Shown: piece by piece, positions 1 to 64,000 of the stretch
How positions within the stretch are numbered: the stretch's first letter is position 1
Layout: each line of letters opens with the position of its first letter
Assembly: GCA_963791045.1 (NCBI GenBank)
Contig: CAWBQK010000010.1
Location: forward strand, 32,001 to 96,000
Length of the DNA stretch: 64,000 nucleotides
Direction: 5' to 3'
From: Candidatus Latescibacterota bacterium
GTDB taxonomy: Bacteria > Krumholzibacteriota > Krumholzibacteriia > WVZY01
Translations under genes and position numbers: made by a program
The notes under the pieces: generated by a model
The model's input: only the letters and a program-made list of their open reading frames with translations
What the model was told of the DNA's origin: nothing
Database searches by the model: none

Positions 1-251
1 AGCACCACGTCGCCACCCTGCTCACGAAGATGTTTGACCTCGCCGACCATAATACCCCAACCACCGCTCGAAATGTAGGAGACACTGGAGAGGTCCACAA
101 CCATCTTAAGCGCGCCCCTGGCGATAATATCGTTGAGTTTCTGTTCGAGCGCGGTGGTGGACACGGAATCGAGATGACCGTCAATGCGCAGGATCGTGAC
201 ATCGTTGGCATCCCGGACGACGTTCAACTCGAGGTCGCCGACGACTTCCAT
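1..251 (-). other. STAS (anti-sigma factor antagonist) domain, partial; in frame with the preceding linker
   Basis: Manual reverse translation: VTILRIDGHLDSVSTTALEQKLNDIIARGALKMVVDLSSVSYISSGGWGIMVGEVKHLREQGGDVVL, with the conserved DLSxVxYIxSxG phospho-Ser motif. Confidence 0.85.
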
Positions 252-2936
252 TTCTTCGTTGTCAAAAATACTGTCTATCGATGACGCATCGAATGCGGGT
301 TCGCGAGGCGGCGGAGCGGTGACGCCATCGTCAGTGCGTGAAATGGACGTATCAATCGTGTCTGGTATAAACCGTCCCAGTTCATCGAGGAAATCGGGTT
401 CGGGCTCCGGTTCCTGCTCCACGGCGGGCGTTTCCGCGGACGGCTCCTCGGCCTGTGGCGCTTTCAACAGGTCTTCGACCATATCGCGGCTGCTTCTCCG
501 TGCCGCCGCCTGGTCTTCCTCGTAGAGCTGGTGCCGCTTGAGATACTCTATGCGGAGTTCTTTTGTATTGAGACCCAGACGCTTCAACTCGTCGTACACC
601 ATTCTTTGCGTGATCTGACGCGATTCATCCTTGTCCTTGTTGAATTCTTCGGCGATTCTCTTCGCACCCAGCTCAGGGTTCGCTTTCACAACCGCGAGAA
701 GCGCCTTGCGCTCTTCGATGCTCACCCGTTTGAGATCGACGTCCTGCCGCAATACCTTGTTTTTAACCCGCGCTCGCCCATCACCTCCATCCGCTTCCTA
801 TATTTGTAGAACGTCGAGGGAGACACCTTCATCTTCGCGCAGGCTTCCTTGACGCTTACGCCCTCGACTTCGACCATATCGATGAGCTTTTTGCGGATGC
901 CGGACAGAACATCGTCCGCCGTCAGCTTCTCTTTTACGGCGACGACAGTGATATCATCGTTCTGTGGCTCCCGCCGGTAAACGCTTTAATTTCCTTCTCA
1001 AGACGCTTGATAAACTCTTCGGGATGGAGATGACCGTATTTCTTTATGGTTTCGATGAGGCGGTCCTCGCCGAACTGCTCCCGTCTCTCGTTCATCGCTT
1101 CCGTGACGCCATCGGTGTAAATCAGAAGCATGTCGTCTTTTTTTAGCTTAATTTTCTCGAGACTGATCGACTTGCGGAACAGCTGGTCATCGGGAAGACT
1201 GATGCCGACCGGGAAACCCCTTGGGGTTGAGGAAATAGGTCTCGTTGCTCTCGGCACGGTAGAGAATCATCGGATTGTGCCCGGCGCTCGCATAGCTAAT
1301 GATCCTGTTCTTCGAATCGAGAATCACGTAGAACATCGTAACGAACATGCCCTTTCGCATGTCGTCCGTAACGAAGTCATTCATTTTGGCCATCACGTCG
1401 GAAGCGTTCTTGTTGCCTCTTGCTTCCATCCGCAGCGCCGTACGGATCATCGTCATAACCAGCGAACCGGGGACGCCCTTGCCGGATACATCCGCGACCA
1501 CGACGCCAAGGGTATCGTCATCGACCTGGACGAAGTCGTAGTAGTCTCCGCCGACCTCTTTCGCCGCCTGGTAGTAGCGGCGCGATGTCGTAGCCACTGA
1601 TGTCGGGATGCTTTTTGGGAAGCAGCGCGTGCTGGATCTGCTTGGCGACCTCGATCTCCTTCTGGAGTTTTTCATGTTCGAGGACACTCTCCTGCGCCTT
1701 TTTGAACTTCTGGGTGATTTCATTGAAAACCGACGCGATGGCACCGATTTCAGCCGGGCCCTCGACACTGATCTTTCCGTCAAGAGACCCCTGGCCGATC
1801 GCGCGGACACCATCGGTCAATACCTGGATCGGCTTGACGAATACCGACACGAGCGCCGCGATCAACAGAACGCCGATGAGGAAAAATCCAACAAGGATAA
1901 CCGACGTCAAAAGCCTTGGATCGGCGATAGTGGCTTCGACAGCATCCTCCCACACGCCGAGATGGACGCTGCCGAGGACGAGATCCTGGCCCGTCTCTTC
2001 GGCGCGGAGCCGAACACGGAAGTCGATATCCCGAACCGGCCTCTCCATGTGTTCGTAGCGGGTCCAAACCACGCGGTCGTCTTCGCGAAGGATCTGATCC
2101 CCTCCGGGATCATTGTACTCGGAATAGATCTCATCGATAATGCTCGACGAAAGTATTGTCCCCTCCGAATCAACGACTCTTACATAGCTCAACTCGTCGT
2201 TGCCCTCAAGGATTCGACTAATAAATGCTGTGAGACTGACCTGCTCGACGGAATACTCTTCGGGCTCGAGAAGAAGCGCTTTGCTTCGCTCGGAGAGGTT
2301 TTCCGCAAGCCGTCTCTTCTCGATCCATTGCGAGGTTTTTTGTTCCTTGATCGTGCCCGTTTGCCGGACAAAAACAAAACTCCAGATCGCGGCAATCAGA
2401 ATCAGAAGGCCGAGGCTCGCTCGAAGCGTAAATTTGTATCGAAGCGTACCGCGCCATCCGATACGGCCGGGCAGCGAGCGCGACAAGGCTCCCATGCTCG
2501 ACTTGCTCATAAAGAGCTCGTTACCCGATTCAGCCGCGCGGTACTGGACCTCATCCATCAGGCGGTTTATGAGAAAAACACCCAGGCCGCCCTTACGTCC
2601 CGTTTCCACGTACTGGTCGAGATCGGGATCCTTGACCCCCGCAAAATCGAACCGCTCCCCTGTATCAAACAAACGTATCGATATGTTGCCGGAAGAAATC
2701 TCGGCTTTGATGTGGATTTCGCCGACCACTTCCGAGTAAGCGTGCTTGATGATGTTGGTACACGCTTCGTCCACGGCGAGTTTGGTGTTATTCGTCTCGC
2801 GCGACGAGAACCCCGCCTCGTCACAGCATGTCGAGACAAAATCCCGGACCTTACTCAGCTGTCCCTCGTCCGCCGGGACGCGGAGTTCGCGGACTTCGAT
2901 GTGTTTGTCGACCAGGTTTGCGGGACCACTTGCCAT
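1..2936 (-). CDS. Multidomain partner-switching regulator: RsbW-like HATPase_c - TM - periplasmic domain - TM - HAMP - SpoIIE/PP2C phosphatase - HTH - acidic linker - STAS (frameshifted, runs off left edge)
   Basis: ORF 1518..2936 has LAVDEACTNIIKHAY and GGLGVFLINRLMDEV (anti-sigma kinase), two TM segments and a HAMP. PP2C motifs GGDYYDF, VADVSGKG, SAGHNP, YTDGVTEA and NDDIT continue in shifted frames (indels near 1577, 1212, 970, 760). Manual translation then gives an HTH and a STAS domain. Confidence 0.85.
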
Positions 2937-2939
2937 GAT

Positions 2940-4865
2940 TTACTGCCGTTCCTCGAGTTGTTTTAGTCTTTCCTGCGCCTCTTCGATATTCCGCTTCACG
3001 CTCTCGTTTGTCGGATCGATTACGAGAATCTTCTCCCACTCTTCGATAGCCTTGACGTACTGGTCTTTCGCGAAGAACTGCATTCCGCGGAGGAACAGTT
3101 TGCGAATCTGATCTTCCTCATCCGTCGTTAGCGGCGTGAGTTTTCGTTTTGCCAGTGTGAGAAGCTTCTTTGCTTCCTCATGGTTCGGTTCGAGAGCAAG
3201 AAGCCGTTCGAGCCTGGTCATCGACCTCTGGTAATTCCCGACGTTGAAATCCTGAAGCGCGTCGTTATACAGATTGACAATCTCGAGTTGCTTATTCGAC
3301 TGCTCCAGATTCTGACTCTGATCTTCTATCATCTTGCGTATGCGCGCAATCGCGAGACGCGCTTCTTCATTGCCGGGCTCGATCGCCTGAACGTTGTTCC
3401 ACTCGCCGATCGCCTCGGTGAGTCTCGAGTCGCGCTCGAGCTGCCGCGCCTGTGTCTCATGACCGGCAAGCATCTCGTCAATTTTGACCTGCGTCCGGCC
3501 GAGATAATCTTCGGCTTCAGCATGGGTGGAATCGATGGCGAGAATCACTCGCCATTCCTCACGTGACCTCAGATAGTCGTTCTCCTGGTAGAGACGGAGA
3601 CCCTGCGTGAAATGAGTATTGATGGCGGTCTGTTTTTCGAGATCGCGTGCGGCGAGCTCCTGCTCCTGGACGATTTGCCGTGTCAACAGGTCGAGGTGTT
3701 CGGTCGCCTCCCCATCGCCGGGGATAAACTCGAGAACGATTTTCCATTCGTCCACGGCGCCCGGAAGATTGCCATCGTTTTCAAGAATGGTAGCCTGATC
3801 CCGATGCACCTGGACACGAGCGAGGAACGCCCGCTGGATCATCTCCTGATCCTCCCTGACACGCTGCGCGGCAAGTTCTGCGCGTTGTTCATCGAGGGTC
3901 TGGCCGTATGTCGCCGAGAACGTAACGGGGTGTGACGATCCCGCCGTTTCTCGGCTGACGAGCCCGTAATCGAATCCAAACCCGTGAGTCGTCACGCCAA
4001 GACCAAACGAGAAGTTGCTGTCATCGAGCCCGACGCGAAGCGCCACGTATTTGGAGAAAGCATACTCGGCACCCGCTCTCAACTTGCTGTCCGCCTTTTC
4101 GGGCATGTCGAGCTGGAACATCACACGAAGCGCCGAGCCATTGCCGAAACCGTGGGTGTACCCCGCGCCCGCCATGATCGTCCGCGGTGTTCGATCCGCC
4201 TCGGTGTTGAGCTTGTGTTCGGCGCCGACGAGATCCTGGAAATTGAGCCCGATCGAGAATTTGTCGGCGAAATTCGGGATATACCTGAAACCGAGGTCGA
4301 CGCCCGGTGACGTGCTCGAGAACGGGTCCACCTTCTGGTTCACGATCTTTATCGAGGTCCCCGTCGCAATCCGTCCGGCAAGCCACCTTGGAGACCGTTC
4401 AAAGGCGTACCCAACCATAACCTGGGTTTCCGAGTATTCCCCCTCCCCCAACGGGCGGCTGAACGAATCGTAGCGGTCGAACGTGTTGGCGACCCGCATG
4501 AGTCCGATGCCAAAAGCGCCGGCGTTCAACGTAGGGAAACTTGCGCCGAAGAACGTATACGTCGCCTCGGTGAAATCGCCGTAAAGCGGCATATACATAA
4601 AGCTGAGCTGCTTTGTCTGGACATTCCTGAGCGTCGCCGGGTTCCAGTAGAGCGCGCTGGCGTCGTCCGCCAGGGTTGAATAGGCCCTCCCCAGCGAGAT
4701 ACCGCGAGATCCGGCGCCAAGCGAGAACACACTCTGGGTGCCGCCGTCGCCATCCGCGGCGAACGCATGGACGGGGATCAGAAGCACACACAAGAATAGC
4801 GCCGCATACTTAAGAACGTGCTTGCTGTCCTGATACGATTTGGTCATGCCGGTTGTCTTTCTCAT
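2940..4865 (-). CDS. PorV/PorQ (UPF0164)-like outer-membrane beta-barrel fused to C-terminal TPR repeats
   Basis: Signal peptide, then GAGSRGISLGRAYSTLADDASALYWNPATL (PorV/FadL-like N-terminus) and alternating beta strands, followed by helical TPR-like repeats (A..EW..VL..DP.N..A). Confidence 0.8.
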   Translation of the reverse strand: MRKTTGMTKSYQDSKHVLKYAALFLCVLLIPVHAFAADGDGGTQSVFSLGAGSRGISLGRAYSTLADDASALYWNPATLRNVQTKQLSFMYMPLYGDFTEATYTFFGASFPTLNAGAFGIGLMRVANTFDRYDSFSRPLGEGEYSETQVMVGYAFERSPRWLAGRIATGTSIKIVNQKVDPFSSTSPGVDLGFRYIPNFADKFSIGLNFQDLVGAEHKLNTEADRTPRTIMAGAGYTHGFGNGSALRVMFQLDMPEKADSKLRAGAEYAFSKYVALRVGLDDSNFSFGLGVTTHGFGFDYGLVSRETAGSSHPVTFSATYGQTLDEQRAELAAQRVREDQEMIQRAFLARVQVHRDQATILENDGNLPGAVDEWKIVLEFIPGDGEATEHLDLLTRQIVQEQELAARDLEKQTAINTHFTQGLRLYQENDYLRSREEWRVILAIDSTHAEAEDYLGRTQVKIDEMLAGHETQARQLERDSRLTEAIGEWNNVQAIEPGNEEARLAIARIRKMIEDQSQNLEQSNKQLEIVNLYNDALQDFNVGNYQRSMTRLERLLALEPNHEEAKKLLTLAKRKLTPLTTDEEDQIRKLFLRGMQFFAKDQYVKAIEEWEKILVIDPTNESVKRNIEEAQERLKQLEERQ

Positions 4866-7800
4866 TTCGCCACCGCCATTTTGATCCGCGTCGATTTCGA
4901 ACCCGCATCGAGCTGGCAGATATACATTCCGTTCCGGACTACTTCGCCCTTCATGTTGCGGCCGTCCCAGGTAACCTCCTGGGGGCCCTCCCCGGTCCCC
5001 GGTTCACCCTGTGAAAATTGCTGCTCGTAGACGAGCGAACCCCGCAGGTCGTAGACCCTTATCGAGACGGGCCCGGCGCTGTCCATAATATAGGCGATCC
5101 GCGTCAACTCGGACCCCGCCTGGAACGGGTTGGGATAGTTGTGCGCGTACTCTTCGAACTCATTGCTCAGGATAACGAGCGGCTGAGAGCGGATGCGGCC
5201 GTTGATGAGTTGGCCGGTGTCCTTGTCGACCACGGCGATCGGCCGCCCAGAGTCATCTTCCTTGACGGCGATCGAGAACGGGCCGTGGAACGAAAGGACG
5301 ATTTCATCGAGCTGGGCGTTGTCGGCGATGCTCACCGCGAAGACAAACGAGTCTGCGTCCGCCTGCTCGAGGATGATCCCGCCGGCGTCTATAATCATCG
5401 GGTTTTGCGTGATGACTCCGTCTATTTGAGATGCAGGATCACCTCGCCGATAAACGTAGAATTCGCTCAGCGTCCGCGACGGCTCGTCGACTTCGCGCCC
5501 GTTCTTGTCGAGAACGGTCACACGGAAAGTGTCGATCCGGACCCGTTCGGCACTATCGTCGAGGTTCGCCACCTCAACGGCCAACATGTCGATGTCGGAT
5601 GTGCCTTTTGGCACCACCATCGCTTCAATTCCGATGTCGCTTGAGAAATCGTCCACGGTGACGGCGTTCGACTCGGTCTGGATCGCGATCGGAACGGGTG
5701 AGCTCGAAACAACCGCGGCGGAGCCGGTGTTCTCATCGTTGGGAATCGAATCCATCACTACGCGGATGAGTTCTAGCGAAGTGAACCTGATGGGTGCACG
5801 AACTTGCCACGTTACGGTTTGGCCAACCACAAATGGCTGCAATGCATCTCCCGATACAATCGTGTATTCGAATTCTGGGTCTAGATCCGGAAGTTCGATC
5901 CTAAGCCGCGCGCCGGCCGTATCCACCGCCGCCAGGCCGAGATTATCAACCCGCGCTTCGATATCAAACACAGTGCCAAACGCCACGCGACCATCTTTTG
6001 CCTCATCGGGACTCGTGATCGATGCCGTGTACTCGAGACGCGCCTTCGTGACCGTCGTCACCGACAGCGTGTCGCTGAACGCCTCGATGTTCTCGCTCGA
6101 GTTCTGGTCGAAGCCGTCATACGTCACCAGGAATGAGACCTCACCGGGAGTCGCCGGCGCATCGATACGCCATTGCACAGCTTTTTCGCCACCATCGCCG
6201 TCACCCAGCGAACGGACGCTCGGATCGATCACCTGGCCGACGGAGCCCGACAGGACCTCGAGTGTCGCCGTGATATCCGTCGTGGTCGCCTCGGCAAGCG
6301 TCCGTGCCTGAATCGTGTAACGCTGGTCGGTGCTCACCGAATCGTCCATTGCGCCGTCCGGTGAAATCACCTCAAAGACAAGCGGTGTAAAACCTGCCTG
6401 CTCGACAATCTCGAGGGTCACGGGCGCCGTTCCGGTGGTCACGACGGCCACGTCGCCGCTGTTTCTCTCAATCGGACTGTTTGTAATGTCGACTTCGAGA
6501 ACCTGGTTCGTCGCGGGGAGTTCGGGCGCGCGGATGTCCCACTGAACCGGTGCGCCGACAACAAATGTCTGAGTCGCCGGTGATCCCGCGTCGATCGTGA
6601 ACCCCACCGGCACCGTAAGCGTGAGGGTTCCCGAGTTGTCCACCAACGACTGTCCGTTATTCGTGACGAGCGCCGTAAGTGTGAACGGCTGCTCCGTGCT
6701 CAACGTCGTCGCGTCAGGCGGGAAAGTAACGCTTGCCGCCACGTTTAGATCGGCCGGCGTCTGAATGAGCATATCGATCCAGCCGTCGTTGCTCGTGTTG
6801 TCCGACACGTCCTTGTCCCCGTCGATATCGTACCCGACGAAGGTCCCGTCAATCCGAAGCGCGCCGGACGGTCCCGTCGTCGTGCCGGTCGACTCGACAT
6901 TGAAGACGAGCGTATCAACCGCACCAGACCGAAGCGAATCATCGCCGGATATCTGGAATACCGCCACATCGGGGATCGTGTACTCGGTCGTCACGTTGCC
7001 GGCACCCGAGACACTGATAGAGAGCTTCGTGAGATCGGGCTTGAGCTGGAGCGCCGCAGCACCGTCGTTACGGACTATCATGCGCACCTGCCAATCCCTC
7101 AGCTGCCCTGCAGTGACACTGTCCTGCGAGGCCAACATATCAACAATAACGACCGCACTCTCGGCGCCGATGGTGACCCGGTCGCCCGCGAGCGTAAAGG
7201 ATTTTGAATAGTTGTTACCGTTCTCCGTGCCCACGATGTCAACGGTGACGGGGTAAACACCCTCTGTAAACGTGCTCGGGATCGGGACTTCCTCAAAGGA
7301 CAGCGTGGTATCGGTTCCCGCGAGGATCGCGCCTACCTGAGACGCGTCTAGACGCGGTTGGATCGTCGTGACTCCGTCGGTGAACGAGAACTTCGTCCGG
7401 TCCGCGTCGAGCACCAGTGTCGCCGCGCCAACGATCTGGCTTACGTCGATTCTGAATGTGGCCGGCTCGCCGGCATTGACATTCTTGGGAAGCAGGGTGC
7501 CGGCGATATAGGTCGGATTGGGCTCGAGCTGGACCTCCACGCTCCCCGCCTGCTCAGCGGGCGTCACTGGTGTACTCTGGTTGAGCTCGGTTCCCTCGAT
7601 GTGCGCGGTGAAGGGCTGATTGCCGAAGCCGTCGCTGAAATCCTGGGTTTGCGGGATCGTAAACGTAAGGATCGTCGACGCCCCACCGGCAAGCAACAGC
7701 GATCCCACAGGGCCCGTGACCCGCGCGGGAATGCCGTTCGCAAACTCGATATAGGTTCTCGCCGGATCGTTGCTCAGCTGCACCTCCGCGCCGCCGTCGT

Positions 7801-8965
7801 TTGTGACGCCGACGCTGATCGTCCAGTCGTTCTCCTGGAACTTCGTCACCGGGTCCTGCGACGGCGTGACGGACGTAATCCGGATATCCCCCGGTGTCTG
7901 AACCGTAACCTCGTCGCCCGAGACCGGGCCGACCGTCTGTTCGTCATCGGGGCTGTTTGCATCCTCGGCCGTCACCTGTCCGCTGATGGTATAGGTGTCG
8001 GGCGCTCCCGTGTCGGTCACGTCGAAGACCAGGGTATCCAGCTCGTTCTCCTCGAGCTGCACACCACCGCCCTGAAGCGCGTTCCGCGGCGTCGCGTTCC
8101 ATCCGGCATCAGCAGGATCGAACGCCACCGACGCCGAACCCGGTAGTAAGAGATCGAGCGCCGCTTCGCCGCTGTTCCGGACCACCATCCGGATCTGCCA
8201 GCTGGTCTGTCCCTCGGTGACGGTAGGCCGGCCTGGCGTGATACCGACGATCTCGAGGACGCCGGGCAGCTCGACGAAGAGCGCCCCCATCCCACCGGTC
8301 GACGTGTCGACCGAGATGGGGTCGTTGTTCACGAGATTGGTCGCATCGAGGAAACCCTCGATCGTATAGGCACCCGCAAGAGGCAGTGAACTTCCATTCA
8401 CCACGACGTCAAACGTGATGCTGCCGTTCGTGCCGCCCGCGAGGGTGTCCGAGCCTGAGTCGAAAACGCCCGGCGGCGTGAATATAAACCGGCCGGACTG
8501 GTTGACCCCCGCCCGGATGAACTCAATATCCGTGTCGTCGAGACGAATGTCCGCGCCGCCCCTGTTTTCGACGTTGAGCGTGACGGTGAAGGACGCCGAT
8601 TGATTGTTCGTGATCGTGTCCTGCGAGGTTGTGGTTGACGCGATCGCGACATCCGTCGCTTCGAGAACCTCGATCGATTGGGCAGTCAACATGAACTCGC
8701 GCTTGAATCCGTTGTCCATGCCGACCACGCGGACCCGCGGTATGTACGACGGACTGGCATCAGACGACACGAGGGTCGACTGGAAGGTCAGTGTTTCCGA
8801 ACCCGCGCCGGGAATCGTCGTCTCACCGACCAACGGGGCATCGAACGATTGGCCGTCGAACCAGAAACGTGTCGAGTCGGGAATGAGAACGAGATCGGCG
8901 CCGCCGTTGTTTGTGGCGGTAAACGAAAAGCTTACCGAGGTTTGGCGGCTCACATCGAGCGGCAC
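4862..8965 (-). CDS. C-terminal part of a giant Ig-repeat surface protein, ending in a FlgD-Ig/T9SS-like sorting domain
   Basis: Repeated CARDB-like Ig modules (W.I...V.N.G.A...L). C-terminus is NYPNPF...SIRVYDLRGSLV...WDGRNMKGEVVRNGMY. No own signal peptide; joined to the upstream ORF by frameshifts at ~8960-9330. Confidence 0.8.
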   Translation of the reverse strand: MPLDVSRQTSVSFSFTATNNGGADLVLIPDSTRFWFDGQSFDAPLVGETTIPGAGSETLTFQSTLVSSDASPSYIPRVRVVGMDNGFKREFMLTAQSIEVLEATDVAIASTTTSQDTITNNQSASFTVTLNVENRGGADIRLDDTDIEFIRAGVNQSGRFIFTPPGVFDSGSDTLAGGTNGSITFDVVVNGSSLPLAGAYTIEGFLDATNLVNNDPISVDTSTGGMGALFVELPGVLEIVGITPGRPTVTEGQTSWQIRMVVRNSGEAALDLLLPGSASVAFDPADAGWNATPRNALQGGGVQLEENELDTLVFDVTDTGAPDTYTISGQVTAEDANSPDDEQTVGPVSGDEVTVQTPGDIRITSVTPSQDPVTKFQENDWTISVGVTNDGGAEVQLSNDPARTYIEFANGIPARVTGPVGSLLLAGGASTILTFTIPQTQDFSDGFGNQPFTAHIEGTELNQSTPVTPAEQAGSVEVQLEPNPTYIAGTLLPKNVNAGEPATFRIDVSQIVGAATLVLDADRTKFSFTDGVTTIQPRLDASQVGAILAGTDTTLSFEEVPIPSTFTEGVYPVTVDIVGTENGNNYSKSFTLAGDRVTIGAESAVVIVDMLASQDSVTAGQLRDWQVRMIVRNDGAAALQLKPDLTKLSISVSGAGNVTTEYTIPDVAVFQISGDDSLRSGAVDTLVFNVESTGTTTGPSGALRIDGTFVGYDIDGDKDVSDNTSNDGWIDMLIQTPADLNVAASVTFPPDATTLSTEQPFTLTALVTNNGQSLVDNSGTLTLTVPVGFTIDAGSPATQTFVVGAPVQWDIRAPELPATNQVLEVDITNSPIERNSGDVAVVTTGTAPVTLEIVEQAGFTPLVFEVISPDGAMDDSVSTDQRYTIQARTLAEATTTDITATLEVLSGSVGQVIDPSVRSLGDGDGGEKAVQWRIDAPATPGEVSFLVTYDGFDQNSSENIEAFSDTLSVTTVTKARLEYTASITSPDEAKDGRVAFGTVFDIEARVDNLGLAAVDTAGARLRIELPDLDPEFEYTIVSGDALQPFVVGQTVTWQVRAPIRFTSLELIRVVMDSIPNDENTGSAAVVSSSPVPIAIQTESNAVTVDDFSSDIGIEAMVVPKGTSDIDMLAVEVANLDDSAERVRIDTFRVTVLDKNGREVDEPSRTLSEFYVYRRGDPASQIDGVITQNPMIIDAGGIILEQADADSFVFAVSIADNAQLDEIVLSFHGPFSIAVKEDDSGRPIAVVDKDTGQLINGRIRSQPLVILSNEFEEYAHNYPNPFQAGSELTRIAYIMDSAGPVSIRVYDLRGSLVYEQQFSQGEPGTGEGPQEVTWDGRNMKGEVVRNGMYICQLDAGSKSTRIKMAVAK

Positions 8966-9289
8966 CAGACCACCGCCGTATGTAATGTCGGCCGGCGTCT
9001 ACGACGTCTCACCAGGTCATCGGGATCAACATCGGCCGTGTTCAGGACCGTCGGAGAACGACCCGCCGTTCTCGTACCCTCCAGGTGAATCTCAATCGGG
9101 ATAGCTTCCCCCGTGAAAAGCCGTTGGCACAACCACATCGTCGAATACGATCGTCTGCTGGGCCCCTCCGCTGATCGCAACGGGCGCCGCCAAGAGCGCG
9201 GTATACACGTATGCCCGTGCCGTCGTTGAATGTGATGAAGCTCAACGTCTCGTCGAGCGTCACCGTGGCTTGCGCCGGTATTCTGAACG

Positions 9290-12200
9290 TCAAGAGAGAA
9301 TCCATAACTGTCGTCCGCGCGTCACGACAGGCGGATCGAGAGTGCTGCCGATATACGCGAGATCCGCGGCGCTTTCGATCGTCCAATTGCCGAGCGGATT
9401 GGGCGATACGTCATCGTCACTCACCGGCGCGCCGTCGACAGTCCCCGACACGGCGGCGTTGATCGTGAACGTGCCGAGTTCGGATGTCGGTCGCACGGTC
9501 ACGCTCAGGGGAATCGTGACCCTCTGCGGGGCCTGCGGGGTTCCGGGGGGAACCGAAACCGCTGGAGAAATGGTTTGTGAGACACCGTCGTACGCGCCGC
9601 CGGAGAACGTAAAGGACACAAAGTCGATGAGCGCCTCGACAGGGCCCTGGTTCTCGACGGTCACCCGGATGACTCCCGTCTGTCCGCGGCTTACCGGCGA
9701 GTCGGCGCTGATGCCCAGAATCTCGATCGCCGTCAGGCGGAGCGAATTGACCGGGAGTGAAACGCCCGCCTTGGCATAGTCGGACTCGTATTCGTCCCGT
9801 CCGACAAAATCGACGACGGGCGTGTACTGCCCCGGATCCATTGCGCTGCTGATCTGACTCGATGAAAACGTAAGAGTGTCCGTCTGCCCGTCAAGGACCC
9901 ACGTCGCCGCCGTGAGGAACGCAGTGAAGGTCTCATTCCCGTCCGAAAACTTGAAAGCCGTTCCACCGAAAAGCCGCACATTGGTGGCGTTTTCGGTCTC
10001 GACATTAACGGTGAAGCCAACTGTCTGCCCGGCCTGCACAATCGATGGGGTCGGCCCGGAAACGACAGTGAGGTTCGGCACCGGCGCGAAGTACGACGTT
10101 GCCGTCGTCGTGGCCACGGGATTATCGAACGCGGTGAGCGTCACAACCGCCGCCTGCACCGTCGTCTCCACTATCGCGCCCGACCGGAGTATGAGCGAGA
10201 CCGTCCCGTCCGACGCGGTCGCCCGCTGGTGGCCCGGCGCGGGATCGACGTCGTCCGATTGAATCGTCCCTCGATCCGTCGAGACGGTAATGAGCGTGCC
10301 CGTGCTGACAATATTTCCGTAAGCATCCTGGATGGGGTCTGTCTGAATCGTGACCTCACTCGCGCCGTTCGCCGTGATCGTATCGGGCTCCGCCGACACA
10401 ACGATGGCATCCGGTATCCCCGGCTCGATCGCAATGGGAACACTCGTTCCCGTCGCCCCACCGCCCTGGGTTTCCGCTTCGATTTGTATCGGTCCGACGG
10501 TCTCCCACGCGAGTGTTGTCGCCGCCTGTCCGCCGGCGAGCTGTATGGGGTTCGTGCCGAATCCCGTGATGGCTCCGCCCGGGAGGACGCGGAGATCAAC
10601 AAAATTTGTCGCGGTCGTCACGAGATTGTCCTGAGCGTCGAGCGCCCGGACGGTAAATCCGAACGCGGTCCCCGCTTCTTCGGTTGTCACATCGGGAATA
10701 ACTTCATAACTCGCAATGTCGCCGGCAATCGATGTCACGGTAAACGTCTTCGTCTCGAGCGCCGGTGGATTCCCGTCCTTGATGCTCGAACGCACGTTGT
10801 GCGCGCCGGCCTGGCCCGACACGGTTAAGTCCACGGTCGCGACACCGGACGAATTCGTGCTCGTGATCCCGCCGTCGGACAGCGATGCGGTTCCATCCGG
10901 AGCGAGTGTAATCGTGAATACGACGGGTTCACCGGATACGGGATTCCCGTACTGGTCCGTGACCGTCACCGCGAGCGGCTGAACCTGCCCGACGGGGACC
11001 AACGTACTGTCTCCGGACGTGATGGTTACCTCGTAGGCCGTTGCGGGCACAATCGTGATCGTTGTGCTTGTATCTGCCGGCTCTCCGCCGCCCGTACTCA
11101 CAGTGAGGCCGGTCTGTTCGACAACATCATCGCTTACCGATGTTGTAAACGCGCCGTTCGTTAGTTGTCCCGAGGGCGGGCTAAAAACGGGGTTCCCCGT
11201 CGTGCTTCCGAATACGACGGTGGTAGCGTCATCGTCGACGGGGTTGTTGTTTGTATCGTAGGCCTGAACGGTCACGTTGACCGATTCGCCGGCGGTCCAC
11301 GTGGTCTTGTTCGGACTGAATGTGAAGAGATAATAAGAAATCGCCGTACTCGCCTGCGTGGTCACATCGAATTCGACCGCGTCGGTATAGGTGCCGTTGT
11401 CGAAGTTTGCGCGGACGCGGTTGAGACCAACGGTTGATCCCGTCGTGAGAACCGTCGAGACCAGGCCGTTTACGTCGCTCGTATCGGAGTCCGGCGCAAC
11501 CGAGGCTCCGCCCGGATTCTGGATGACCGAGAACGACACGGTCTGGCCCTGAACGTTGTTGTCGTAAATATCCCGTACTTCCGCCTCGAGAGGAGGCGTA
11601 TCGTTTCCAGCAATGATTCCCGTAAGTGGATCCGTGATTCGCGAGAGATGGTGGGCAATATTGGGCGACACTGTGACGGTGCCGCTGTACCCCGGCGATC
11701 CCGGTGCGCCGGAGACGCGAACCTTCATCGTCCTCGCTTTGTTGTACGTTTCGCCGACGGCGGCCTGACCCGACATGAGCGTCGCGCTCCGAACCGTCAG
11801 CTGTTCTCCGGCGGGAAGCTCGGCCTGTGTCCCCGCGTCCACAGCGTCGAGATCAATCGCGCTGTTCGCCCCGAGAACAGTATTGCCGTACTGATCTTTC
11901 GCGGTGACATTCACAACGAACGGATTACCGGCTACGACACTTACCACCGTGTTCACCACATACGTGGAGATGGTACCCGTATCGGTGATTTGAATCGTTT
12001 CATCGCCGGACCCAAGCACACTGCCGTCGTCCTCCGCCAAAAAGTCCCACGTGCCCGTAATAAATCCGCGCGCGTAGACGGTGACCTGTCCGCCGCTCAA
12101 CACGAACTGCGTTGTCGGGGTTCCAAAATCCGAGGCGCTGAATACGAGACCGCTTCCCGATTCGGGGACGATGTTGACGGTACTCGTGTTGGCACCGTCA

Positions 12201-15188
12201 AGATTTCCCGTCCCGTCAACCGCCTCGACAAGAAACGAAAACGTCTGACCGGCGTTCTGGGGGTCGGGCGTCGGTCCCGTGATCCGCAGAAGCGTCGCCT
12301 GTCCAACAACACTCGTGAACGTGACCGGGCTCACCGCGGCGGTGGCCTGATCGCCAAAGGCATCGATCGTATCTGACTGACCCGCGGTGGCCGGCGCCTC
12401 ATAGAGCACCGATATCTGGCCATTCGAATCGGTCAAACCGTTTTGGAGCGTAGGGCCGCCACTGGTCGGGTTGGTCGATCCGGGGTCGGATTTGAGAGAA
12501 CCCTGGGCAATATCGGAAATAAAAATCGAGACCTGTTTGTTCGGAACCGCGTTTCCATACGTATCAACGAGCGTCGCCTCGACGGGCGGAGCATCCGTCT
12601 CGACGGTGACATTCTGGCTCGCGGGGGTGAGCGTGATCTGGGTTCCCGCCCCCGGCGTACCCGTCGCACCGAATAGCACATCGACGGCAGGCGAACCGGT
12701 CAAATAAGCGGTCGCCGTATTGGAGCCGGTCGTCGTGCCCAGTCGCCAATCCTGGCAGGTTGCTTCACCCAGAATGTTCGTCGTCGCCTCGTTCTCGACG
12801 GGGCCGCCCGAAATGACATCGATTAAACCGCCGCCCGACACGACTTCAAACGTCACCGACGCGCCGTCGACGAGGTTGTCGTAGTCATCCTTGACACGGA
12901 CGACGAGATCGTTCGCGACGAACTGGTTGACCACGGCGGCTTGAGTGTTACCCGAGACGATTTCGATTTGCTTCTCCGGACCATTGTCGACGACGATGGA
13001 CCCCGAATTGTCCGACACGGGACCACTCTCCGCACCGAGCGTAATCGTCTCCTTTTTGAAGACCGTCACGTTCAAGACAGCGTTCCCGCCATCGAGCGGA
13101 TCGAATGTGTAGAATTTGCCGCCGCCATCCAGTCCAATTGTCCCCGACCCCGAACCTTCGGACCAGTTCCCCTCCGTCCCCGTCGTCGTTGTCGACACGT
13201 AGACTTTTCCCGCGTAATCGGTAATCACGTTTTCTTCCGCATCCCGGGCCTCGAGCGTCACCGGCTCGGGCGTTCCCGCCACGGCGTTCCCATCCACCGT
13301 CCACACAAACGTCGCCACCGCACCCGGCGTAAAATCGATCTCGACCGTGCCGGTGATCGGCGTTCCGTCGATCGTCGCGCTTACAGTCCTCGGACCGGTC
13401 GTCGTGCTCGCGAGGCGGCCCGTCGTCGTCCCGTCGACGCCGGTCAGCGTGGTCGGCTGCGTGAGAATCGCGCCGTCACCCGGCGGGTTGATCGAAAGCA
13501 CAACGAGCGCGCCTTCGATCAAGTTGTCGAATTCGTCTTTTGCCGTGATTGTGATGATGCTCTCGTCGGAGCCGTTCGCTTCGACCGAAAGCGGATTGGC
13601 CGCAATCTCGCTCAAATCCGGGTCCGCCGCGCCCGCGATGAACGCAACCGTCGCGCTGTCCGCGATCTCCACACCGTTCGCCGTTGCTCCCACCTTGACC
13701 ATCTCGGCCTTTGTGTTCCGTACAATTCCCTGGGCCTGGCCCGTCGGATCCGTCGGAGCCGGCGGGTTCACGGGGAGCGCACTTCCCGTCACACCGAGCG
13801 ACACGCTGGCGCCGGATACAGGGTTTCCGAATTCATCCCTCACGATCACGCTTACGGGGCTTTGATCAACGCCGTCCGCGACCGCTTCCGGATCGGTCGT
13901 CATGACCGTGGACATAGTCGAATGGACGGAGGCCGCATCGACCATCACGGTCGTCGTGCCGCTCAAGCCCGGCAGGAGTCCGTCGTCGGTGAGCATGATC
14001 ACGCGATGCGGCTCGTTCGCGTTCGTGTCCGTATTACGGTAGTCGATCACGGCGGTCTGGTCACCCGTATTCATCTGCAGAACCGCAACCGGGGTCGTGT
14101 GATCCGACGGAAGATAAAACTGACCCGAGGAAGACTCTTCCGGAGCGGGCGAAATTTCGGAAGCGTCTGCGGTGGGGGATGACGACAACAGGACCTGGCG
14201 GTTCTGCGTCAGGTTCGTTGGATTTCCATAGGCATCGACGACATCGATCGTGTAGGACAAAAATTGTCCCGCCGTGAATGTTGCGCCGTTGGGAGAAAGG
14301 ATGAGTCTTGCCGGCGGCCCCGGAATTACCGACTGCATCTGGGTCGCGTCTCCCCAGGATTGACCATTCGCTGAAGCGGTCAGGACGGGAGAACCCGGGA
14401 TCGTATCCGCATAGAAAAACGACACACCCGAAACCCCTGCCGGCATCAAAACACTGGTGATCGGCGCGCCTTCGCTCGTCGCGGCAAAAGAACCTGTTCC
14501 CGATGTCGACGAGAGGTCGATCCACTGACCGCTCGCCATTTCGCTCACGTTTCCATACACATCGCGGGCTTCAACGTAGATCGGTCCGCCCTCGCCGGTT
14601 GTCGCAAACACAAAGGCCGTGCTTGTAAACACGAGTTCGACGGCCGGCCCGCCTTTGAGATTGATCGTCGGCATATCGTTAATCGGAGACACCGCGACGC
14701 CCGTCGGGTCGCTTTCCACAACAAACGCGACCGCTGGATTTGCCGCCGTTGGCGGGGTAACGCGTGCACCCGGATTGGCGCCGCCACTGTCGTCGCCATA
14801 GACGATGGTGATAAGTTTGGGTTCGGGAAGGTCGTCGATGCCGATTGTCAAAATCTGCCCGGAAACCGACGGAGTCAATACGGCGCCGTGATCGCTGCTG
14901 ACGGTGACATAACCCGTTGAGGCGGGGTTTGTGACCTGTGGTGGCGCCCAACCGGCGGGAAACGTTACGGCAATGGTCCCGTTCGTGAAGTTATCGTCGG
15001 GATCATAAACAATCGTCCACGTCCCCGGCGTGATCAACAACGCCCGAGTCCGGCGTTATTGTCGCATCGCCGCTCCCGGGCCCGATCAATCCCGCGATCG
15101 CGGGCGCCGTGTTGCCGAGGAGAAAGAATGCAAAGGGGATAAGTATCAACAAACCGCGTAGTGGTCTAATAGCACGCAATTGAATCAC
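9290..15188 (-). CDS. N-terminal part of the giant invasin/intimin-like (Big_1) Ig-repeat surface protein
   Basis: 1916-aa ORF 9290..15040 with many DxYGN/DxFGN repeats (ADGVDQSPVSVIVRDEFGNPVSGASV). The signal peptide (LRGLLILIPFAFFLLGNTAPAIA) lies in a shifted frame at ~15040-15188, with a probable GTG start at 15188. Confidence 0.8.
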
Positions 15189-15233
15189 CGTATTGGTTAC
15201 AGGCCTTCGATTCCAATTACAAATCGGATGGAG

Positions 15234-15242
15234 ATTATAGCA
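15234..15242 (-). promoter_or_regulatory. Extended -10 promoter element (TGcTATAAT) for the giant adhesin operon
   Basis: Minus strand reads TGCTATAAT about 45 nt upstream of the predicted start. Confidence 0.5.
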
Positions 15243-15601
15243 CGAACCCGTCAACAAGCTGCAAAATGCGTGCCTTAGTTCCGGGTGGGCGCCGAGCAGG
15301 ACTTTCTCGCGCAAAATCAACGGGTTCCGTCGCCGATCGACCCCGATTTTGCACGATCGGGCCGTTTATCCGGGTGTAATCCCCCAACCGATAGCGAAAT
15401 TGCAATGAAAACGGGAAGTTAGACCCACCGGGGCCCCCTGGATCGGGCAAACCCGACCCGCGGGCTAGCATAACCCTAACCTATTGGCAAAAAATATTTT
15501 ACGCTGGAATTATTCTTGCGGATTCTGTCAGCCGGAACCCCATCCCTGAGATAGCCGGACGAGAAACAATCCCGTGACGCGTAACATGTTGATATATAAT
15601 A

Positions 15602-15985
15602 CTATCGAGGCCGAACCCGAACGACCGAGTTTTCCCCGGAGAAACCGTCTTCGACCGTCTCCGGATTGCTCGGATCCGATGTCCATTCGGTGCCGTTCAC
15701 AACGAATTTGTACTCGTAGACCCCTGGGGGGAGGTTGTAGTACAACGTCCATTGTCCATCGCCATTCTCGTCGACCATCGGGTCGGCGGTTGGTGACCAG
15801 TTGTTGAAATCGCCGACGATATAGACCTTTTTTGCATCCTGGTCGAAATACCGGAAAATCACTCCGTCCTCGACGATTTCAGGGCCCGCACCAATGCCCC
15901 CACCTTTCGAGCCGCCGAAGCAACCGGCGAGCGCAAAAGACAGGAATACAACGCCAAACACCAATCTCGTATGTTTAATACTCAT
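15602..15985 (-). CDS. Glycogen-binding (CBM48/AMPK1_CBM) domain lipoprotein
   Basis: MSIKHTRLVFGVVFLSFALAGC lipobox; AKKVYIVGDFNNWS...LPPGVYEYKFVVNGTEWTSDP is a CBM48 signature. Confidence 0.85.
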   Translation of the reverse strand: MSIKHTRLVFGVVFLSFALAGCFGGSKGGGIGAGPEIVEDGVIFRYFDQDAKKVYIVGDFNNWSPTADPMVDENGDGQWTLYYNLPPGVYEYKFVVNGTEWTSDPSNPETVEDGFSGENSVVRVRPR

Positions 15986-15992
15986 AAGTAGT

Positions 15993-16433
15993 TTACCGGA
16001 TTTCCAGCCGGTCGCTGTCGGAGTACAAAATGACCTGCGAACACGTGCCTGTCGGGCCACCGGATACCTCTTCAGGCACCCCCGGATCAAGATGCCACGT
16101 GTTTTCGTCCACCCAAAACAAATATTTGTACCGCCCTGCCGGCAACGCAACGGATATTTCCCAGATACCGTCGCTATCCTCATCCTTCATCAAACCGATA
16201 TTGGCCTCCCCGGCGCTGCCGTCTCCTCTCGCCCAGTTATTCTCGGGCCAGTTACCGGCGAGCTGAACCCTTCGCGCCGACGGAGAGTAGAACCGGAATA
16301 CGATTTCACCCTCCTTGACGGCGGGTCCCGCGCTCAGACTTCGGGGGGCGATATATCCGCAACCGGCCATCGTGCAGATCAGCACGGCGGCGATGATCAA
16401 ACCTGTTATTGCCCGTATACGGAGCATCATCAT
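15993..16433 (-). CDS. Glycogen-binding (CBM48/AMPK1_CBM) domain lipoprotein
   Basis: MAGC lipobox; ARRVQLAGNW..NNW...LPAGRYKYLFWVDENTWHLDP. Confidence 0.8.
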   Translation of the reverse strand: MMMLRIRAITGLIIAAVLICTMAGCGYIAPRSLSAGPAVKEGEIVFRFYSPSARRVQLAGNWPENNWARGDGSAGEANIGLMKDEDSDGIWEISVALPAGRYKYLFWVDENTWHLDPGVPEEVSGGPTGTCSQVILYSDSDRLEIR

Positions 16434-16443
16434 TCGGATTGTC

Positions 16444-18477
16444 CTAGAAGAACACGATCACTTCAAGTTTTAACACCCTGTTGTCCTGAAGGGATTCCTC
16501 CTGGCGGTGAATTCCCTCGCCCAGAACCGCCGCGTCGGCACGTCCCACCCCCACAGGAATCGCCTGACGAAGATGTTCAAGACGGCCGATATCGGAATAC
16601 TCGTTGATCACCGGATCGAGTACCACGGGATCGAACCCAAACCCCACACTTGCTTCCACCCAGTCCCTCCGGTACCCGGCTTCAAGGTAGAGCGAATAAA
16701 ATGTTTTGTTGAGCGACCACGAGTCTTTGTCGTAAACGGCAATTCGCGAGTCGAGCTGACCGTAGATATATTTGTAGATCCGATGATCCACCACCGCCCG
16801 GAGATCCGCGTATTCGACACCACCAAAAAATTCCCGCATCACCAGTGCGCCGCTCGCAAATACGGAGGTCCGCGCCGCGTCGGGAATTCGCGACAACCGC
16901 GACAACACGCGCTCGTTCCATACAAACGCGCCCCCAAACTGGGTGCTTCGCGGGTTATCGAACACGACCATATTCTCCACGGTCAATTTGTCGCGGTAGT
17001 CGAGCCAGAAGTTTCTCGCGGGCGTGAAGAAGTGGAAATCATCGGGCGTGGCGCCGTAGTCCTGATCGAGATATCCAAGTCTCGCTGTTGCTTTCCATTC
17101 GTCCGCGCCATACTCGAGGTCAACGCCCGTCGTTTGAATCGTTGCATCCGCGGGCTCGTACAAACCCGCTTTAAATTCGAAACGGCTCCACGAGTAATAC
17201 GCGCGCGCCGTCCACCGCGATTTTTCGTATTCGAGCGCTCCATGCCAGCGCTTGCTCGTCTGCATTGGAATCTTCTTGTCCGACGGGTCGGTATTTTGAC
17301 CGACCGAAATGTCACTACCCGAAACGGAAACCGGGTATGTCGACACCGCGTCGGTCCGGACATCGGCCGTCGCCCTTCCCAGCCCAGCAACGGCGGCGAG
17401 ATGCGACAAAAACCTCCAACGGAGCCACACTACGTCGGCGCCCCAGAATTCACGCGTTGTGTATGCCGTCGCCACGCCACCCGAATCGCCTTGTTCAACC
17501 GAGGCCAGTGTCCCCGGTTGAAATCCCTGGTTACCGCGTTTGACATATCCGAGCTTGAAACTCCCCAGGTCGGCAAATACTTCGAACCCCCACGTATCCA
17601 TCCCGCCAAATGTATTTTCGTAACCGTACACCGGCTTATCGCTCTCGCCCGCCAACTCTGTCGAATCGACGGCAACGGGCGGACCGGGACGCGTGCCGAT
17701 CTTGTCGGTGTAGAGCGCGCTGAATTCGACGTTCAACGGGAGCGGCAGCACCGCGGCGACACCGTGGCGTTCGTATCCGGCGTTGTAATCGAACACGCCG
17801 ACTTTTCCAAAAAGGTTAAACGGGTCGGACGATGTCCAGGTGGTGTCGTTTTCGAACCCCCTCACAACCTTGTCGTCAAAATGGAGGTCGATGAACCCGC
17901 GATCGAAATCGACCTGCGCTTTCAATGGCGAGAGACTCCACGAATCGTTCAACGTCTTGAAGTCGACGCTCGCGTCAATCCGCTTGCTCGAATGTTTAAA
18001 TATAAAATCGATCCGCTGGTCGGAACTGGTAGCACCGTCATCGAGCAAAAACGCCCCCGCATACCGAAGGTGCGGTTGAAGCACCGCGACGACTTCTTTC
18101 TCTACCTCCTCGGTCGACCCGAACGCAAGCATCCCACCCCGCTCTTCGAGAACCAGCACGGATCCCTTGGCCGCGTCCACCGGCGGGTTGTCGGGATCCA
18201 CGACCCACTCCCCATCGACCACAAACTTGTAACGGTAGGTTCCCGCGAGAAGAAACAGATACACCGAGTACTTTCCGTCGACCACTTCCATTTTTTCCAG
18301 CGTGGGGTTCCAATTGTTGAAATCCCCAACAAGGAAGACGTTCTTCGCTTGGGGCGCATCGAGCGTGAAAATAACTTCATCATCGACAATACGAACCGCC
18401 GCTCCGGACGTGCCGGCAATCATAACCGCCGCGAGCACGCAGACGATGAGGCATATGCAACCGGGCCGCTTTCTCAA
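16444..18477 (-). CDS. CBM48 domain fused to a putative outer-membrane beta-barrel
   Basis: Signal peptide; AKNVFLVGDFNNWN...GTYRYKFVVDGEWVVDP (CBM48); then ~550 aa of aromatic-rich amphipathic strands with a C-terminal Phe (LKLEVIVFF). Confidence 0.75.
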   Translation of the reverse strand: MRKRPGCICLIVCVLAAVMIAGTSGAAVRIVDDEVIFTLDAPQAKNVFLVGDFNNWNPTLEKMEVVDGKYSVYLFLLAGTYRYKFVVDGEWVVDPDNPPVDAAKGSVLVLEERGGMLAFGSTEEVEKEVVAVLQPHLRYAGAFLLDDGATSSDQRIDFIFKHSSKRIDASVDFKTLNDSWSLSPLKAQVDFDRGFIDLHFDDKVVRGFENDTTWTSSDPFNLFGKVGVFDYNAGYERHGVAAVLPLPLNVEFSALYTDKIGTRPGPPVAVDSTELAGESDKPVYGYENTFGGMDTWGFEVFADLGSFKLGYVKRGNQGFQPGTLASVEQGDSGGVATAYTTREFWGADVVWLRWRFLSHLAAVAGLGRATADVRTDAVSTYPVSVSGSDISVGQNTDPSDKKIPMQTSKRWHGALEYEKSRWTARAYYSWSRFEFKAGLYEPADATIQTTGVDLEYGADEWKATARLGYLDQDYGATPDDFHFFTPARNFWLDYRDKLTVENMVVFDNPRSTQFGGAFVWNERVLSRLSRIPDAARTSVFASGALVMREFFGGVEYADLRAVVDHRIYKYIYGQLDSRIAVYDKDSWSLNKTFYSLYLEAGYRRDWVEASVGFGFDPVVLDPVINEYSDIGRLEHLRQAIPVGVGRADAAVLGEGIHRQEESLQDNRVLKLEVIVFF

Positions 18478-19967
18478 AAATCACCCCGGAGTGTAATAAC
18501 CCACTGCGAAGACCCCGAACGGAGCACGCCAAGATCCCGGTCCTCGAGAACGAACGGATCATCCCCGAAGTACGAGCGTCCATACCCGACGTACGCAAAT
18601 ATGCGGTTGCTTGGCCGGTACTCGAGACGGAAGAACGTCGCCTGAGAGACTGTAAAATCCCGACTGAGAAGAAACCGCCAGTGCAGTCCCCAATCCGGCG
18701 TAATGACCATCTTGCCGTCCCACGCAAACAACCGTTCGGAATAAACCGTGTCGAGATCCTTCCACATGATATGGGCGCCGGTATGAAGTTTCTTAATCCG
18801 GTAACGCACGGCGCCGTGAACGTAGTTCTTTTTGGTTTCGATGGGCTGTTCATCGATCCGCCCCACACCCCCCCTGAGGAAACATTCCATCCCGTTCTTC
18901 AGAGCCGTCCATGCGCCCGCTTCGACAAAATCTCTCTCTTCGTTTTCGAGCACGCTGCGGGCGCTCTTGTGATAGAGAAGGCGTCCGCTGACACTCACAT
19001 CGGTGGCGAGAAAATATGCCGCCGCCGTTTGCCCGACCTGCGACCCTCCCGGCATACCCAGGTCGCTCACAAACTCTTCGCCAACGGCCTCATACTTCCA
19101 AACGACACCCAGTCGCCCGGCATCGGTTACGGGTATCGATCTCAACCTGACTTCGGCAAACGCCGCGCCGCCGCGCGGGAGAACCTGGCTGAAGTTGGTG
19201 CCGTCGTACGCGCCCCAATCGAACGATCCACCGGGGAGAAAGAACCCCGAATCCTCGTATCCGGATTGTTGATATGACACCGAGACAAACGCGAGTTTCC
19301 ACGCCGAACTCAGCTCCGTCTTGATCAACGCGTGGTTAAGCGGACCATGAACACCGGGGTCATCCATAAGATACGACGCAGAGAACGATGCGAGTCTGTG
19401 CGAGTAGAGAGCCTTCAGATAAGAGGCGCTCCGCGCGTCGCCCGGATCGTCTCCAAAAAGAGAGTACAAACCGGTGATGTCGAAACCGGACCGGGTCTTT
19501 ATATCGACACGCGCACCGCGGTTGTCTCCCGATTCTCCCGCCCGGTCATCGTCGATAAGGGGCGTTGTAAAATCGCAAACAAAGAATCGCCGCTCGTTGG
19601 CGAAGAGGCGGATTCCGTAGTCCCACGTCTCGAGCTTCTGGCTCCACAGATAGTCGCCCTGTTCAAATCGAAATCGTTTTTGGGTGTCGTTGTCGCCCAC
19701 AAATCCCCAGTAACCTGCCCCCTTGAGATACAGGCTGCCGTAACGGGTTTCGAGCGCCTTGAGATCGAGCATCAAACGAGTCCGGTCGATCGCCGCCTGG
19801 GTGGTGGCGTTCCACGGATACGGGTTCGACTGTTCATCGAGTAACAGCTGATACTCGAACCGGCCGCCGAACTCAACATTTCCTAAACGCGCGGCCTCCT
19901 GCGCGCGGACGGCCGGCGGCGCGAGCGCGACGAGGAGAACCAGTATGGAGATACCCCTCCTTACCAC
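18474..19967 (-). CDS. Putative outer-membrane beta-barrel protein, hypothetical
   Basis: Signal peptide (AVRA-Q), amphipathic beta strands, BAM-type C-terminus WVITLRGDF. Confidence 0.7.
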   Translation of the reverse strand: MVRRGISILVLLVALAPPAVRAQEAARLGNVEFGGRFEYQLLLDEQSNPYPWNATTQAAIDRTRLMLDLKALETRYGSLYLKGAGYWGFVGDNDTQKRFRFEQGDYLWSQKLETWDYGIRLFANERRFFVCDFTTPLIDDDRAGESGDNRGARVDIKTRSGFDITGLYSLFGDDPGDARSASYLKALYSHRLASFSASYLMDDPGVHGPLNHALIKTELSSAWKLAFVSVSYQQSGYEDSGFFLPGGSFDWGAYDGTNFSQVLPRGGAAFAEVRLRSIPVTDAGRLGVVWKYEAVGEEFVSDLGMPGGSQVGQTAAAYFLATDVSVSGRLLYHKSARSVLENEERDFVEAGAWTALKNGMECFLRGGVGRIDEQPIETKKNYVHGAVRYRIKKLHTGAHIMWKDLDTVYSERLFAWDGKMVITPDWGLHWRFLLSRDFTVSQATFFRLEYRPSNRIFAYVGYGRSYFGDDPFVLEDRDLGVLRSGSSQWVITLRGDF

Positions 19968-20869
19968 TCGCCCACCCCCTCTTCATCCAATTCCGGAAGC
20001 GATATCCCCACCGAAAAAAGATAGCTCAGCCCGAGCATGTCGTGCGATACGACACCGGCGTCGATTACAACGTTGGACACCTTGAGACCGATTCCGCCGG
20101 TGACGCTACCTTCGCGAAGACCGGACCGCAATCGCAGGAGCTTCCCCGCCTTGACTTCGATACCCAAGAGGTCACGCCACTTGCCGTCCTGTCCACGCTC
20201 GCGTTCATACACCATCGATACACGCCGGTCCCAATGATACGCGACGCCGATCGCGTGGACCATTTCGAGACTCGTCGGGCCGGCCCACGAGCCGCCTTCA
20301 CGTCCGTTGAGGGCGAAATCAAACTCGGGCTCACCGATGTTGCGAACCGTGTACCCGAAACCGATGACGGGAAAGGGCCGCAGGAGAACGGACAACACTC
20401 CGGAGACGGCGGTTTTCGAATCGGCTACACCGGGGTACGCGACATGGGTGACATCGATTGCGCCGCCAACCGAGAGCGAGGCGTCCTGCGACGTCCGTAT
20501 CAGATCGCGGCCGTAGGCCAGCGAAAAAAGGTCTTCGGAAGTTACTTCGGAGAGAGAGAATCGATGCCACGACAAACCAAACGCGCCGATTTTTGTCGGT
20601 ATCACGCCGGCGAGAAAATACTCGTTCAGGTCGGTCAATCCGTATGGCTGGGAAATTGTCGAGAGAACGCTCGCCGTCGGGATTTGCGTCAACCCCGCAG
20701 GGTTGTAGATGACGGCGCTCGCATCGTCCGCCACGCTGACAAACGCGCCGCCCATTGAGAACGCGCGGGAGGAAACATAGAGACGCTCGAAGTGGGCATC
20801 GGCCGTCACCGGCACGAGCACAGCCGCAAGGATAATCAGAAGAATGGTTGATCGCCGCCGAATTATCAA
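19961..20869 (-). CDS. PorV/PorQ (UPF0164)-like beta-barrel protein
   Basis: SSRAFSMGGAFVSVADDASAVIYNPAGL N-terminal motif; probable TTG start at 20869 ahead of a signal peptide. Confidence 0.75.
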   Translation of the reverse strand: MIIRRRSTILLIILAAVLVPVTADAHFERLYVSSRAFSMGGAFVSVADDASAVIYNPAGLTQIPTASVLSTISQPYGLTDLNEYFLAGVIPTKIGAFGLSWHRFSLSEVTSEDLFSLAYGRDLIRTSQDASLSVGGAIDVTHVAYPGVADSKTAVSGVLSVLLRPFPVIGFGYTVRNIGEPEFDFALNGREGGSWAGPTSLEMVHAIGVAYHWDRRVSMVYERERGQDGKWRDLLGIEVKAGKLLRLRSGLREGSVTGGIGLKVSNVVIDAGVVSHDMLGLSYLFSVGISLPELDEEGVGEW

Positions 20870-20882
20870 CGTGTCACTCCGT

Positions 20883-22034
20883 TTACCGAATGACCGCAAA
20901 CGATGCCCTGGCCGTATTCTTGATCGAACCGCTTCCCGCTCCCCCGGAGACCGCGATGATATAGACACCGCCGCCGACCGTGTCGCCGCGATCATCTTTG
21001 AAATCCCACTCGATCCCGAACTCGCCTTGCGAAAAATCGACAGGTTGATCGTCGATCAAATTGCGGACGGCATACCCCGCCGATGAAAACACCTTTGCCG
21101 TCACATAGACCGGCTCCGTGTAATCATCCGTATCGAGCACCACCGGAAATGTCGCCGGGACACCGTCCGACGGCGACAGGAGTTTCTTCTCCAGCTGAAT
21201 TCTTAGCGAGAACACCTGTCTCACCGTCGTGTCCTGCGCATCCGCTGATACGGCGTACGTCGCCTCGACCCTCGGCGAGATTCCCATATCGAGGATTCCA
21301 TCCGAATCCGAATCGAGCGGAATTCTTACATGATTGTCGGTGATTGCAACGCGTGTCGAATCGTTCTCGAGGACAATAGAAGGATCGGGTGCGGCGTCAC
21401 CCGCCCCGGTGCTTTCGCCGCCCGTAATGACGGCGAGAACGCCGAGGACCGGCTGCCCGGGCGGAACACGAACCCCCTCGGGCGCACGTTCATAATCGCC
21501 AAGCTGGTCCCACGGTATCGCCACCTCGAGTGCGCCGCCGTTCACCCCATCCTGGACATACATCGACTGGTACTTCCCGTCCTCGATCAGATTGAATGGG
21601 CTGACACAATCGACATAACCCACAACCGGCTCAGGAGACGTCCGGCTTACGCGCAGCAGGAGATTCGGGGACATTCCGCCAAATTCGATATTCCTCCGAA
21701 AATACTCCTGGGTGGCGAGATTCTCGACGCCGCCACAGGACACGTCGAGAAACAACATCAAAGTGCTCGTCATGGTAACGGCGGGTACAGCCACGTATAT
21801 ATTGTAATTATCCCATGTTACGGCAATCGCTTCGACCTCGTTATCGCGTCCCCAACGGGAATCTCCTGGGCGTTCGCGAAACGCCGTCGCCGAGTCGAGC
21901 ACCCACTCGTCATCCTCAAAGTCGACGGGGCTGCCATCGATGATTATGCGGGAACGGAGGTCGGGGGCGGTCGCTCCATAAACCGCCCCTGTGTGGAGGA
22001 GCAAGGCCACAGACAGAAGAATAGCACGAATCAT
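20883..22034 (-). CDS. Secreted protein with a CBM9/DOMON-like carbohydrate-binding domain and a FlgD-Ig-like CTD
   Basis: Signal peptide; IIIDGSPVDF...VTWDNYNIYVAV...LEVAIPW (CBM9-like pattern); C-terminal KVFSSAGYAVRNL...WDFKDDRGDTVGGGVY. Confidence 0.65.
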   Translation of the reverse strand: MIRAILLSVALLLHTGAVYGATAPDLRSRIIIDGSPVDFEDDEWVLDSATAFRERPGDSRWGRDNEVEAIAVTWDNYNIYVAVPAVTMTSTLMLFLDVSCGGVENLATQEYFRRNIEFGGMSPNLLLRVSRTSPEPVVGYVDCVSPFNLIEDGKYQSMYVQDGVNGGALEVAIPWDQLGDYERAPEGVRVPPGQPVLGVLAVITGGESTGAGDAAPDPSIVLENDSTRVAITDNHVRIPLDSDSDGILDMGISPRVEATYAVSADAQDTTVRQVFSLRIQLEKKLLSPSDGVPATFPVVLDTDDYTEPVYVTAKVFSSAGYAVRNLIDDQPVDFSQGEFGIEWDFKDDRGDTVGGGVYIIAVSGGAGSGSIKNTARASFAVIR

Positions 22035-22525
22035 TTTGGCGAGTCCCTCTCCTCATCCAGGCGCGTGAGACCTTCGAGCATCAGATGGTCGAGAGGGATA
22101 TCGATCCGGATTTCCTGAGACACCGGTGTCTTGCCGGTAAGAAACGTAAACGAGCCTTCCTGCCAGCGGACGACTTCAAAAATCACATCTTTGATCTGTT
22201 CGATCACTGCGCGTCGAAGATCGATTTCGTTTATGTGCCCATCTTCGATCAGGACAGCTCCTATCCGCTTTCTCTTTTTGCCGCGCTTCAAAAGCACCGC
22301 GTCAAGAAGCTCCTGATTAATGATTCCCGCCCTTATGAGATACTCGCCAATCTTCACCGGCCTGTTCTTTATCCCGGCAAAGGTAACGTTTCCATCTTCA
22401 AAGAATATGCTCGCCGAATTTTCGCTCCCCTTGAGCTTCAATTCACCCGTCGCCACGGCAAGGTTGAGCATCTGCATCACCGCAATCGGCTGGAATACCG
22501 CGAGATTTCCCTTAAGATCCGGCAT
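22031..22525 (-). CDS. DUF4388 (PATAN-like) domain protein with MshEN-like motifs
   Basis: LKGNL..F....VMQML....TGEL...IFFEDGNVTFA ... WQEGSFTF ... LMLEGL.RLDE. Confidence 0.8.
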   Translation of the reverse strand: MPDLKGNLAVFQPIAVMQMLNLAVATGELKLKGSENSASIFFEDGNVTFAGIKNRPVKIGEYLIRAGIINQELLDAVLLKRGKKRKRIGAVLIEDGHINEIDLRRAVIEQIKDVIFEVVRWQEGSFTFLTGKTPVSQEIRIDIPLDHLMLEGLTRLDEERDSPK

Positions 22526-23309
22526 CTTGCGTACCTTTCTTGATGTGTCTCACCCCGATGATCAGTTGGGAGACGATCACCGACCCAAATATAACCCCGA
22601 GAAACGGATACAACACCCCGCCAAACCGGGCACGCCACTCCATATCCGTTTGTGAAAGTACAATGATCAGTATACCAGCGACGGCCTGGAGTACACCAAC
22701 TATTTTGCCCACCGGCGTCGCCTTGAATTTCAACGGCCCAGCAACAATCCGCGCAACCACCGCGCCGGCCAAAAGAGTCACGTATCTCGCAAGCAGGACT
22801 ATCAGCACCCACGCTGGGATGAAGCCTCTGACAAAGAAAGCAGCAAAAAGCCCGGCGGTCGTAACAATGTCAGCCGCGGGATCCATGACGACGCCAAACT
22901 CGGTTTCCCGGTGCGTCCGCCGCGCGACAATCCCGTCGGCGATGTCCGTCAAACCCGACAACACATACAATGCGAGCGCGCCCATCATTCGATCGTGGAT
23001 GACGAGCATGACAATCGGCACGGCGAGGAGAAAACGGGAGAAGGTGAGCTTGTTTGCCCAACCGAGGACGGGTTGTCCACCGCCGGAGCAGTCGCACAGA
23101 AGCCCGATGTTGAACAGGACAAACGCGAGGAAAACCACACCGCCCACAGTGGAAAAGATCGCGATTGTTGCAAAGAGTCCGGGGCCGGACGACAAACAGG
23201 CGACCGCCAGAATGGCGAGGACCACGATGTGGCACAACATAAAAAACCGGACGATCTCGTAAACGAGCGTCCGGTTTTTGTCGATTTCAATGATCGAGCC
23301 CACTGTCAC
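22512..23309 (-). CDS. CDP-alcohol phosphatidyltransferase family protein (PgsA-like)
   Basis: ANKLT..R and DIADGIVARR...FGVVMDPAAD signature; multiple TM helices. Confidence 0.85.
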   Translation of the reverse strand: MTVGSIIEIDKNRTLVYEIVRFFMLCHIVVLAILAVACLSSGPGLFATIAIFSTVGGVVFLAFVLFNIGLLCDCSGGGQPVLGWANKLTFSRFLLAVPIVMLVIHDRMMGALALYVLSGLTDIADGIVARRTHRETEFGVVMDPAADIVTTAGLFAAFFVRGFIPAWVLIVLLARYVTLLAGAVVARIVAGPLKFKATPVGKIVGVLQAVAGILIIVLSQTDMEWRARFGGVLYPFLGVIFGSVIVSQLIIGVRHIKKGTQDAGS

Positions 23310-25957
23310 TTCTTCAGCGACGCCTGTGCCGCCGCCAGCCGGGCCACGGGCACCCTGTACGGCGAGCAGCTCACATACTGCAGTCCGACATCGTCAAAGA
23401 ACTCGATAGAGGCGGGATCTCCGCCGTGCTCGCCGCACACACCAAGCTTGATGTCTGGTTTGGTCTTCTGCCCGCGCTCAACGGCAAGGCGGACGAGTCC
23501 ACCGACACCTTTTACATCGAGAGAATCGAAAGGATCCCCGGGAAGCACACTCTTCTCCACATAATCCTTGAGAAACTTGCCCGAATCATCACGGCTGAAC
23601 CCAAACGTCATCTGGGTCAGATCATTGGTTCCAAAACTGAAGAAATCGGCTACCTCGGCAATCTCGTCGGCCACGACGGCAGCCCTGGGCACTTCGATCA
23701 TCGTACCGATGAGATACGGTATATCCATGCCTTCCCTTTCGAGAACGGCGTCGCCGACCCGGGCTATCATCTCGCGGAGCAGCGCGAGTTCGGCTTTGGT
23801 TCCCACCAGTGGGACCATAATCTCCGGCTGAACGTCCACGCCCTCGCGTTTTGCCAGGACGGCCGCTTCGAGTATCGCCTCGGCCTGGGTTTCATAGATC
23901 TCGGGATAGGTAATTCCGAGACGGCATCCCCGGTGCCCAAGCATCGGATTGAACTCGTGCAAATTCTCAATCGCCGCCTCGATCTCTTCCACCGAACGCC
24001 CGATCACTTTCGCCGTGCTGGCAATCTCGGCGGCCTCTTTGGGTAGGAACTCATGGAGCGGCGGATCGAGAAGACGGATCGTCACGGGCTTGCCGTTCAT
24101 CGCCCTGAACACGCCAAGGAAATCATCGCGCTGCATCGGCTGAATCTTCTTGAGCGCGGCAATGCGCTCGTCTTGATTCGACGCCATGATCATTTCCCGT
24201 ACCACGGGAATCCGGTCTTCGGCGAAAAACATATGTTCGGTTCTTGCGAGCCCGATTCCCTCGGCGCCGAACTCGACAGCGATTCGGGCGTCTTCGGGCG
24301 TATCGGCGTTCGCGCGGACCTTCATACGACGGTGTTCGTCCGCCCATCCCATGAACTTATGATAGTAGTCGTCGAGAACAGGATCGACGGTGGGCAAGAC
24401 ACCCTCGAACACACTACCCGTGGTGCCGTCGACCGTAACTTCGGTACCGGCTTGATAGGTCTTACCATCAACCGTGAATGTTCTCTTATCGTAGTCAACG
24501 GAGAGTTTCGAGCAACCGGCGACACAGCACTTGCCCATCCCGCGGGCAACAACCGCCGCGTGCGAGGTCATCCCGCCGCGCGCGGTGACGATCGCCTCCG
24601 CCGCCTTCATTCCCTCGACATCTTCCGGGGACGTTTCGAGCCGCATCAACACAACCTTGTCGCCCGCCGCGACCCGACTCAGCGCCTCTTCGACCGAGAA
24701 GACCACGTGCCCGCAAGCGGCCCCCGGAGACGCGGGAAGCCCCTTCGCAATCGGCTCCGCTTTGATAGAAGGGTCGATCATCGGGTGGAGGAGCGTTTCG
24801 ACCTGGTTTGCATCGACACGGAGTATCGCTTCCTTTTGGTTAATGAGCCCCTCATCAACCATGTCAATCGCAATGCGGATGGCCGCGCGCCCCGTCCTCT
24901 TGCCGTTTCGGGTTTGGAGCATCCATAGCTTACCCTTTTGGATCGTAAACTCGATATCCTGCATGTCGCGGTAATGCAACTCGAGATTTTTGTAAATCGA
25001 TTCGAGTTCGCCATAGATCGACGGCATCGTTGCCTCGAGACTCTTCGCGGATAATTCGCTCGACCCGTCCTTATTTATTGGCAGCGGTGTCCGGATGCCC
25101 GCAACAACGTCTTCACCCTGCGCGTTCGCCAGATATTCGCCAAAAAACCGCTGCTCGCCCGTCGCCGGGTCACGTGTAAACGCGACACCGGTCGCACAGT
25201 CATCACCCATATTTCCAAACACCATCGCCTGAACGTTCACGGCGGTGCCCCAGTGGTGGGGAATGGCGTTCATCCCTCTGTATTTGACGGCACGGTTTCC
25301 ATTCCACGATTTGAACACCGCGGTGATGGCGCCCCACAGCTGTTCCATCGGCTCTTCCGGAAACGGAATGCCTTTTTCTCGTTTGACTATTTGCTTGTAA
25401 GTTTCGATAAGACTCTTGAGGTCATCGACGGACAATTCGTTGTCAAGATTGGCCCCAACTTCTTCCTTCTTCGCGTGGATGGCCTTTTCGAAAAGTTCAT
25501 GCTCGACATCCATCACCACATTTCCATACATGTGGATGAACCGACGATAGCTGTCGAACGCAAACCTGGGATTTTCCGTGCGATCGATAAGCGCCTGGAC
25601 CGTTGTATCGTTCAACCCGAGGTTGAGAACGGTGTCCATCATTCCGGGCATCGACGTTCTCGCGCCCGAACGTACGGACATGAGGAGCGGGTTATCGCCG
25701 TCTCCGAATTTCGAACCCATTACCTTTTCAACCTTGGAGATATTTTCCTCGACTTCTCCGGTGAGAACGTCCGGATAATTTCCATTGTTATTCATAAAAA
25801 GAGTGCACACTTCGGTAGAAATCGTAAAACCAGGGGGGACCGGTATTTCGAGGTTGGTCATCTCGGCCAGGTTGGCGCCTTTGCCGCCCAGGAGATTTCG
25901 CATGGTCGCGTTCCCCTCAGCCTTGCCTTCGCCGAAGAAATAGACGTGCTTCGACAT
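23306..25957 (-). CDS. ppdK: Pyruvate, phosphate dikinase
   Basis: LLGGKGANLAEM, SVRSGA, GGMTSHAAVVARGMG (phospho-His), SFGTNDLTQ, GVCGEHGGDP; 883 aa. Confidence 0.97.
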   Translation of the reverse strand: MSKHVYFFGEGKAEGNATMRNLLGGKGANLAEMTNLEIPVPPGFTISTEVCTLFMNNNGNYPDVLTGEVEENISKVEKVMGSKFGDGDNPLLMSVRSGARTSMPGMMDTVLNLGLNDTTVQALIDRTENPRFAFDSYRRFIHMYGNVVMDVEHELFEKAIHAKKEEVGANLDNELSVDDLKSLIETYKQIVKREKGIPFPEEPMEQLWGAITAVFKSWNGNRAVKYRGMNAIPHHWGTAVNVQAMVFGNMGDDCATGVAFTRDPATGEQRFFGEYLANAQGEDVVAGIRTPLPINKDGSSELSAKSLEATMPSIYGELESIYKNLELHYRDMQDIEFTIQKGKLWMLQTRNGKRTGRAAIRIAIDMVDEGLINQKEAILRVDANQVETLLHPMIDPSIKAEPIAKGLPASPGAACGHVVFSVEEALSRVAAGDKVVLMRLETSPEDVEGMKAAEAIVTARGGMTSHAAVVARGMGKCCVAGCSKLSVDYDKRTFTVDGKTYQAGTEVTVDGTTGSVFEGVLPTVDPVLDDYYHKFMGWADEHRRMKVRANADTPEDARIAVEFGAEGIGLARTEHMFFAEDRIPVVREMIMASNQDERIAALKKIQPMQRDDFLGVFRAMNGKPVTIRLLDPPLHEFLPKEAAEIASTAKVIGRSVEEIEAAIENLHEFNPMLGHRGCRLGITYPEIYETQAEAILEAAVLAKREGVDVQPEIMVPLVGTKAELALLREMIARVGDAVLEREGMDIPYLIGTMIEVPRAAVVADEIAEVADFFSFGTNDLTQMTFGFSRDDSGKFLKDYVEKSVLPGDPFDSLDVKGVGGLVRLAVERGQKTKPDIKLGVCGEHGGDPASIEFFDDVGLQYVSCSPYRVPVARLAAAQASLKK

Positions 25958-26021
25958 CTGTCACTCGCTTTCGGTTGGAATGATTTTTCTGGGATAATAA
26001 ATCCGGACCTGATGGCCAGCG

Positions 26022-27851
26022 TCAACGGCGGATCAAAACCAGCTTTTTGCTCACCGAGGATCCACCAACGGATAATCTATAGTAATAAACACTCGAGGAA
26101 ACCGCAATACCCCGATCGTCTAACCCGTCCCATTCCACGACATGCTCACCCGCTGATTTTGCCCCTTCGAAGAGCCTTCTCACCAACCGCCCCTTGACAT
26201 CGTAAATAGACAGAGCCACTTGCCGCGTCTCCAGTCTGTCCGGAGCGGCCGCCGGCGCGGACACCCCCTGGGCCATTGCCGAGCCCACCAACCGGAATCG
26301 AATGGCGGCCTGGCCTGAAACGGATGGGATGAAAGGATTTGGCACACTCTGCATCAGGACGGCGGCCGGGGATATCGCCGGCGGGGCGACGGACACACCG
26401 GTGGCGCCATAGAGCGCCGCCTGGTGGGCGTCGATGACCCCCCAACCATACTCGTTGTCCGGGCTCGAAGAATGATCGCCAGACGAACGTAGCGCATCGC
26501 GAAGGTCGATCGGGCTCCAATCGAGGTTCATCTGGAGACAAAGCGCCGCGGCCCCGGCGACCAGAGGCGTGGCAAGGCTGGTGCCGCTCGCATAATAATA
26601 CGAGGTCGACCCGGTTGCCGCCGCGGCATATACCGATACGCCCTGCGCGCAGACATCCGGTTTGATGCGACCGTCAAAAGTGGGCCCCCGCGAACTTGAA
26701 GACCAGATAAGACCATTGGAATCTACGGCCCCCACGGCGACCACACTGTCACCATCGGCCGGTGCAATGAGCCCGGGCCACGGGAGAGGTCCTTCATTCC
26801 CCGCCGCCGTAATGACGAGTAATCCGCGTGCGGCGGCGATGTCCGCCGCGATGGTGGTAACCGCCGTATTGCCGTCCATATCCTCGTATGTGTACCAGTC
26901 ATAATATCCAAGAGACGTGCTGACAATCACCGCGCCGATACTGTCGGCCCATTCAAGACCTCGAACGTAGTCATCCTCTTCCTGTTGGATTTCTACGTCC
27001 ACCTGTTCGGTCTTGCCGATCGCGTAAGTCGCCCCCCACGCGGGACCCACAAGAGTTCCTGGAGCGTATCCGCCCATGGCGGAAAGTGTCGCCGTCCCGT
27101 GGTTATGCTGCCACGAGGGATCGCCCGCTTCGTTCTCGGTGACGGGATCGTTGTTTACAAAATCCCATTCGGCGATCACATCGAGATGGGCGAGTGACTC
27201 GTGCCGTCTGTTGAACCCTGTGTCGAGAATTGCGACCAGGATCCCCTGCCCGTAGAGTCCGGCATCGTGAAGAGATATCACATTGATTAAATCCAATTGC
27301 CCAAAACTTGGCCCATAGGTCAACGCTGCGGGCGACATATCCGAACCGGGACGTACCGGAGCCGTGGGAGATGATGTTTCAATTATGGATATATTCTCGG
27401 GGCGCTTGCGATGGGCCGTCTGAACCCGGTCGATCCTGCGAACAAATTCAAATCCCTGTATAACCCGGATGTCCCCGGCCGTCGCGTAGGCGCTGACCGC
27501 GTTGAGATATTTCGACCGGTGCTTCACACGGCAGCCGGCTTCAACGATCTGACGGACATACGCTTCCCGCACGGGCAGGTCGTGGATGTCGGCCAGCGGG
27601 CCGTCCGAACGGTTCACACGACGCTGGTACGCACGCTCTTCGAACGTAATCCCCGCAACCATCGACTCGAGATCGCTCTTGTCTGCTTCACCATGGTCCG
27701 CGAAATACACCCAGATTTTGATCTCATCCTGGGACGGAGACGCAAGGTAGTCCTGTACGGCCGACGAGGTTTTGTCGAGTGTTTGTGCGCCGAGAGGAAC
27801 CGCGATGCAAAAAAAGAACAGGATGAAGAGCGGAGCGATTTTCATTGTCAT
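26022..27851 (-). CDS. S8 family serine peptidase (subtilase) with FlgD-Ig/T9SS-like CTD
   Basis: Catalytic triad motifs VAILDTG, HNHGT and GTSLATP, oxyanion AAGNEG; C-terminal PNPF...SIYDVKGRLVRRL...WDGLDDRG..VSSSVYYY. Confidence 0.92.
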   Translation of the reverse strand: MTMKIAPLFILFFFCIAVPLGAQTLDKTSSAVQDYLASPSQDEIKIWVYFADHGEADKSDLESMVAGITFEERAYQRRVNRSDGPLADIHDLPVREAYVRQIVEAGCRVKHRSKYLNAVSAYATAGDIRVIQGFEFVRRIDRVQTAHRKRPENISIIETSSPTAPVRPGSDMSPAALTYGPSFGQLDLINVISLHDAGLYGQGILVAILDTGFNRRHESLAHLDVIAEWDFVNNDPVTENEAGDPSWQHNHGTATLSAMGGYAPGTLVGPAWGATYAIGKTEQVDVEIQQEEDDYVRGLEWADSIGAVIVSTSLGYYDWYTYEDMDGNTAVTTIAADIAAARGLLVITAAGNEGPLPWPGLIAPADGDSVVAVGAVDSNGLIWSSSSRGPTFDGRIKPDVCAQGVSVYAAAATGSTSYYYASGTSLATPLVAGAAALCLQMNLDWSPIDLRDALRSSGDHSSSPDNEYGWGVIDAHQAALYGATGVSVAPPAISPAAVLMQSVPNPFIPSVSGQAAIRFRLVGSAMAQGVSAPAAAPDRLETRQVALSIYDVKGRLVRRLFEGAKSAGEHVVEWDGLDDRGIAVSSSVYYYRLSVGGSSVSKKLVLIRR

Positions 27852-27931
27852 CAGATCCTTTGGTGGACTGCGGCCACGTGTTGCCGGTTCGCCTCACACC
27901 CAAAGCGAACCGGATAAGCTGTTGTTACTAA

Positions 27932-27960
27932 ATAATATCACATTAGGGCCCGCATGTCAA
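27932..27960 (-). promoter_or_regulatory. Sigma-70 type promoter upstream of the S8 peptidase
   Basis: TTGACA-17 bp-TATTAT on the minus strand. Confidence 0.65.
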
Positions 27961-28048
27961 ATAATCGAGCGGTGTCGGGCGAAAAGAGGTTGGGTTTTCG
28001 GCGTGGGGGGGGGTGCACAGGAGTGGAATCCGGACCAGGCCGAAGGAA

Positions 28049-30382
28049 TCAGTCTACCCGCGGGAGTTTCCACTCCTCGAACAAAATAACTTCAAGGGCT
28101 TCTTGGACTTGTGAGGGCTTGAAAAATACCGGCTCGAATCCCCACACGACACTTCTCGCCGCAACACCTCCGGCCCCACCCGGCAAGCGATCACCATAAG
28201 TCGAGGTCCAGAATCCAACGGGCGCGCCGTAAATAACGGACGCTGCGTCAAGACACCCATGACCGTACATCGGTTGAAAACAATCCCTCTGAGGCTGTGT
28301 TTCGGCGACCCTGCTGCAGATATCCTGGAAATACGGCGGGTTGTAAATATCGTTTACCAGTCCCCTTCTGTCCTCGGAAAACTCCTTCGTAGCGGCCGCC
28401 ACTTCCGGTCGCAATTCCAGGGTTGGGAACCGCAACGAATCTGCCGGAATCGCGAAGCGAAGACCATTCGTGCGGGACAGATGATCTCTTGTGAGAATGA
28501 CCGAGCACGAGTGTTGCGGAAACTGGCGAATGAGTTTTTTGTTCGTGATCGAACTGATATCGATGACATTCAAACAACATTCGTTATAAGCAAACGACAG
28601 CTCGCCGACACCTTCCTCGCCAATCGAAGAATCCTCATAGGATCCATCCTGATCGCCCGTGAGCTCGTACCGGAATATTACCGGATAACCGGGGGTTTTC
28701 GTCCCGCCGGCGAAAACCATCGGGTTGATGACCGCCGTCATCGGTTGTTCACCGCAGAGCAGCAAATGACCGCCCGCCGCCAAATACAGCGCTAGAATGT
28801 TGGGCTGCACTTTACCGGTGACCACACCACCAAGGCTGGGGTCGCTGGGAATGAAGTGTATCAGATCGGGGAGAACCGAGATCCCCGCCTGGATATTGTA
28901 ACCGCTGTACGCGTCCCAGATCATCGACTTGTAGTCGGCCACCGCCTGGATGGGCAGATCGTTATCCACCTCGATCATATCGACCGCGGGATCGAAATCC
29001 TTTACGTTTGCGAGAACATCGCGCCAGAACTGGTCGTGCTCCGCGTCACTGGGGACACCGCCGTTGGTCGCGGCAAACCCCGGACTACCGCCCTCGTCAT
29101 AATCATCGACCACCAGCAGGTTCTTCTGGAACGTAAACGGGACGATGTTCACACGGATTCCGGCTCTGGACGTGAAACCCGAGTTGTCTATGACCTCGAC
29201 GTGAAACGTATGGGAATCGAACTCGAACCTGCGCGACGGCGTCTCGGCCGTGTTTCTGTTCGAGAAAAACGGTGTGTAATCGATGTCCCACTGGGTTCGG
29301 TCGTTGAGATCCTGTATGTCCCACCCGTACCTGTAACCCGACACCACGCCACCATAACTGGACGCATCGGCTGAAAAGCGGAAGCTCATCGGCACTTTTG
29401 CCGGCAAATCGATAATAGTCGTCGGTGTGTTCGGGCTCGATGTAATAATCGTTCCCATATACTTATTGAATACTGTCAGCACGGGCCCGGTCAGTCTCTG
29501 CGAGACCAGGATGCGGCGGACGTTTCTCGCCTCGTCAAAAACAGGACTGACGGCGCCTGCCTCATCCATAACCTGCAGAGCGAAAACATAAGGACCAAAT
29601 TCAAGAGGACGAGTCGTCCACGTCTTGCCGGAGTCGCCAACCGCCCTGTAATACCGCCAATCCGACCACTCGGGAGCATCGAGGTTTGACCTGATATATT
29701 CGATCGTGTTGCCCCAGCTCTCGCCAAAATCCCGGGTGCTGATCATGATCCAACGCACCGAGTCGGGTTCCTGCACCTGGCGCTCGTTCGACACGTAGTC
29801 CTTCCCAACCCATCTAAACGATGAGATGGGCGGCACCTGGGCGGGGTTGGAACCCACTCGCCTGGGAACGAGAATATCCACGACGGGCGAAAGCGTCCGG
29901 GCGGTGAACGATCGGTAGGCCGGTCTTGCGGACGCCAATCCCATGTCGTCAATGGAGCGGATGAAAAAAGTGTGCGAGCGCACAAAATCAACCGGCTCGA
30001 GATTGTTCGGATCGGTGGAAGAGCTATCGGCGAGCTCATCGGCAGTAAAAGTGAATGTGGAATCGTTCGAATACACGCGATGCCACTTGTCAACCCCGAC
30101 CGTGTCGGCCGGATCGAATACACCGTTCCCGTTATCCGTAATGCAGTATTCGAAATAGGCGACATCACCATCCGGATCCCAACCACCCCAGAAAAGATGA
30201 AGCGTGTATTCCGACACGGTTCCCTCTGGCGGCGCCGAAGACAACCAAACGTCGGGTGCCTGGTTCGCCTTCTGCGTTCCGACGAGATCCTCGTTGGCGC
30301 AACCGATGGCAATAGCCACAACTGCGACACAAACCATCAACGCAAACACTGTGTTTATTTTTATGTTCTCAATCGCAATCAT
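28049..30382 (-). CDS. Large hypothetical lipoprotein (Fn3-like N-terminal modules, C-terminal Rossmann-like domain); paralog of 31848..34168
   Basis: Lipobox IAIGC; NQAPDVWLSSAPPEG...LHLFWGGWDPDG; later LLVVDD motif; Cys-rich C-terminus. Confidence 0.75.
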   Translation of the reverse strand: MIAIENIKINTVFALMVCVAVVAIAIGCANEDLVGTQKANQAPDVWLSSAPPEGTVSEYTLHLFWGGWDPDGDVAYFEYCITDNGNGVFDPADTVGVDKWHRVYSNDSTFTFTADELADSSSTDPNNLEPVDFVRSHTFFIRSIDDMGLASARPAYRSFTARTLSPVVDILVPRRVGSNPAQVPPISSFRWVGKDYVSNERQVQEPDSVRWIMISTRDFGESWGNTIEYIRSNLDAPEWSDWRYYRAVGDSGKTWTTRPLEFGPYVFALQVMDEAGAVSPVFDEARNVRRILVSQRLTGPVLTVFNKYMGTIITSSPNTPTTIIDLPAKVPMSFRFSADASSYGGVVSGYRYGWDIQDLNDRTQWDIDYTPFFSNRNTAETPSRRFEFDSHTFHVEVIDNSGFTSRAGIRVNIVPFTFQKNLLVVDDYDEGGSPGFAATNGGVPSDAEHDQFWRDVLANVKDFDPAVDMIEVDNDLPIQAVADYKSMIWDAYSGYNIQAGISVLPDLIHFIPSDPSLGGVVTGKVQPNILALYLAAGGHLLLCGEQPMTAVINPMVFAGGTKTPGYPVIFRYELTGDQDGSYEDSSIGEEGVGELSFAYNECCLNVIDISSITNKKLIRQFPQHSCSVILTRDHLSRTNGLRFAIPADSLRFPTLELRPEVAAATKEFSEDRRGLVNDIYNPPYFQDICSRVAETQPQRDCFQPMYGHGCLDAASVIYGAPVGFWTSTYGDRLPGGAGGVAARSVVWGFEPVFFKPSQVQEALEVILFEEWKLPRVD

Positions 30383-30490
30383 AGTGGATCACCAAAAACG
30401 CGCAAGGCTCTCTGTTATCCGCGAGATTTCGGAATTTGTCTGGTGGGGACAGTCCTCAGTTTTCATAGCGCGGCGTGCGCGCCACGGCAC

Positions 30491-31825
30491 TCATCGGATA
30501 ATAATCAATCGACCATACACCCAGTTGCCGCTCACTGATTCCAGTCTGAATATGTAGACCCCCGACGCCACTTCGTCACCCGCCAGGTTCCTCGTGTCCC
30601 ACTCAATGGTCCCGGGTCCATCGGTCTGGGAAAACTCCCACACCAGATCTCCCGCGGGGGTATATACCTTGAGCTGACACTCATCGGGGGTATTGACAAA
30701 GCGAACCTTGTTATCGGGATAGTTATGGTAATTTTCAGTCGTGTATTGCGATGATCCCGAACGGTACGGATTTGGAACCGCGTAGACTTCCGGCAGATCG
30801 CGCTGCGGATCCACCTTCGTCGTGACCGTCACTATCTCCAACGGACACGGATAAGGCGTGCCTTCGGTAACGGGACAGTGGTCAAATTTACTTAAACCCT
30901 GAGTCGTCGACCTGACATTGTAACCGCGATCGAAGGTTGTAACAATGTATTGATATGTAAACCCGTTGAAGGCGTTTCTGTCCACCCACCACAGCTCGTT
31001 GGGACCGAGCCGCCCGTTCGGGTGAATTTCCCGGATATCAATTGTCTCGCCAACGCCGGGAATTCCACCTGGATAGTCAAAGTAACCCCTCGTTCTCAAC
31101 GCTGGGATGATATCCGCATAATAAAGCGAATCAAACGCTGCGCCGCGGAACGCTTCTTCTTTTGACGTTTCTCCGATATTAATGAAGTCGTCACCATTGT
31201 CACTGATACCCCGAAACACGTGGTTGCCCTCAAAATCCTCGACACCCAGGATAAAGATACCGTTACTGTCCACGAGCCCTTCGGTAAATGAAATCGTAAA
31301 TCCAAGATCGAGCGTGGAACCGTCGTTCGTATTTCTTAAAATACATTCGATGGGCGCCCCGGCCGTATAGGCGGCGCCAATATCCACTGTATTCGTCAAA
31401 AATTCGAACCCAATAATATCATAACGAATCCGGATATCCGGCCGTTCCAGTCCGCTGATGCCCACGCGGCCGCTGTTCTGGACGGTAAACCTGATGGTCC
31501 TGTCCACCGATCCGGAATACACACCACCGGAAACGGGTGTGGACAGGCTGTCCTGCGGGTGGGGGGAATTCTTTGCGCGCCATCCCGTGGTATCCGGAGT
31601 GTGAATCAGAGTGCCGATGTCATCCGGGATGTCCTCCCAGAAAACATGGTTGGCAAACGAGCTCCGGTCGTCATTCATCTTGGTGATGACATAAACATTC
31701 GCTGGCGCAACGAGTTGAAGGGTATCCGCCGCCGCCTGCGCGTGAGATTTCGCCGGCACGAGGCACAGGCAAAACGCCAGAAATAAATATACGACCCCAA
31801 TAGCCCTCAGGCTCTTCATCATCAC
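30491..31825 (-). CDS. Secreted protein with T9SS type A-like CTD
   Basis: Signal peptide (SHA-Q); C-terminal VYAVPNPY...VRFVN...LKVYTPAGDLV...WDTRNLAGDEVASGVYIF. Confidence 0.8.
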   Translation of the reverse strand: MMMKSLRAIGVVYLFLAFCLCLVPAKSHAQAAADTLQLVAPANVYVITKMNDDRSSFANHVFWEDIPDDIGTLIHTPDTTGWRAKNSPHPQDSLSTPVSGGVYSGSVDRTIRFTVQNSGRVGISGLERPDIRIRYDIIGFEFLTNTVDIGAAYTAGAPIECILRNTNDGSTLDLGFTISFTEGLVDSNGIFILGVEDFEGNHVFRGISDNGDDFINIGETSKEEAFRGAAFDSLYYADIIPALRTRGYFDYPGGIPGVGETIDIREIHPNGRLGPNELWWVDRNAFNGFTYQYIVTTFDRGYNVRSTTQGLSKFDHCPVTEGTPYPCPLEIVTVTTKVDPQRDLPEVYAVPNPYRSGSSQYTTENYHNYPDNKVRFVNTPDECQLKVYTPAGDLVWEFSQTDGPGTIEWDTRNLAGDEVASGVYIFRLESVSGNWVYGRLIIIR

Positions 31826-31847
31826 AGCTATTGTCCTCCTGTTGCGC

Positions 31848-34168
31848 TTAATTACGCGGCAATTGCCACTCGTCGAACAGAATAATATCCATTGCCTGCT
31901 TCACTTGAGACGGAGTGAAATATACAGGATGGAACCCGAATACGGCGCTCCGCGCCGCGACACCGCCCGCATCCGGGACGCGTTCTTCGAAAACAGTTGT
32001 CCAGAAAGCGACCGGCGCGTCATAAATTGACTCGAATTGAGATCATTCAGACATCCGTTCGAATAAATCGGCATGAAACAATCCCGCAGCGGGATGTTTT
32101 CCGTGAAGTCCTGGCATGTACCCGTCGCGTCGCCGCCTTTGGGCACGTTATTGAAATAAGGCGGATTGTATATGTCACAGTTGATTCCACTACGGTCGGG
32201 AGAGTACCATTTGCCCGGCGCGGCAACTTCCGGACGCAAGTCCAATGTCGGAAATTCGTAGTCCACATCAACGGGCATGGCCATCCGCAGACCGTCGGTC
32301 CTCTGATTCTGCGTCCTCATGGTCGTCACCGGGCACCCCTGGATACCCGGACGACGGATAGACAGATTGGTACGAATATACCCGATATCGAGAACGTTTA
32401 AACAACATTCTTGATAGGCAAACGAGTCCTCACCGACACCACGCGTCCCGATGTTAGAATCCTCGTACCGTCCATCCTGATCCCCCTGCAATTCGTACCG
32501 GAAAATAATCGGGAACGACGGGGTGGCCGGCGCGAACGACGTACGGTTAATCGCCGCCGTCATTATCTGATTTCCGCACAACAGAACGTGACCGCCGGCG
32601 GCCATAAACAGTGAAACGATGTTCGGCGTCGTTTTCCCTCCGCCCGAAGGGATATCGGGATCAACAAACCTAAGGACATCATTGATAAGAGATGGCGTCG
32701 TCGAGTTGTGCGCGGCCGTGGCCACCCAAATCAACGACTTGTAATCAGCGAGCGCGTTGATCGGAAGTTCGTCTCCTACCTCCATCACGTCGACCGCCGG
32801 ATCGAACTGATCGACGTCGGCCAACATATCGTTCCAGAACGCGTCGTGTTCTACATCGCTGGGCAAACCACCCAAAGTCACGCCAAACCCGGCGCTGTTT
32901 TCTTCCCAGTCGTCCACGAGGAGCACGTTTTTTTGCATCGTAAACGGCACGACGTTCACCCTCACGCCAAGCCGCGACGAATAACCTGAATTGTCGATCA
33001 CTTCGACATGGAAGGTGTGGGAGTCGAACTCGAAGGTTCTCGCCGGGCTCTCGGCAGAGTTGTTGTCCGTCACGAACGGTGTAAAATCGATATCCCACTG
33101 TGACGGATCATTGAGGTCCTGGATATCCCAGCCGTACCGGTATCCGGAAACCACTCCGCCATAGCTCCTCGCATTCGCCCTGAATCGAAACGACATGGGA
33201 ACCCTGGCCGGGAGATCGATGATGGTAAGCGGTGCATTCGGGCTCGATGTCACCATCGTCCCGATAAATTTGTTAAACACAGTGAGAACCGGGCCGGTTG
33301 AGCGCTGAGACACGAGAAGCCGCCTGACATTCCGCGACTCGTCAAACACCGGGCTCACCGCCCCCGCTTCGTCCTTGACCTGAATACCAAACACATACGG
33401 GCCGAAATCGAGCGCAGGTGTCGTCCAGAATTTCCCCGAATCTCCCGGCGCCGAGTAAGACTTCCATGGATACCATTCCTCGGCGTCCGGAGTGTTCCGT
33501 ATGTATTCGATCGCCGCTCCCCAGCTCTCGCCAAACGGCTCGGTGCTAACAAGAATCCACCTCACCGAATCCGGATCCTGGGTCTCGCGAATATTGCTGA
33601 CGTAATCTCTCGCGACCCACTGAAAGGTTGAAATCGGCGGCACCTGGGCCGGCGTACTGCCCGATGTGGTAGGAACGAGGATATCGATCACCGGGGACAG
33701 CGTCCTCGCGGTAAAAGATCGATACGCCGGTTTGGCCGACGCCTTCCCCTCATTATCGACCGCGCGGATAAAGAACGTGTGGGAACGGATAAAATCGATG
33801 GGCTCAAGATTGAGAGGATCCACTTCATTGGAATCGGCCAATTCGTCCGCGGTGAAGGTAAACGACGAGTCGTTTCTCACCACCGCGTGCCACTTGTCGG
33901 CGCCGGTTGTATCCGCCGGATTGAAGATGCCGTTCACGTTATCCGCGACCGAGTACTCGTAATAGGAGATCTCGCCGTCGGGATCCCAGCCTCCCCAGTA
34001 CAGGTGGAGCGTATAATTGCTCTGAGTCCCCTCGGGCGGCGCGCTGGACAACCACACCGACGGAGGCTGATTTGCCTTGCCGGGGCCCTCCAGCTGATCC
34101 GAGGCACAACCGATTAGCGACGCGCCTAGAAGGAGCACAAAGACGACGTACAACATATTCCTGATCAT
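31848..34168 (-). CDS. Large hypothetical lipoprotein, paralog of 28049..30382 (one frameshift near 32030)
   Basis: ATG at 34168 after AGGAAAG, lipobox LIGC; colinear with 28049..30382. The paralog-matching C-terminus (IYDAPVAFWT...ILFDEWQLPRN*) is in another frame and ends at 31848. Confidence 0.75.
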
Positions 34169-34233
34169 GATGTCTTTCCTCGCTTGGTTATGCAAACCCG
34201 GGGTCGGGGTGGGGATCGCAAACCCAGAATCCG

Positions 34234-36111
34234 CTATCTCGTCACCTTTAAATAGAACCGCAATGTTTTGTGTTCGGTCCATCGGCCCAACTGTGAGGCC
34301 TGGTACGAATTCAGCTTCTCCTTTTCCCCGGCAACGAACATATACTGTTCGAACTCTTCCCGTCCGATATCTCGTCCGTAAATATCGAATTCATACTCTT
34401 TATTCCAGAACGCCGGCTGATTCGCCCATATGTTGGCCCCGCCCGGATCGGCGGCAAGGTCGTACCTGTAAATAACCTCATAGCGATCGGCGAGCACATT
34501 CGGGCTCGGTCCCTCAACCCAGGCCTTGGAACGGCCAAACTTCTGATTCACGCCGTCCAATGTCCGTGTGAAGAGGTAATACCAGTTCACCACACCGAAG
34601 TTCACGTTCTCCTTGGGATGATCGTGACCGGTCGCATTGATATCGAAATAATAGATCTTTTTGGCGTTCACCTTGCCGGTGCTGAAATCAATCTCCACGG
34701 TATCCGTGTTCGACGGATTCCACCAGTCCCAGACAAAGGTGTCCGCAGCCGTCGGCGCGACGACTCCATCGTAATTCATCAGATACGAATCGTCGAGTGT
34801 CGGATTGAAGTTTCCGACAATTTCGATTTCGGATTTTGGCAGACCGAACTCCGGTCCGGGGTTGGTCTCGAACATGTTGCCGTCGGCTTTGCCGTACTCA
34901 TCCACCGACCGCGCCCGAATCACATATTCGACACTGCCCATATTCATTGTCGTGGAATCGGGTGTCCCATCGGGGTTGTTGTCTTCCGGCGTATCGGGAA
35001 GCCAGCGGCTCCTGGAGCTGGCGCCGGGTATCCGCGCGGAGTCACGCTCGTACTGGAGCTGATAGCCGATACACTTATTGACATCATCGACACAGAGAGT
35101 GCTGTCCCGCCTGTCATCCCATCCCCTGTAGTCCAGTCTCAGCCAGCTTTTATAGGGAACGGTGTCCGGAGGACTTCCCGCATCGATATCGATAAACTCG
35201 CGGATCTCCTGGCTCGCGACAAAGTACGTATTCTCCAGCTGGTTGATCTCCGTATCCGGCTGGTAGTTGACCACGAGTTGAACCACACCGTCGGTAAAAC
35301 TTTTTACATCGGCACGGGACTCGGCGCTCGACTCATCTTTGCACTGTGTCACGAACCTGAAAACACCGCTCGGCACCGCATCATCGCCAACATTCGGGAA
35401 GTACCGAATCGTATCGGCGAGATCATCACTCCAGAGATCTTGTCCATCGACATTAACTGTCGCCGTCAGCGGGTAATACTTGTATGCGAGGATCAACCCG
35501 TTCGACGTTATCCCGCGATAGGACAACGAAAACGGTCTGAACATCCCAACCGTGTCGAGCACGGCGGGATCGTACGCACTCGTCAACGGCGGCGCGCCGG
35601 GATCATACGGATCAATATTTGTAATGGTCGTCGCGAAGACAACCCTCGGCAGTTCCCCTACCGTCGCGACAAACTCCACTGCCGCCGGAGTGGAATCGAT
35701 TACACCGTTGTCATCAATCGCGGCAATATGAAACGCCTGCCGGTTCTTCCTCAACCCAACACCCGCCACATTCTTGAAAGCCTCAAAGGCTATAACCGTA
35801 TCCGTTCTCGAAGTAATTCTTCCGGCTCGGTAATCGACCACTCGTTCGGCGGGACTCCATCTGAGATCGAGGTTCGCCTCGAGCGTGTCGGTGATGGTCC
35901 AGATGTACTGAGTGGCGGTGCCATCCATGTCAATCCCCCGCCAGTACAGGTGTACATTCCAATCATACTCCGTCGAATCGGGTGGCGCGTACCACAACTC
36001 CGTATCGGGAGAGCGGTTGGCGTCAACGAGCGACGGCTGGTTTCGCCGGCAGGAGAAAAGTATGACCGATAGGCACACTAATATCAGGAAAAAGGCCACT
36101 CTAAGCTTCAT
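34234..36111 (-). CDS. Large hypothetical lipoprotein, distantly related to the two downstream lipoproteins
   Basis: Lipobox LFSC; NRSPDTELWYAPPDS...VHLYWRGIDMDG...FHIAAIDDNG module; AGGAG RBS. Confidence 0.75.
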   Translation of the reverse strand: MKLRVAFFLILVCLSVILFSCRRNQPSLVDANRSPDTELWYAPPDSTEYDWNVHLYWRGIDMDGTATQYIWTITDTLEANLDLRWSPAERVVDYRAGRITSRTDTVIAFEAFKNVAGVGLRKNRQAFHIAAIDDNGVIDSTPAAVEFVATVGELPRVVFATTITNIDPYDPGAPPLTSAYDPAVLDTVGMFRPFSLSYRGITSNGLILAYKYYPLTATVNVDGQDLWSDDLADTIRYFPNVGDDAVPSGVFRFVTQCKDESSAESRADVKSFTDGVVQLVVNYQPDTEINQLENTYFVASQEIREFIDIDAGSPPDTVPYKSWLRLDYRGWDDRRDSTLCVDDVNKCIGYQLQYERDSARIPGASSRSRWLPDTPEDNNPDGTPDSTTMNMGSVEYVIRARSVDEYGKADGNMFETNPGPEFGLPKSEIEIVGNFNPTLDDSYLMNYDGVVAPTAADTFVWDWWNPSNTDTVEIDFSTGKVNAKKIYYFDINATGHDHPKENVNFGVVNWYYLFTRTLDGVNQKFGRSKAWVEGPSPNVLADRYEVIYRYDLAADPGGANIWANQPAFWNKEYEFDIYGRDIGREEFEQYMFVAGEKEKLNSYQASQLGRWTEHKTLRFYLKVTR

Positions 36112-36174
36112 GAAGCGAGTTCTCCTTTTAAGTGCTCTGTGGGGTTTGGTGGGGACTGATTACGAAGCGTTAGA

Positions 36175-36204
36175 AATATAAAGGATTTACCCGGATGGTG
36201 TCAA
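36175..36204 (-). promoter_or_regulatory. Sigma-70 type promoter for the lipoprotein cluster
   Basis: TTGACA-18 bp-TATATT on the minus strand. Confidence 0.55.
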
Positions 36205-36258
36205 TAGAAAAACTTGGCCGAGCGAGGCTCTAAAGCATGATAAAAAAAAAGGATACAT

Positions 36259-36295
36259 AAAACCAGGGCCGGCGCATGGCACCGGCCCTGATTTT
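36259..36295 (-). terminator. Rho-independent terminator after the 36318..39542 gene
   Basis: Minus strand CAGGGCCGGTGC-cat-GCGCCGGCCCTG followed by GTTTT. Confidence 0.7.
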
Positions 36296-36317
36296 CAAAC
36301 CACGATTCGGAGACTTC

Positions 36318-39300
36318 CTACTTCAGAAGAACCATCTTCTTCGTCTGTGTGAAGTTCTTCGTCATCAGTTTGTAGAAATACACACCACTCGAGACAGGCT
36401 GGCCCTGGTCGTTCATACCGTTCCAGTCTTTGGTGAAACCGGCTTCGGCCGGGGCGACTGCATCTCGTCGACGAGGTCCGTACCAGCTGTCCGGCAACGT
36501 TGTAAACCTTGAGCGACACATGACCACGCTCTTTAATGGTGTACTTGATCGTCGTTGTCGGGTTGAACGGGTTCGGATACGCATTGTCGAGTTTGTTCTC
36601 GAACGCGATCGGATCGATGCCGATTGGATCCGTCGAACGATGTTCTGGAAGAAAATAATGATGTCATGCATATGCGTCACGCGATCAGGGGCGCCACCGC
36701 AGGATCCGTCGTCGCGGATAAAGTTGAGCCAAACCCGCTGAGCACGCACACGCGCGTTGGTGCCTGCAGGGTTCACCGTCGGCCTGGGCCATCACAGCGC
36801 CATTCGGGCCGTCCTGGGCACCGTAGGAGCTATCGCATGAAACAGGCCGGGCCACCCGGTGGCGCATGACATCAAAGTCATTGATAACCGCACAGCCACC
36901 ATAGGCGAACATGGTCGGCAGGACCGATCGGCGTACCCGTGTTCTGGTAAACCAGAGGCGAAACCGGCAGGTTCGTCACCGGACCAGCGTGGTTGCCAGT
37001 CGTCAGGACGTACGACATGTACGTACCCTTGAAGGCTACCGCATCCGGATGCGCCAGGGTGGCCCACTCTTCGGCAAGGTCGTCACCGGCAAAGTAGATA
37101 CCCGGGTTGTTCGGATGGAAGTCCATGAAGAACTTCAACGCGGTCCAGTCAAGCGACTTGTCGGGGCCACTACCACCGTTGGGCGGGCTTCCGTCGCAGA
37201 CGAGGCCGGCAGCTCAGGTCACTCGAGTTCCAGAGAATCTTCTGATACCGCTCGACGAGCACTGATACCTTTGATAGCTCTTCACTCGGGAGGCCAGACT
37301 GTTCCCCACCTGTGAGGACGGTCCGATCACGTCGAAACGATCGACGAGGTCGAGGATCCCCATGGAGTCAAACGCCCAGTCGAAGTACAGCTGAGCAGGG
37401 CCGCCACGATCGTCGGCATCATCCACGAAGAGGATGTCACTGTCGGAGACTTCCGCATCCGGCAGAACCGACCACTCACACGCCGCGTTGTATCGCGGTG
37501 GCGAGGCTGGTGGTCGGGTCGGCGGCACCCTGGCCTTCCATCGTGTAGAGCGGATGGCCATTGTCAAGATAGCTCCACTGACCCAGTGCGTTCACGGCCC
37601 CGAGGAAGTAACGGATCACATGACCCGGCACGAAGGCACCGGTGTTGCCCGCAATTTCTTCGTATGTTATAGTGAGGACCGGTGGCGCCGAAGCTACATC
37701 CATGAGGTCGGCACAGTAGCGATCGCTCACCGGCCGCCACCCGAGGATGTAAAGATCGCGTCACACCGGAAGTGATTCCAGCCAGCAGGCAGTCCAGCGG
37801 GAGCGGAGGCGTTGCCAGCCGAACCACAATACGGATGACGCTTGGTGGCGCTAACGTCGCCAACATAGCGCATGAAGTCCGGGGACTCCATCGCCGCACC
37901 GGCTTCCACCCATGTCGTTGCCATAGCGATCGACCACTTTAGCGAACACATAAACCGCGGGCCCACGGCAAACTGGGGTATCAACACCCAGTCCGCCCGG
38001 ATCGGTTACTTCAAAAGCAATCGAGTCACCAGGAAGGATCGCCGGGTTGGCCGCCGGCAGCACGTCCTGTGCCATGTCGCAACGGGCAAATCCAGTGATG
38101 GTCACTCGCCATCTTCGGGGAAGTTGTCATGGAACAGATCAATATGACGAACATTCCACTGCGGTCCCAATGTGAATCAACACGAACAAGTCTGACCTGG
38201 TCGATCACCGGTGCATGGCTGTGACAGGCGCCTGTCCCATACACACCGCACCAGAAGGTACACATGTCCACGGCACCGATCGATGCCTGAACATCAGTCG
38301 CGGTACCCGGAACAAGACTTCCAACTTCCCACGCCGTGCGGATCCAGTCCTTCTGCCCACCGTAGTAGACAAAGTTGAAGTTATCCCACGTCGTCGGGCA
38401 ACCCGCTGCGTCCTGCGTACGAATGCTCCAGATGTAGAACTGGAGGTTATCGAGCGGCAGGTCACGGTAGGTAAGAAGCGACAGACGATACTGGCTACCA
38501 GCTCCGGCGTTCGCCACAAATGGCGACCAGATCTCGTTGTTCATGTACAGCCCACTGGCATCCGGGCCATACGGCATCGCGCCCTGTGTCGGCCAGCCGC
38601 CACAGGCGTAATTTGTAACCGAGAGGAACGTCAAAAAACGCCCACATGGTCGACAACGGCCGCAGACAGGGATCTTCCTGAACGACAGTCGCCGCGGAAA
38701 CCAGATGTCCATAGAGGCCGTAACGGCGTGGCCGGCTCGGACTGCCAGAAACCATCCTGGGAATTCAACAGCGTAACAGGCTTCCCCTTCAAAGTCCTCG
38801 TAAATGTCGGGCCGGCGCCATAGGTTGTCGTGATGTCGTCAACTTTGAACGCGCCTTCTGTCGTCGGCCAAAGGCCGTCTTCATTACTCCAGGCTCCATC
38901 CGACTGGAAGTGGAAGCGGAGCTGCTGTTGGTTCGATCCTGTGAACGATGTGGGTCTCTGACAGGTCCACCGGTGCCATCATAGAAGCCTACACCACCGT
39001 TGACCGGAAGCGAGACCCACTCCGTCGACTATGTCCCAGTAATCCACATAGGTGAAGTCATAACCCGGCTCGGAATCCCAGATACACGTATACGTGATCG
39101 AGGGCATGAGAACCGGTTGATCAGCTGCGCCCAGTTATTACCATAGCCTGGCAGCGTCCCCCAACCGCAGTACGGTACCGCGGAGGTACGCCCAGCTCGC
39201 CACACCACATCGACTGGGACCGTTGACAGCGCTATGCCGCTACATCCCGGACCATCAACATGGAAGTAAGCCGATCTGGGCGGTCATATCGGTTGCGGTC

Positions 39301-39542
39301 CAACCCTGAAATCAGGTGCGCCGACGCCGCTGTCAAACTGCCACCAACCCAACACGGTGGTTCCGGCAGCGGCGGCCTGGAACATTGATCCACCGATTTC
39401 CGAAGGGTTCGAAACCGCTTGCGGAAGCTCGGTGAAATTATAATCAGCATATTTACCCTGCGTGTCCTTCGCGAACGAAGCCGCCGAAAGGAGGCTAACC
39501 GCGAAAACGGTACACAAAAGTTACTAGAAACGCTTTCCTCAT
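36318..39542 (-). pseudogene. Large secreted protein (~1,070 aa) with FlgD-Ig/T9SS-like CTD, broken by many frameshifts (assembly error or true pseudogene)
   Basis: Start MRKAFLVT plus signal peptide. Fragments across frames: WDSEPGYDFTYVD, LRFHFQSDGAWSNEDG, DILFVDDADDRGG, and the CTD YPNPFNPTT / SLKVYNVAGQLV / WNGMNDQGQPVSSGVYFYKL...KKMVLLK. Confidence 0.7.
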
Positions 39543-39893
39543 CGTATCATTCCCCCATCGTTGCTGAGAAGGATTTGAATACGCGAAAACCAAAGCCAAT
39601 TTATAACTTCCTCAGGCTGCAGGAAGTAAGCTGGACAAGAGGCAAAGTGCTACGAACGCTTCCTGAATAGTGTTCGTCAACACGTCCTGAAACTACGGGG
39701 TCACCTCCTCGTCTCGGCGTCTCAGGATAAGCCCAGTGGTAACCGTCGGGTTTACACTAACTTTGTCGAGTAAAAGGCACACACCAACGGTGGTCGGCTA
39801 GTTGTGCACGCAATTGAGCATGCGGATCCAACTATCAGGAGGATTTGCGGCCGGTGCCGCAAACCATAACCCTTTGCCCCTAGGCCAGCGCAA

Positions 39894-39923
39894 ATTGTAC
39901 CATAGAAATGGGGTAAATGTCAA
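39894..39923 (-). promoter_or_regulatory. Strong sigma-70 type promoter, ~345 nt upstream of the 39542 start
   Basis: TTGACA-18 bp-TACAAT with TG extension on the minus strand. Confidence 0.65.
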
Positions 39924-39953
39924 GGTGTGAAAACGGTTCCCGGCGGTCTATAG

Positions 39954-42127
39954 TTACTTGGAAGGGCTGGTCATTTCTTCAACAATGAAGGAAAAATCTG
40001 CATATCTCGAAAACAAGATAAAAACCGCCGCCAGAAACGCGTGCCGGCTTTCCCGCAGCCGTTTGTCGTCGCAGTTGACGAGGACCTTGTCGAAATAGGC
40101 ATCGATCGTCGGTCCCAACTCGGATAACACCGCTAAAACAGAGGAGATATCATCCGCGGCGTCGAATTTGGCCATCCGCGGGACCACACGTCGGATTTCC
40201 TCGAAAAGGGCGGTCTCGGCGTCCTCCTCGAAGCGGTCTGCGTCGATCACGGCGCCGCCGGGGAGCGAACCGCCGCCCACCCAGGCGTTCTCGAGCGCGT
40301 CCCATTTGACGCCATAGGCCTTCATATCCTTGCCCAAAATGTTCCCCACCCGCTTTGCGCCGGTTATCAATAGCTCGAAGGCTTTGTCGCCGCGGAGCTT
40401 CTGGACGGCCCTGGCCCTGTCGAGCGCGATTCCCGGGGTCGACCACGCAACGGCGCCCACGGCGCCCACCACATCATAGGCAATCCCGTTGTCCTTGAGG
40501 AACGTCTCCGTCCGAACCCGGAAAAAGTCGATCAGCTGGGCGAGAACTTCGTCGCGGGCCTTGTCCTTACCAAGCCCCAATTCCTCGTAGGCCTCGAGCG
40601 ATTTCTCGACAAGCGGATAGATCGACACCGACGGCATGTTTCTCAAAATTCGGACCAGACCCGTCGCCTGGCGCCTGAGCGCGTAGGGGTCCTGGGAACC
40701 CGAGGGAATCAACCCCGCCAGGAAACACCCGGCGATAGTATCGACACGGTCGGAAATACTCAGTATCGCACCGAGACGCGTTTTGGGAAGGTCATCCCCG
40801 GGCGTCCGCGGCATATACTGCTCGCTGATCGCGGTCACGACATCGTTGTCCTGCCCCGCTTCCCTCGCGTAATGGCTTCCGATGAGGCCTTCGAGCTGAG
40901 TGAATTCCTTGCCGTCCTTCACCATCTCGCTCGCAATATCGGCCTTGGCGAAACGCGACGCACGGCGAATCTGATCCTCGGCTACACGCTTGTCAGGCGG
41001 CGCCATATCGTTTATCGCGCGTCCAAGCGCCGTCACCCGTTCGGCCTTGTCGGACAATGTGCCCAACCCCTCGATAAACACGATCGACGAAAGTTTTTTC
41101 GAAAGCCCGTCGATCCCCGTCTTGAGATCCTCCTGCCAGTAGAAGAGAGCGTCTTCGAGCCGTGCCCGCAGCACCTTTTCGTTGCCCTCGCGGACGAGCG
41201 AGGGCGAGCCCGCCTTACGCTCGGTGAACGTGAGGAATTTCGGAACGAGCTTATTGGAGCCCGATCTGAATGCGAGGTAACGCTGGTGCGCTTTCATCGC
41301 CGTCGTCACCACTTCGGGCGGAAGCTTGAGGTACGCCTTATCGAAATCACCAACAAGCGGGTCAGGCGATTCGAGCATAAAGGTAAGTTCGTCGAGGAGC
41401 GAAGCGTCTTCGATGATCTCCATACCGAGCGTCTTCGCCGTCTTCGCCGCAAGCGCCTGGATCTTGTCGCGCCGCTCGGCATGATCGACAATAAGACCGG
41501 CGCCGGCGAGCGCGGCAAAGTAATCGTCGGGACCGTTAACTTTGTACTTGTCGTTTCCCAGCCAGGGGATAAACCGCGTCACACTGCCCGTCTTTACGCC
41601 GGCGATCTCGAAACGGATCACTTTGCCGCCGTAGAGACAAACCATCCAGCGAATCGGGCGCGCGAACCGCGTCCCCGACGCTTCCCACTTCATGAGTTTC
41701 GGGAAACGCAACCCCGTGATCAACCGGGGAGGAGTTCCTTGAGTATCCCCGCGGTCTTTTCTGATTTCAACTTCCTTGTAAACCCGACATATTCGCCGCG
41801 GTCGGTCTGAATGCGCTCCAGCTTGTCGACGGCCACTCCCTGCGAGCGGGAGAAACCGAGCGCCGTTTTTGTAGGCTCGCCGTTCTCATCGTACGCCTTG
41901 GATGTGGGCGGCCCGGTGACGAGTTCGGTCGAGCTTGTCTGCGATCCGGCAAGCCCGCGGACTACGAGAACGAGACGCCGCGGAGCGCCGGTGACATAGA
42001 TGCTCTCGAACGGAAGCCGCAGTTCGTCAAGCTTCGCCCCGGTGTCTTTTCCAAGTTGTTCAAACGCCTGGCGGATCGACGCCGGCGGAAGGTTTTCACA
42101 ACCGATTTCCAGAAGCAGGTCTTTCAT
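39954..42127 (-). CDS. glyS: Glycine--tRNA ligase beta subunit (single frameshift at ~41720, likely sequencing error)
   Basis: N-terminal [11 protein letters not shown]...PRRL (41720..42127) continues into FPKLMKW...[30 protein letters not shown] (39954..41723). Confidence 0.93.
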
Positions 42128-43032
42128 GCGTTGTCGGCTCCTCGAAGCAATGGGAATCCCAGCGCTTCTCGCTTTTCGATGTAGTTGATAGCTATTTTTC
42201 TGGCAAGCCCGCGGATGCGCCCTATGTAACCGGTTCTCTCCGTAACGCTGATCGCTCCGCGCGCATCGAGCACGTTGAAGATGTGCGATAGTTTTATCAC
42301 GTAGTCGTACGCGGGAAGAACCAGGCCCGCATCGAGCATTGCCGCCGCCTCTTTCTCGTAGTCCTGGTACAAGCGGAAATAGAGCTCGGTGTTCGCCGCT
42401 TCGAAATGGAACGCCGAAAACTCCTGTTCCGCCTGGAGGTTGATTTCACCCCAGCTCACACCGTGGCCCCACTCGATATCCATCACCGAGTCGACCTTCT
42501 GCAGGTAGAGACAGATGCGGAGTAGACCGTAGGTGATCTCCGCCGAAATCGGGTCGAGTTCGAGCGAACCGGCCTGCTGAAAATAAGTGAATTGCGTGAT
42601 CTCCATCCCGTCGAGCCACACTTCCCAGCCGAGGCCGGACGCGCCGAGTGTCGGCGCTTCCCAGTCGTCCTCGACGAGACGAATGTCGTGTTGTTTGGAA
42701 TCGATCCCGATGTGTTCGAGGCTCTTGATGTACAAATCAATGATGTCCGCGGGAGGCGGTTTGAGAATTACCTGGTACTGCAAGAACTGTTGAACGCGGT
42801 TCGGATTGTCTCCGTAGCGGCCGTCCTTGGGCCGCTTCGACGGCTCGACGTACGCGGTTCGCCACGGTTCCGGCCCGAGCACGCGCAAAAACGTCTGCGG
42901 GTTGAGCGTGCCGGCGCCCACCTCGGAGTTGTAGGGCTGGAGCGTCACGCACCCTTGCTTCATCCAGAATTCCTGGAGCTTGTGGATAATCTCCTGATAA
43001 GTCGGTACTTTTTTGGTTTTTTTTGAAGCCAA
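42124..43032 (-). CDS. glyQ: Glycine--tRNA ligase alpha subunit
   Basis: [47 protein letters not shown]; probable TTG start at 43032. Confidence 0.96.
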
Positions 43033-43099
43033 CGGAAGCGCCACTCCTTTTAGATGTCGGACGGTCGGCTCTTGCAACCGCCGTTCGTCCCTTTTCCTT

Positions 43100-43840
43100 T
43101 TATTCTCTTGGAATCAGCTTGAGCGATTCGGGCAGGCGATAATTATTTACGTGGAAAGTATACGTCCAATGGATGACGGCGCCCAAGCCTTTTCTTGTGT
43201 CGGGCGACACGATCGAACCCGCGGCCGCGGCGAGCGGGTCGTCGTCGAGCGATTCGACGAGTGAAATCAACTCCCCCGTAAGTTTGATCCGCTGCGGCTC
43301 CGGCTGCGTGTGGGCGGGGCAGGCGCAAAGACCTTCATCGGGATGGTAGAACCCGCCGTCGAGCTTTGCCCCGCAAGCGGCGCAACCGCCAAAATCCGGT
43401 GACGCGCCGAGCACGGTGAGGAGCTTCCACTCGAAGGCGAGAAAAAAGAAAACCGGGTCGATGACGTCGGAGGTTTCCAGGTACTCGAAGACAAGATCGA
43501 CGATACGGGATTCGGGGCTCTCCCAAAAACACACCCGGTCGAGAAGTTCGAGAACTGCGAGCGCCGTCGCCATGCGCGAGAGCGATTCGCGGCCCGACTC
43601 GAGAAGCGACCGCACGTTGACCTCTTTTAGAAAATAGAGGGTCCGGCCTTCCCTTCGGTAGTAGACCACTTCGAGGCGTCCGCCCGTTTCGAGCGCCCCT
43701 CTGAAGGGGCTCTTCGGCCCCATCGCCCCTTTGGCGAGAAGCCGGACCTTGCCCGACTCGCGGCCGAGAAACGTGACGAAACGGCTCGTTTCACCCGAGC
43801 GTGTGGTCTTGAGAACGACACCTTCGTCTTTTTGCAGCAT
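43100..43840 (-). CDS. recO: DNA repair protein RecO
   Basis: GVVLK....ETSR.V......GKV..LAKGA; CxxC...CxCxxH zinc site; conserved position upstream of glyQ. Confidence 0.9.
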
Positions 43841-43849
43841 GTGATTCTG

Positions 43850-45205
43850 TTAAGCGCCGAGGAACGCCACGTAGAAGGTGGCAAACGTCATGTAAATGAT
43901 AAGACCGATGATGTCCGAGGTCACCGTTATGAACGGGCCGGTGGCGATCGCAGGGTCGATCTTCACCCGGTTCATGACCAGGGGGATGAACGCCCCGAGA
44001 AAAGCGGAGACGACCGTGACGGAGAGAAGGGTACAGACAAGAAGAATTCCAAGACTCACGTCCCGCTGCCAGAAGAAAACGATTCCAAAAAGAAGAACGC
44101 CCAGAACGGCGCCATTAAGGACCGTCACCTGCATCTCGCGAAACACACGGCGCCAGATGGACGCGGTTGAGACCTGTCCGAGCGCGATCTCGCGAACGAC
44201 GACCACCGCCGCCTGGATGCCAGTACTCCCCGCGGTACCGATGACAAGAGGAATGAAGAACGCCAGCGTGACCAGCGTCTCCAGCGACACGGCGTAGTGA
44301 CTCATGATGACGGCATTCAACACCTGGCCGAGCATCGCGATGGCAAGCCACGGGAGCCGCGCCCTCGAAATCTTGAGCGGCGACGTTTCGCCGATTTCTT
44401 CCTCGACCGTACCGACGATCCTGGCGATATCCTCCGATGCCTCTTCTTCGACAACGTCGAGAATGTCGTCCGCCGTGATCCGGCCGACGAGCTTGCCCTC
44501 AGCGTCAACCACGGGGAGCGTGAACTCGTCGTACTTTCCAAAGAGGCTCGCGACCTCTTCCTGGTCCATTTCGACGGGGACGCTTATCACATGGTCGTCC
44601 ATGATATCAGCCACGCGGGTGGCGTCATCGTGGAGGAGGAGATCGAGTACCGGCACGCTCCCGACGAGCCGGCCATCCGGCTCAACGACATACACGCTCT
44701 GGATATTCTCGATTTCATCGGCCAGCTGACGCACGAGCGCAATGGCGTCGCGCACCGTCGCGCCCACGCCCACCGCGATCTTCTCGATTTCCATGATACC
44801 ACCCGCGGTATCCTCTTCGAATGTGAGAAGCTCGTGAATCATCTCGCGGTCTTCGACCGGGAGCAACGCGTCGACCTGTTTTGATTTTTCGGGCGGGAGG
44901 TTGGCGATGATATCCGCGGCATCGTCCGACGGCATCTCTCCGAGCAGAGACACCACTTCCGAATCGGTGAGCAATTCAAGAAGCGCCTGACCCGAGTGCT
45001 CGTCGATTGCGGTCAGGACCTCAGCCGCCGTCTCGGTGCCCAGCGCCTTGAGCACGCGCGCCTGCACCTCTTTGTCGAGCCCCTCGAGAATATCTGCGAT
45101 ATCCGCGGGGTGGTGCGGCTCGAGCAACTCGGCAAGCGCGATCATATCGCCGCGCTCAACGAGATCGCGGACCTGTTCGGTGGTTTCTTCGTGGATGTCG
45201 CTCAT
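43850..45205 (-). CDS. mgtE: Magnesium transporter MgtE
   Basis: HPADIAD, EDTAGGIM, CBS pair, RARLPWL, IDPAIATGPFITVTSDI. Confidence 0.95.
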   Translation of the reverse strand: MSDIHEETTEQVRDLVERGDMIALAELLEPHHPADIADILEGLDKEVQARVLKALGTETAAEVLTAIDEHSGQALLELLTDSEVVSLLGEMPSDDAADIIANLPPEKSKQVDALLPVEDREMIHELLTFEEDTAGGIMEIEKIAVGVGATVRDAIALVRQLADEIENIQSVYVVEPDGRLVGSVPVLDLLLHDDATRVADIMDDHVISVPVEMDQEEVASLFGKYDEFTLPVVDAEGKLVGRITADDILDVVEEEASEDIARIVGTVEEEIGETSPLKISRARLPWLAIAMLGQVLNAVIMSHYAVSLETLVTLAFFIPLVIGTAGSTGIQAAVVVVREIALGQVSTASIWRRVFREMQVTVLNGAVLGVLLFGIVFFWQRDVSLGILLVCTLLSVTVVSAFLGAFIPLVMNRVKIDPAIATGPFITVTSDIIGLIIYMTFATFYVAFLGA

Positions 45206-45261
45206 AACACAGGATCGTAGAAGACGGGCGGGGATTATACAAGCGGTTTTGAGCGGGCCGG

Positions 45262-45873
45262 TCAACTTCCCGGCGGCGATTCACCCGTAAGGAGCGGCGG
45301 GGCGAAAGCGCCCCCCGAAATCACGATTTTCATCGCCTCTTCGACATTGATCGGGAGCGGAAAGGTCTCGCGAATCGGAATCATCAGCATGAACCCCGAC
45401 GTAGGGTTGGGCGTGGTGGGGATAAACACGTTTATCAGCTCCTGCCCGACCTTCTCGCTCACGGGGCCGACCTTCTCGTTGGTGACAAACGCGATCGCGA
45501 ATGAATCGTGGTGCGGGTACCTTATCAAAACAACACGCTGAAACGCCGTCTTCTTGTCGGCGAGAAACACCTCGCTGAGTTCCTTGGAGGCCGAGTAGAT
45601 GCGCCGGATGATGGGGAGCCTGCGGAGCATTCTTTCTCCCACGGCAATCACACGGCGCCCGATGAGATTGCTGGCGAGAAAACCGGTGATAAGGATAAGA
45701 AGGAGCACAACCACGAAACCGATCCCCGGAACGTCGATCAGCGGGAATTTCCTCTGGAACGGTTCGATGATGTTGTCGATGGTGATAAAGATCTTGTAGA
45801 CCAGCCAGCCGGTCACCACGGTGGGGGCCAGTACGAGCAGTCCCGTCAAAAAGTAGCGTCTCAACACCTTCAC
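45262..45873 (-). CDS. DUF502 domain-containing membrane protein
   Basis: RRYFLTGLLVLAP; VFIPTTPNPTSGF; EEAMKIVISGG. Confidence 0.9.
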   Translation of the reverse strand: MKVLRRYFLTGLLVLAPTVVTGWLVYKIFITIDNIIEPFQRKFPLIDVPGIGFVVVLLLILITGFLASNLIGRRVIAVGERMLRRLPIIRRIYSASKELSEVFLADKKTAFQRVVLIRYPHHDSFAIAFVTNEKVGPVSEKVGQELINVFIPTTPNPTSGFMLMIPIRETFPLPINVEEAMKIVISGGAFAPPLLTGESPPGS

Positions 45874-45898
45874 TGTTGTGCTCCAGCGTCGGGGATTA

Positions 45899-47164
45899 TC
45901 AAGTGTTCGAATCCGGATTCCGCCGGAACGAACTTAACCCTTTGATCCGAACCTTGTCTATCCTTTGTCTCACAACCGATTCGATCCGAAACTCGAGTCC
46001 GCGCGTCTCGAAAACCTCACCGACACGCGGAACCCTCCCGATGGCTTCGTAGAGAAAACCGCCGAGCGTATCCGCGTCTCCCTCTTCCAAATCTATGCCG
46101 GCCGTCTCGTCGAGTTCATCGAGACGAATTCTCCCGCTGGACACGATTATATCCTCATCAACCACGAGGACGAGCGCCTCTTCGGAGTCGAATTCGTCTT
46201 GTATGTCGCCAACGAGTTCTTCGAGAACATCCTCGAGCGTCACCATTCCCGCCGTCCCTCCGTATTCGTCGACGGCGATGGCAATGTGGATCCGTTTCTT
46301 TCTGAACTCGGCGAGGAGGTCGTCGATCATTTTCGATTCGGGGACGAAGAACACCTCCCGCATGATATCGGAGAGCAAAAACTCCTCGTCATCGACAATT
46401 CTTTTGAGAACGTCCTTGGTGTGCACCACACCCACCATCCGGTCGATACTATCGTCGTATACCGGTATCCTCGAGTGACCGGCGTCGACGAGAAGGTTGA
46501 GCACTTCTTCGGGATTGGTGTGAACGTTTACCGCCACCATGTCGATCCGCGGCACCATTACTTCCCTCACCTTGGTGTCGCCGAAGTCGAACACACTCGA
46601 CACGAGCTGCTGTTCGTCGATTTCTTCGTCATTGTCTTTGTAGCCGTAGAGCTCGATCCTGCGTTTGAGCGGAAGGATGGGAAAAGACATCCCGTCGAGA
46701 AGACCGGGCGCCGTCCGCTTCAAAAGCGCCACGCCGGCAAAAACCACCGGTTTCAAGATGTAGATTACCGGATAGGTAATATACTTGGTTCGCTCGATAA
46801 ATCCGTCCGGGTCGCGAAGCGAGATAAGTTTCGCGGCGAGAAGCGGCACGAAAAGCGAGAGAAAAACGACAAGAAAAAGGCCGGGGGCGAACAGGTTTCC
46901 CTCGAGGAGATATACCGACGCCAACCGGCATGCGAAGAATACCAGAAGCGTTAGCGCCAGGATACGGCCAAGCCCGAGCGAGAGATAGTGATTTACCGGT
47001 TGACCGAGGAGATGATCGATAAACCGCGGCTTGTCACCGTTCTCTTCGCCGTTCTTTTCGGTATAGCGCCAGGAGAGGATTTCTACGGCGGAGTAGGTCC
47101 CGGAGAGAATCCCGAAGACCAGACCCGAAAGTGCAAGGAGTACCAACTCGATTTCTGAACCCAT
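45899..47164 (-). CDS. Hemolysin family / CNNM-CBS-CorC_HlyC protein
   Basis: N-terminal TMs; VREVMVPRIDM, GHSRIPVY, AVDEYGGTAGMVTLEDVLEELVGDIQDEFD; CorC C-terminal domain. Confidence 0.9.
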   Translation of the reverse strand: MGSEIELVLLALSGLVFGILSGTYSAVEILSWRYTEKNGEENGDKPRFIDHLLGQPVNHYLSLGLGRILALTLLVFFACRLASVYLLEGNLFAPGLFLVVFLSLFVPLLAAKLISLRDPDGFIERTKYITYPVIYILKPVVFAGVALLKRTAPGLLDGMSFPILPLKRRIELYGYKDNDEEIDEQQLVSSVFDFGDTKVREVMVPRIDMVAVNVHTNPEEVLNLLVDAGHSRIPVYDDSIDRMVGVVHTKDVLKRIVDDEEFLLSDIMREVFFVPESKMIDDLLAEFRKKRIHIAIAVDEYGGTAGMVTLEDVLEELVGDIQDEFDSEEALVLVVDEDIIVSSGRIRLDELDETAGIDLEEGDADTLGGFLYEAIGRVPRVGEVFETRGLEFRIESVVRQRIDKVRIKGLSSFRRNPDSNT

Positions 47165-47194
47165 CTATAAGTGGAACAACCCGAGGGCACGGGG

Positions 47195-47689
47195 TCAAAA
47201 AAGTTCCTCCACCTCCGCGGGGCTGAGATATTCAAGCAACAGACGTTTTTCCTCCGCTTCCATCCTGTCGAAATCCGCTCCCGTTACGTGAACGTATCCG
47301 AGAACGTGGAGGAAACCATGCACGCCGATCCGGAGAAACAAGTGTTCCGGAGCGATACCCTTTTCACGCGCTTGTGTCTGAATGGTTTCGAACGAAATAT
47401 ATACTTCCCCAATTATCCGTTCCAGGTCTTCCGGTGATTCCCCGTCGTCGAGGTCGTCGATATACGAGAATGAAATCACATCGGTGGCCCGGTCTGTGTC
47501 GCGGTAATCGCGGTTGAGTTCGCGGATAAACGTGTCGTCGACGATGGTCACCTCGACCACCGCGTCCTCCGGTTGGAGAGAGGCGGCGCTCATGCCTAGC
47601 CGATCGGCGATCCGCCCATCGAGCCAGTCGATCTTAGCCGTGTTGCACCGGTCATGCCGGTTTAACGAGAGCTTCACTCTCTTTGCCAT
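47195..47689 (-). CDS. ybeY: rRNA maturation RNase YbeY
   Basis: IRELNRDYR..D.ATDVISF and HGFLHVLGYVH metal-binding motif. Confidence 0.92.
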   Translation of the reverse strand: MAKRVKLSLNRHDRCNTAKIDWLDGRIADRLGMSAASLQPEDAVVEVTIVDDTFIRELNRDYRDTDRATDVISFSYIDDLDDGESPEDLERIIGEVYISFETIQTQAREKGIAPEHLFLRIGVHGFLHVLGYVHVTGADFDRMEAEEKRLLLEYLSPAEVEELF

Positions 47690-49916
47690 CCCCCTTCTCC
47701 TGCCCGGGGTAGGCGACACGCTTGTGGTAAATACCGGTGAGAATGGCGATGAACTTATCCTTGGTCTTCGCGACATCGTTGAGCGTCAGCCCACTGTCAT
47801 CGAGCTGACCCTCCTGCGCCCGTGCATCGACGAGCTTGACGACCATGTTGCGAATGCTGGTTGGGGTCGGATCCTTTAGCGAGCGGCACGCCGGTTCGAC
47901 GGTGTCCGCAAGCATGAGAATCGCCGCTTCCTTGCTCGCCGGTTTCGGCCCCGGATACCGGAAGTCATCCTTGTTGACACTCGAATGCGAATCGGTGTCG
48001 AGGGCTTTCTGGAAGAAATACGCCATCACGGTGGTTCCGTGGTGCTGCTTTATCGCATCCAACACCAGCTCGGGAAGTTTTTCCTCGCGGGCGAGTTCGA
48101 CCCCGTCCTTGACGTGCGAAAGCAGAATCGTCCGGCTCATCTGCGGCGTGATCTTTTCGTGTTTGTTGAATCCGGACTCCTGGTTTTCCGCGTAGTACTC
48201 GGGTTTGAAAATCTTTCCAATGTCGTGATAATACGCCATGACACGCGCCTTGAGCGGATCGGCGTCGATGTCCGACGCAATAGAATCAACGAGATTACCA
48301 AGCAGCATCGCGTGATGATACGTGCCCGGCGCCTCCATGTTGAGACGCTTGAGAACGGGCTTGTTGAGATCGGTCAGTTCAAGAAGCGCGAAACGGGTCG
48401 TCACGTTAAAAATAGCTTCAAAAATCGGAAGGAGGAACATCGCGGCCAGGCTGCAGAACAACGCGTTGCCGAACGCCCAGAGAATCGTCATGTAGAAATC
48501 GGAAAACTTCAATAGCTGGCCGAGCTGCGTGCCGACGATGCCGACCAGGTAAGCCGCCGAGACAGCGATAAAAATCGTATAGAAATGGCTCCGCGATCGC
48601 ATCTGCATAAGTCCCATCACCGCGGCGGTACCGGCGAGAAGAGACGAGAAGACCACGTTTGACCCAGTGTTTGTGACAAGGGGGAGCAGCACGCAGGCAA
48701 AAACCGTCGTGGCAAGACCCAGCTTGAAATCGAACAGTGACGTGATCATCACCGACACCAGCGCGACGGGGATGAGATAAGGATTGAGCCCGAGCCTGAT
48801 GACGGCGGCGGTAAAAACAAGAAACAACATAAAAACGGTGACCAGCGCGGCCATCTTTGCGAGATCAAAATAGAGCCGGGAACGGAAAGCGAATATGTAT
48901 CCTCCAACGAGCAGACCGAAAAGAAACAGGCGGATCACCTCGCCCACATAGAGACCCACAATAAGAAGCGGCGAGGTTTCGCCCTTGAGTCCGCGTCGCG
49001 TGTCTTCGAGCGCGGCGAGCATCTTTTCCTGCTCGTCGGATACCTTGTCGTGTTTTGAAATTATCCTCTGGTTCTTCGATATCTTTACGGTCTTCTCCAC
49101 CTCGGCGATGGCGAACTCCCTGCGCGCCTGGGTTTCACTCGTGTCGAGAATGAGGTTTGGCCTGAGGTGAACCTTGGCGATTTCGGCAAACGCCTGGGCG
49201 CGGTCTCTTTTCTTTTCGAAACGCCGCAGCGACTCCTCGCGTGTGAGACGATCGATGCCGCCCTGTTCGATAACGTTGTCGACCGACAACCGCCGCTCCT
49301 CGGCGCCGTCTATGACGGCAATTTCGGTGTACGCGCGCGCCCGAAGCGGGCCGGCGTTATCGATCATTCCGCGGGAGAACACCCGTTTCTGGTACTCGAG
49401 CGTTTCGGTGCGGATCGAGGCCAGACGGACCGGGTCGAACAGCTCGCTCACGAGGCTTGTGGATACGTACGGCACCTGCGCCTCAACCATACGGATACGG
49501 GTGTCATCGGTAAGCGTGTCCATTCTCGAAATCGTTCCGAGGCTGTCGAAGAGCTCGGTGAGATCCTCCGTGAGTCCGGATTCGATAGACCGGTCGCGAA
49601 CGTAAACCGGCGGGACTTTCAGAAGAGCGCCGGCCTTGCGAACATCGAGTTCGGCGCCGGACAGGGGCACTTCGAAGTCGAACGGCGCAATGATCGTCCT
49701 GTCGGCGATTTCACCCCGTTTGAGCGTGACGTCGCGCGCGGACTTCGTCGGCGGAAAAAGAGCAACGGTCGCGGCGACAAAAAGGGCGAGCAGACCGATA
49801 CGCGGGAGAATTCCCCGGTACATCTCCTGTCTGAACCTCAGACGAAAACGTCTCGAAAACTTCTCGGCACGTCCGTTCCGGGTTCTGCCCCGGCGGCGCC
49901 AGTAAAACGGTCTCAT
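47652..49916 (-). CDS. 7TM-HD (HDIG) phosphohydrolase, PgpH-like c-di-AMP phosphodiesterase
   Basis: Extracellular domain, 7 TMs, EAPGTYHH, YYHDIGK, QHHGT, FRYPGPKP, LAD; conserved phoH-HD-ybeY order. Confidence 0.88.
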   Translation of the reverse strand: MRPFYWRRRGRTRNGRAEKFSRRFRLRFRQEMYRGILPRIGLLALFVAATVALFPPTKSARDVTLKRGEIADRTIIAPFDFEVPLSGAELDVRKAGALLKVPPVYVRDRSIESGLTEDLTELFDSLGTISRMDTLTDDTRIRMVEAQVPYVSTSLVSELFDPVRLASIRTETLEYQKRVFSRGMIDNAGPLRARAYTEIAVIDGAEERRLSVDNVIEQGGIDRLTREESLRRFEKKRDRAQAFAEIAKVHLRPNLILDTSETQARREFAIAEVEKTVKISKNQRIISKHDKVSDEQEKMLAALEDTRRGLKGETSPLLIVGLYVGEVIRLFLFGLLVGGYIFAFRSRLYFDLAKMAALVTVFMLFLVFTAAVIRLGLNPYLIPVALVSVMITSLFDFKLGLATTVFACVLLPLVTNTGSNVVFSSLLAGTAAVMGLMQMRSRSHFYTIFIAVSAAYLVGIVGTQLGQLLKFSDFYMTILWAFGNALFCSLAAMFLLPIFEAIFNVTTRFALLELTDLNKPVLKRLNMEAPGTYHHAMLLGNLVDSIASDIDADPLKARVMAYYHDIGKIFKPEYYAENQESGFNKHEKITPQMSRTILLSHVKDGVELAREEKLPELVLDAIKQHHGTTVMAYFFQKALDTDSHSSVNKDDFRYPGPKPASKEAAILMLADTVEPACRSLKDPTPTSIRNMVVKLVDARAQEGQLDDSGLTLNDVAKTKDKFIAILTGIYHKRVAYPGQEKGDGKESEALVKPA

Positions 49917-50887
49917 GCGTTTTGGTTCCCCGTGTTATCGCCGTTGTTGGCAAAGGCATCAATGATCTTTTGCACCAGCCGATGCCGCACAACATCTTCG
50001 GTCGTCATGTAAATAAATTCGATCCCCTCGACGCCGGAGAGAATCCGTTCGGCTTCGACGAGCCCCGATCGCGTAGGCGGGTCGAGATCGATCTGCGTGA
50101 CGTCGCCGTTTATGATCGCTTTCGCCCTCTTCCCGAGACGGGTCAAAAACATTTTCATTTGCATCCGCGTCGTATTCTGAGCCTCGTCAAGAATGACGTA
50201 GGCATTGTTGAGCGTGCGCCCCCTCATGTACGCCAGCGGGGCGATTTCTATAGTGCCGTTTTCCTGGTACTTCTGGGTCTTGTCCGGGCCGATCATGTCG
50301 AACAGCGCGTCGATGACGGGCCGCATGTAGGGATCGAGCTTCGCCTGAAAGTCGCCCGGCAGAAACCCCAGGCTCTCCCCCGCCTCGACCACCGGTCTGA
50401 CCAGAAAAATCCGGTCTATCTCTTTGCGCTTGAGCGCCGCGACGGCGCTCGCCACGGCGAGGTACGTCTTGCCCGTCCCAGCCGGTCCGATCGAGAAAAC
50501 GATGTCGTGTTTGCGAATCGCCTCCGCGTAGGCCTTCTGGTTTAAGGTTCGCGGCTTGATCGCCTGCCCGTTCCTCGTGACCACCACGGTGTCGCGATCG
50601 AGTTCGTCGTACCGCGAAACCTCCGCCGCGATATCCGCTTTGAGAAGCCGGCGGAAATCCCGTTCGGAAACCACCCGGCCCTTCTTCGCGATTTCGATCA
50701 CGTGCCCAAAGAATTCGGTAAGCGACCGGATATCGTCTTCGCTTCCCCGGAGGATGATCTCGTCACCACGAACAACCACCACTCCCGGAAATCTCTTTTC
50801 GAGTATACCCAGATGGCTTTCTCTTTGTCCAAATAGCTTCAGAGGGTCTACCCCGGAAAAGGAAAGAACCCTCTTCTTGGTTTTCAA
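49913..50887 (-). CDS. phoH: PhoH family protein
   Basis: [45 protein letters not shown] start after GGAGG. Confidence 0.93.
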
Positions 50888-50978
50888 TCCGCGAACACCT
50901 CCGATGACGCTGCCACCCGCGAACCCCGGCAAACACGCCAATTACCCTTTAGAACTAAAGGGATTCCAAAGAATCCCC

Positions 50979-51008
50979 ATAATACAAAACTCCTGGAATA
51001 ACGCGCAA
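50979..51008 (-). promoter_or_regulatory. Putative sigma-70 promoter for the phoH operon
   Basis: TTGCGC-18 bp-TATTAT on the minus strand. Confidence 0.45.
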
Positions 51009-51262
51009 GGCGCCTCTTCCAAGAGCCGGTTTTTTACTCTTTTTTTTATTCGACCATGGTCCTCTCCCCTAAGGCCCATACAAATAATAGGCCAAATCGT
51101 GACACGGCGCAATCCCCACGCCCAACAACACTCTTAACCTGTTTTTTTATAAATAGATAGAGCCCACCTGTGGAATTTCACCCAGACGGTTTTGACGGTC
51201 CGGCGCCGGTTGGGAAGACAAAACGGAGAGCAAAACCGGCAAAATTCCGCCGTTTTGCGCCG

Positions 51263-51829
51263 TCAGTCGGTTGGCCAGTCACGCGGGATGACAAGGACGG
51301 TATCCGGGAACACGTAGAACGGATCGTCGACCTTATCCTGATTTGCCTCAAAGATTTTCCACCACTTCTCGACATCGTTGTAGACCTCGGGGAAGCTGGC
51401 GATCAGCGACATGCTCTCGCCGTCCTTGACGGTCCATGTCGAAGGCAACGCTTTGACCTCCGAGATCAGATCGTTGAGGGTCCGGATTTCCGCTTCGAGC
51501 CTGAGTACTTCGCGCTCGACCGGATCGATGGCGAGCCGGGTCGCGTCGATCGCTTCCCGGGTATCCTTGAGTTCTTGTGTTTTAGCTTCGAACTCCTGTT
51601 GCGTTCTCGTGAGTTCAATACCGATCTCTTCACAGTACTGATTTTTCTTTTTGTCTGACAATTCGGCGATCTCGTCCTCGCCATAGTATTCCCCGGCGGA
51701 AACGTCGACCTCCCTCTTCTTCGTGCCGCTACATCCGCCCGACACAAACGCCAGCGGCGCCACGAGAGCCGCGACAATCACAAAGGCCAGAAATGTTTTC
51801 ATAATATTTGTCATGTGTTGTCCACCCAT
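51263..51829 (-). CDS. Coiled-coil lipoprotein with C-terminal LysM domain
   Basis: Lipobox SGGC; coiled coil; WTVKDGESMSLIA...VY.D...WWKIFEANQD......VFPDTVLVIP. Confidence 0.82.
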   Translation of the reverse strand: MGGQHMTNIMKTFLAFVIVAALVAPLAFVSGGCSGTKKREVDVSAGEYYGEDEIAELSDKKKNQYCEEIGIELTRTQQEFEAKTQELKDTREAIDATRLAIDPVEREVLRLEAEIRTLNDLISEVKALPSTWTVKDGESMSLIASFPEVYNDVEKWWKIFEANQDKVDDPFYVFPDTVLVIPRDWPTD

Positions 51830-52188
51830 CAGGAACCCGCCGTCGTTTCAGTCGTTTCTTCTTCAACCGGCTTTACGGTTACGCCGCTGGCCTTCTTCAG
51901 CCGTTCGAGTTCGGCCTGGAGCACGGGAACCTGCGTGCTCTTGTTGTCGCGCTGCGCTTCCCAGTCGGCAAGCTCGGCTTCCACCGTCGCAAGCCGTTCA
52001 TTGGCCTTGGCGAGCTGCGCATCGAGGTCCCGGATATCCGACTTCAATTCCTCAATATCGATGGGCGTGACGGTGCAAACTTTTGGTGCCGCACATCCCA
52101 AAATAGCAACGAGGGAGCAGAGCGCCACGAAAAGCACCACACGTTGAAAGATATTGTGTCTCACCCGCGTCATCTCCTTTACCATCAA
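51829..52188 (-). CDS. Small coiled-coil lipoprotein, hypothetical
   Basis: Lipobox ILGC followed by heptad repeats (IEELKSDIRDLDAQLAKANERLATVEAEL). Confidence 0.7.
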   Translation of the reverse strand: MMVKEMTRVRHNIFQRVVLFVALCSLVAILGCAAPKVCTVTPIDIEELKSDIRDLDAQLAKANERLATVEAELADWEAQRDNKSTQVPVLQAELERLKKASGVTVKPVEEETTETTAGS

Positions 52189-52227
52189 TTTCGTGGGGTT
52201 TGAAATCGTGGGGGAAAAGTCGTTGGT

Positions 52228-52257
52228 AGGGTAACAACCCTATGTGGCGTCTGTCAA
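52228..52257 (-). promoter_or_regulatory. Putative sigma-70 promoter for the lipoprotein pair
   Basis: TTGACA-18 bp-TACCCT with TG extension on the minus strand. Confidence 0.45.
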
Positions 52258-52301
52258 GGCGATTCTGGCATCGAGCGCCACCCACCGTCCCACAATTCCA
52301 C

Positions 52302-54086
52302 TCACTTCTTTTTCTTCGTCTGAATATGCAGATCGTCCAGCTGCTCAGGATCGACCGGCGACGGGGCCTCGTCCATAAGGGACGTGGCCTTCTGGGTCTT
52401 GGGAAACGCTATTACGTCCCGGATCGAGTCGCACCCGGCCAGGATCATGATGATCCGGTCGAGCCCCGGCGCGATACCGCCGTGGGGCGGCGCACCGAAT
52501 TCGAGCGCGTGGAGAAGGAAACCAAACCGCTTGTCGGCCTCCTCCCGGGATACGCCTCCGACGGCGAGAATCCGCTCCTGGAGCTCCCTGTTGTGAACCC
52601 TGATACTCCCCGATGCCAGCTCGACGCCGTTGCAAACGAGATCGTATAGGTGCGCGCGCACCTTGAGCGGTTCCGTTTCGAGAAGCGGGATATCTTCTTC
52701 CCTCGGCATCGAGAAAAAGTGGTGCGACGGCGTCAGCGCGTTCCGGTCCTCATCCCATTCGAAAAGCGGAAAATCATTGATCCACGCAAACGCAAATTTA
52801 CGCTCGTCGGGGAGCGACAACATCTTGCCGATCTCGACCCGCAGTCTCCCGAGAATCGCCGACGCCTTGCCGTGCTTTCCAACGATGCCCAGGAAGAGTC
52901 CGCCGTCTTCGAGGTGTGTTTTTGAAATCAACTCCGCGGCCCCGTCCCCAAGAATCTTGGCCAGCGGCCCCTTCAAGGCGCCGCCCGCATTCTTGAGATG
53001 TATGAGCCCGCCGGCGCCCATCGCCTTTGCCGTTTCTTCAAATTTTTCGATGGCGCTTTTTTTGATTTCCCCGCCACCGGGAACCACAAAACCCCGCACG
53101 GTCTCGCCGCGCGCGATCGCCTCTTCGATAAACCGGATCCCCGATCCCTCGAAAACCGAATCGAGCGTTTGGAGTTCGAGGCCAAAGCGCATATCGGGTT
53201 TGTCCGACCCAAACCGTTCGATCGCTTCCCGGTACGGGATAATCGGGAACGGCGTCTCGAGTTTTATCCCCCGGCCCGCGTCAAATATTTCCGTCATCAG
53301 CGATTCGAGAAGAACAAACACATCCTCCTCGCGCACGAAGCTCATTTCGATATCGATCTGTGTGTGTTCGGGCTGCCGGTCAGCGCGCAGGTCCTCGTCG
53401 CGCATGCAGCGGGCAAGCTGAAAATACTTATCGAACCCGGCGACCATGAGAATTTGTTTGTAGAGCTGTGGACTCTGCGGGAGCGCGTAAAAGCTGCCCG
53501 GATGGAGCCGGCTCGGGACGAGGTAGTCCCTCGCGCCCTCGGGCGTGCAGCGGACCAGCATCGGTGTCTCTATTTCAAGAAATCCACGCCCGGCGAGAAA
53601 GTTGCGCACGGCGAGGATCACGCGGTGACGGAGTTCAATAATTTCCTGCATTGGCCGCCGCCGCAGGTCGAGGTACCTGTACTTGAGCCTGAGATCCTCG
53701 TTGGCCTTCACCTCGTCGACGATCGTAAACGGCGGCACCTCCGACGCATTCAGGAGCACGAATTCGTCCACGGCAACCTCGAAGGCGCCCGTTTCCATAT
53801 CGGTGCGGACCATTTCGTCGGGGCGGCGCTGGACGGTACCGCGGCAGGCGATGACGTCCTCCATGTTTAGATTTTTCGAGAAATCATCGAGGTCCCCGCG
53901 GTTGGGGTCGACGAGAAGCTGAACAAAACCATAGCGGTCCCTGAGGTCGATAAAGCGCAGACCGCCGAGGTTGCGGACGCGGCCGACCCAACCCATAAGG
54001 CGCACCTCTGTTCCAATATCCTGTTCACCGATCTCGTTGCACTTGTGCGACCGCGAAAACGGCACAACAAATCTTTGCTCGCTCAT
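52302..54086 (-). CDS. aspS: Aspartate--tRNA ligase
   Basis: FIDLRDR, RLKYRYLDLRR, TPEGARDYLVPSR, LPQSPQLYKQ, DEDLRADRQPE, GAPPHGGIA.GLDR. Confidence 0.97.
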   Translation of the reverse strand: MSEQRFVVPFSRSHKCNEIGEQDIGTEVRLMGWVGRVRNLGGLRFIDLRDRYGFVQLLVDPNRGDLDDFSKNLNMEDVIACRGTVQRRPDEMVRTDMETGAFEVAVDEFVLLNASEVPPFTIVDEVKANEDLRLKYRYLDLRRRPMQEIIELRHRVILAVRNFLAGRGFLEIETPMLVRCTPEGARDYLVPSRLHPGSFYALPQSPQLYKQILMVAGFDKYFQLARCMRDEDLRADRQPEHTQIDIEMSFVREEDVFVLLESLMTEIFDAGRGIKLETPFPIIPYREAIERFGSDKPDMRFGLELQTLDSVFEGSGIRFIEEAIARGETVRGFVVPGGGEIKKSAIEKFEETAKAMGAGGLIHLKNAGGALKGPLAKILGDGAAELISKTHLEDGGLFLGIVGKHGKASAILGRLRVEIGKMLSLPDERKFAFAWINDFPLFEWDEDRNALTPSHHFFSMPREEDIPLLETEPLKVRAHLYDLVCNGVELASGSIRVHNRELQERILAVGGVSREEADKRFGFLLHALEFGAPPHGGIAPGLDRIIMILAGCDSIRDVIAFPKTQKATSLMDEAPSPVDPEQLDDLHIQTKKKK

Positions 54087-55354
54087 TCGTCACTCACTTT
54101 GTCATTGTTCGATTGTTCTTCGGCAAACTCGAGGAGGTTTTCGTCTTCGATCTCGAATTGTTCGCGCTTTTCCATATCCTTCCACTTGACCCGGCCGGGG
54201 AAATCGCTCTCAACGATTACCGCAACCCGCGCGCCGTGTTTTTCGGCGTTCTTGAGTTGTTTCTTCAACACCCTCATCGTCGCATCGACCTCGACCGACC
54301 CGAAGGCCCTGAGCACGCGGGCGGTGGTTATCGCACGTTCCGCCGCCGCCTCGTCAACGCATATTACGTAGAAATCAACATCGCGGCGTGCGTGGGCCAG
54401 GGCGGCGCTGTCCTTCGGAAGCACGCTTATGATCCTTTCGATCCCCGCGCTAAAGCCCACCGCCGGGGTCGGCGGACCGCCGCACTGTTCCACGAGATTG
54501 TCGTAACGCCCACCGCCGCACAACGCGTTCTGCGAGCCAAGCGACCCGTGGAGGATTTCGTATGTCGTTCTCGTATAATAGTCGAGTCCGCGCACAAGCA
54601 TGGGATCGACGTCGTACACCCGTTCGATCGCGTCGAGGTGCGACTTCACTTTATCAAAGTGCGCGGCGCACGCAGGACAGAGATGCTCAGATATCGGCGG
54701 GAGTTCGCTTTTTATTTCCTCGCATTTTTTGCAGTCGAACACGCGCATCGGATTGCGCTCGGCCCGGTCGGTACAGTCGTCGCACAAACGTCCGGCAAGA
54801 CCTTTGAGCGCGCCGGAGAGGATTTCGGTGTAGGGGCCCCGGCACTCCGAGCATCCCACCGAGTTGAGCTTGACGATCAGTTCTTCGAACCCGAGCGCCT
54901 CGAGCGCCGTCATCACGACATCGATTGTTTCCACATCGAGGATCGGGTCCATTCCGCCGACGACTTCGAGCCCGACCTGGTGAAACTGGCGGTAACGTCC
55001 CGCCTGCGGTCTGTCGTAACGGAACATCGGACCCGTGTAGCTGAGCCTAGACACGCCGCCGAGCCTGTGCATTCCGTTCTCGAGGTAGGCGCGGATGACG
55101 GCGGCGGTGTTTTCCGGACGAAGAGTGAGGCTACGCCCCCCTCGGTCTTTGAACGTGTACATCTCCTTCGAAACGATATCAGTGGCCTCTCCTACCGAGC
55201 GAAGAAAAACATCGGTGAATTCGAAGATCGGCGTGCGAACCGGTTCGTAACCAAACCTCTCAAACGTCGCTTCGAAAACAGCTTCAACGTAGCGCCACAC
55301 ATAAATATCGGGAGGCAATATGTCCTGTGTGCCTCTCGGACGCGAATATTTCAT
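54083..55354 (-). CDS. hisS: Histidine--tRNA ligase
   Basis: MKYSRPRGTQD, KEMYTF, LRPENTA, FRYDRPQAGRYRQFHQ, LVRGLDYY, GGGRYD. Confidence 0.97.
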   Translation of the reverse strand: MKYSRPRGTQDILPPDIYVWRYVEAVFEATFERFGYEPVRTPIFEFTDVFLRSVGEATDIVSKEMYTFKDRGGRSLTLRPENTAAVIRAYLENGMHRLGGVSRLSYTGPMFRYDRPQAGRYRQFHQVGLEVVGGMDPILDVETIDVVMTALEALGFEELIVKLNSVGCSECRGPYTEILSGALKGLAGRLCDDCTDRAERNPMRVFDCKKCEEIKSELPPISEHLCPACAAHFDKVKSHLDAIERVYDVDPMLVRGLDYYTRTTYEILHGSLGSQNALCGGGRYDNLVEQCGGPPTPAVGFSAGIERIISVLPKDSAALAHARRDVDFYVICVDEAAAERAITTARVLRAFGSVEVDATMRVLKKQLKNAEKHGARVAVIVESDFPGRVKWKDMEKREQFEIEDENLLEFAEEQSNNDKVSDE

Positions 55355-55356
55355 TC

Positions 55357-55773
55357 TTATTTCCCTTCTCCCGGGATGCCCCGTGAGGTTTCCAGCCGGG
55401 ATTTCCGTTTGTCCCCAAGACCGGTAAAAACAAATATGCCGATTCCGACGGCAACGCCTAGCGCATCGGCGCACCAGTCGTAAACGCTCATCATCCGCCC
55501 TGGAATAAAACTCTGATAAATTTCGTCTAGCCCGGCGACACTGACGCCGACGGCAAAAAGAAAAACAAACGTCGCGAAACGCGAACGGCTCACCGTCCAC
55601 CCGATCCCTCTGAAAAGAAGAACCCCGAGCACGCCGTACTCGATGAAGTGAGCGATCTTATCCTTGTTAGCGAAGCTGGGTCCCGGAGCCGTCAACGAAG
55701 GAATGGATGACAAAGCGAGAATCAGGAGCACGTAGAAAAGCACCGGCAGCATGCGACGTTGAATTTGGAACAT
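55357..55773 (-). CDS. VanZ family membrane protein
   Basis: DKIAHFIEYGVLG ... DEIYQSFIPGR...D..AD..G. Confidence 0.85.
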   Translation of the reverse strand: MFQIQRRMLPVLFYVLLILALSSIPSLTAPGPSFANKDKIAHFIEYGVLGVLLFRGIGWTVSRSRFATFVFLFAVGVSVAGLDEIYQSFIPGRMMSVYDWCADALGVAVGIGIFVFTGLGDKRKSRLETSRGIPGEGK

Positions 55774-55856
55774 GATCCGACACTCTGACCTTCCTATTTC
55801 TCGACGGGATTCTCGATGCCGGAATGCCGGCCATAGAGAGCGGGATTGTCGCGAGA

Positions 55857-56327
55857 CTACCGATCTCCAAACCGCTTAAAAACCCCCAGCACGTCTTCGA
55901 CCTCTGTCGCACTCCGAAGTTCCTGGCGAAACTCCTCGTGGTTGAGAAGCCTCGATATCTTGGCAAGAACCTTGATGTGATCCCGCCGGCTGGCTTTTGG
56001 CCCAAGTATTATAAAAAACAAATCCACGGAGTCACCATCGAGCGCGTCGAAGTCCACACTCTCGCGCGTGCGGAAAAATCCTGCGACGAGTCGCTCGACA
56101 CCATCGGTGTAGGCATGCGGGATGGCAACCCCGTTGCCAATGCCCGTACTCATTACATTTTCACGTTCGATGACATCGTGGAGGGCGTTATCGAAATCCT
56201 TTATCAAATCCTTTGAATCAAGCGATTTGAGAATCTGCTCGAGCAGAACTTCCTTCCCGGCCGGTTCGATGTCCAGGACGATGCTGTCTTCCTTGAAGAG
56301 ATCTGAGAGCTTCAACGTTAACCTCAA
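55857..56327 (-). CDS. PTS sugar transporter subunit IIA (PtsN/Fru family)
   Basis: ERE...STGIGNGVAIPHA (phospho-His), DFDALDG..V.LFF, HIKVLAKISRLL. Confidence 0.9.
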   Translation of the reverse strand: MRLTLKLSDLFKEDSIVLDIEPAGKEVLLEQILKSLDSKDLIKDFDNALHDVIERENVMSTGIGNGVAIPHAYTDGVERLVAGFFRTRESVDFDALDGDSVDLFFIILGPKASRRDHIKVLAKISRLLNHEEFRQELRSATEVEDVLGVFKRFGDR

Positions 56328-56370
56328 TTAGATCGGTCGGGTGTTTCGGTCGGACACACAATAAAACTAC

Positions 56371-56399
56371 AAAATATTTTTTATGCGGCGAACTGTCAA
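56371..56399 (-). promoter_or_regulatory. Putative sigma-70 promoter for the PTS IIA-vanZ-hisS-aspS unit
   Basis: TTGACA-17 bp-TATTTT, overlapping the upstream stop codon. Confidence 0.5.
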
Positions 56400-57340
56400 G
56401 GTCTTATAGTGCTTTCGGCCCGGATCGCCGCATCAAACCGGTCGAATAGCGCCGCCGTACGCTCGATCCTCGAGGGAGTAACAGGTTCGAGCCGGCGAAT
56501 ACCATGGGACCTGAGCAGGTCGACGGTGTCGTCCCTCCTCGCCGCCAGTTCAGTCTCCTGAAGCAGCGCGGCCACGGCGCCGAGCTTCCGCGTATAGTAA
56601 CTCGAATCCGAGCCTCGGGCGCCGATCACGATGTCGGGCAACGCGTCCTCCGAATGGATCACACGGATATCGCTCGCTTCGAGGATACCCCTGTCGATCA
56701 GGGCGGCCAGTTCGCTCAGCTTGCACGCCCCCCACGGGTACTTGCCGTGGAGGACCGAATAGATCACCGGGGTGCCGTCATCCCGGGTCCCCACAAACCG
56801 ATAATCCTCTTCGCCCAGCCCGGCGCCCAGCCGTTCGAGGTGGTCCGCCTGCAGCCAGAACCCGTTGACCGATCGGGGATCAGCGAACGCGACGTCTTGC
56901 GCCCGCGCACCGGACGGCTCCATCCCTTCACCGGCCGGCCCCGCGATCAATATCGCCTTGTCGCGTTGCCTGTCTGTGATTCCGATTTCAAAGAGCGGGG
57001 TGATTGGAAGAACGTTCGCGTGGCGAAAATATTCGTCCATGGGCATCACGAACAGATCGAAGTCGGCGGGCCATTCGCCGGCGCACTCGACCAGGACCGC
57101 GGGGCGTCTCGATTCCCTGCTGACAAGCGCCCTCAGCGGCTCGAACCGGTTTGCCGATTCGCCGGGGTGAAGCCCGGCCGGGACGCAAATCCTGATGATG
57201 TCCCTTCGGGACCCCAGGTCGCCGTTGAAGAACGCGCTCACGGCGATCAGGATGACGGCGATCGTCACAAAAAGGGTCAGCCATCGTCCCATATACGATG
57301 AGAGCATGCTGACGTCTATGATCCTGGTTTTGTTTTTCAT
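56396..57340 (-). CDS. Phosphate/phosphonate-binding (PhnD-like) protein, membrane anchored
   Basis: N-terminal TM; VAFADPRSVNGF (PhnD-like AFxDxxSxSG), VIYSVLHG, IRVI..SE.LP. Confidence 0.6.
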   Translation of the reverse strand: MKNKTRIIDVSMLSSYMGRWLTLFVTIAVILIAVSAFFNGDLGSRRDIIRICVPAGLHPGESANRFEPLRALVSRESRRPAVLVECAGEWPADFDLFVMPMDEYFRHANVLPITPLFEIGITDRQRDKAILIAGPAGEGMEPSGARAQDVAFADPRSVNGFWLQADHLERLGAGLGEEDYRFVGTRDDGTPVIYSVLHGKYPWGACKLSELAALIDRGILEASDIRVIHSEDALPDIVIGARGSDSSYYTRKLGAVAALLQETELAARRDDTVDLLRSHGIRRLEPVTPSRIERTAALFDRFDAAIRAESTIRP

Positions 57341-57392
57341 GGCGTGGCGGCCGCGGTCCGTTTCGAGAGCGGCCGCTGCCTTCTGATTACAT

Positions 57393-58343
57393 CTACCGCG
57401 GTTCCGTCGCCCGGCTGATAAACACACGCAGGCTGTCGATATCGAGCGCGTATTTCTCGACACCATTGGGAACGATTACTTCGGGAGCGAGCATGTATTG
57501 CCCGGTCGGTTTACCGCTGAGATCCACCAGCACCGATACATCCCGCGACGACAACGTGTCGAGAAGAGCGCTCGGGCCCTCGAGTGTGAGCGACACCGTG
57601 TTCGGGAAAACCTCGGTTGTGAAGTCCTCGTGATCGACAAGAATCGTCGGCGGAATATGGGCGAGCACGCGGCGTCTTCGTTCGCTCACATAAACGGCAA
57701 CCAGGACCCTGGAAGGTTCACAGCTAAAAAGGTCCGGGTTAAAGTCGAGATCGACATCCCGTTCGATCGACTCTCGAATCTTCCCGAGGTCGATCGGTTT
57801 GGTAAGAACCTTGTCGAGCGGCTCGACGGCGCTCTGCGCGCCCCTCACCATCACCCAACCAGGCACCGATTCGGGGACGGAACTCAAAAGCTGTTCTCCG
57901 GGTAAATTACCCGCGAGCGAGACGCCGACCCGGACCCGTTTGGCCACCACGAGTTCGAGAGTCACGTCGATAAGCAGGGGCGCATTGATCCGCACGTTTC
58001 GCGGTTCGACACCCGGCGGCAGAAGAACGTCCGACACGGACAAGCGCTGGCTGAACCTGCCCGGCGCCGCCCGGTTCATGTTCACCGCCACGCGAATCCG
58101 CTTGAATCCCATGAGAAGCAGATCCCGGCGCGTACCGGTTATTTCAAGCTCCGCTTCTTCGGGAACCCTGCCGGTGACCGTCAACGAATCGGGAACATTG
58201 ACAAACATAAGCGGGACCTGGAACGTTCTCTCGTCTTCACGCTGACCGATCGCGTTGAACCAGATCGCCACCGCGACGAGAAGCGCGAGGAGTTTCACGC
58301 CGACGTTTCCTATAATTCCGTGTGCGAATTTAGCGCCCGTCAT
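57393..58343 (-). CDS. YbbR/CdaR family protein
   Basis: N...KLLALLVAVAIW TM followed by YbbR-like repeats (P..V.V.G....L..L...D....VDL). Confidence 0.8.
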   Translation of the reverse strand: MTGAKFAHGIIGNVGVKLLALLVAVAIWFNAIGQREDERTFQVPLMFVNVPDSLTVTGRVPEEAELEITGTRRDLLLMGFKRIRVAVNMNRAAPGRFSQRLSVSDVLLPPGVEPRNVRINAPLLIDVTLELVVAKRVRVGVSLAGNLPGEQLLSSVPESVPGWVMVRGAQSAVEPLDKVLTKPIDLGKIRESIERDVDLDFNPDLFSCEPSRVLVAVYVSERRRRVLAHIPPTILVDHEDFTTEVFPNTVSLTLEGPSALLDTLSSRDVSVLVDLSGKPTGQYMLAPEVIVPNGVEKYALDIDSLRVFISRATEPR

Positions 58344-59724
58344 GTCGTTCCCGGATCACGAGTTCCTGCCCCACACGAATGACGTCTTTGTTCCCGAGTC
58401 TGTTGGACTCGCGAATCGACGCCACGCTTGTACTGTACTGTTTTGAAATCCCCCACAACGTATCGCCCCGTCTTACCTTGTGCACGAAAAGGCGGCCCGT
58501 CTCGTCGGGCGGCGGGGGGTATTTCCGGAGATATGAGATTATGCCGGCTGCTATGGCGTCGGCCGCGGCTTGCCTGCCCTTTGCATTTTTGAAGATCGAC
58601 GCATCCTTGGAGTTGGAAAGAAAACCCGCCTCAACCAGGACCGAAGGGATGTCCACCGACTTGAGCACGGCGAACGATTTTTGTTTGACGCTGCGGACGG
58701 GGGGAAGATCCTTCCTGTCCATCGCTTTTAAGATTTCTTCCCCGAGAAGAAGGCTTCGCTGCATCATCGCCTGCTGGTTGACGTCGACGAGCATATGCAT
58801 GATGTCGTCGCTCTCCGGTGCGTCCAGACCAAGTTCTCTTGCCGCGTTCTTTCTGTTGGACAAAAACTTTTTCGCGGTCGCCTCGGCCCCCGCCGGAGAT
58901 ATCAAAAACAACTCAACCCCTCTGGCGCTCCGCCGGGGCGCCGAATTGAGATGGATGCTCACGAAAATATCGGCGTTTCGCTTCTTCGCGATACGCGTCC
59001 GCTCGACCAGATTGAGAAAAACGTCACTGTCGCGCGTCATAACCGCTTTGAAACCATCTTTTTCGTTTATCTTACGGGCCACCCGCCGCGATATATCCAA
59101 CACGACGTCCTTTTCCCGCAGCTTATACTTGCCGGTGGTTCCCGGATCCTTCCCCCCGTGACCGGGATCAATGGCGACTATGATCTGCTGTTTCGCCTCC
59201 GGGGGACGCATGCGCGCCGGAGGAGGAGAAGAAGCCGTCGTCGTTTTTGCTTTGGTATTTGCCGGCACCTTCGGCTTGGTCGACGCCGTTTTGTTTGCCG
59301 GTTGACCGGGGCCGTTTTTTACATCGACGACAATCCGGTTGGGCATCCCGTCGACGGGAACGAGATACAGATCGTTCCATTCCGCCGCGTGCCTCAGGTC
59401 GAGAACAACCTGCGTTCCCCAGGACAGCCTGTTGATACGCACACGCCGGACAACTCCGTCGTTTATGTCGGCGCGCTTGGCGTCTCGGGAGAGTCTGACA
59501 CCGGTGAGATTGATGGCGATCCGGTCCGGATTCGCGAATTTTCGAATCTTATAGTCCGCCCGCCCGGAGAGATCGAGGACAATCCTCGTCCGATCGGGGG
59601 CGACTGTGTACCTTATTTTTGAAAGCGAGGGAGAAGGGCTCGATGTTGAATGGGTGTTCGTCGCCCATGCGCCAAGGAGAAGCACCAGTGTAACAACCGT
59701 TGATATACGTCTGATGATCAACAT
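58330..59724 (-). CDS. N-acetylmuramoyl-L-alanine amidase (AMIN + Amidase_3 + LysM)
   Basis: TRIVLDL and NPDRI (AMIN); IDPGHGGKDPG, EK, FVSIHLN, SVLVEAGFLSN; C-terminal HKVRRGDTLWGIS LysM. Confidence 0.92.
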   Translation of the reverse strand: MLIIRRISTVVTLVLLLGAWATNTHSTSSPSPSLSKIRYTVAPDRTRIVLDLSGRADYKIRKFANPDRIAINLTGVRLSRDAKRADINDGVVRRVRINRLSWGTQVVLDLRHAAEWNDLYLVPVDGMPNRIVVDVKNGPGQPANKTASTKPKVPANTKAKTTTASSPPPARMRPPEAKQQIIVAIDPGHGGKDPGTTGKYKLREKDVVLDISRRVARKINEKDGFKAVMTRDSDVFLNLVERTRIAKKRNADIFVSIHLNSAPRRSARGVELFLISPAGAEATAKKFLSNRKNAARELGLDAPESDDIMHMLVDVNQQAMMQRSLLLGEEILKAMDRKDLPPVRSVKQKSFAVLKSVDIPSVLVEAGFLSNSKDASIFKNAKGRQAAADAIAAGIISYLRKYPPPPDETGRLFVHKVRRGDTLWGISKQYSTSVASIRESNRLGNKDVIRVGQELVIRERHDGR

Positions 59725-59827
59725 CTGCGTCGACGGTTTCCTTTGGGCGCGAAAAGCGCAACTCATGGATGGAACGGCCGGGCCGAGTTCCACCGGGTTT
59801 TGCAGGAGACATTTCTGATGCGTATCA

Positions 59828-59857
59828 AAAATAGAACAGGGGGAAAGTAAATGGCAA
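59828..59857 (-). promoter_or_regulatory. Putative promoter for the amidase operon
   Basis: TTGCCA-18 bp-TATTTT on the minus strand. Confidence 0.4.
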
Positions 59858-59874
59858 GAGAATATTCAGTCCCT

Positions 59875-60804
59875 CTAATCCACAACTTCGCGGTTGGAAA
59901 GCACATAGGCCAGGGGATTCTTTTTCTTCCCATCCTTCGTCACTTCGTAATGAAGGTGAGTGGCCGTCGACCGGCCCGATGACCCGACCCGTGCAATCAC
60001 ATCTCCGCGTTTTACTCTTTTACCCTTCTTGACAAGGAGTTTAGAGCAATGGGCATATCGGGTGGCGAAACCGTGCCCGTGTGAGATTTCAACGGTCCAA
60101 CCAAACTGGTACCATTTGCCGGCAAAGGTCACGACCCCATCAGCGGTAGCGAGAATGGGAGTGCCCAGGCGCGCCGAGTAATCTACCCCGTGATGCCACG
60201 AGGTTCTCCCTGTGAAGGGATCCATCCGACGGCCGAACCGGCTCGAAACATAACCCGAAGGAAGTGGTCGAATTGACGGTGTTGCGTTGAGCTGTGCCTG
60301 TCGTTCCGCGAGCGTCTCGATGATCGTTTCGTAACTTTCCCTCTGCAGTCTGGCCTGGCGGGTAAGTTTGTCGATATCTTCACCCAGAATGTTGACCCTC
60401 CCGCGCGTCCCCTCATCCAGGAGCGAGAGAGACTCGATGGCGCCATAATCGGGACCACCGACACCGACCTCGGCAACGTCACCGTCCAGATCGTCCAGGT
60501 TGGCGAGAATACGGGCCTTTTTCTGAAAATCGAAATTCTGCTGAACCTGACGTTCCAGCAGCTCGACCCGTTGGGCGTAATCGTCCAGCTGTCCCCGGAG
60601 AACATCGTTTTCTTCCGCGGCTTGCGTCAGCCGATCGGCGGTCAACGCGCTCGTCGACAAATTGATTACGAATACGGTCGCAGCGGCCACGGACAGGGCC
60701 ACAAACGCCAAAATCCCGAAAACGAGAAGTTTCGGGACGCGGACGGTCTTCAGCCCGCCGTCCTTCTTGGGGACGTACATGAATGTGAAATATTTGTTCT
60801 TCAT
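59875..60804 (-). CDS. M23 family metallopeptidase
   Basis: TM plus coiled coil; PSIRP, SSRFG.R.DPF, HHGVD, TRYAH, GRSTATHLHYEV. Confidence 0.92.
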   Translation of the reverse strand: MKNKYFTFMYVPKKDGGLKTVRVPKLLVFGILAFVALSVAAATVFVINLSTSALTADRLTQAAEENDVLRGQLDDYAQRVELLERQVQQNFDFQKKARILANLDDLDGDVAEVGVGGPDYGAIESLSLLDEGTRGRVNILGEDIDKLTRQARLQRESYETIIETLAERQAQLNATPSIRPLPSGYVSSRFGRRMDPFTGRTSWHHGVDYSARLGTPILATADGVVTFAGKWYQFGWTVEISHGHGFATRYAHCSKLLVKKGKRVKRGDVIARVGSSGRSTATHLHYEVTKDGKKKNPLAYVLSNREVVD

Positions 60805-60849
60805 CTCAATCGATCGCTTGGCAAATAACAGGCCGTCAAATCTTCGGGT

Positions 60850-60878
60850 AGGCTAATGAATGCCCCCCCGCATGTCAA
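60850..60878 (-). promoter_or_regulatory. Putative sigma-70 promoter for the M23 peptidase
   Basis: TTGACA-17 bp-TAGCCT on the minus strand. Confidence 0.5.
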
Positions 60879-60955
60879 GCGCATTCTCCCAAACCTGATG
60901 AAGGGCTGCAACTTCCATACCACGGGGACACTCGATGGGGCCTCGTTTAAATACA

Positions 60956-60998
60956 GAAGGTTACCCGGTGCGTCAAATTATAGCACCGGGCAACCTTC
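60956..60998 (-). terminator. Long stem-loop downstream of the sigma factor gene (probable terminator)
   Basis: GAAGGTTACCCGGTGC-11 nt-GCACCGGGCAACCTTC, a 16-bp stem with one G-U pair in the minus-strand RNA. Confidence 0.55.
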
Positions 60999-61035
60999 CG
61001 GTATTTGGCGATATCGAGGCCAAAAGAGCAATCGG

Positions 61036-61917
61036 CTAGCCCTCGATATAACCTTTGAGGAACTTGGACCGCGACGAGTGGCGAAGCCGAACTATCGCTT
61101 TTTCCTTGATCTGGCGGATACGTTCTCTCGTGAGTGAGAGCTTCTTGCCGATTTCTTCGAGGGTAAACGGTTCCTCTCCGTTGAGTCCGAAATACAGTGA
61201 GAGGATCAGCTTTTCCCGATCCGAGAGCGTATCGAGCGCTTTCTCCATATCGTCGCTCAGCGCACGTTCGTAGGTTTGTTCGTCGGGACTCTGAGCGTTG
61301 TCATCCTGGAGATAATCGACGAGCGCGCTGTCATCCTGATCGTTCGAATAAGGATCATCGAGGGACACATGCGTATTGGCGATGTGCATGGTGTCCTGAA
61401 CCTCGGTTTCCGAAATCTTTAATTTTTTGGCAATCTCCGCAGCGCTCGGAGCCCGTCCCAGTTCCTGGTCGAGCTGGCGCGATGCCTTCCCGATCCGGTA
61501 CAAGGTTCCCGCTCTGTTGAGGGGAAGCCGGACGATCCGGGAATGCTCAGCCAGCGACTGGAGCATCGCCTGACGGATCCACCAGACAGCGTACGAAATA
61601 AACTTGTACCCACGTTCCTCATCGAAACGGTGCGCGGCCTTGATAAGACCGAGATTACCGTCGTTGATGAGGTCCTCGAGGGCCAGACCCTGATTCGCGT
61701 ACTGTTTCGCGATCGAGACAACGAACCTGAGGTTCGCTTTGACGAGCCCATCGAGCGCGTCTTTGTCTCCCTTTTTGATCCGGCGCGCGAGTTCTTGCTC
61801 TTCTTCACGCTTGAGCAGGGGTGTCTTATTGATCTCGTGGAGGTAGACGTCGAGACTGCGGTTGCCGCCTGTGCTCTCGTTCTTCGCTCCCCGTCTTTTG
61901 GCTGGATCTGGCCTCAT
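61036..61917 (-). CDS. RNA polymerase sigma-70 factor, RpoD/SigA family lacking region 1.1
   Basis: SLDVYLHEI, ANLRFVVSIAKQY, DLINDGNLGL, KFISYAVWWIRQ, RIVRLPLN, TLEEIG...LTRERIRQI. Confidence 0.93.
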   Translation of the reverse strand: MRPDPAKRRGAKNESTGGNRSLDVYLHEINKTPLLKREEEQELARRIKKGDKDALDGLVKANLRFVVSIAKQYANQGLALEDLINDGNLGLIKAAHRFDEERGYKFISYAVWWIRQAMLQSLAEHSRIVRLPLNRAGTLYRIGKASRQLDQELGRAPSAAEIAKKLKISETEVQDTMHIANTHVSLDDPYSNDQDDSALVDYLQDDNAQSPDEQTYERALSDDMEKALDTLSDREKLILSLYFGLNGEEPFTLEEIGKKLSLTRERIRQIKEKAIVRLRHSSRSKFLKGYIEG

Positions 61918-61972
61918 GGCTTTTTGTCCTTGGTTAGATGTCCGGTCCGACTTCGCAACACATCTATTATCA

Positions 61973-63454
61973 CTACTTGTTGGGAATCACCGGTACATAC
62001 TGTGACGTTCGTTCTCTTTTGATCAGGAAAGCAATTGGTTCCGTCCGGTCTTTCAACTTCTCGGAGATATCGACGTAGTCTTTCAAGTTCTCCACCTTCC
62101 GAGAATAAACTTCCGTTATCACATCGCCTTCCTGAATCCCCGCACGACCCGCCGGACTTCCCTCCTCAACCCCGATAACCTTGACGCCGTTTTCTTCGTT
62201 GCTTCCGACGTCGTCCACGCTCAGTCCGAGCCAGCTTTCCTGCCGCTGCGGAGCCGCGGCCAGCACATTGTCCCTTGGTCTCTCTGTCAGTATGATGCTC
62301 AATTCTTCGCGTTCGCCGTCACGGACAACGACGACCGGGACACTGGTGCCTACTTCTGTGTTACCGACCATTAGTCGGAACCTGTCGTCATCCCTTACAG
62401 AATTTTTGTTGTATTCCACAATAACGTCATTTTTCTTAAGCCCCGCCTTCTCGGCCGGCGTATCCGGGAGTACCTCGGTCACGAGGATTCCCGCTTCGAC
62501 ATCAAGATTGAGCCCCTGTGCGAGGGTCTTGTTGAGCTCCTGGAGACGGATGCCCATAAACCCATATTGCACATGGCCGTTCGCGATCAGCTGCCGGCTG
62601 ATGTTCTTGGCCATATCGATGGGAATCGCGAACCCGATCCCCTGTCCGGATGCGTTGATCGCCGTGTTGATCCCGATCGCCTCACCCTTGAGATTGACCA
62701 GCGGGCCGCCGCTGTTTCCGAAGTTGATCGACGCGTCGGTCTGGATGAAATCCTGATACAGGTTGGCATTGCCGCCCATAATATACAGGTCCGTCCGGCC
62801 CTTAGCGCTTATAACACCGACAGTTACCGATCCGGACAGCTGCCCGAACGGTGTCCCGATCGCCATAACCCAGTCTCCGACACGCATTTCGCTGGAGTCG
62901 CCAAGCGGTATAACCGGCAATTCCCCGTCGGCGTCGATCTGGATAACTGCGATATCCGTAAAGGCATCGAATCCAACAACTTCGGCCTTGTATTCGATTT
63001 CATCCGGAGCATAACCCAGAACGACTGTGATCTCATCGGCATCGCGGATGACATGATAGTTGGTCAGGATCCGCCCTTCGTCATCGATGATGAATCCCGA
63101 ACCGCCGCCGGGTACCCGGCGAGGGTGATCTTCGGGAAGGTTTTCGCGGAAGAAATCAAACGGTCCGAATCCCTCGCGCTGCTCGTCCCCGCTGATCTCG
63201 CGCTCGGTCTTTATGTAAACGACACCCGGTGTCACAACCTCGGCCACATCCGCAAATGTGGAGTGAAACTGCCCCGGAGCGGGTAACGCCGAACGCTGGA
63301 CAGTAGCCTCGGCCTGGACAGACGCCGGATCCATATCAGTCGTCAGTATCAGACTCGCCATAAACCCAGCGAGAAACACGGCCGTGCCCAACAAAAACAC
63401 CCTGAGCGAGCGGCGCAACGACGTCATTAGCGGTCTCACGACAAACCTTTCCAT
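61973..63454 (-). CDS. HtrA/DegP (Do family) serine protease with two PDZ domains
   Basis: GSGFII, TNYHV, DIAV, QTDASINFGNSGGPL; two PDZ domains. Confidence 0.95.
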   Translation of the reverse strand: MERFVVRPLMTSLRRSLRVFLLGTAVFLAGFMASLILTTDMDPASVQAEATVQRSALPAPGQFHSTFADVAEVVTPGVVYIKTEREISGDEQREGFGPFDFFRENLPEDHPRRVPGGGSGFIIDDEGRILTNYHVIRDADEITVVLGYAPDEIEYKAEVVGFDAFTDIAVIQIDADGELPVIPLGDSSEMRVGDWVMAIGTPFGQLSGSVTVGVISAKGRTDLYIMGGNANLYQDFIQTDASINFGNSGGPLVNLKGEAIGINTAINASGQGIGFAIPIDMAKNISRQLIANGHVQYGFMGIRLQELNKTLAQGLNLDVEAGILVTEVLPDTPAEKAGLKKNDVIVEYNKNSVRDDDRFRLMVGNTEVGTSVPVVVVRDGEREELSIILTERPRDNVLAAAPQRQESWLGLSVDDVGSNEENGVKVIGVEEGSPAGRAGIQEGDVITEVYSRKVENLKDYVDISEKLKDRTEPIAFLIKRERTSQYVPVIPNK

Positions 63455-63584
63455 ATTTTGGAACTTCCTTAGACGTATACAAACGAATAGGTTGGGGGAG
63501 CCGTGGGGGGCGAAACTATTCGTTTCATCCCGGATTCAGAGGTCTGTCCTGCAGATTTCGGAGCTAAGTGAACCTTCCATAAGA

Positions 63585-63613
63585 ATTTTAGCCCAGATTC
63601 CGAAACCTGTCAA
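63585..63613 (-). promoter_or_regulatory. Sigma-70 promoter (proximal) for htrA-sigA
   Basis: TTGACA-17 bp-TAAAAT. Confidence 0.6.
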
Positions 63614-63696
63614 GCTCCCGTAACTAATTTACTATGCTTAGGTTATTTCTATGCGGGGCGAGATGAGCTGTTCACGCAAGAAGGATTTAGCAAAAC

Positions 63697-63725
63697 AGGA
63701 TACCAATTGCGCAATACCGTGTCAA
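63697..63725 (-). promoter_or_regulatory. Sigma-70 promoter (distal) for htrA-sigA, with a palindrome in the spacer
   Basis: TTGACA-17 bp-TATCCT with TG extension; ATTGCGCAAT at 63706-63715. Confidence 0.55.
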
Positions 63726-63806
63726 GTCCGATCTATCTCAATCGCCCCAATTTCTTTACCCACTTGTTATACGATATGCCCCTCCCAGGGTTCCGGAAAT
63801 TGCGTC

Positions 63807-63834
63807 TTGCAGCCAGAAATAGAATTGGTACAAT
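63807..63834 (+). promoter_or_regulatory. Putative divergent promoter
   Basis: TTGCAG-16 bp-TACAAT with TG extension on the plus strand. Confidence 0.45.
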
Positions 63835-63935
63835 GGGATGCAGTATTTCTACAGGCTGGGGCAGCGTTTATTCAATCCAATCTGAACCCCACCCGGCAGG
63901 GGTCTGGCGAGGGCGGCCACACCGTCGAGACAACG

Positions 63936-64000
63936 ATGACAGAAACGTATAAAAAGATAGCGGCCAGCGAAGTGTTTTTTGTCGCTGACAGCCACTTCAG
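63936..64000 (+). CDS. Start of a metallophosphoesterase (possibly LpxH-like), truncated by the window edge
   Basis: MTETYKKIAASEVFFVADSHF: hydrophobic strand followed by the DxH motif of calcineurin-like phosphoesterases. Confidence 0.5.
   Translation, partial: MTETYKKIAASEVFFVADSHF

Follow-up and report, generated by a model that had tools for sequence, protein, structure and literature searches.

A gene trio on the minus strand of the window (the whole 64-kb stretch of DNA analysed, from a bacterium of the FCB group) is judged, at a probability of roughly 0.5, to encode a trans-envelope signalling module, whose core would be an outer-membrane PorV-family barrel carrying a TPR arm and an inner-membrane regulator with a Cache sensor domain. 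Together with a giant surface protein (the adhesin), these proteins probably relay cell-surface signals to the cytoplasm, and the system would be a new variant of trans-envelope signalling. The whole analysis was computational and the organisms are uncultured. A first-pass annotation of this DNA had proposed that the three genes form a surface-sensing system. Conservation of the trio and co-folding of the TPR arm with the sensor supported that idea; its intact reading frames, its link to a sigma factor and its wholly novel layout were not upheld.

The genes lie in the order adhesin, barrel-TPR, regulator. The adhesin stop codon TGA (4864-4862) shares bases with the barrel start codon ATG (4865-4863), forming ATGA at 4862-4865. 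The barrel stop codon TAA (2942-2940) is followed by a 3-nt gap (2937-2939) and the regulator ATG at 2936. Both junctions had been placed exactly at first pass, and the three genes and their domain calls were matched by family models. Positions 1-16500 were scanned for sigma-70-type promoters and terminators. With this consensus, which may not be that of the host, the coding strand was devoid of promoter-like sites; the opposite strand contained 3, against 6.2 expected. The promoter scan was considered uninformative because the phylum may use another promoter type and because the genes adjoin too closely for any intergenic sequence.

Two of the three genes, those for the adhesin and the regulator, are interrupted by at least five frame changes plus six in-frame stops, and these breaks are clustered rather than evenly spread. 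Taken at face value, this damage would make the locus a decaying remnant whose adhesin and regulator are not made in this organism. That reading is extremely improbable: a frameshift also affects the essential gene glyS (near 41720), the amino acids on both sides of each regulator break retain 58-83% identity to the closest homologue, several breaks fall in short homopolymer runs, and the corresponding genes are intact in all relatives. Since glyS is broken too, the breaks in the adhesin and regulator were read as probable assembly indels and not as gene decay. An alternative genetic code was ruled out as their cause because they are frame changes, not single reassigned stops.

The adhesin gene (4862..15188, minus strand; family models and frame reading) comprises approximately 3,440 codons and is broken in this assembly. 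Its product starts with a signal peptide, continues with Ig-like repeats (units of Big_1, Invasin_D3 and CARDB-like type) and ends in a C-terminal sorting domain (CTD). Big_1 matched four stretches at 151.7 bits and Invasin_D3 five stretches at 121.5 bits. A start at 15242 had been proposed, but the GTG at 15243-15241 meets a stop two codons later; the GTG at 15188 starts a typical signal peptide. Three-frame reading of the minus strand located a frameshift zone at 15035..15061, which joins the signal-peptide frame to the main frame, and a damaged stretch at 8966..9292. In the latter, six in-frame stops lie between 9292 and approximately 8990, and repeat-like sequence continues in both other frames. 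Similarity detected by blastx in this stretch was weak (E 0.15 in frame 2, E 0.004 in frame 3), so that the number of frame changes is uncertain (3 to approximately 8). Homologous adhesins were also searched against 8700-9600 by tblastn; these homologues were too divergent in the repeat region for the frame changes to be mapped. In relatives, the adhesin homologues are single ORFs, from 2,981 to over 3,328 aa long. The surface protein of about 3,400 aa first described thus keeps its repeats and sorting CTD, but is not one open frame here. An Rfam scan of the adhesin leader (14800-16600) gave no match, including none to a c-di-GMP riboswitch.

The CTD (4865..5137, minus strand) was assigned as T9SS type A-like. 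The last 150 aa of the adhesin matched TIGR04183 (T9SS type A sorting domain) at 28.3 bits (cutoff 23) and the C-terminus matched FlgD_ig at 27.7 bits (cutoff 27). Neither a type B nor a CHU_C model was present among the family-model matches of this domain, so that the adhesin does not have the type B CTD of PorP/SprF cargo. The CTD is the best-conserved part of the adhesin, with a mean identity of 55.7% compared to 32.7% for the preceding part, which it exceeded at all 25 loci compared. Eight giant upstream proteins were tested; all end in a T9SS-type CTD, and six scored over the TIGR04183 cutoff.

The barrel-TPR gene (2940..4865, minus strand) is intact and encodes 641 aa, comprising a signal peptide, a PorV-family β-barrel (approximately residues 40-322) and an all-helical TPR arm (residues 323-641). 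Family models, an AF2 model and a profile search were used to define it, and fold, profile and TPR matches all agree with the earlier description of a PorV-like barrel with a long TPR tail. The barrel domain, including a conserved N-terminal WNPA segment, occupies 3900..4748 on the minus strand. PorV_fam (NF033709) matched at 89.1 bits, 0.9 bit short of its cutoff of 90. The AF2 model (pLDDT 76) has 15 strand segments within residues 85-320 and shows a FadL-like barrel fold nearest to PorV: the first two Foldseek ranks were the PorV chains 8gl6_F and 6h3i_F (E 1.1e-9 and 7.2e-8; TM on target 0.54-0.59). Kinship with PorV was detected against the PDB with a barrel-only profile (E 1.6e-17). A phmmer search of the PDB with the barrel sequence alone returned no match, and the profile was required. 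Residues W74, N75, P76 and A77 are all invariant in alignment A1, and N75 and P76 alone remain so in the wider barrel alignment A4. The barrel-TPR protein has full-length homologues in at least 120 clusters.

The barrel could instead be an uptake channel of FadL type that imports a hydrophobic or organic compound, in which case the arm and Cache domain would report substrate and the adhesin would be unrelated. The fold matches behind PorV were indeed the FadL-type barrels TodX, FadL and TbuX, and an NPA-type motif is conserved. In the available portion of PMC8407342, the Treponema pallidum proteins TP0548, TP0859 and TP0865 are described as 14-strand FadL-like barrels with an NPA-type N-terminal motif and a periplasmic α-helical C-terminal extension with a TPR motif, and are read as importers. 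Their tail is a three-helix bundle, far shorter than the arm described here, and has no known partner, whereas the arm has a predicted sensor partner. The uptake reading is very unlikely. The barrel sequence is far nearer to PorV than to the next family in the profile search, represented by a FadL homologue (E 0.008), and its adjacency to a CTD protein is conserved. The WNPA motif cannot separate the two families because PorV shares it, aligned in the profile match. The UPF0164 model (PF03687) scored 15.8 bits on the barrel-TPR protein, under its cutoff of 21.4, although the architecture is alike. Spirochaetal UPF0164 proteins also occurred among the Atlas look-alike clusters of the barrel-TPR protein, and were noted as a lead only.

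The regulator gene (1..2936, minus strand; family models and homologue alignment) is cut by the window edge at a point equivalent to about residue 968 of a homologue of 1525 aa, so that roughly 968 N-terminal residues of a protein of some 1,500 aa are encoded here. It is present as five collinear pieces in frames -3, -1, -2, -1 and -3, separated by four frameshifts near 1600, 1215, 967 and 765. In relatives it is a full-length single ORF of approximately 1,418-1,525 aa, with the order RsbW-like kinase, two TM helices with an sCache domain, HAMP, PP2C, HTH and three STAS domains. The two-TM sensor with kinase, PP2C and STAS domains reported at first pass was matched in its domains; its frameshifts and truncation by the window depart from that description, and its HTH domain had been overlooked.

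On the minus strand, the RsbW-like serine kinase/anti-sigma domain (2502..2879) matched HATPase_c_2 (PF13581) at 99.3 bits, and the positions of its ATP-binding motifs are invariant across 17 sequences. It was classed as an RsbW-type domain and not an RsbW orthologue, since matches to the RsbW equivalog models were under their cutoffs (91.5 bits; cutoff 145). A periplasmic single Cache (PDC) sensor domain (residues 191-340; 1917..2366) lies between the two TM helices. Its AF2 model (pLDDT 90.2) matched DctB, WalK/YycG, KinD and CitA in Foldseek. The HAMP domain (1716..1844; 32.3 bits) is followed by a SpoIIE-type PP2C phosphatase domain (967..1624) split over three frames. PF07228 (SpoIIE) matched two of its pieces at 95.2 and 54.2 bits, and the intact homologue at 169.4 bits. 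Across the Krumholzibacteria-like loci, PP2C identity was 77-95% in the first tblastn segment and 54-83% in the second. A helix-turn-helix domain (HTH_23/28/29; 755..967; HTH_29 at 32.5 bits, cutoff 28.1) occurs in relatives too. The first STAS domain (3..212; 45.1 bits) is cut by the window edge and contains a Ser-Ser-Gly stretch at what we take, from SpoIIAA, to be the place of the acceptor serine. The three STAS domains of relatives lie within one regulator chain, and two free STAS proteins are encoded downstream of it. The chain thus combines the SpoIIE-type PP2C and RsbW/SpoIIAB-type kinase domains of a partner switch.

Contact between the TPR tail and the periplasmic domain of the sensor, as suggested at first pass, was predicted by controlled co-folding. 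TPR residues 322-641 and sensor residues 191-340 gave a score of 0.63, compared to 0.00 for the best of three controls. Of 157 solved complexes, 116 scored at least this high, as did 2 of 215 mismatched pairs; these counts hold only roughly because custom alignments were used for the co-fold. The runs shared at least 97% of contacts, with partner pLDDT of at least 83. The predicted interface joins the far end of the arm to a Cache loop, the second Cache helix and a short turn (226-241, 267-271). Among the arm residues predicted to make contact are 595, 596, 598, 622, 625, 626 and 629. On the arm, the contact surface is formed by the last TPR repeats (residues 587-629; 2979..3107, minus strand; co-fold and column conservation), where 19 of 43 columns are invariant compared to 42 of 265 in the remaining arm. 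No other helical part of the protein is as conserved as the arm end. Mean column identity was 0.89 for the TPR contact residues, a value reached by none of 10,000 random residue sets, and 0.67 for the remaining arm. The sensor-side contact residues did not stand out from the rest of the periplasmic domain (0.51 and 0.50, respectively; matched by 4544 of 10,000 random sets). This one-sided conservation counts against the contact, since a true interface would be expected to be conserved on both sides.

Gene order was compared across relatives. Among Krumholzibacteria-like loci, 33 have at least 581 nt of flank downstream of the barrel match, and in all 33 the regulator begins 12-173 nt past that match. 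At all 29 loci with 115 nt or more of upstream flank, the adhesin CTD ends no more than 207 nt ahead of the barrel match, so that the barrel adjoins its candidate cargo gene in relatives as it does here, where the two genes overlap. Conservation of the trio, on which the earlier proposal depended, was therefore observed on both flanks. Fifteen distant loci have a full-length barrel match, and the regulator adjoins the barrel in ten of these (L040, L041, L043, L044, L046, L047, L051, L052, L053 and L060), labelled FCPU426, Spirochaetia, Eisenbacteria, Gemmatimonadetes and KSB1 among others. The remaining five (L036, L037, L038, L039 and L050) have no adjacent regulator. At L044 the pair has no adhesin and is flanked by RNase R and his genes; the ORF layout of L046 is the same. 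At L041 and L047 the kinase, phosphatase and STAS domains are separate neighbouring genes; fused at the present locus and split at those, they behave as is typical of parts that work together. An adhesin directly upstream was found in Krumholzibacteria, in some MAGs labelled KSB1 or Eisenbacteria, and in other MAGs. The barrel-regulator pair is the conserved core, because ten of the 15 distant loci retain it, some of them without an adhesin. The adhesin was regarded as an add-on and not the centre of the system because distant lineages keep the pair without any adhesin.

The same data bear on a reading in which adhesin and barrel form only a secretion and anchoring pair, resembling SprB and SprF; the regulator would then be merely co-transcribed, its Cache domain would sense a small ligand to control expression, and arm and sensor would stay apart. 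Several observations suit this reading: the invariable adhesin-barrel adjacency, the resemblance of the Cache fold to the small-ligand sensors DctB and CitA, the unremarkable conservation of the sensor-side contact residues and a weak match of the barrel to PorP_SprF (PF11751; 23.3 bits, cutoff 22.3). Pairs of a giant adhesin gene followed by its own PorP/SprF-type barrel, which binds or anchors the adhesin, have already been described in Flavobacterium and Porphyromonas, as far as the available portions of PMC9143113 and PMC12618676 show. The secretion and anchoring reading is nevertheless rather doubtful, given that the barrel-regulator pair is kept where the adhesin is absent, that the co-fold passes with controls at 0.00, that conservation peaks at the end of the arm and that the cargo CTD is type A-like and not type B. 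The match to the PorP/SprF models is marginal, TIGR03519 scoring 20.6 bits against a cutoff of 90.55.

In the signalling reading favoured here, the 320-residue C-terminal TPR arm of the barrel would hang into the periplasm, where its last repeats would grip the single-Cache domain of the regulator. Both the periplasmic location of the arm and a geometry spanning the periplasm are inferred. The giant surface protein would most likely dock through its CTD on the barrel, by analogy with T9SS cargo, whose CTD docks on PorV. Through the arm, the Cache sensor would receive the state of the surface protein or the barrel, and its signal would tip the kinase/phosphatase balance and so set the phosphorylation level of STAS. 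The regulator itself would act as a self-contained partner switch, with a kinase of the RsbW type, a HAMP relay leading to a PP2C phosphatase, an HTH domain and STAS phospho-acceptors. The direction of signalling, from surface to STAS, is presumed. A narrower version is entertained tentatively: the PorV-type barrel may hold the CTD of the adhesin outside the cell and report the state of the adhesin (its presence, load or attachment) through the arm to the Cache-PP2C regulator. The trio would then sense surface contact mechanically or by occupancy, and would represent an undescribed signalling class found in several FCB-group phyla and in MAGs with Spirochaetota or Spirochaetia labels.

The barrel might also be a general PorV-type shuttle, with the sensor watching secretion load or the state of the outer membrane and the giant protein being simply the most abundant cargo. 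The affinity of the barrel to PorV and the pairs without an adhesin would suit such a role, as would barrel-TPR identity of 51-84% across 119 of the homologue clusters compared to about 33% for the adhesin body. Further CTD-bearing genes are present in the window at 26022-27851, 30491-31825 and 36318-36776. This reading was thought unlikely. The barrel-TPR protein need not be the general shuttle because the window contains a second PorV/PorQ-like barrel (19961-20995), and a tight, lasting adjacency to one giant gene favours a dedicated role. T9SS core genes (SprA/Sov, PorKLMN/GldKLMN and PorU) were not matched among the ORFs of the window. A weak match of an upstream CBM48 protein to the T9SS plug model (20.1 bits; cutoff 100) was rejected as noise. 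A literature search found nothing joining Krumholzibacteriota to type IX secretion, and the T9SS and gliding literature searched did not name Krumholzibacter or Latescibacter.

A transcriptional link through an alternative sigma factor, part of the original proposal, was not supported by the neighbourhood of the regulator in relatives. In L005, L022 and L060, the 5-6 kb that follow the regulator contain no sigma factor. L018 and L028 have the same ORF layout and, by tblastn, the same downstream genes. Upstream, to 26 kb within the window, neither a sigma factor nor a kinase target was found, and the sole sigma gene of the 64 kb is RpoD/RpoS-like and 46 kb away. No other clear output gene was found near the regulator in relatives. 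The regulator would presumably act through its HTH domain, a ParA-like ATPase or an unlinked sigma factor, each of which is possible.

Compared to PorV, the shuttle of the T9SS in Bacteroidota (PDB 6H3I; 8GL6 chain F), the barrel has a common fold and detectable sequence kinship, and likewise goes with a type A-like CTD protein, encoded by the adjoining gene. PorV lacks the 320-aa TPR arm, which is predicted to be periplasmic. The barrel is further distinguished by its genomic pairing with one giant cargo and a sensor, and by a host outside Bacteroidota with no T9SS core genes seen in the window. With SprB and SprF the locus shares the succession of a giant surface adhesin gene and its own outer-membrane barrel; SprF-type cargo has a type B CTD. 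Coupling of an outer-membrane barrel tail to a periplasmic partner is also known, the C-terminal tail of SprF being linked to GldK, and through a disulfide to a moving internal track, according to the available text of PMC12635249. The SprF tail is short and bonded to machinery, whereas the arm here is a long TPR solenoid with a signalling protein as its predicted partner. The claim that no such system had been described was accordingly narrowed: adhesin-barrel pairs and tail coupling are known from these sources (PMC9143113, PMC12618676, PMC12635249).

Partner-switching systems include SiaABCD, HsbR-HsbA and Rv1364c, the last being a fused kinase-phosphatase-STAS protein. By model matches, the three catalytic and acceptor domain types of the present regulator are those of RsbU/RsbW/RsbV and SpoIIE/AB/AA. 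Chlamydia RsbU is likewise a HAMP-PP2C sensor with a periplasmic Cache-type domain (6MAB), which ranked 49 in the Foldseek search with the Cache domain. Here, a single membrane protein of about 1,500 aa holds all parts together with an HTH and three STAS domains, and no cognate sigma factor is nearby. We know of no partner-switching system with a predicted outer-membrane protein partner. Literature searches combining partner switching/PP2C or SpoIIE/STAS/anti-sigma with PorV or an outer-membrane TPR protein returned nothing relevant. A similar outline is that of FecA-FecR-FecI, in which the periplasmic domain of a barrel touches that of an inner-membrane regulator and a cytoplasmic switch is changed. 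Every protein family differs: FecA is a 22-strand TonB-dependent transporter and makes contact through an N-terminal signalling domain, compared to a PorV-type barrel and TPR arm, and FecR has an anti-sigma factor output in place of a PP2C/kinase/STAS switch.

The known roles of PorV/PorP-type barrels of the outer membrane are in shuttling and anchoring secreted proteins and, to our knowledge, not in signalling. The cues that partner-switching regulators are known to read are cytoplasmic or small-molecule ones; no such regulator is known to us that reads an outer-membrane protein. The predicted interface names specific residues, and the arm-sensor idea can thus be tested with two small domains. 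If it is true, the coupled barrel-sensor pair would constitute a new route of information from surface to cytoplasm in two-membrane bacteria, and a function would be provided for a widespread family of TPR-tailed barrels, among them the FadL-like proteins of spirochaetes, whose tails are unexplained. The pair would further supply a candidate for attachment sensing in non-flagellated bacteria of the FCB group.

Every family-matched ORF of at least 150 aa in all 64 kb of the window lies on the minus strand. The cumulative GC skew falls steadily across positions 1-64000. Three genes are transcribed one after another in the direction of falling coordinates: the giant adhesin gene (about 15188 to 4862), the barrel-TPR gene (641 aa; 4865-2940) and the regulator gene, which starts at 2936 and leaves the window at its left edge. 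Both junctions were as the first-pass annotation had them. The adhesin stop overlaps the barrel start in an ATGA at 4865-4862, and the barrel stop (TAA, 2942-2940) is followed by 3 nt and then the regulator ATG. Family-model matches also bore out the domain assignments for all three proteins.

The adhesin had been described as one open frame beginning at 15242. The GTG at 15243-15241 reaches a stop after two codons; a GTG at 15188 opens a typical signal peptide. The main frame is reached from the signal-peptide frame only by a frameshift between about 15061 and 15035, and six in-frame stops lie between 9292 and about 8990, so the single frame is contradicted. In that second interval the other two frames carry on repeat-like sequence, with weak similarity support. 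The regulator aligned to its closest homologue, at locus L001 (1525 aa), in five collinear pieces in frames -3, -1, -2, -1 and -3, giving four frameshifts, several within short homopolymer runs. Such breaks could mark a locus decaying in the source organism. The essential gene glyS (glycyl-tRNA synthetase beta subunit; 39954-42120, minus strand) is broken likewise, with a frameshift near 41720 and its first ~135 residues in another frame, and the triad genes are intact in all relatives. The breaks in adhesin and regulator are therefore read as assembly indels, not decay.

The barrel-TPR protein comprises a signal peptide, a PorV/PorQ-like barrel (NF033709, 89.1 bits; cutoff 90) and TPRs. Its N-terminal segment is conserved, with an invariant WNPA motif. 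The AF2 model (pLDDT 76) has about 15 strand segments across residues 85-320 and only helices from there to 640. Foldseek returned PorV chains first (E 1.1e-9 and 7.2e-8), with TodX and FadL next, an order that leaves some room for a FadL-type uptake channel. A barrel-only profile matched PorV at E 1.6e-17, the next family at 0.008, and PorV's own WNPA aligned with the motif. Together, the fold and profile matches point to a barrel of the PorV family that is extended by a periplasmic arm. Barrel topology would place the TPR arm in the periplasm; the same argument has been made for three FadL-like proteins of Treponema pallidum, whose helical tails bear TPRs (PMC8407342). The family is large and well conserved: it gave 175 matches, the best 120 clusters after the query being 51-84% identical, and homologues were assigned, where names were given, to Krumholzibacteria or Latescibacteria. 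Atlas look-alikes, taken as leads only, suggest similar proteins in Zixibacteria, Eisenbacteria, Calditrichota, Elusimicrobiota and Spirochaetota.

Conservation of the layout was surveyed in 61 loci, using one genome per species and comparing the window proteins by tblastn. The Krumholzibacteria-like set comprised 35 loci (31-69% barrel identity). Two pairs of these (L012/L014 and L021/L025) are contig fragments of two MAGs with ends inside the barrel-TPR gene and were tallied as separate loci, leaving about 33 independent genomes. The expected synteny of the triad was found throughout. In all 33 loci whose downstream flank reaches 581 nt, the regulator starts 12-173 nt past the barrel match; in the remaining two the flank is 2 and 5 nt long. 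In all 29 loci whose upstream flank reaches 115 nt, the adhesin C-terminal sorting domain (CTD) ends just ahead of the barrel; the remaining six have at most 37 nt there. In a distant set of 15 loci, where the match spanned both barrel and TPR, the regulator was directly downstream in ten (L040, L041, L043, L044, L046, L047, L051, L052, L053 and L060) and not in five (L036, L037, L038, L039 and L050). Phosphatase, kinase and STAS are separate adjacent genes in L041 and L047. A giant gene lies upstream in L041, L047, L050 and L060, and an ORF of ~700 aa takes its place in L043, L046 and L051-L053. At L044 the adhesin is absent, and the barrel-regulator pair has RNase R on one side and histidine-biosynthesis genes on the other. 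Synteny across these loci makes the barrel the hub. The barrel-sensor pair is the most widely distributed element and the oldest; adhesin and barrel form a second association, found in some lineages.

The adhesin carries repeats of the Big_1 and Invasin_D3 families, and its CTD is T9SS type A-like. The CTD is its best-conserved part (mean identity 55.7% vs 32.7%; higher in 25/25 loci), which fits a conserved partner, either the barrel-TPR protein or the general secretion machinery. All eight giant upstream proteins tested end in a T9SS-type CTD, six with TIGR04183 above cutoff. On one rival reading, adhesin and barrel are a secretion pair and the regulator is merely co-transcribed; the adjacency of adhesin and barrel speaks for this, and the barrel-regulator pair of L044, which has no adhesin, against it. 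The window also encodes a second PorV/PorQ-like barrel with a weaker match (19961-20995, minus strand; NF033709, 39 bits, cutoff 90), 24-53% identical by tblastn to the barrel part of relatives' barrel-TPR homologues. This barrel sits among unannotated genes upstream of the adhesin. Several other genes of the window bear a CTD: those at 26022-27851, 30491-31825 and 36318-36776 (all minus strand) end in FlgD_ig or T9SS-type sorting domains, one being a subtilase, and suggest CTD-based sorting in the source organism. A T9SS-like sorting system probably exists there; no T9SS core component was seen within the 64 kb window, and large ORFs beside these genes (28049-36111) gave no family match. A DUF4388 protein (22031-22525, minus strand; 40.7 bits, cutoff 38) has a c-di-GMP-binding MshE-related motif. 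In the distant relatives L034 and L035 a homologue follows PPDK and immediately precedes the adhesin, and the gene may therefore belong to the adhesin neighbourhood. Two proteins with CBM48/AMPK glycogen-binding-type modules are encoded just upstream of the adhesin (15602-16183 and 16444-18477, minus strand); at L008 the adhesin likewise comes after a homologue of the first of them.

The window's share of the regulator corresponds to residues 1-968 of the L001 homologue and contains RsbW-like HATPase_c_2, HAMP, SpoIIE-type PP2C and STAS domains, plus an HTH domain (755-967) overlooked in the first pass. In relatives the regulator is a single ORF of 1,418-1,525 aa. It begins with an RsbW-like kinase, continues with a ~150-aa periplasmic domain flanked by two TM helices, and then has HAMP, PP2C, HTH (HTH_23/28/29 type), three STAS domains and a tail of ~185 aa. 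This architecture is the same in the best 120 of 1,392 database matches (E up to 1e-10), among which the source annotation, where named, was only 'anti-sigma factor antagonist'. The periplasmic domain was modelled confidently (pLDDT 90.2) as a single Cache/PDC fold. Its nearest folds by Foldseek were DctB, WalK/YycG, KinD and CitA, and the Chlamydia RsbU periplasmic domain ranked 49.

The TPR arm (residues 322-641) was co-folded with the sensor periplasmic domain (residues 191-340), with an alignment for each. The proposed contact was supported as predicted binding, with a score of 0.63 vs 0.00 for the best of three controls; the mark used is reached by 116/157 solved complexes and 2/215 mismatched pairs, a rough guide only with custom alignments. 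Contact agreement between runs was at least 97% and partner pLDDT at least 83. No solved TPR-Cache complex is known to us from which the model might have drawn this contact. Predicted contacts involve the last repeats of the arm (587-629) and residues 226-241 and 267-271 of the Cache domain (loop, second helix and short turn), a geometry that would fit an arm extending inward from the outer membrane. Conservation at the predicted contact was mixed. Contact residues of the arm were far better conserved than its remainder (0.89 vs 0.67; 0/10,000 random sets); those of the sensor were not (0.51 vs 0.50; 4544/10,000). On a less likely reading, the barrel would instead be a general shuttle accompanied by a stress sensor.

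Genes downstream of the regulator were counted in 17 relatives with at least 7.5 kb of flank, setting aside L006, L034 and L035. Beyond the window's left edge these encode, at L005 16350-21700 and in the matching parts of the 16 other loci, a ParA/MinD-like ATPase, an ORF of 90 aa (14/17), a ~370-aa TPR protein, a pair of single-domain STAS proteins and a protein of ~720 aa without family match, present wherever the flank extends that far. The three loci set aside have shorter sets, still with free STAS genes and the 720-aa protein. As a lead only, GATase1_like or VWA domains occur in Atlas look-alikes of the latter. The sigma factor looked for beyond the left edge was absent from these downstream genes in relatives. 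The sole sigma-70 family gene of the window (61036-61917, minus strand) lies 46 kb from the regulator, beside a DegP-like protease gene; its 293-aa product has regions 1.2 to 4 and is RpoD/RpoS-like, below all equivalog cutoffs.

Membrane PP2C sensors that act by partner-switching are well known. In outline the proposed module would resemble cell-surface signalling by TonB-dependent transducers, from which it differs in every protein family. SprB/SprF shares two features with the present locus: an adhesin with its own barrel, as described in PMC9143113 and PMC12618676, and a barrel whose tail is coupled to a partner in the periplasm (PMC12635249, which describes a disulfide link to the internal track and deals with SprF and GldK). 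The layout had been called undescribed; its adhesin-barrel half is thus known, and an outer-membrane PorV-type barrel as a sensor's partner was not found in the literature searched, which covered few subscription journals and leaves absence unproven.

A trans-envelope signalling module is the best explanation, at a probability of roughly one half. Such a module would carry information across the envelope. The PorV-family barrel would lie in the outer membrane and, in Krumholzibacteria, probably hold the CTD of the giant surface protein, and its TPR arm would dock on the Cache domain of the regulator in the inner membrane. Changes at the barrel would shift HAMP and the PP2C/kinase balance, and this balance would set how far the STAS domains within the regulator, and the free STAS proteins, are phosphorylated. 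The output might pass through the HTH of the regulator, through the ParA-like ATPase or through an unlinked sigma factor.

Follow-up and report, generated by a model that had tools for sequence, protein, structure and literature searches.

We consider the chances evenly balanced that six genes in the 64,000-nucleotide stretch of DNA analyzed here (the window), which comes from an uncultured Krumholzibacteriota bacterium, encode a TonB-independent outer-membrane glycan-binding complex, probably an oligo- or polysaccharide gate with an ancestral specificity for alpha-glucans and CBM48 domains as plugs (Table 1). A broader proposal, which we hold only tentatively, is that the module represents an undescribed class of TonB-independent translocon for glycans, found in phyla other than Bacteroidota that possess a T9SS, namely Krumholzibacteriota and Cloacimonadota. 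In such a translocon, 22- to 24-strand barrels of new families would receive gating and specificity from CBM48 lumen plugs, either lipoproteins or fused domains, and would work with a T9SS-anchored surface binder as a functional replacement for SusCD.

Table 1. Genes of the module and its flanking genes, with positions in the window
Gene	Position	Strand	Description
g6	20883-22034	minus	383 aa, secreted; N-terminal beta-rich domain and probable C-terminal T9SS-type CTD (~residues 290-383)
g5	19961-20869	minus	302 aa; distant PorV/PorQ/PorP-family outer-membrane protein
g4	18474-19967	minus	497 aa; plug-less beta-barrel of ~24 strands; C-terminus ...RGDF
g3	16444-18477	minus	677 aa; signal peptide, CBM48 (~residues 25-118), linker, ~22-strand barrel; C-terminus ...IVFF
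g2	15993-16433	minus	146 aa CBM48 lipoprotein; lipobox MAGC; 13-residue insertion
g1	15602-15988	minus	128 aa CBM48 lipoprotein; lipobox LAGC
g0	9290 to about 15320		Giant Big_1/invasin-like adhesin; 4 Big_1 and 5 Invasin_D3 stretches
g7	22031-22525		DUF4388 (96.8 bits); MshE-type c-di-GMP-binding motif NF053729 (40.7 bits, cut-off 38)

The initial annotation had described six coupled, envelope-targeted genes, and all six were recovered on one strand, where neighboring genes either overlap by 4-7 nt or lie 4-13 nt apart. The start of g5 was reassigned to a TTG at 20869, which provides a signal peptide; the ORF start originally listed, 20995, overlaps g6. As that annotation had also stated, neither a TonB-dependent receptor nor a glycoside hydrolase family was found in the window, and the same was true of SusD, based on the 40 ORFs scanned out of 45 picked.

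Gene order was kept in 8/8 loci from two families of the order, and the core g5-g4-g3-lipoprotein was kept in eight further loci (families f4, f5, f6, and f8) and in f7. The core was also present in three Cloacimonadota-type contigs at 20-29% identity, so that the neighborhood conservation proposed earlier as a check extends across families of Krumholzibacteriota and into a second lineage. The module is single copy in 31 of 35 genomes of the order and is translationally coupled to genes for PPDK and a CDP-alcohol phosphatidyltransferase. These are housekeeping neighbors, as might be expected of an envelope-biogenesis machine such as an LptDE equivalent or a BAM accessory, and the predicted plug-and-barrel arrangement described below also resembles LptDE. 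Such a housekeeping role is nevertheless extremely unlikely: family f3 lacks the module in 60/60 genomes (57 of which carry GH13), the window's genome encodes a separate Bacteroidota-type LptD (PF19838, 173 bits) on contig C6, and the plugs are starch-binding-type CBMs and not LptE-like proteins.

AlphaFold2 predicted g4 (pLDDT 82.9, pTM 0.74, about 24 strands) and g3 (pLDDT 83.7, CBM48 plus about 22 strands) as barrels, in agreement with the two barrels proposed from the sequence. The g3 barrel has very long strands at residues 306-382 and C-terminal helices. Neither barrel belongs to a Pfam or NCBIfam family, with no Pfam match even at E 10, and hhalign detected no homology between the two (probability 0.6%). 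The g4 family is rare, with 118 representative proteins among 1.84 billion. The best structural matches of g4 were the FimD and PapC usher barrels (Z 18.6 and 18.5; 357-361 residues aligned at 9% identity), followed by a second tier at Z 14-15, and those of the g3 barrel were generic, the best reaching Z 15.3. Of the known barrels raised earlier for comparison, LamB appeared among the generic matches (Z 12-14).

Three known families were considered for the barrels and rejected. A TonB-dependent transporter or SusC identity for g3 or g4 (plug domain PF07715 and TonB_dep_Rec barrel) had no Pfam match at E 10, and TonB-dependent transporter barrels were generic structural matches at Z 12-14. A fimbrial usher identity for g4 (PF00577) likewise had no Pfam match, and only the 24-strand barrel aligned. 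LptD (PF04453, PF19838) did not match g3 or g4, the genome's LptD_2 lying at C6:343158-344246.

All three CBM48 proteins passed the gathering score of PF02922 (cut-off 22.4), with 46.4 bits for g1, 31.0 for g2, and 33.6 for g3; for PF16561 (cut-off 26.8), g1 (52.1 bits) and g3 (49.5 bits) passed and g2, at 19.0 bits, fell below. The lipobox cysteine was kept in 11/11 sequences of the g1 family and 12/12 of the g2 family, and the description of two stand-alone CBM48 lipoproteins and a CBM48-barrel fusion was thus borne out. Mature g3 starts directly with the first strand of its CBM48, and the f7 counterpart of g1 follows a g2-like domain within one fused lipoprotein.

The three domains differ in how well their sugar-contact positions are preserved. 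g1 aligned to the AMPK beta1 CBM (1z0n, E 1.8e-9), in which we take W100, K126, W133, L146, and N150 to be the sugar contacts and used them as reference positions; the list reportedly derives from Polekhina et al. 2005. In g1, the two tryptophans, the lysine, and the asparagine were each present in 11/11 homologues, with the leucine replaced by phenylalanine, so that g1 retains all five sugar-contact positions and with them the full AMPK-beta-type sugar-binding signature. Homologues of g3 had the first tryptophan and the lysine in 10/10, the second tryptophan in 8/10, and the asparagine in 0/10; in those of g2, the tryptophans were found in 12/12 and 11/12, and the lysine and asparagine in 0/12. 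Two of the five positions are therefore lost in g2 and one or two in g3. The closest solved relatives of g1 and g2 were AMPK-beta, SEX4, pullulanase, and glucoamylase starch-binding modules. CBM48 domains are not confined strictly to alpha-glucans. For the g3 CBM48, the structure that matched best was a feruloyl-esterase module (8bbp, Z 11.4).

Multimer modelling, which had been proposed to examine the complex, placed g2 within the g4 barrel, entering from the periplasmic side. The ipSAE of this pair was 0.86, 0.86, and 0.87, compared with 0.01 for the best of three controls. Of 157 solved complexes, 116 attained that mark, as did 2 of 215 mismatched pairs. The co-fold, a model built on shallow alignments (36 and 14 rows), had 183-190 contacts with a partner pLDDT of 83-84, and the runs shared at least 77% of contacts. 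The predicted interface touches almost every strand of g4 and includes 9 of its 23 invariant residues. Residue 29 of g2, just past the lipidated Cys25, contacts the short g4 turns 321-324 and 354-356, which are read as periplasmic in the model. The prediction is therefore of an LptDE-like plug-and-barrel arrangement. The initial annotation had called the system a surface machine; for the CBM48 parts this is doubtful, because the co-fold puts g2 inside the barrel from the periplasm.

The genome of the window has a genuine T9SS, with SprA (544 bits), PorU-PorV, about 50 CTD proteins, and about 10 PorV-family paralogues. g6 carries a signal peptide. Its probable CTD, already noted in the initial annotation, draws support from the profile, which matched the PorU CTD (6za2 residues 1065-1154, E 4e-4) as well as FlgD Ig. 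By Pfam, 8 of 10 g6 homologues matched PF13860 (best E 2.2e-4), and the window's own g6 had no match at E 0.1. The suggestion that g6 is CBM9-like found no HMM support: 0/10 homologues matched any CBM9 model (PF06452) at E 0.1, and its sole basis was language-model atlas neighbors in CBM9/Por_Secre_tail clusters (scores 0.88), 30-35% of whose members carry CBM9_1.

The PorV-like label of g5 stands in part. All 12 homologues matched NF033709 below the cut-off, with 11/12 matching PorQ and 9/12 PorV2. For g5 itself, NF033709 gave 39.5 bits against a cut-off of 90, the other PorV/PorQ models (NF033711 and NF052325) gave 20.0 against 220 and 27.4 against 325, and the match was limited to the N-terminal ~90 residues. 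g5 also showed about 25% identity (tblastn) to the PorP_SprF part of the window ORF at 2940-4865. By analogy with known pairs, g5 is likely the anchor for the g6 CTD.

These features could also belong to an accessory that assists the T9SS in sorting or anchoring and mirrors, on a small scale, the SprA translocon and its PorV and Plug partners. In that case, g5 would shuttle or anchor CTD cargo (g6 or the neighboring giants), g4 and g3 would be extra barrels, and the CBM48 domains would be structural plugs with no sugar ligand. Besides the PorV/PorQ-family relationship of g5, the PorU-like CTD of g6, and the PorV-family paralogues, this possibility draws on the predicted plugging of g4 by g2 from the periplasm, as Plug does for SprA, on the persistence of the module where alpha-glucan enzymes are absent, and on the giant CTD/Big_1 proteins that follow the module in families f1, f2, f5, and f8. 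In addition, g1 (21.4 bits, E 1e-4) and g3 (17.7 bits, E 1.4e-3) weakly matched the T9SS plug model NF052315, covering only model positions 282-346 in its C-terminal part. These scores compare with a cut-off of 100, which nothing in the genome exceeded, and PDB matches of the g2 profile (E up to 10) included starch-binding modules but no T9SS plug chain. The sugar-contact positions kept in g1, the embedding of the f6/f7 modules within alpha-glucan loci, and the absence of g6 from the module in f5 and f8 also argue against an accessory role, and adjacency to CTD cargo is weak evidence because there are more than 50 CTD genes per genome. On balance, we regard this explanation as possible but rather unlikely.

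Another explanation centers on g0, for which the module would be a display or secretion apparatus, a split inverse autotransporter whose separately encoded barrels carry the Ig-repeat passenger. g0 follows g1 in 8/8 loci of the order and in the f5/f8 loci, its Big_1 and Invasin_D3 stretches come with no barrel of their own, and g4 is similar to the usher pores, through which folded Ig-like subunits travel. However, g0 is not beside the module in f4, f6, or f7, and it is separated from g1 by ~400 nt, in contrast to the tight coupling among the six module genes. Because PPDK is conserved at the same position in the same clade, local synteny cannot serve as functional evidence for g0. The CBM48 domains would also be left without a role, and we consider this explanation distinctly improbable.

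Returning to a glycan gate, the genomic tie to alpha-glucans comes from families f6 and f7. The f7 locus reads, in order, GH13 with CBM48 and Por_Secre_tail, GDE_C, 3xCBM48-GH13, a 1902-aa g6-like protein carrying Glucodextran_C and a CTD, g5, g4, g3, and the double-CBM48 lipoprotein. In f6, the locus holds a GH57, a GDE_C protein bearing a signal peptide, a lipoprotein SBP of a sugar ABC system, and 3xCBM48-GH13. GH13 lies 7-8 kb from g4 in 6/6 module-bearing f6/f7 genomes.

The window's genome, which is 81% complete, presents a different picture. No match to PF00128, PF08323, PF00343, PF02446, or PF00723 was found in it, and neither GH13, GH57, GH77, GH15, glycogen synthase, nor phosphorylase was detected; its single PF03065 match, considered as a GH57, proved to be a GH38 mannosidase. 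A tblastn search of this genome with the f6/f7 GH13, GDE_C, GH57, and SBP proteins returned only CTD and CBM48 pieces. A relative with a closed chromosome (G010) has the full module, yet GH13, GH77, and GH15 were not found in it, and GH13 is absent from 25 of 31 g4-bearing genomes of the order. Among 151 sampled genomes of the phylum, GH13 occurred in 23 of 64 module-bearing genomes (leaving 41 without it) and in 74 of 87 module-less genomes, a negative association on the co-occurrence check proposed earlier.

The maltodextrin or glycogen capture complex originally proposed therefore survives in part. A conserved envelope complex with no SusC/D, the f6/f7 modules within alpha-glucan loci, and the sugar positions kept in g1 speak for it, but the window's genome and most of the order have no detectable alpha-glucan enzyme. 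The alternative offered with it, alpha-glucan export, is unsupported, because the operon contains no synthase or glycosyltransferase and the linked loci are catabolic (amylases, debranching enzyme, and uptake SBP). More generally, an export channel for an exopolysaccharide, whether alpha-glucan or other, could be regulated through g7, a c-di-GMP-binding DUF4388 protein whose gene lies just upstream and overlaps the g6 start by 4 nt, and wide barrels are typical of polymer export. However, no Wzx/Wzy, ABC exporter, or OPX protein was found in the operon, a glycogen synthase (PF08323) was not found in the genome, and g7 is not beside the module in f6/f7, making this explanation very improbable.

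Under the gate hypothesis, g6 would be exported via the genome's type IX secretion system and, by analogy, its CTD would be tethered at the cell surface by the PorV/PorQ-like g5. Passage through the membrane would fall to g4 and g3, two wide barrels with predicted folds and no internal plug domains. CBM48 beta-sandwiches may line and shut these barrels from the periplasmic side, with g2 predicted to plug g4 in trans, inside the lumen, and the N-terminal CBM48 of g3 possibly plugging its own barrel in cis. g1, with its sugar-binding signature, is a candidate periplasmic receiver for the incoming sugar chain, and binding to CBM48 in the periplasm could make diffusion directional without TonB energy. 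In f6 and f7, the gate would serve complete starch or glycogen loci. Since such enzymes are missing from the window's lineage, the module may now bind a different ligand there or act in adhesion.

Outer-membrane polysaccharide uptake is known mainly from the TonB-dependent SusCD of Bacteroidota and, in Proteobacteria, from specific porins of small size, LamB among them. Within the same superphylum, many uncultured phyla secrete glycoside hydrolases through a T9SS but have few or no SusCD pairs. For the step by which the products of these enzymes cross the outer membrane, the module offers a concrete candidate, with a genomic tie to starch loci in two families. It contains two barrel families that have no annotation, and the predicted CBM-in-barrel architecture would be a new use of a carbohydrate-binding module. 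That the module is also conserved in lineages where alpha-glucan metabolism was not detected is a puzzle.

Several known systems share parts of this design. The SprA-PorV-Plug translocon of the T9SS, reportedly described by Lauber et al. 2018, has a comparable set of parts, namely a barrel that is wide, a partner from the PorV family, and a plug in the periplasm. The C-terminal region of the plug is weakly CBM48-like. SprA is encoded separately in the window's genome, g3 and g4 do not match SprA, and scores against the plug model fall far short of its cut-off. The maltoporin LamB and the cyclodextrin porin CymA are likewise TonB-independent, sugar-specific passages for alpha-glucan oligomers, and both were among the generic structural matches (Z 12-14). 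They are single-chain channels of 18 or 14 strands with an internal aromatic slide, whereas the module has barrels of 22-24 strands and its aromatic binding residues come from a separate or fused CBM48.

FimD and PapC, the best structural matches of g4, have a 24-strand barrel that a similarly sized beta-sandwich plug closes. g4 has neither the N-terminal and C-terminal domains nor the internal plug domain of ushers, no chaperone gene lies nearby, its identity to them is 9%, and the plug of the module is a separate lipoprotein. LptD-LptE also holds a small lipoprotein in the lumen of a large barrel from the periplasm, as predicted for g2 and g4. The two systems are unrelated in fold and sequence, the module has a CBM48 as its plug and not LptE, the cargo is presumably a glycan and not LPS, and the genome's true LptD is encoded elsewhere (C6).

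The g6-g5 pair, in which a CTD-protein gene lies directly upstream of a PorV/PorP-family barrel, resembles the way in which PorP/SprF- and PorQ/PorV-type proteins anchor CTD proteins of the T9SS (Gorasia et al. 2022, PMC9143113). The scores of g5, however, fall short of all curated cut-offs, two more barrels and CBM48 lipoproteins are encoded alongside the pair, and the lineage is not Bacteroidota.

The module of f6 and f7 can be compared with SusC/SusD and SusE/F/G, the starch utilization system of Bacteroidota, being an outer-membrane apparatus encoded in a locus for starch or glycogen together with glycan binders at the surface and lipoproteins bearing starch-binding modules. Unlike Sus, it shows no match to a TonB-dependent receptor, a plug domain, or SusD, and its barrels belong to no family. 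Its surface protein is probably T9SS-anchored and not a lipoprotein, and its CBM lipoprotein is predicted to lie inside the barrel and not atop it.

The six genes g1 to g6 are arranged head-to-tail on the minus strand across 15602..22034. Adjacent genes overlap by 4-7 nt or are separated by 4-13 nt, and all six products carry signal peptides. The lipobox cysteine was conserved in all 11 family members of g1 and all 12 of g2. The coordinates, coupling, signal peptides and lipoboxes confirm the six-gene envelope cluster proposed in the initial annotation. For g5, the listed ORF opens at 20995 inside g6; read instead from the TTG at 20869, the protein has a normal signal peptide and begins where its homologues do.

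Features of the module and other genes of the window
Feature	Position	Strand	Length	Remark
g6, CTD-bearing surface protein	20883-22034	minus	383 aa	
g5, PorV/PorQ-like	19961-20869	minus	302 aa	
g4, barrel	18474-19967	minus	497 aa	
g3, CBM48-barrel fusion	16444-18477	minus	677 aa	
g2, CBM48 lipoprotein	15993-16433	minus	146 aa	
g1, CBM48 lipoprotein	15602-15988	minus	128 aa	
DUF4388 protein	22031-22525	minus		MshE-type c-di-GMP-binding motif NF053729, 40.7 bits (cut-off 38)
CDP-alcohol phosphatidyltransferase	22512-23309			upstream of module, tightly coupled
Pyruvate phosphate dikinase (PPDK)	23306-25957			upstream of module, tightly coupled
g0, giant Big_1/Invasin_D3 protein	9290 to about 15320	minus		starts ~400 nt downstream of module
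Lipoprotein-like protein	28049-30382	minus	777 aa	
Glycyl-tRNA synthetase beta subunit, two ORFs	39954-41723, 41720-42127	minus		4-nt overlap
Protein with FlgD_ig CTD	4862-8965	minus	1366 aa	
PorP/SprF-like protein fused to TPR repeats	2940-4865	minus		

The DUF4388 gene, which stands between the phosphatidyltransferase gene and g6, is translationally coupled, and its position is kept in the families f1 (that of the window's genome), f2, f5 and f8. Promoter and terminator counts in 14900-26400 did not exceed the shuffled expectation, and neither tRNA genes nor Rfam families were detected in the window. Downstream of the module, alignment with the intact homologues at loci L037 and L041 showed that a frameshift near 15031-15039 breaks g0 in two, with the signal peptide and first ~40 residues in one frame (ORF 15003-15320) and the other 1916 residues in another (ORF 9290-15040), reflecting either an assembly error or a pseudogene. 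Elsewhere in the window, the two glycyl-tRNA synthetase beta ORFs cover PF02092 positions 1-130 and 133-534 and represent either a frameshift or a real split. The 777-aa protein with a lipoprotein-like N-terminus belongs to no Pfam or NCBIfam family, and its conserved relatives, at 27-67% identity, are encoded close to PPDK in several of the phylum's families.

We further analyzed the domains of the module proteins. Both lipoproteins, g1 and g2, and the N-terminal part of g3 matched Pfam CBM_48 above the cut-off, as originally assigned, and g1 aligned to the AMPK beta1 glycogen-binding module with an E value of 1.8e-9. The PorV-like assignment of g5 held in part: the NCBIfam PorV/PorQ model matched, but below its cut-off (39.5 bits versus 90), likewise in 12/12 homologues tested, and a g5 profile found nothing relevant among PDB sequences. 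While g6 itself has no Pfam match, the CTD ascribed to it was supported by a profile of 10 homologues that matches the PorU C-terminal sorting domain (6za2, E 4e-4), and 8 of the 10 match FlgD_ig. The N-terminal domain of g6 was CBM9-like only by its language-model neighbours; none of the 10 homologues matched a CBM9 HMM. The window's genome (3.66 Mb, 21 contigs, 81% complete) encodes a genuine T9SS, including SprA (544 bits) and PorU (555 bits) directly followed by PorV (217 bits), with ~50 C-terminal sorting domains and ~ten PorV-family paralogues. In the mechanism that we propose, the T9SS would export g6, and g5 would hold it at the surface. The PorP/SprF-like TPR fusion of the window, which is encoded directly downstream of the 1366-aa FlgD_ig protein, looks like an anchor with its cargo.

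Both proposed barrels were predicted as barrels by AlphaFold2. The g4 model, built from 36-row alignments, was confident and all-beta (pLDDT 82.9, pTM 0.74), with ~24 strands joined by short turns on one side and by long loops on the other. The g3 model (pLDDT 83.7, pTM 0.72) placed a low-confidence linker between a CBM48 sandwich and a ~22-strand barrel in which some strands are 24 residues long. No Pfam or NCBIfam family was matched by g4 or by the g3 barrel, even with E values up to 10. The top structural matches of g4 were the FimD/PapC usher pores (Z 18.6/18.5, 357-361 residues aligned; next tier Z 14-15), and the search with g3 (Foldseek, VIA-align), whose model is larger than the size for which VIA is reliable, gave a best Z of 15.3 with no stand-out among porins and TBDT barrels. 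These two wide barrels would be closed and lined by CBM48 domains. No homology between them was detected (BLASTP; hhalign probability 0.6%). DUF6029, a language-model lead for the g3 barrel, was rejected, with no HMM support and no Pfam match at E 10. P0112 (1137 aa), a candidate Rosetta-stone fusion of g4 and g3, retains the g3 signal peptide downstream of a diverged g4 tail and was treated as a read-through or frameshift call.

The neighbourhood is conserved, with the order PPDK-transferase-DUF4388-g6-g5-g4-g3-g2-g1-g0 kept in 8/8 loci from two families, and g4 is present as a single copy in 31 of the 35 genomes of the order. Elsewhere in the phylum, a g4 profile picked up diverged copies in the families f5 (24/33 genomes), f4 (4/5), f8 (4/6), f6 (5/10) and f7 (1/9), with none in f3 (0/60). 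The core of g5, g4, g3 and a lipoprotein stays together in each of eight such loci as its surroundings vary; f5 and f8 lack g6, f6 and f4 have one lipoprotein, and the f6 module adjoins neither PPDK nor g0. Display of the giant adhesin g0, as an alternative role for the module, appears improbable. Among 1.84 billion representative proteins, the profile matched 118, and the most distant full-length matches carry the name Candidatus Cloacimonadota; three Cloacimonadota-type metagenome contigs encode, in the module's order, g6-like, g5-like and g4-like proteins followed by a CBM48 protein, at 20-29% identity. Taken together, the conserved loci, diverged copies, Cloacimonadota-type contigs and small number of representatives show that the module is real, old and narrow in distribution. 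A role in envelope housekeeping is the least probable of the readings, with very little likelihood; the Bacteroidota-type LptD of the window's genome is encoded away from the module (a PF04453 LptD search was negative in this genome, but also in a Bacteroides control genome). No published description of the module was found in searches of the literature on Krumholzibacteriota, Cloacimonadota, CBM48, T9SS, starch and the outer membrane.

The genes around the f6 and f7 modules point to alpha-glucans. In f7 (genome G040), those directly upstream encode a GH13 enzyme with CBM48 and a Por_Secre_tail CTD, a GDE_C debranching enzyme, a 3xCBM48-GH13 amylase, and a 1902-aa protein combining a g6-like N-terminus, a Glucodextran_C binding module and a CTD. 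The f7 lipoprotein (L066:916-1650) carries a g2-like and then a g1-like CBM48 in one chain, which ties g2 and g1 together. The f6 module (genome G039) has as neighbours a GH57 4-alpha-glucanotransferase that lacks a signal peptide and a CBM53 protein with a CTD; the divergent flank encodes a GDE_C protein bearing a signal peptide, as well as a sugar ABC binding lipoprotein and a 3xCBM48-GH13 protein. Co-occurrence with GH13, suggested as a check in the initial annotation, was found locally, with a GH13 gene 7-8 kb from g4 in all six module-bearing f6 and f7 genomes (5 genera), but not overall: GH13 occurred in 23/64 module-bearing versus 74/87 other genomes, a tally over one set of 151 related genomes that is a description and not a statistical test.

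Against an alpha-glucan role in this lineage, none of GH13, glycogen synthase, phosphorylase, GH77 and GH15 was matched in the window's genome, which is 81% complete; its sole GH57 match proved to be a GH38 mannosidase, and tblastn with the f6/f7 enzymes recovered CTD and CBM48 fragments only. GH13 is absent from 25 of the 31 g4-bearing genomes of the order, and because the closed chromosome of G010 carries the whole module without GH13, GH77 or GH15, incompleteness is not the only explanation for these absences. All six CBM48 domains of the window's genome are on envelope proteins and none on an enzyme. A Fibrobacter paper (PMC6851124) mentions CBM48 solely on GH9 enzymes. On contig C9 of the window's genome (261399-263418), a porin-like barrel with a C-terminal CBM48 adjoins an anti-sigma-like membrane protein that likewise has a CBM48 as its extracytoplasmic C-terminus, a second envelope use of this domain in a GH13-less genome and possibly a glycan-sensing pair.

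The reading with the best support, to which we give roughly even odds, is that the module is a TonB-less outer-membrane glycan gate whose tie to alpha-glucan use is ancestral or at least recurrent. In the window's own GH13-less order, it may bind another glycan, act in adhesion with g0 or feed unrecognised enzymes. Polymer export, which includes the alpha-glucan export initially suggested, is highly unlikely.

Finally, the two lipoproteins were compared at the five positions that correspond to the sugar contacts of AMPK beta1. All are kept by g1 in 11/11 homologues and two are lost in g2, whose profile has starch-binding modules as its nearest solved sequences; this pattern would fit g2 acting as a plug and g1 in binding. 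Co-folding of g4 (residues 25-496) with mature g2 (26-146) in three runs gave ipSAE values of 0.86, 0.86 and 0.87 with 183-190 contacts, at least 77% of them in common, and a partner pLDDT of at least 83; the best of three controls reached 0.01. The ipSAE mark, reached by 116/157 solved complexes and 2/215 mismatched pairs, is a rough guide because our own alignments were used. The g4 side of the interface draws on nearly every strand; of the 23 invariant g4 residues, 9 lie there, most of them charged. Short turns of barrels usually face the periplasm, and those of g4 at 321-324 and 354-356 touch g2 residue 29, four residues past the lipidated cysteine, suggesting that g2 would fill the g4 lumen from the periplasmic side; the model supports binding without showing it.

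A BAM study (PMC12611786) offers a precedent for a lipoprotein of CBM fold that plays a structural part. That the module is an accessory for T9SS sorting or anchoring, its CBM48 plugs being purely structural, is a possibility we regard as unlikely. In its predicted place inside g4, g2 resembles LptE in LptD.
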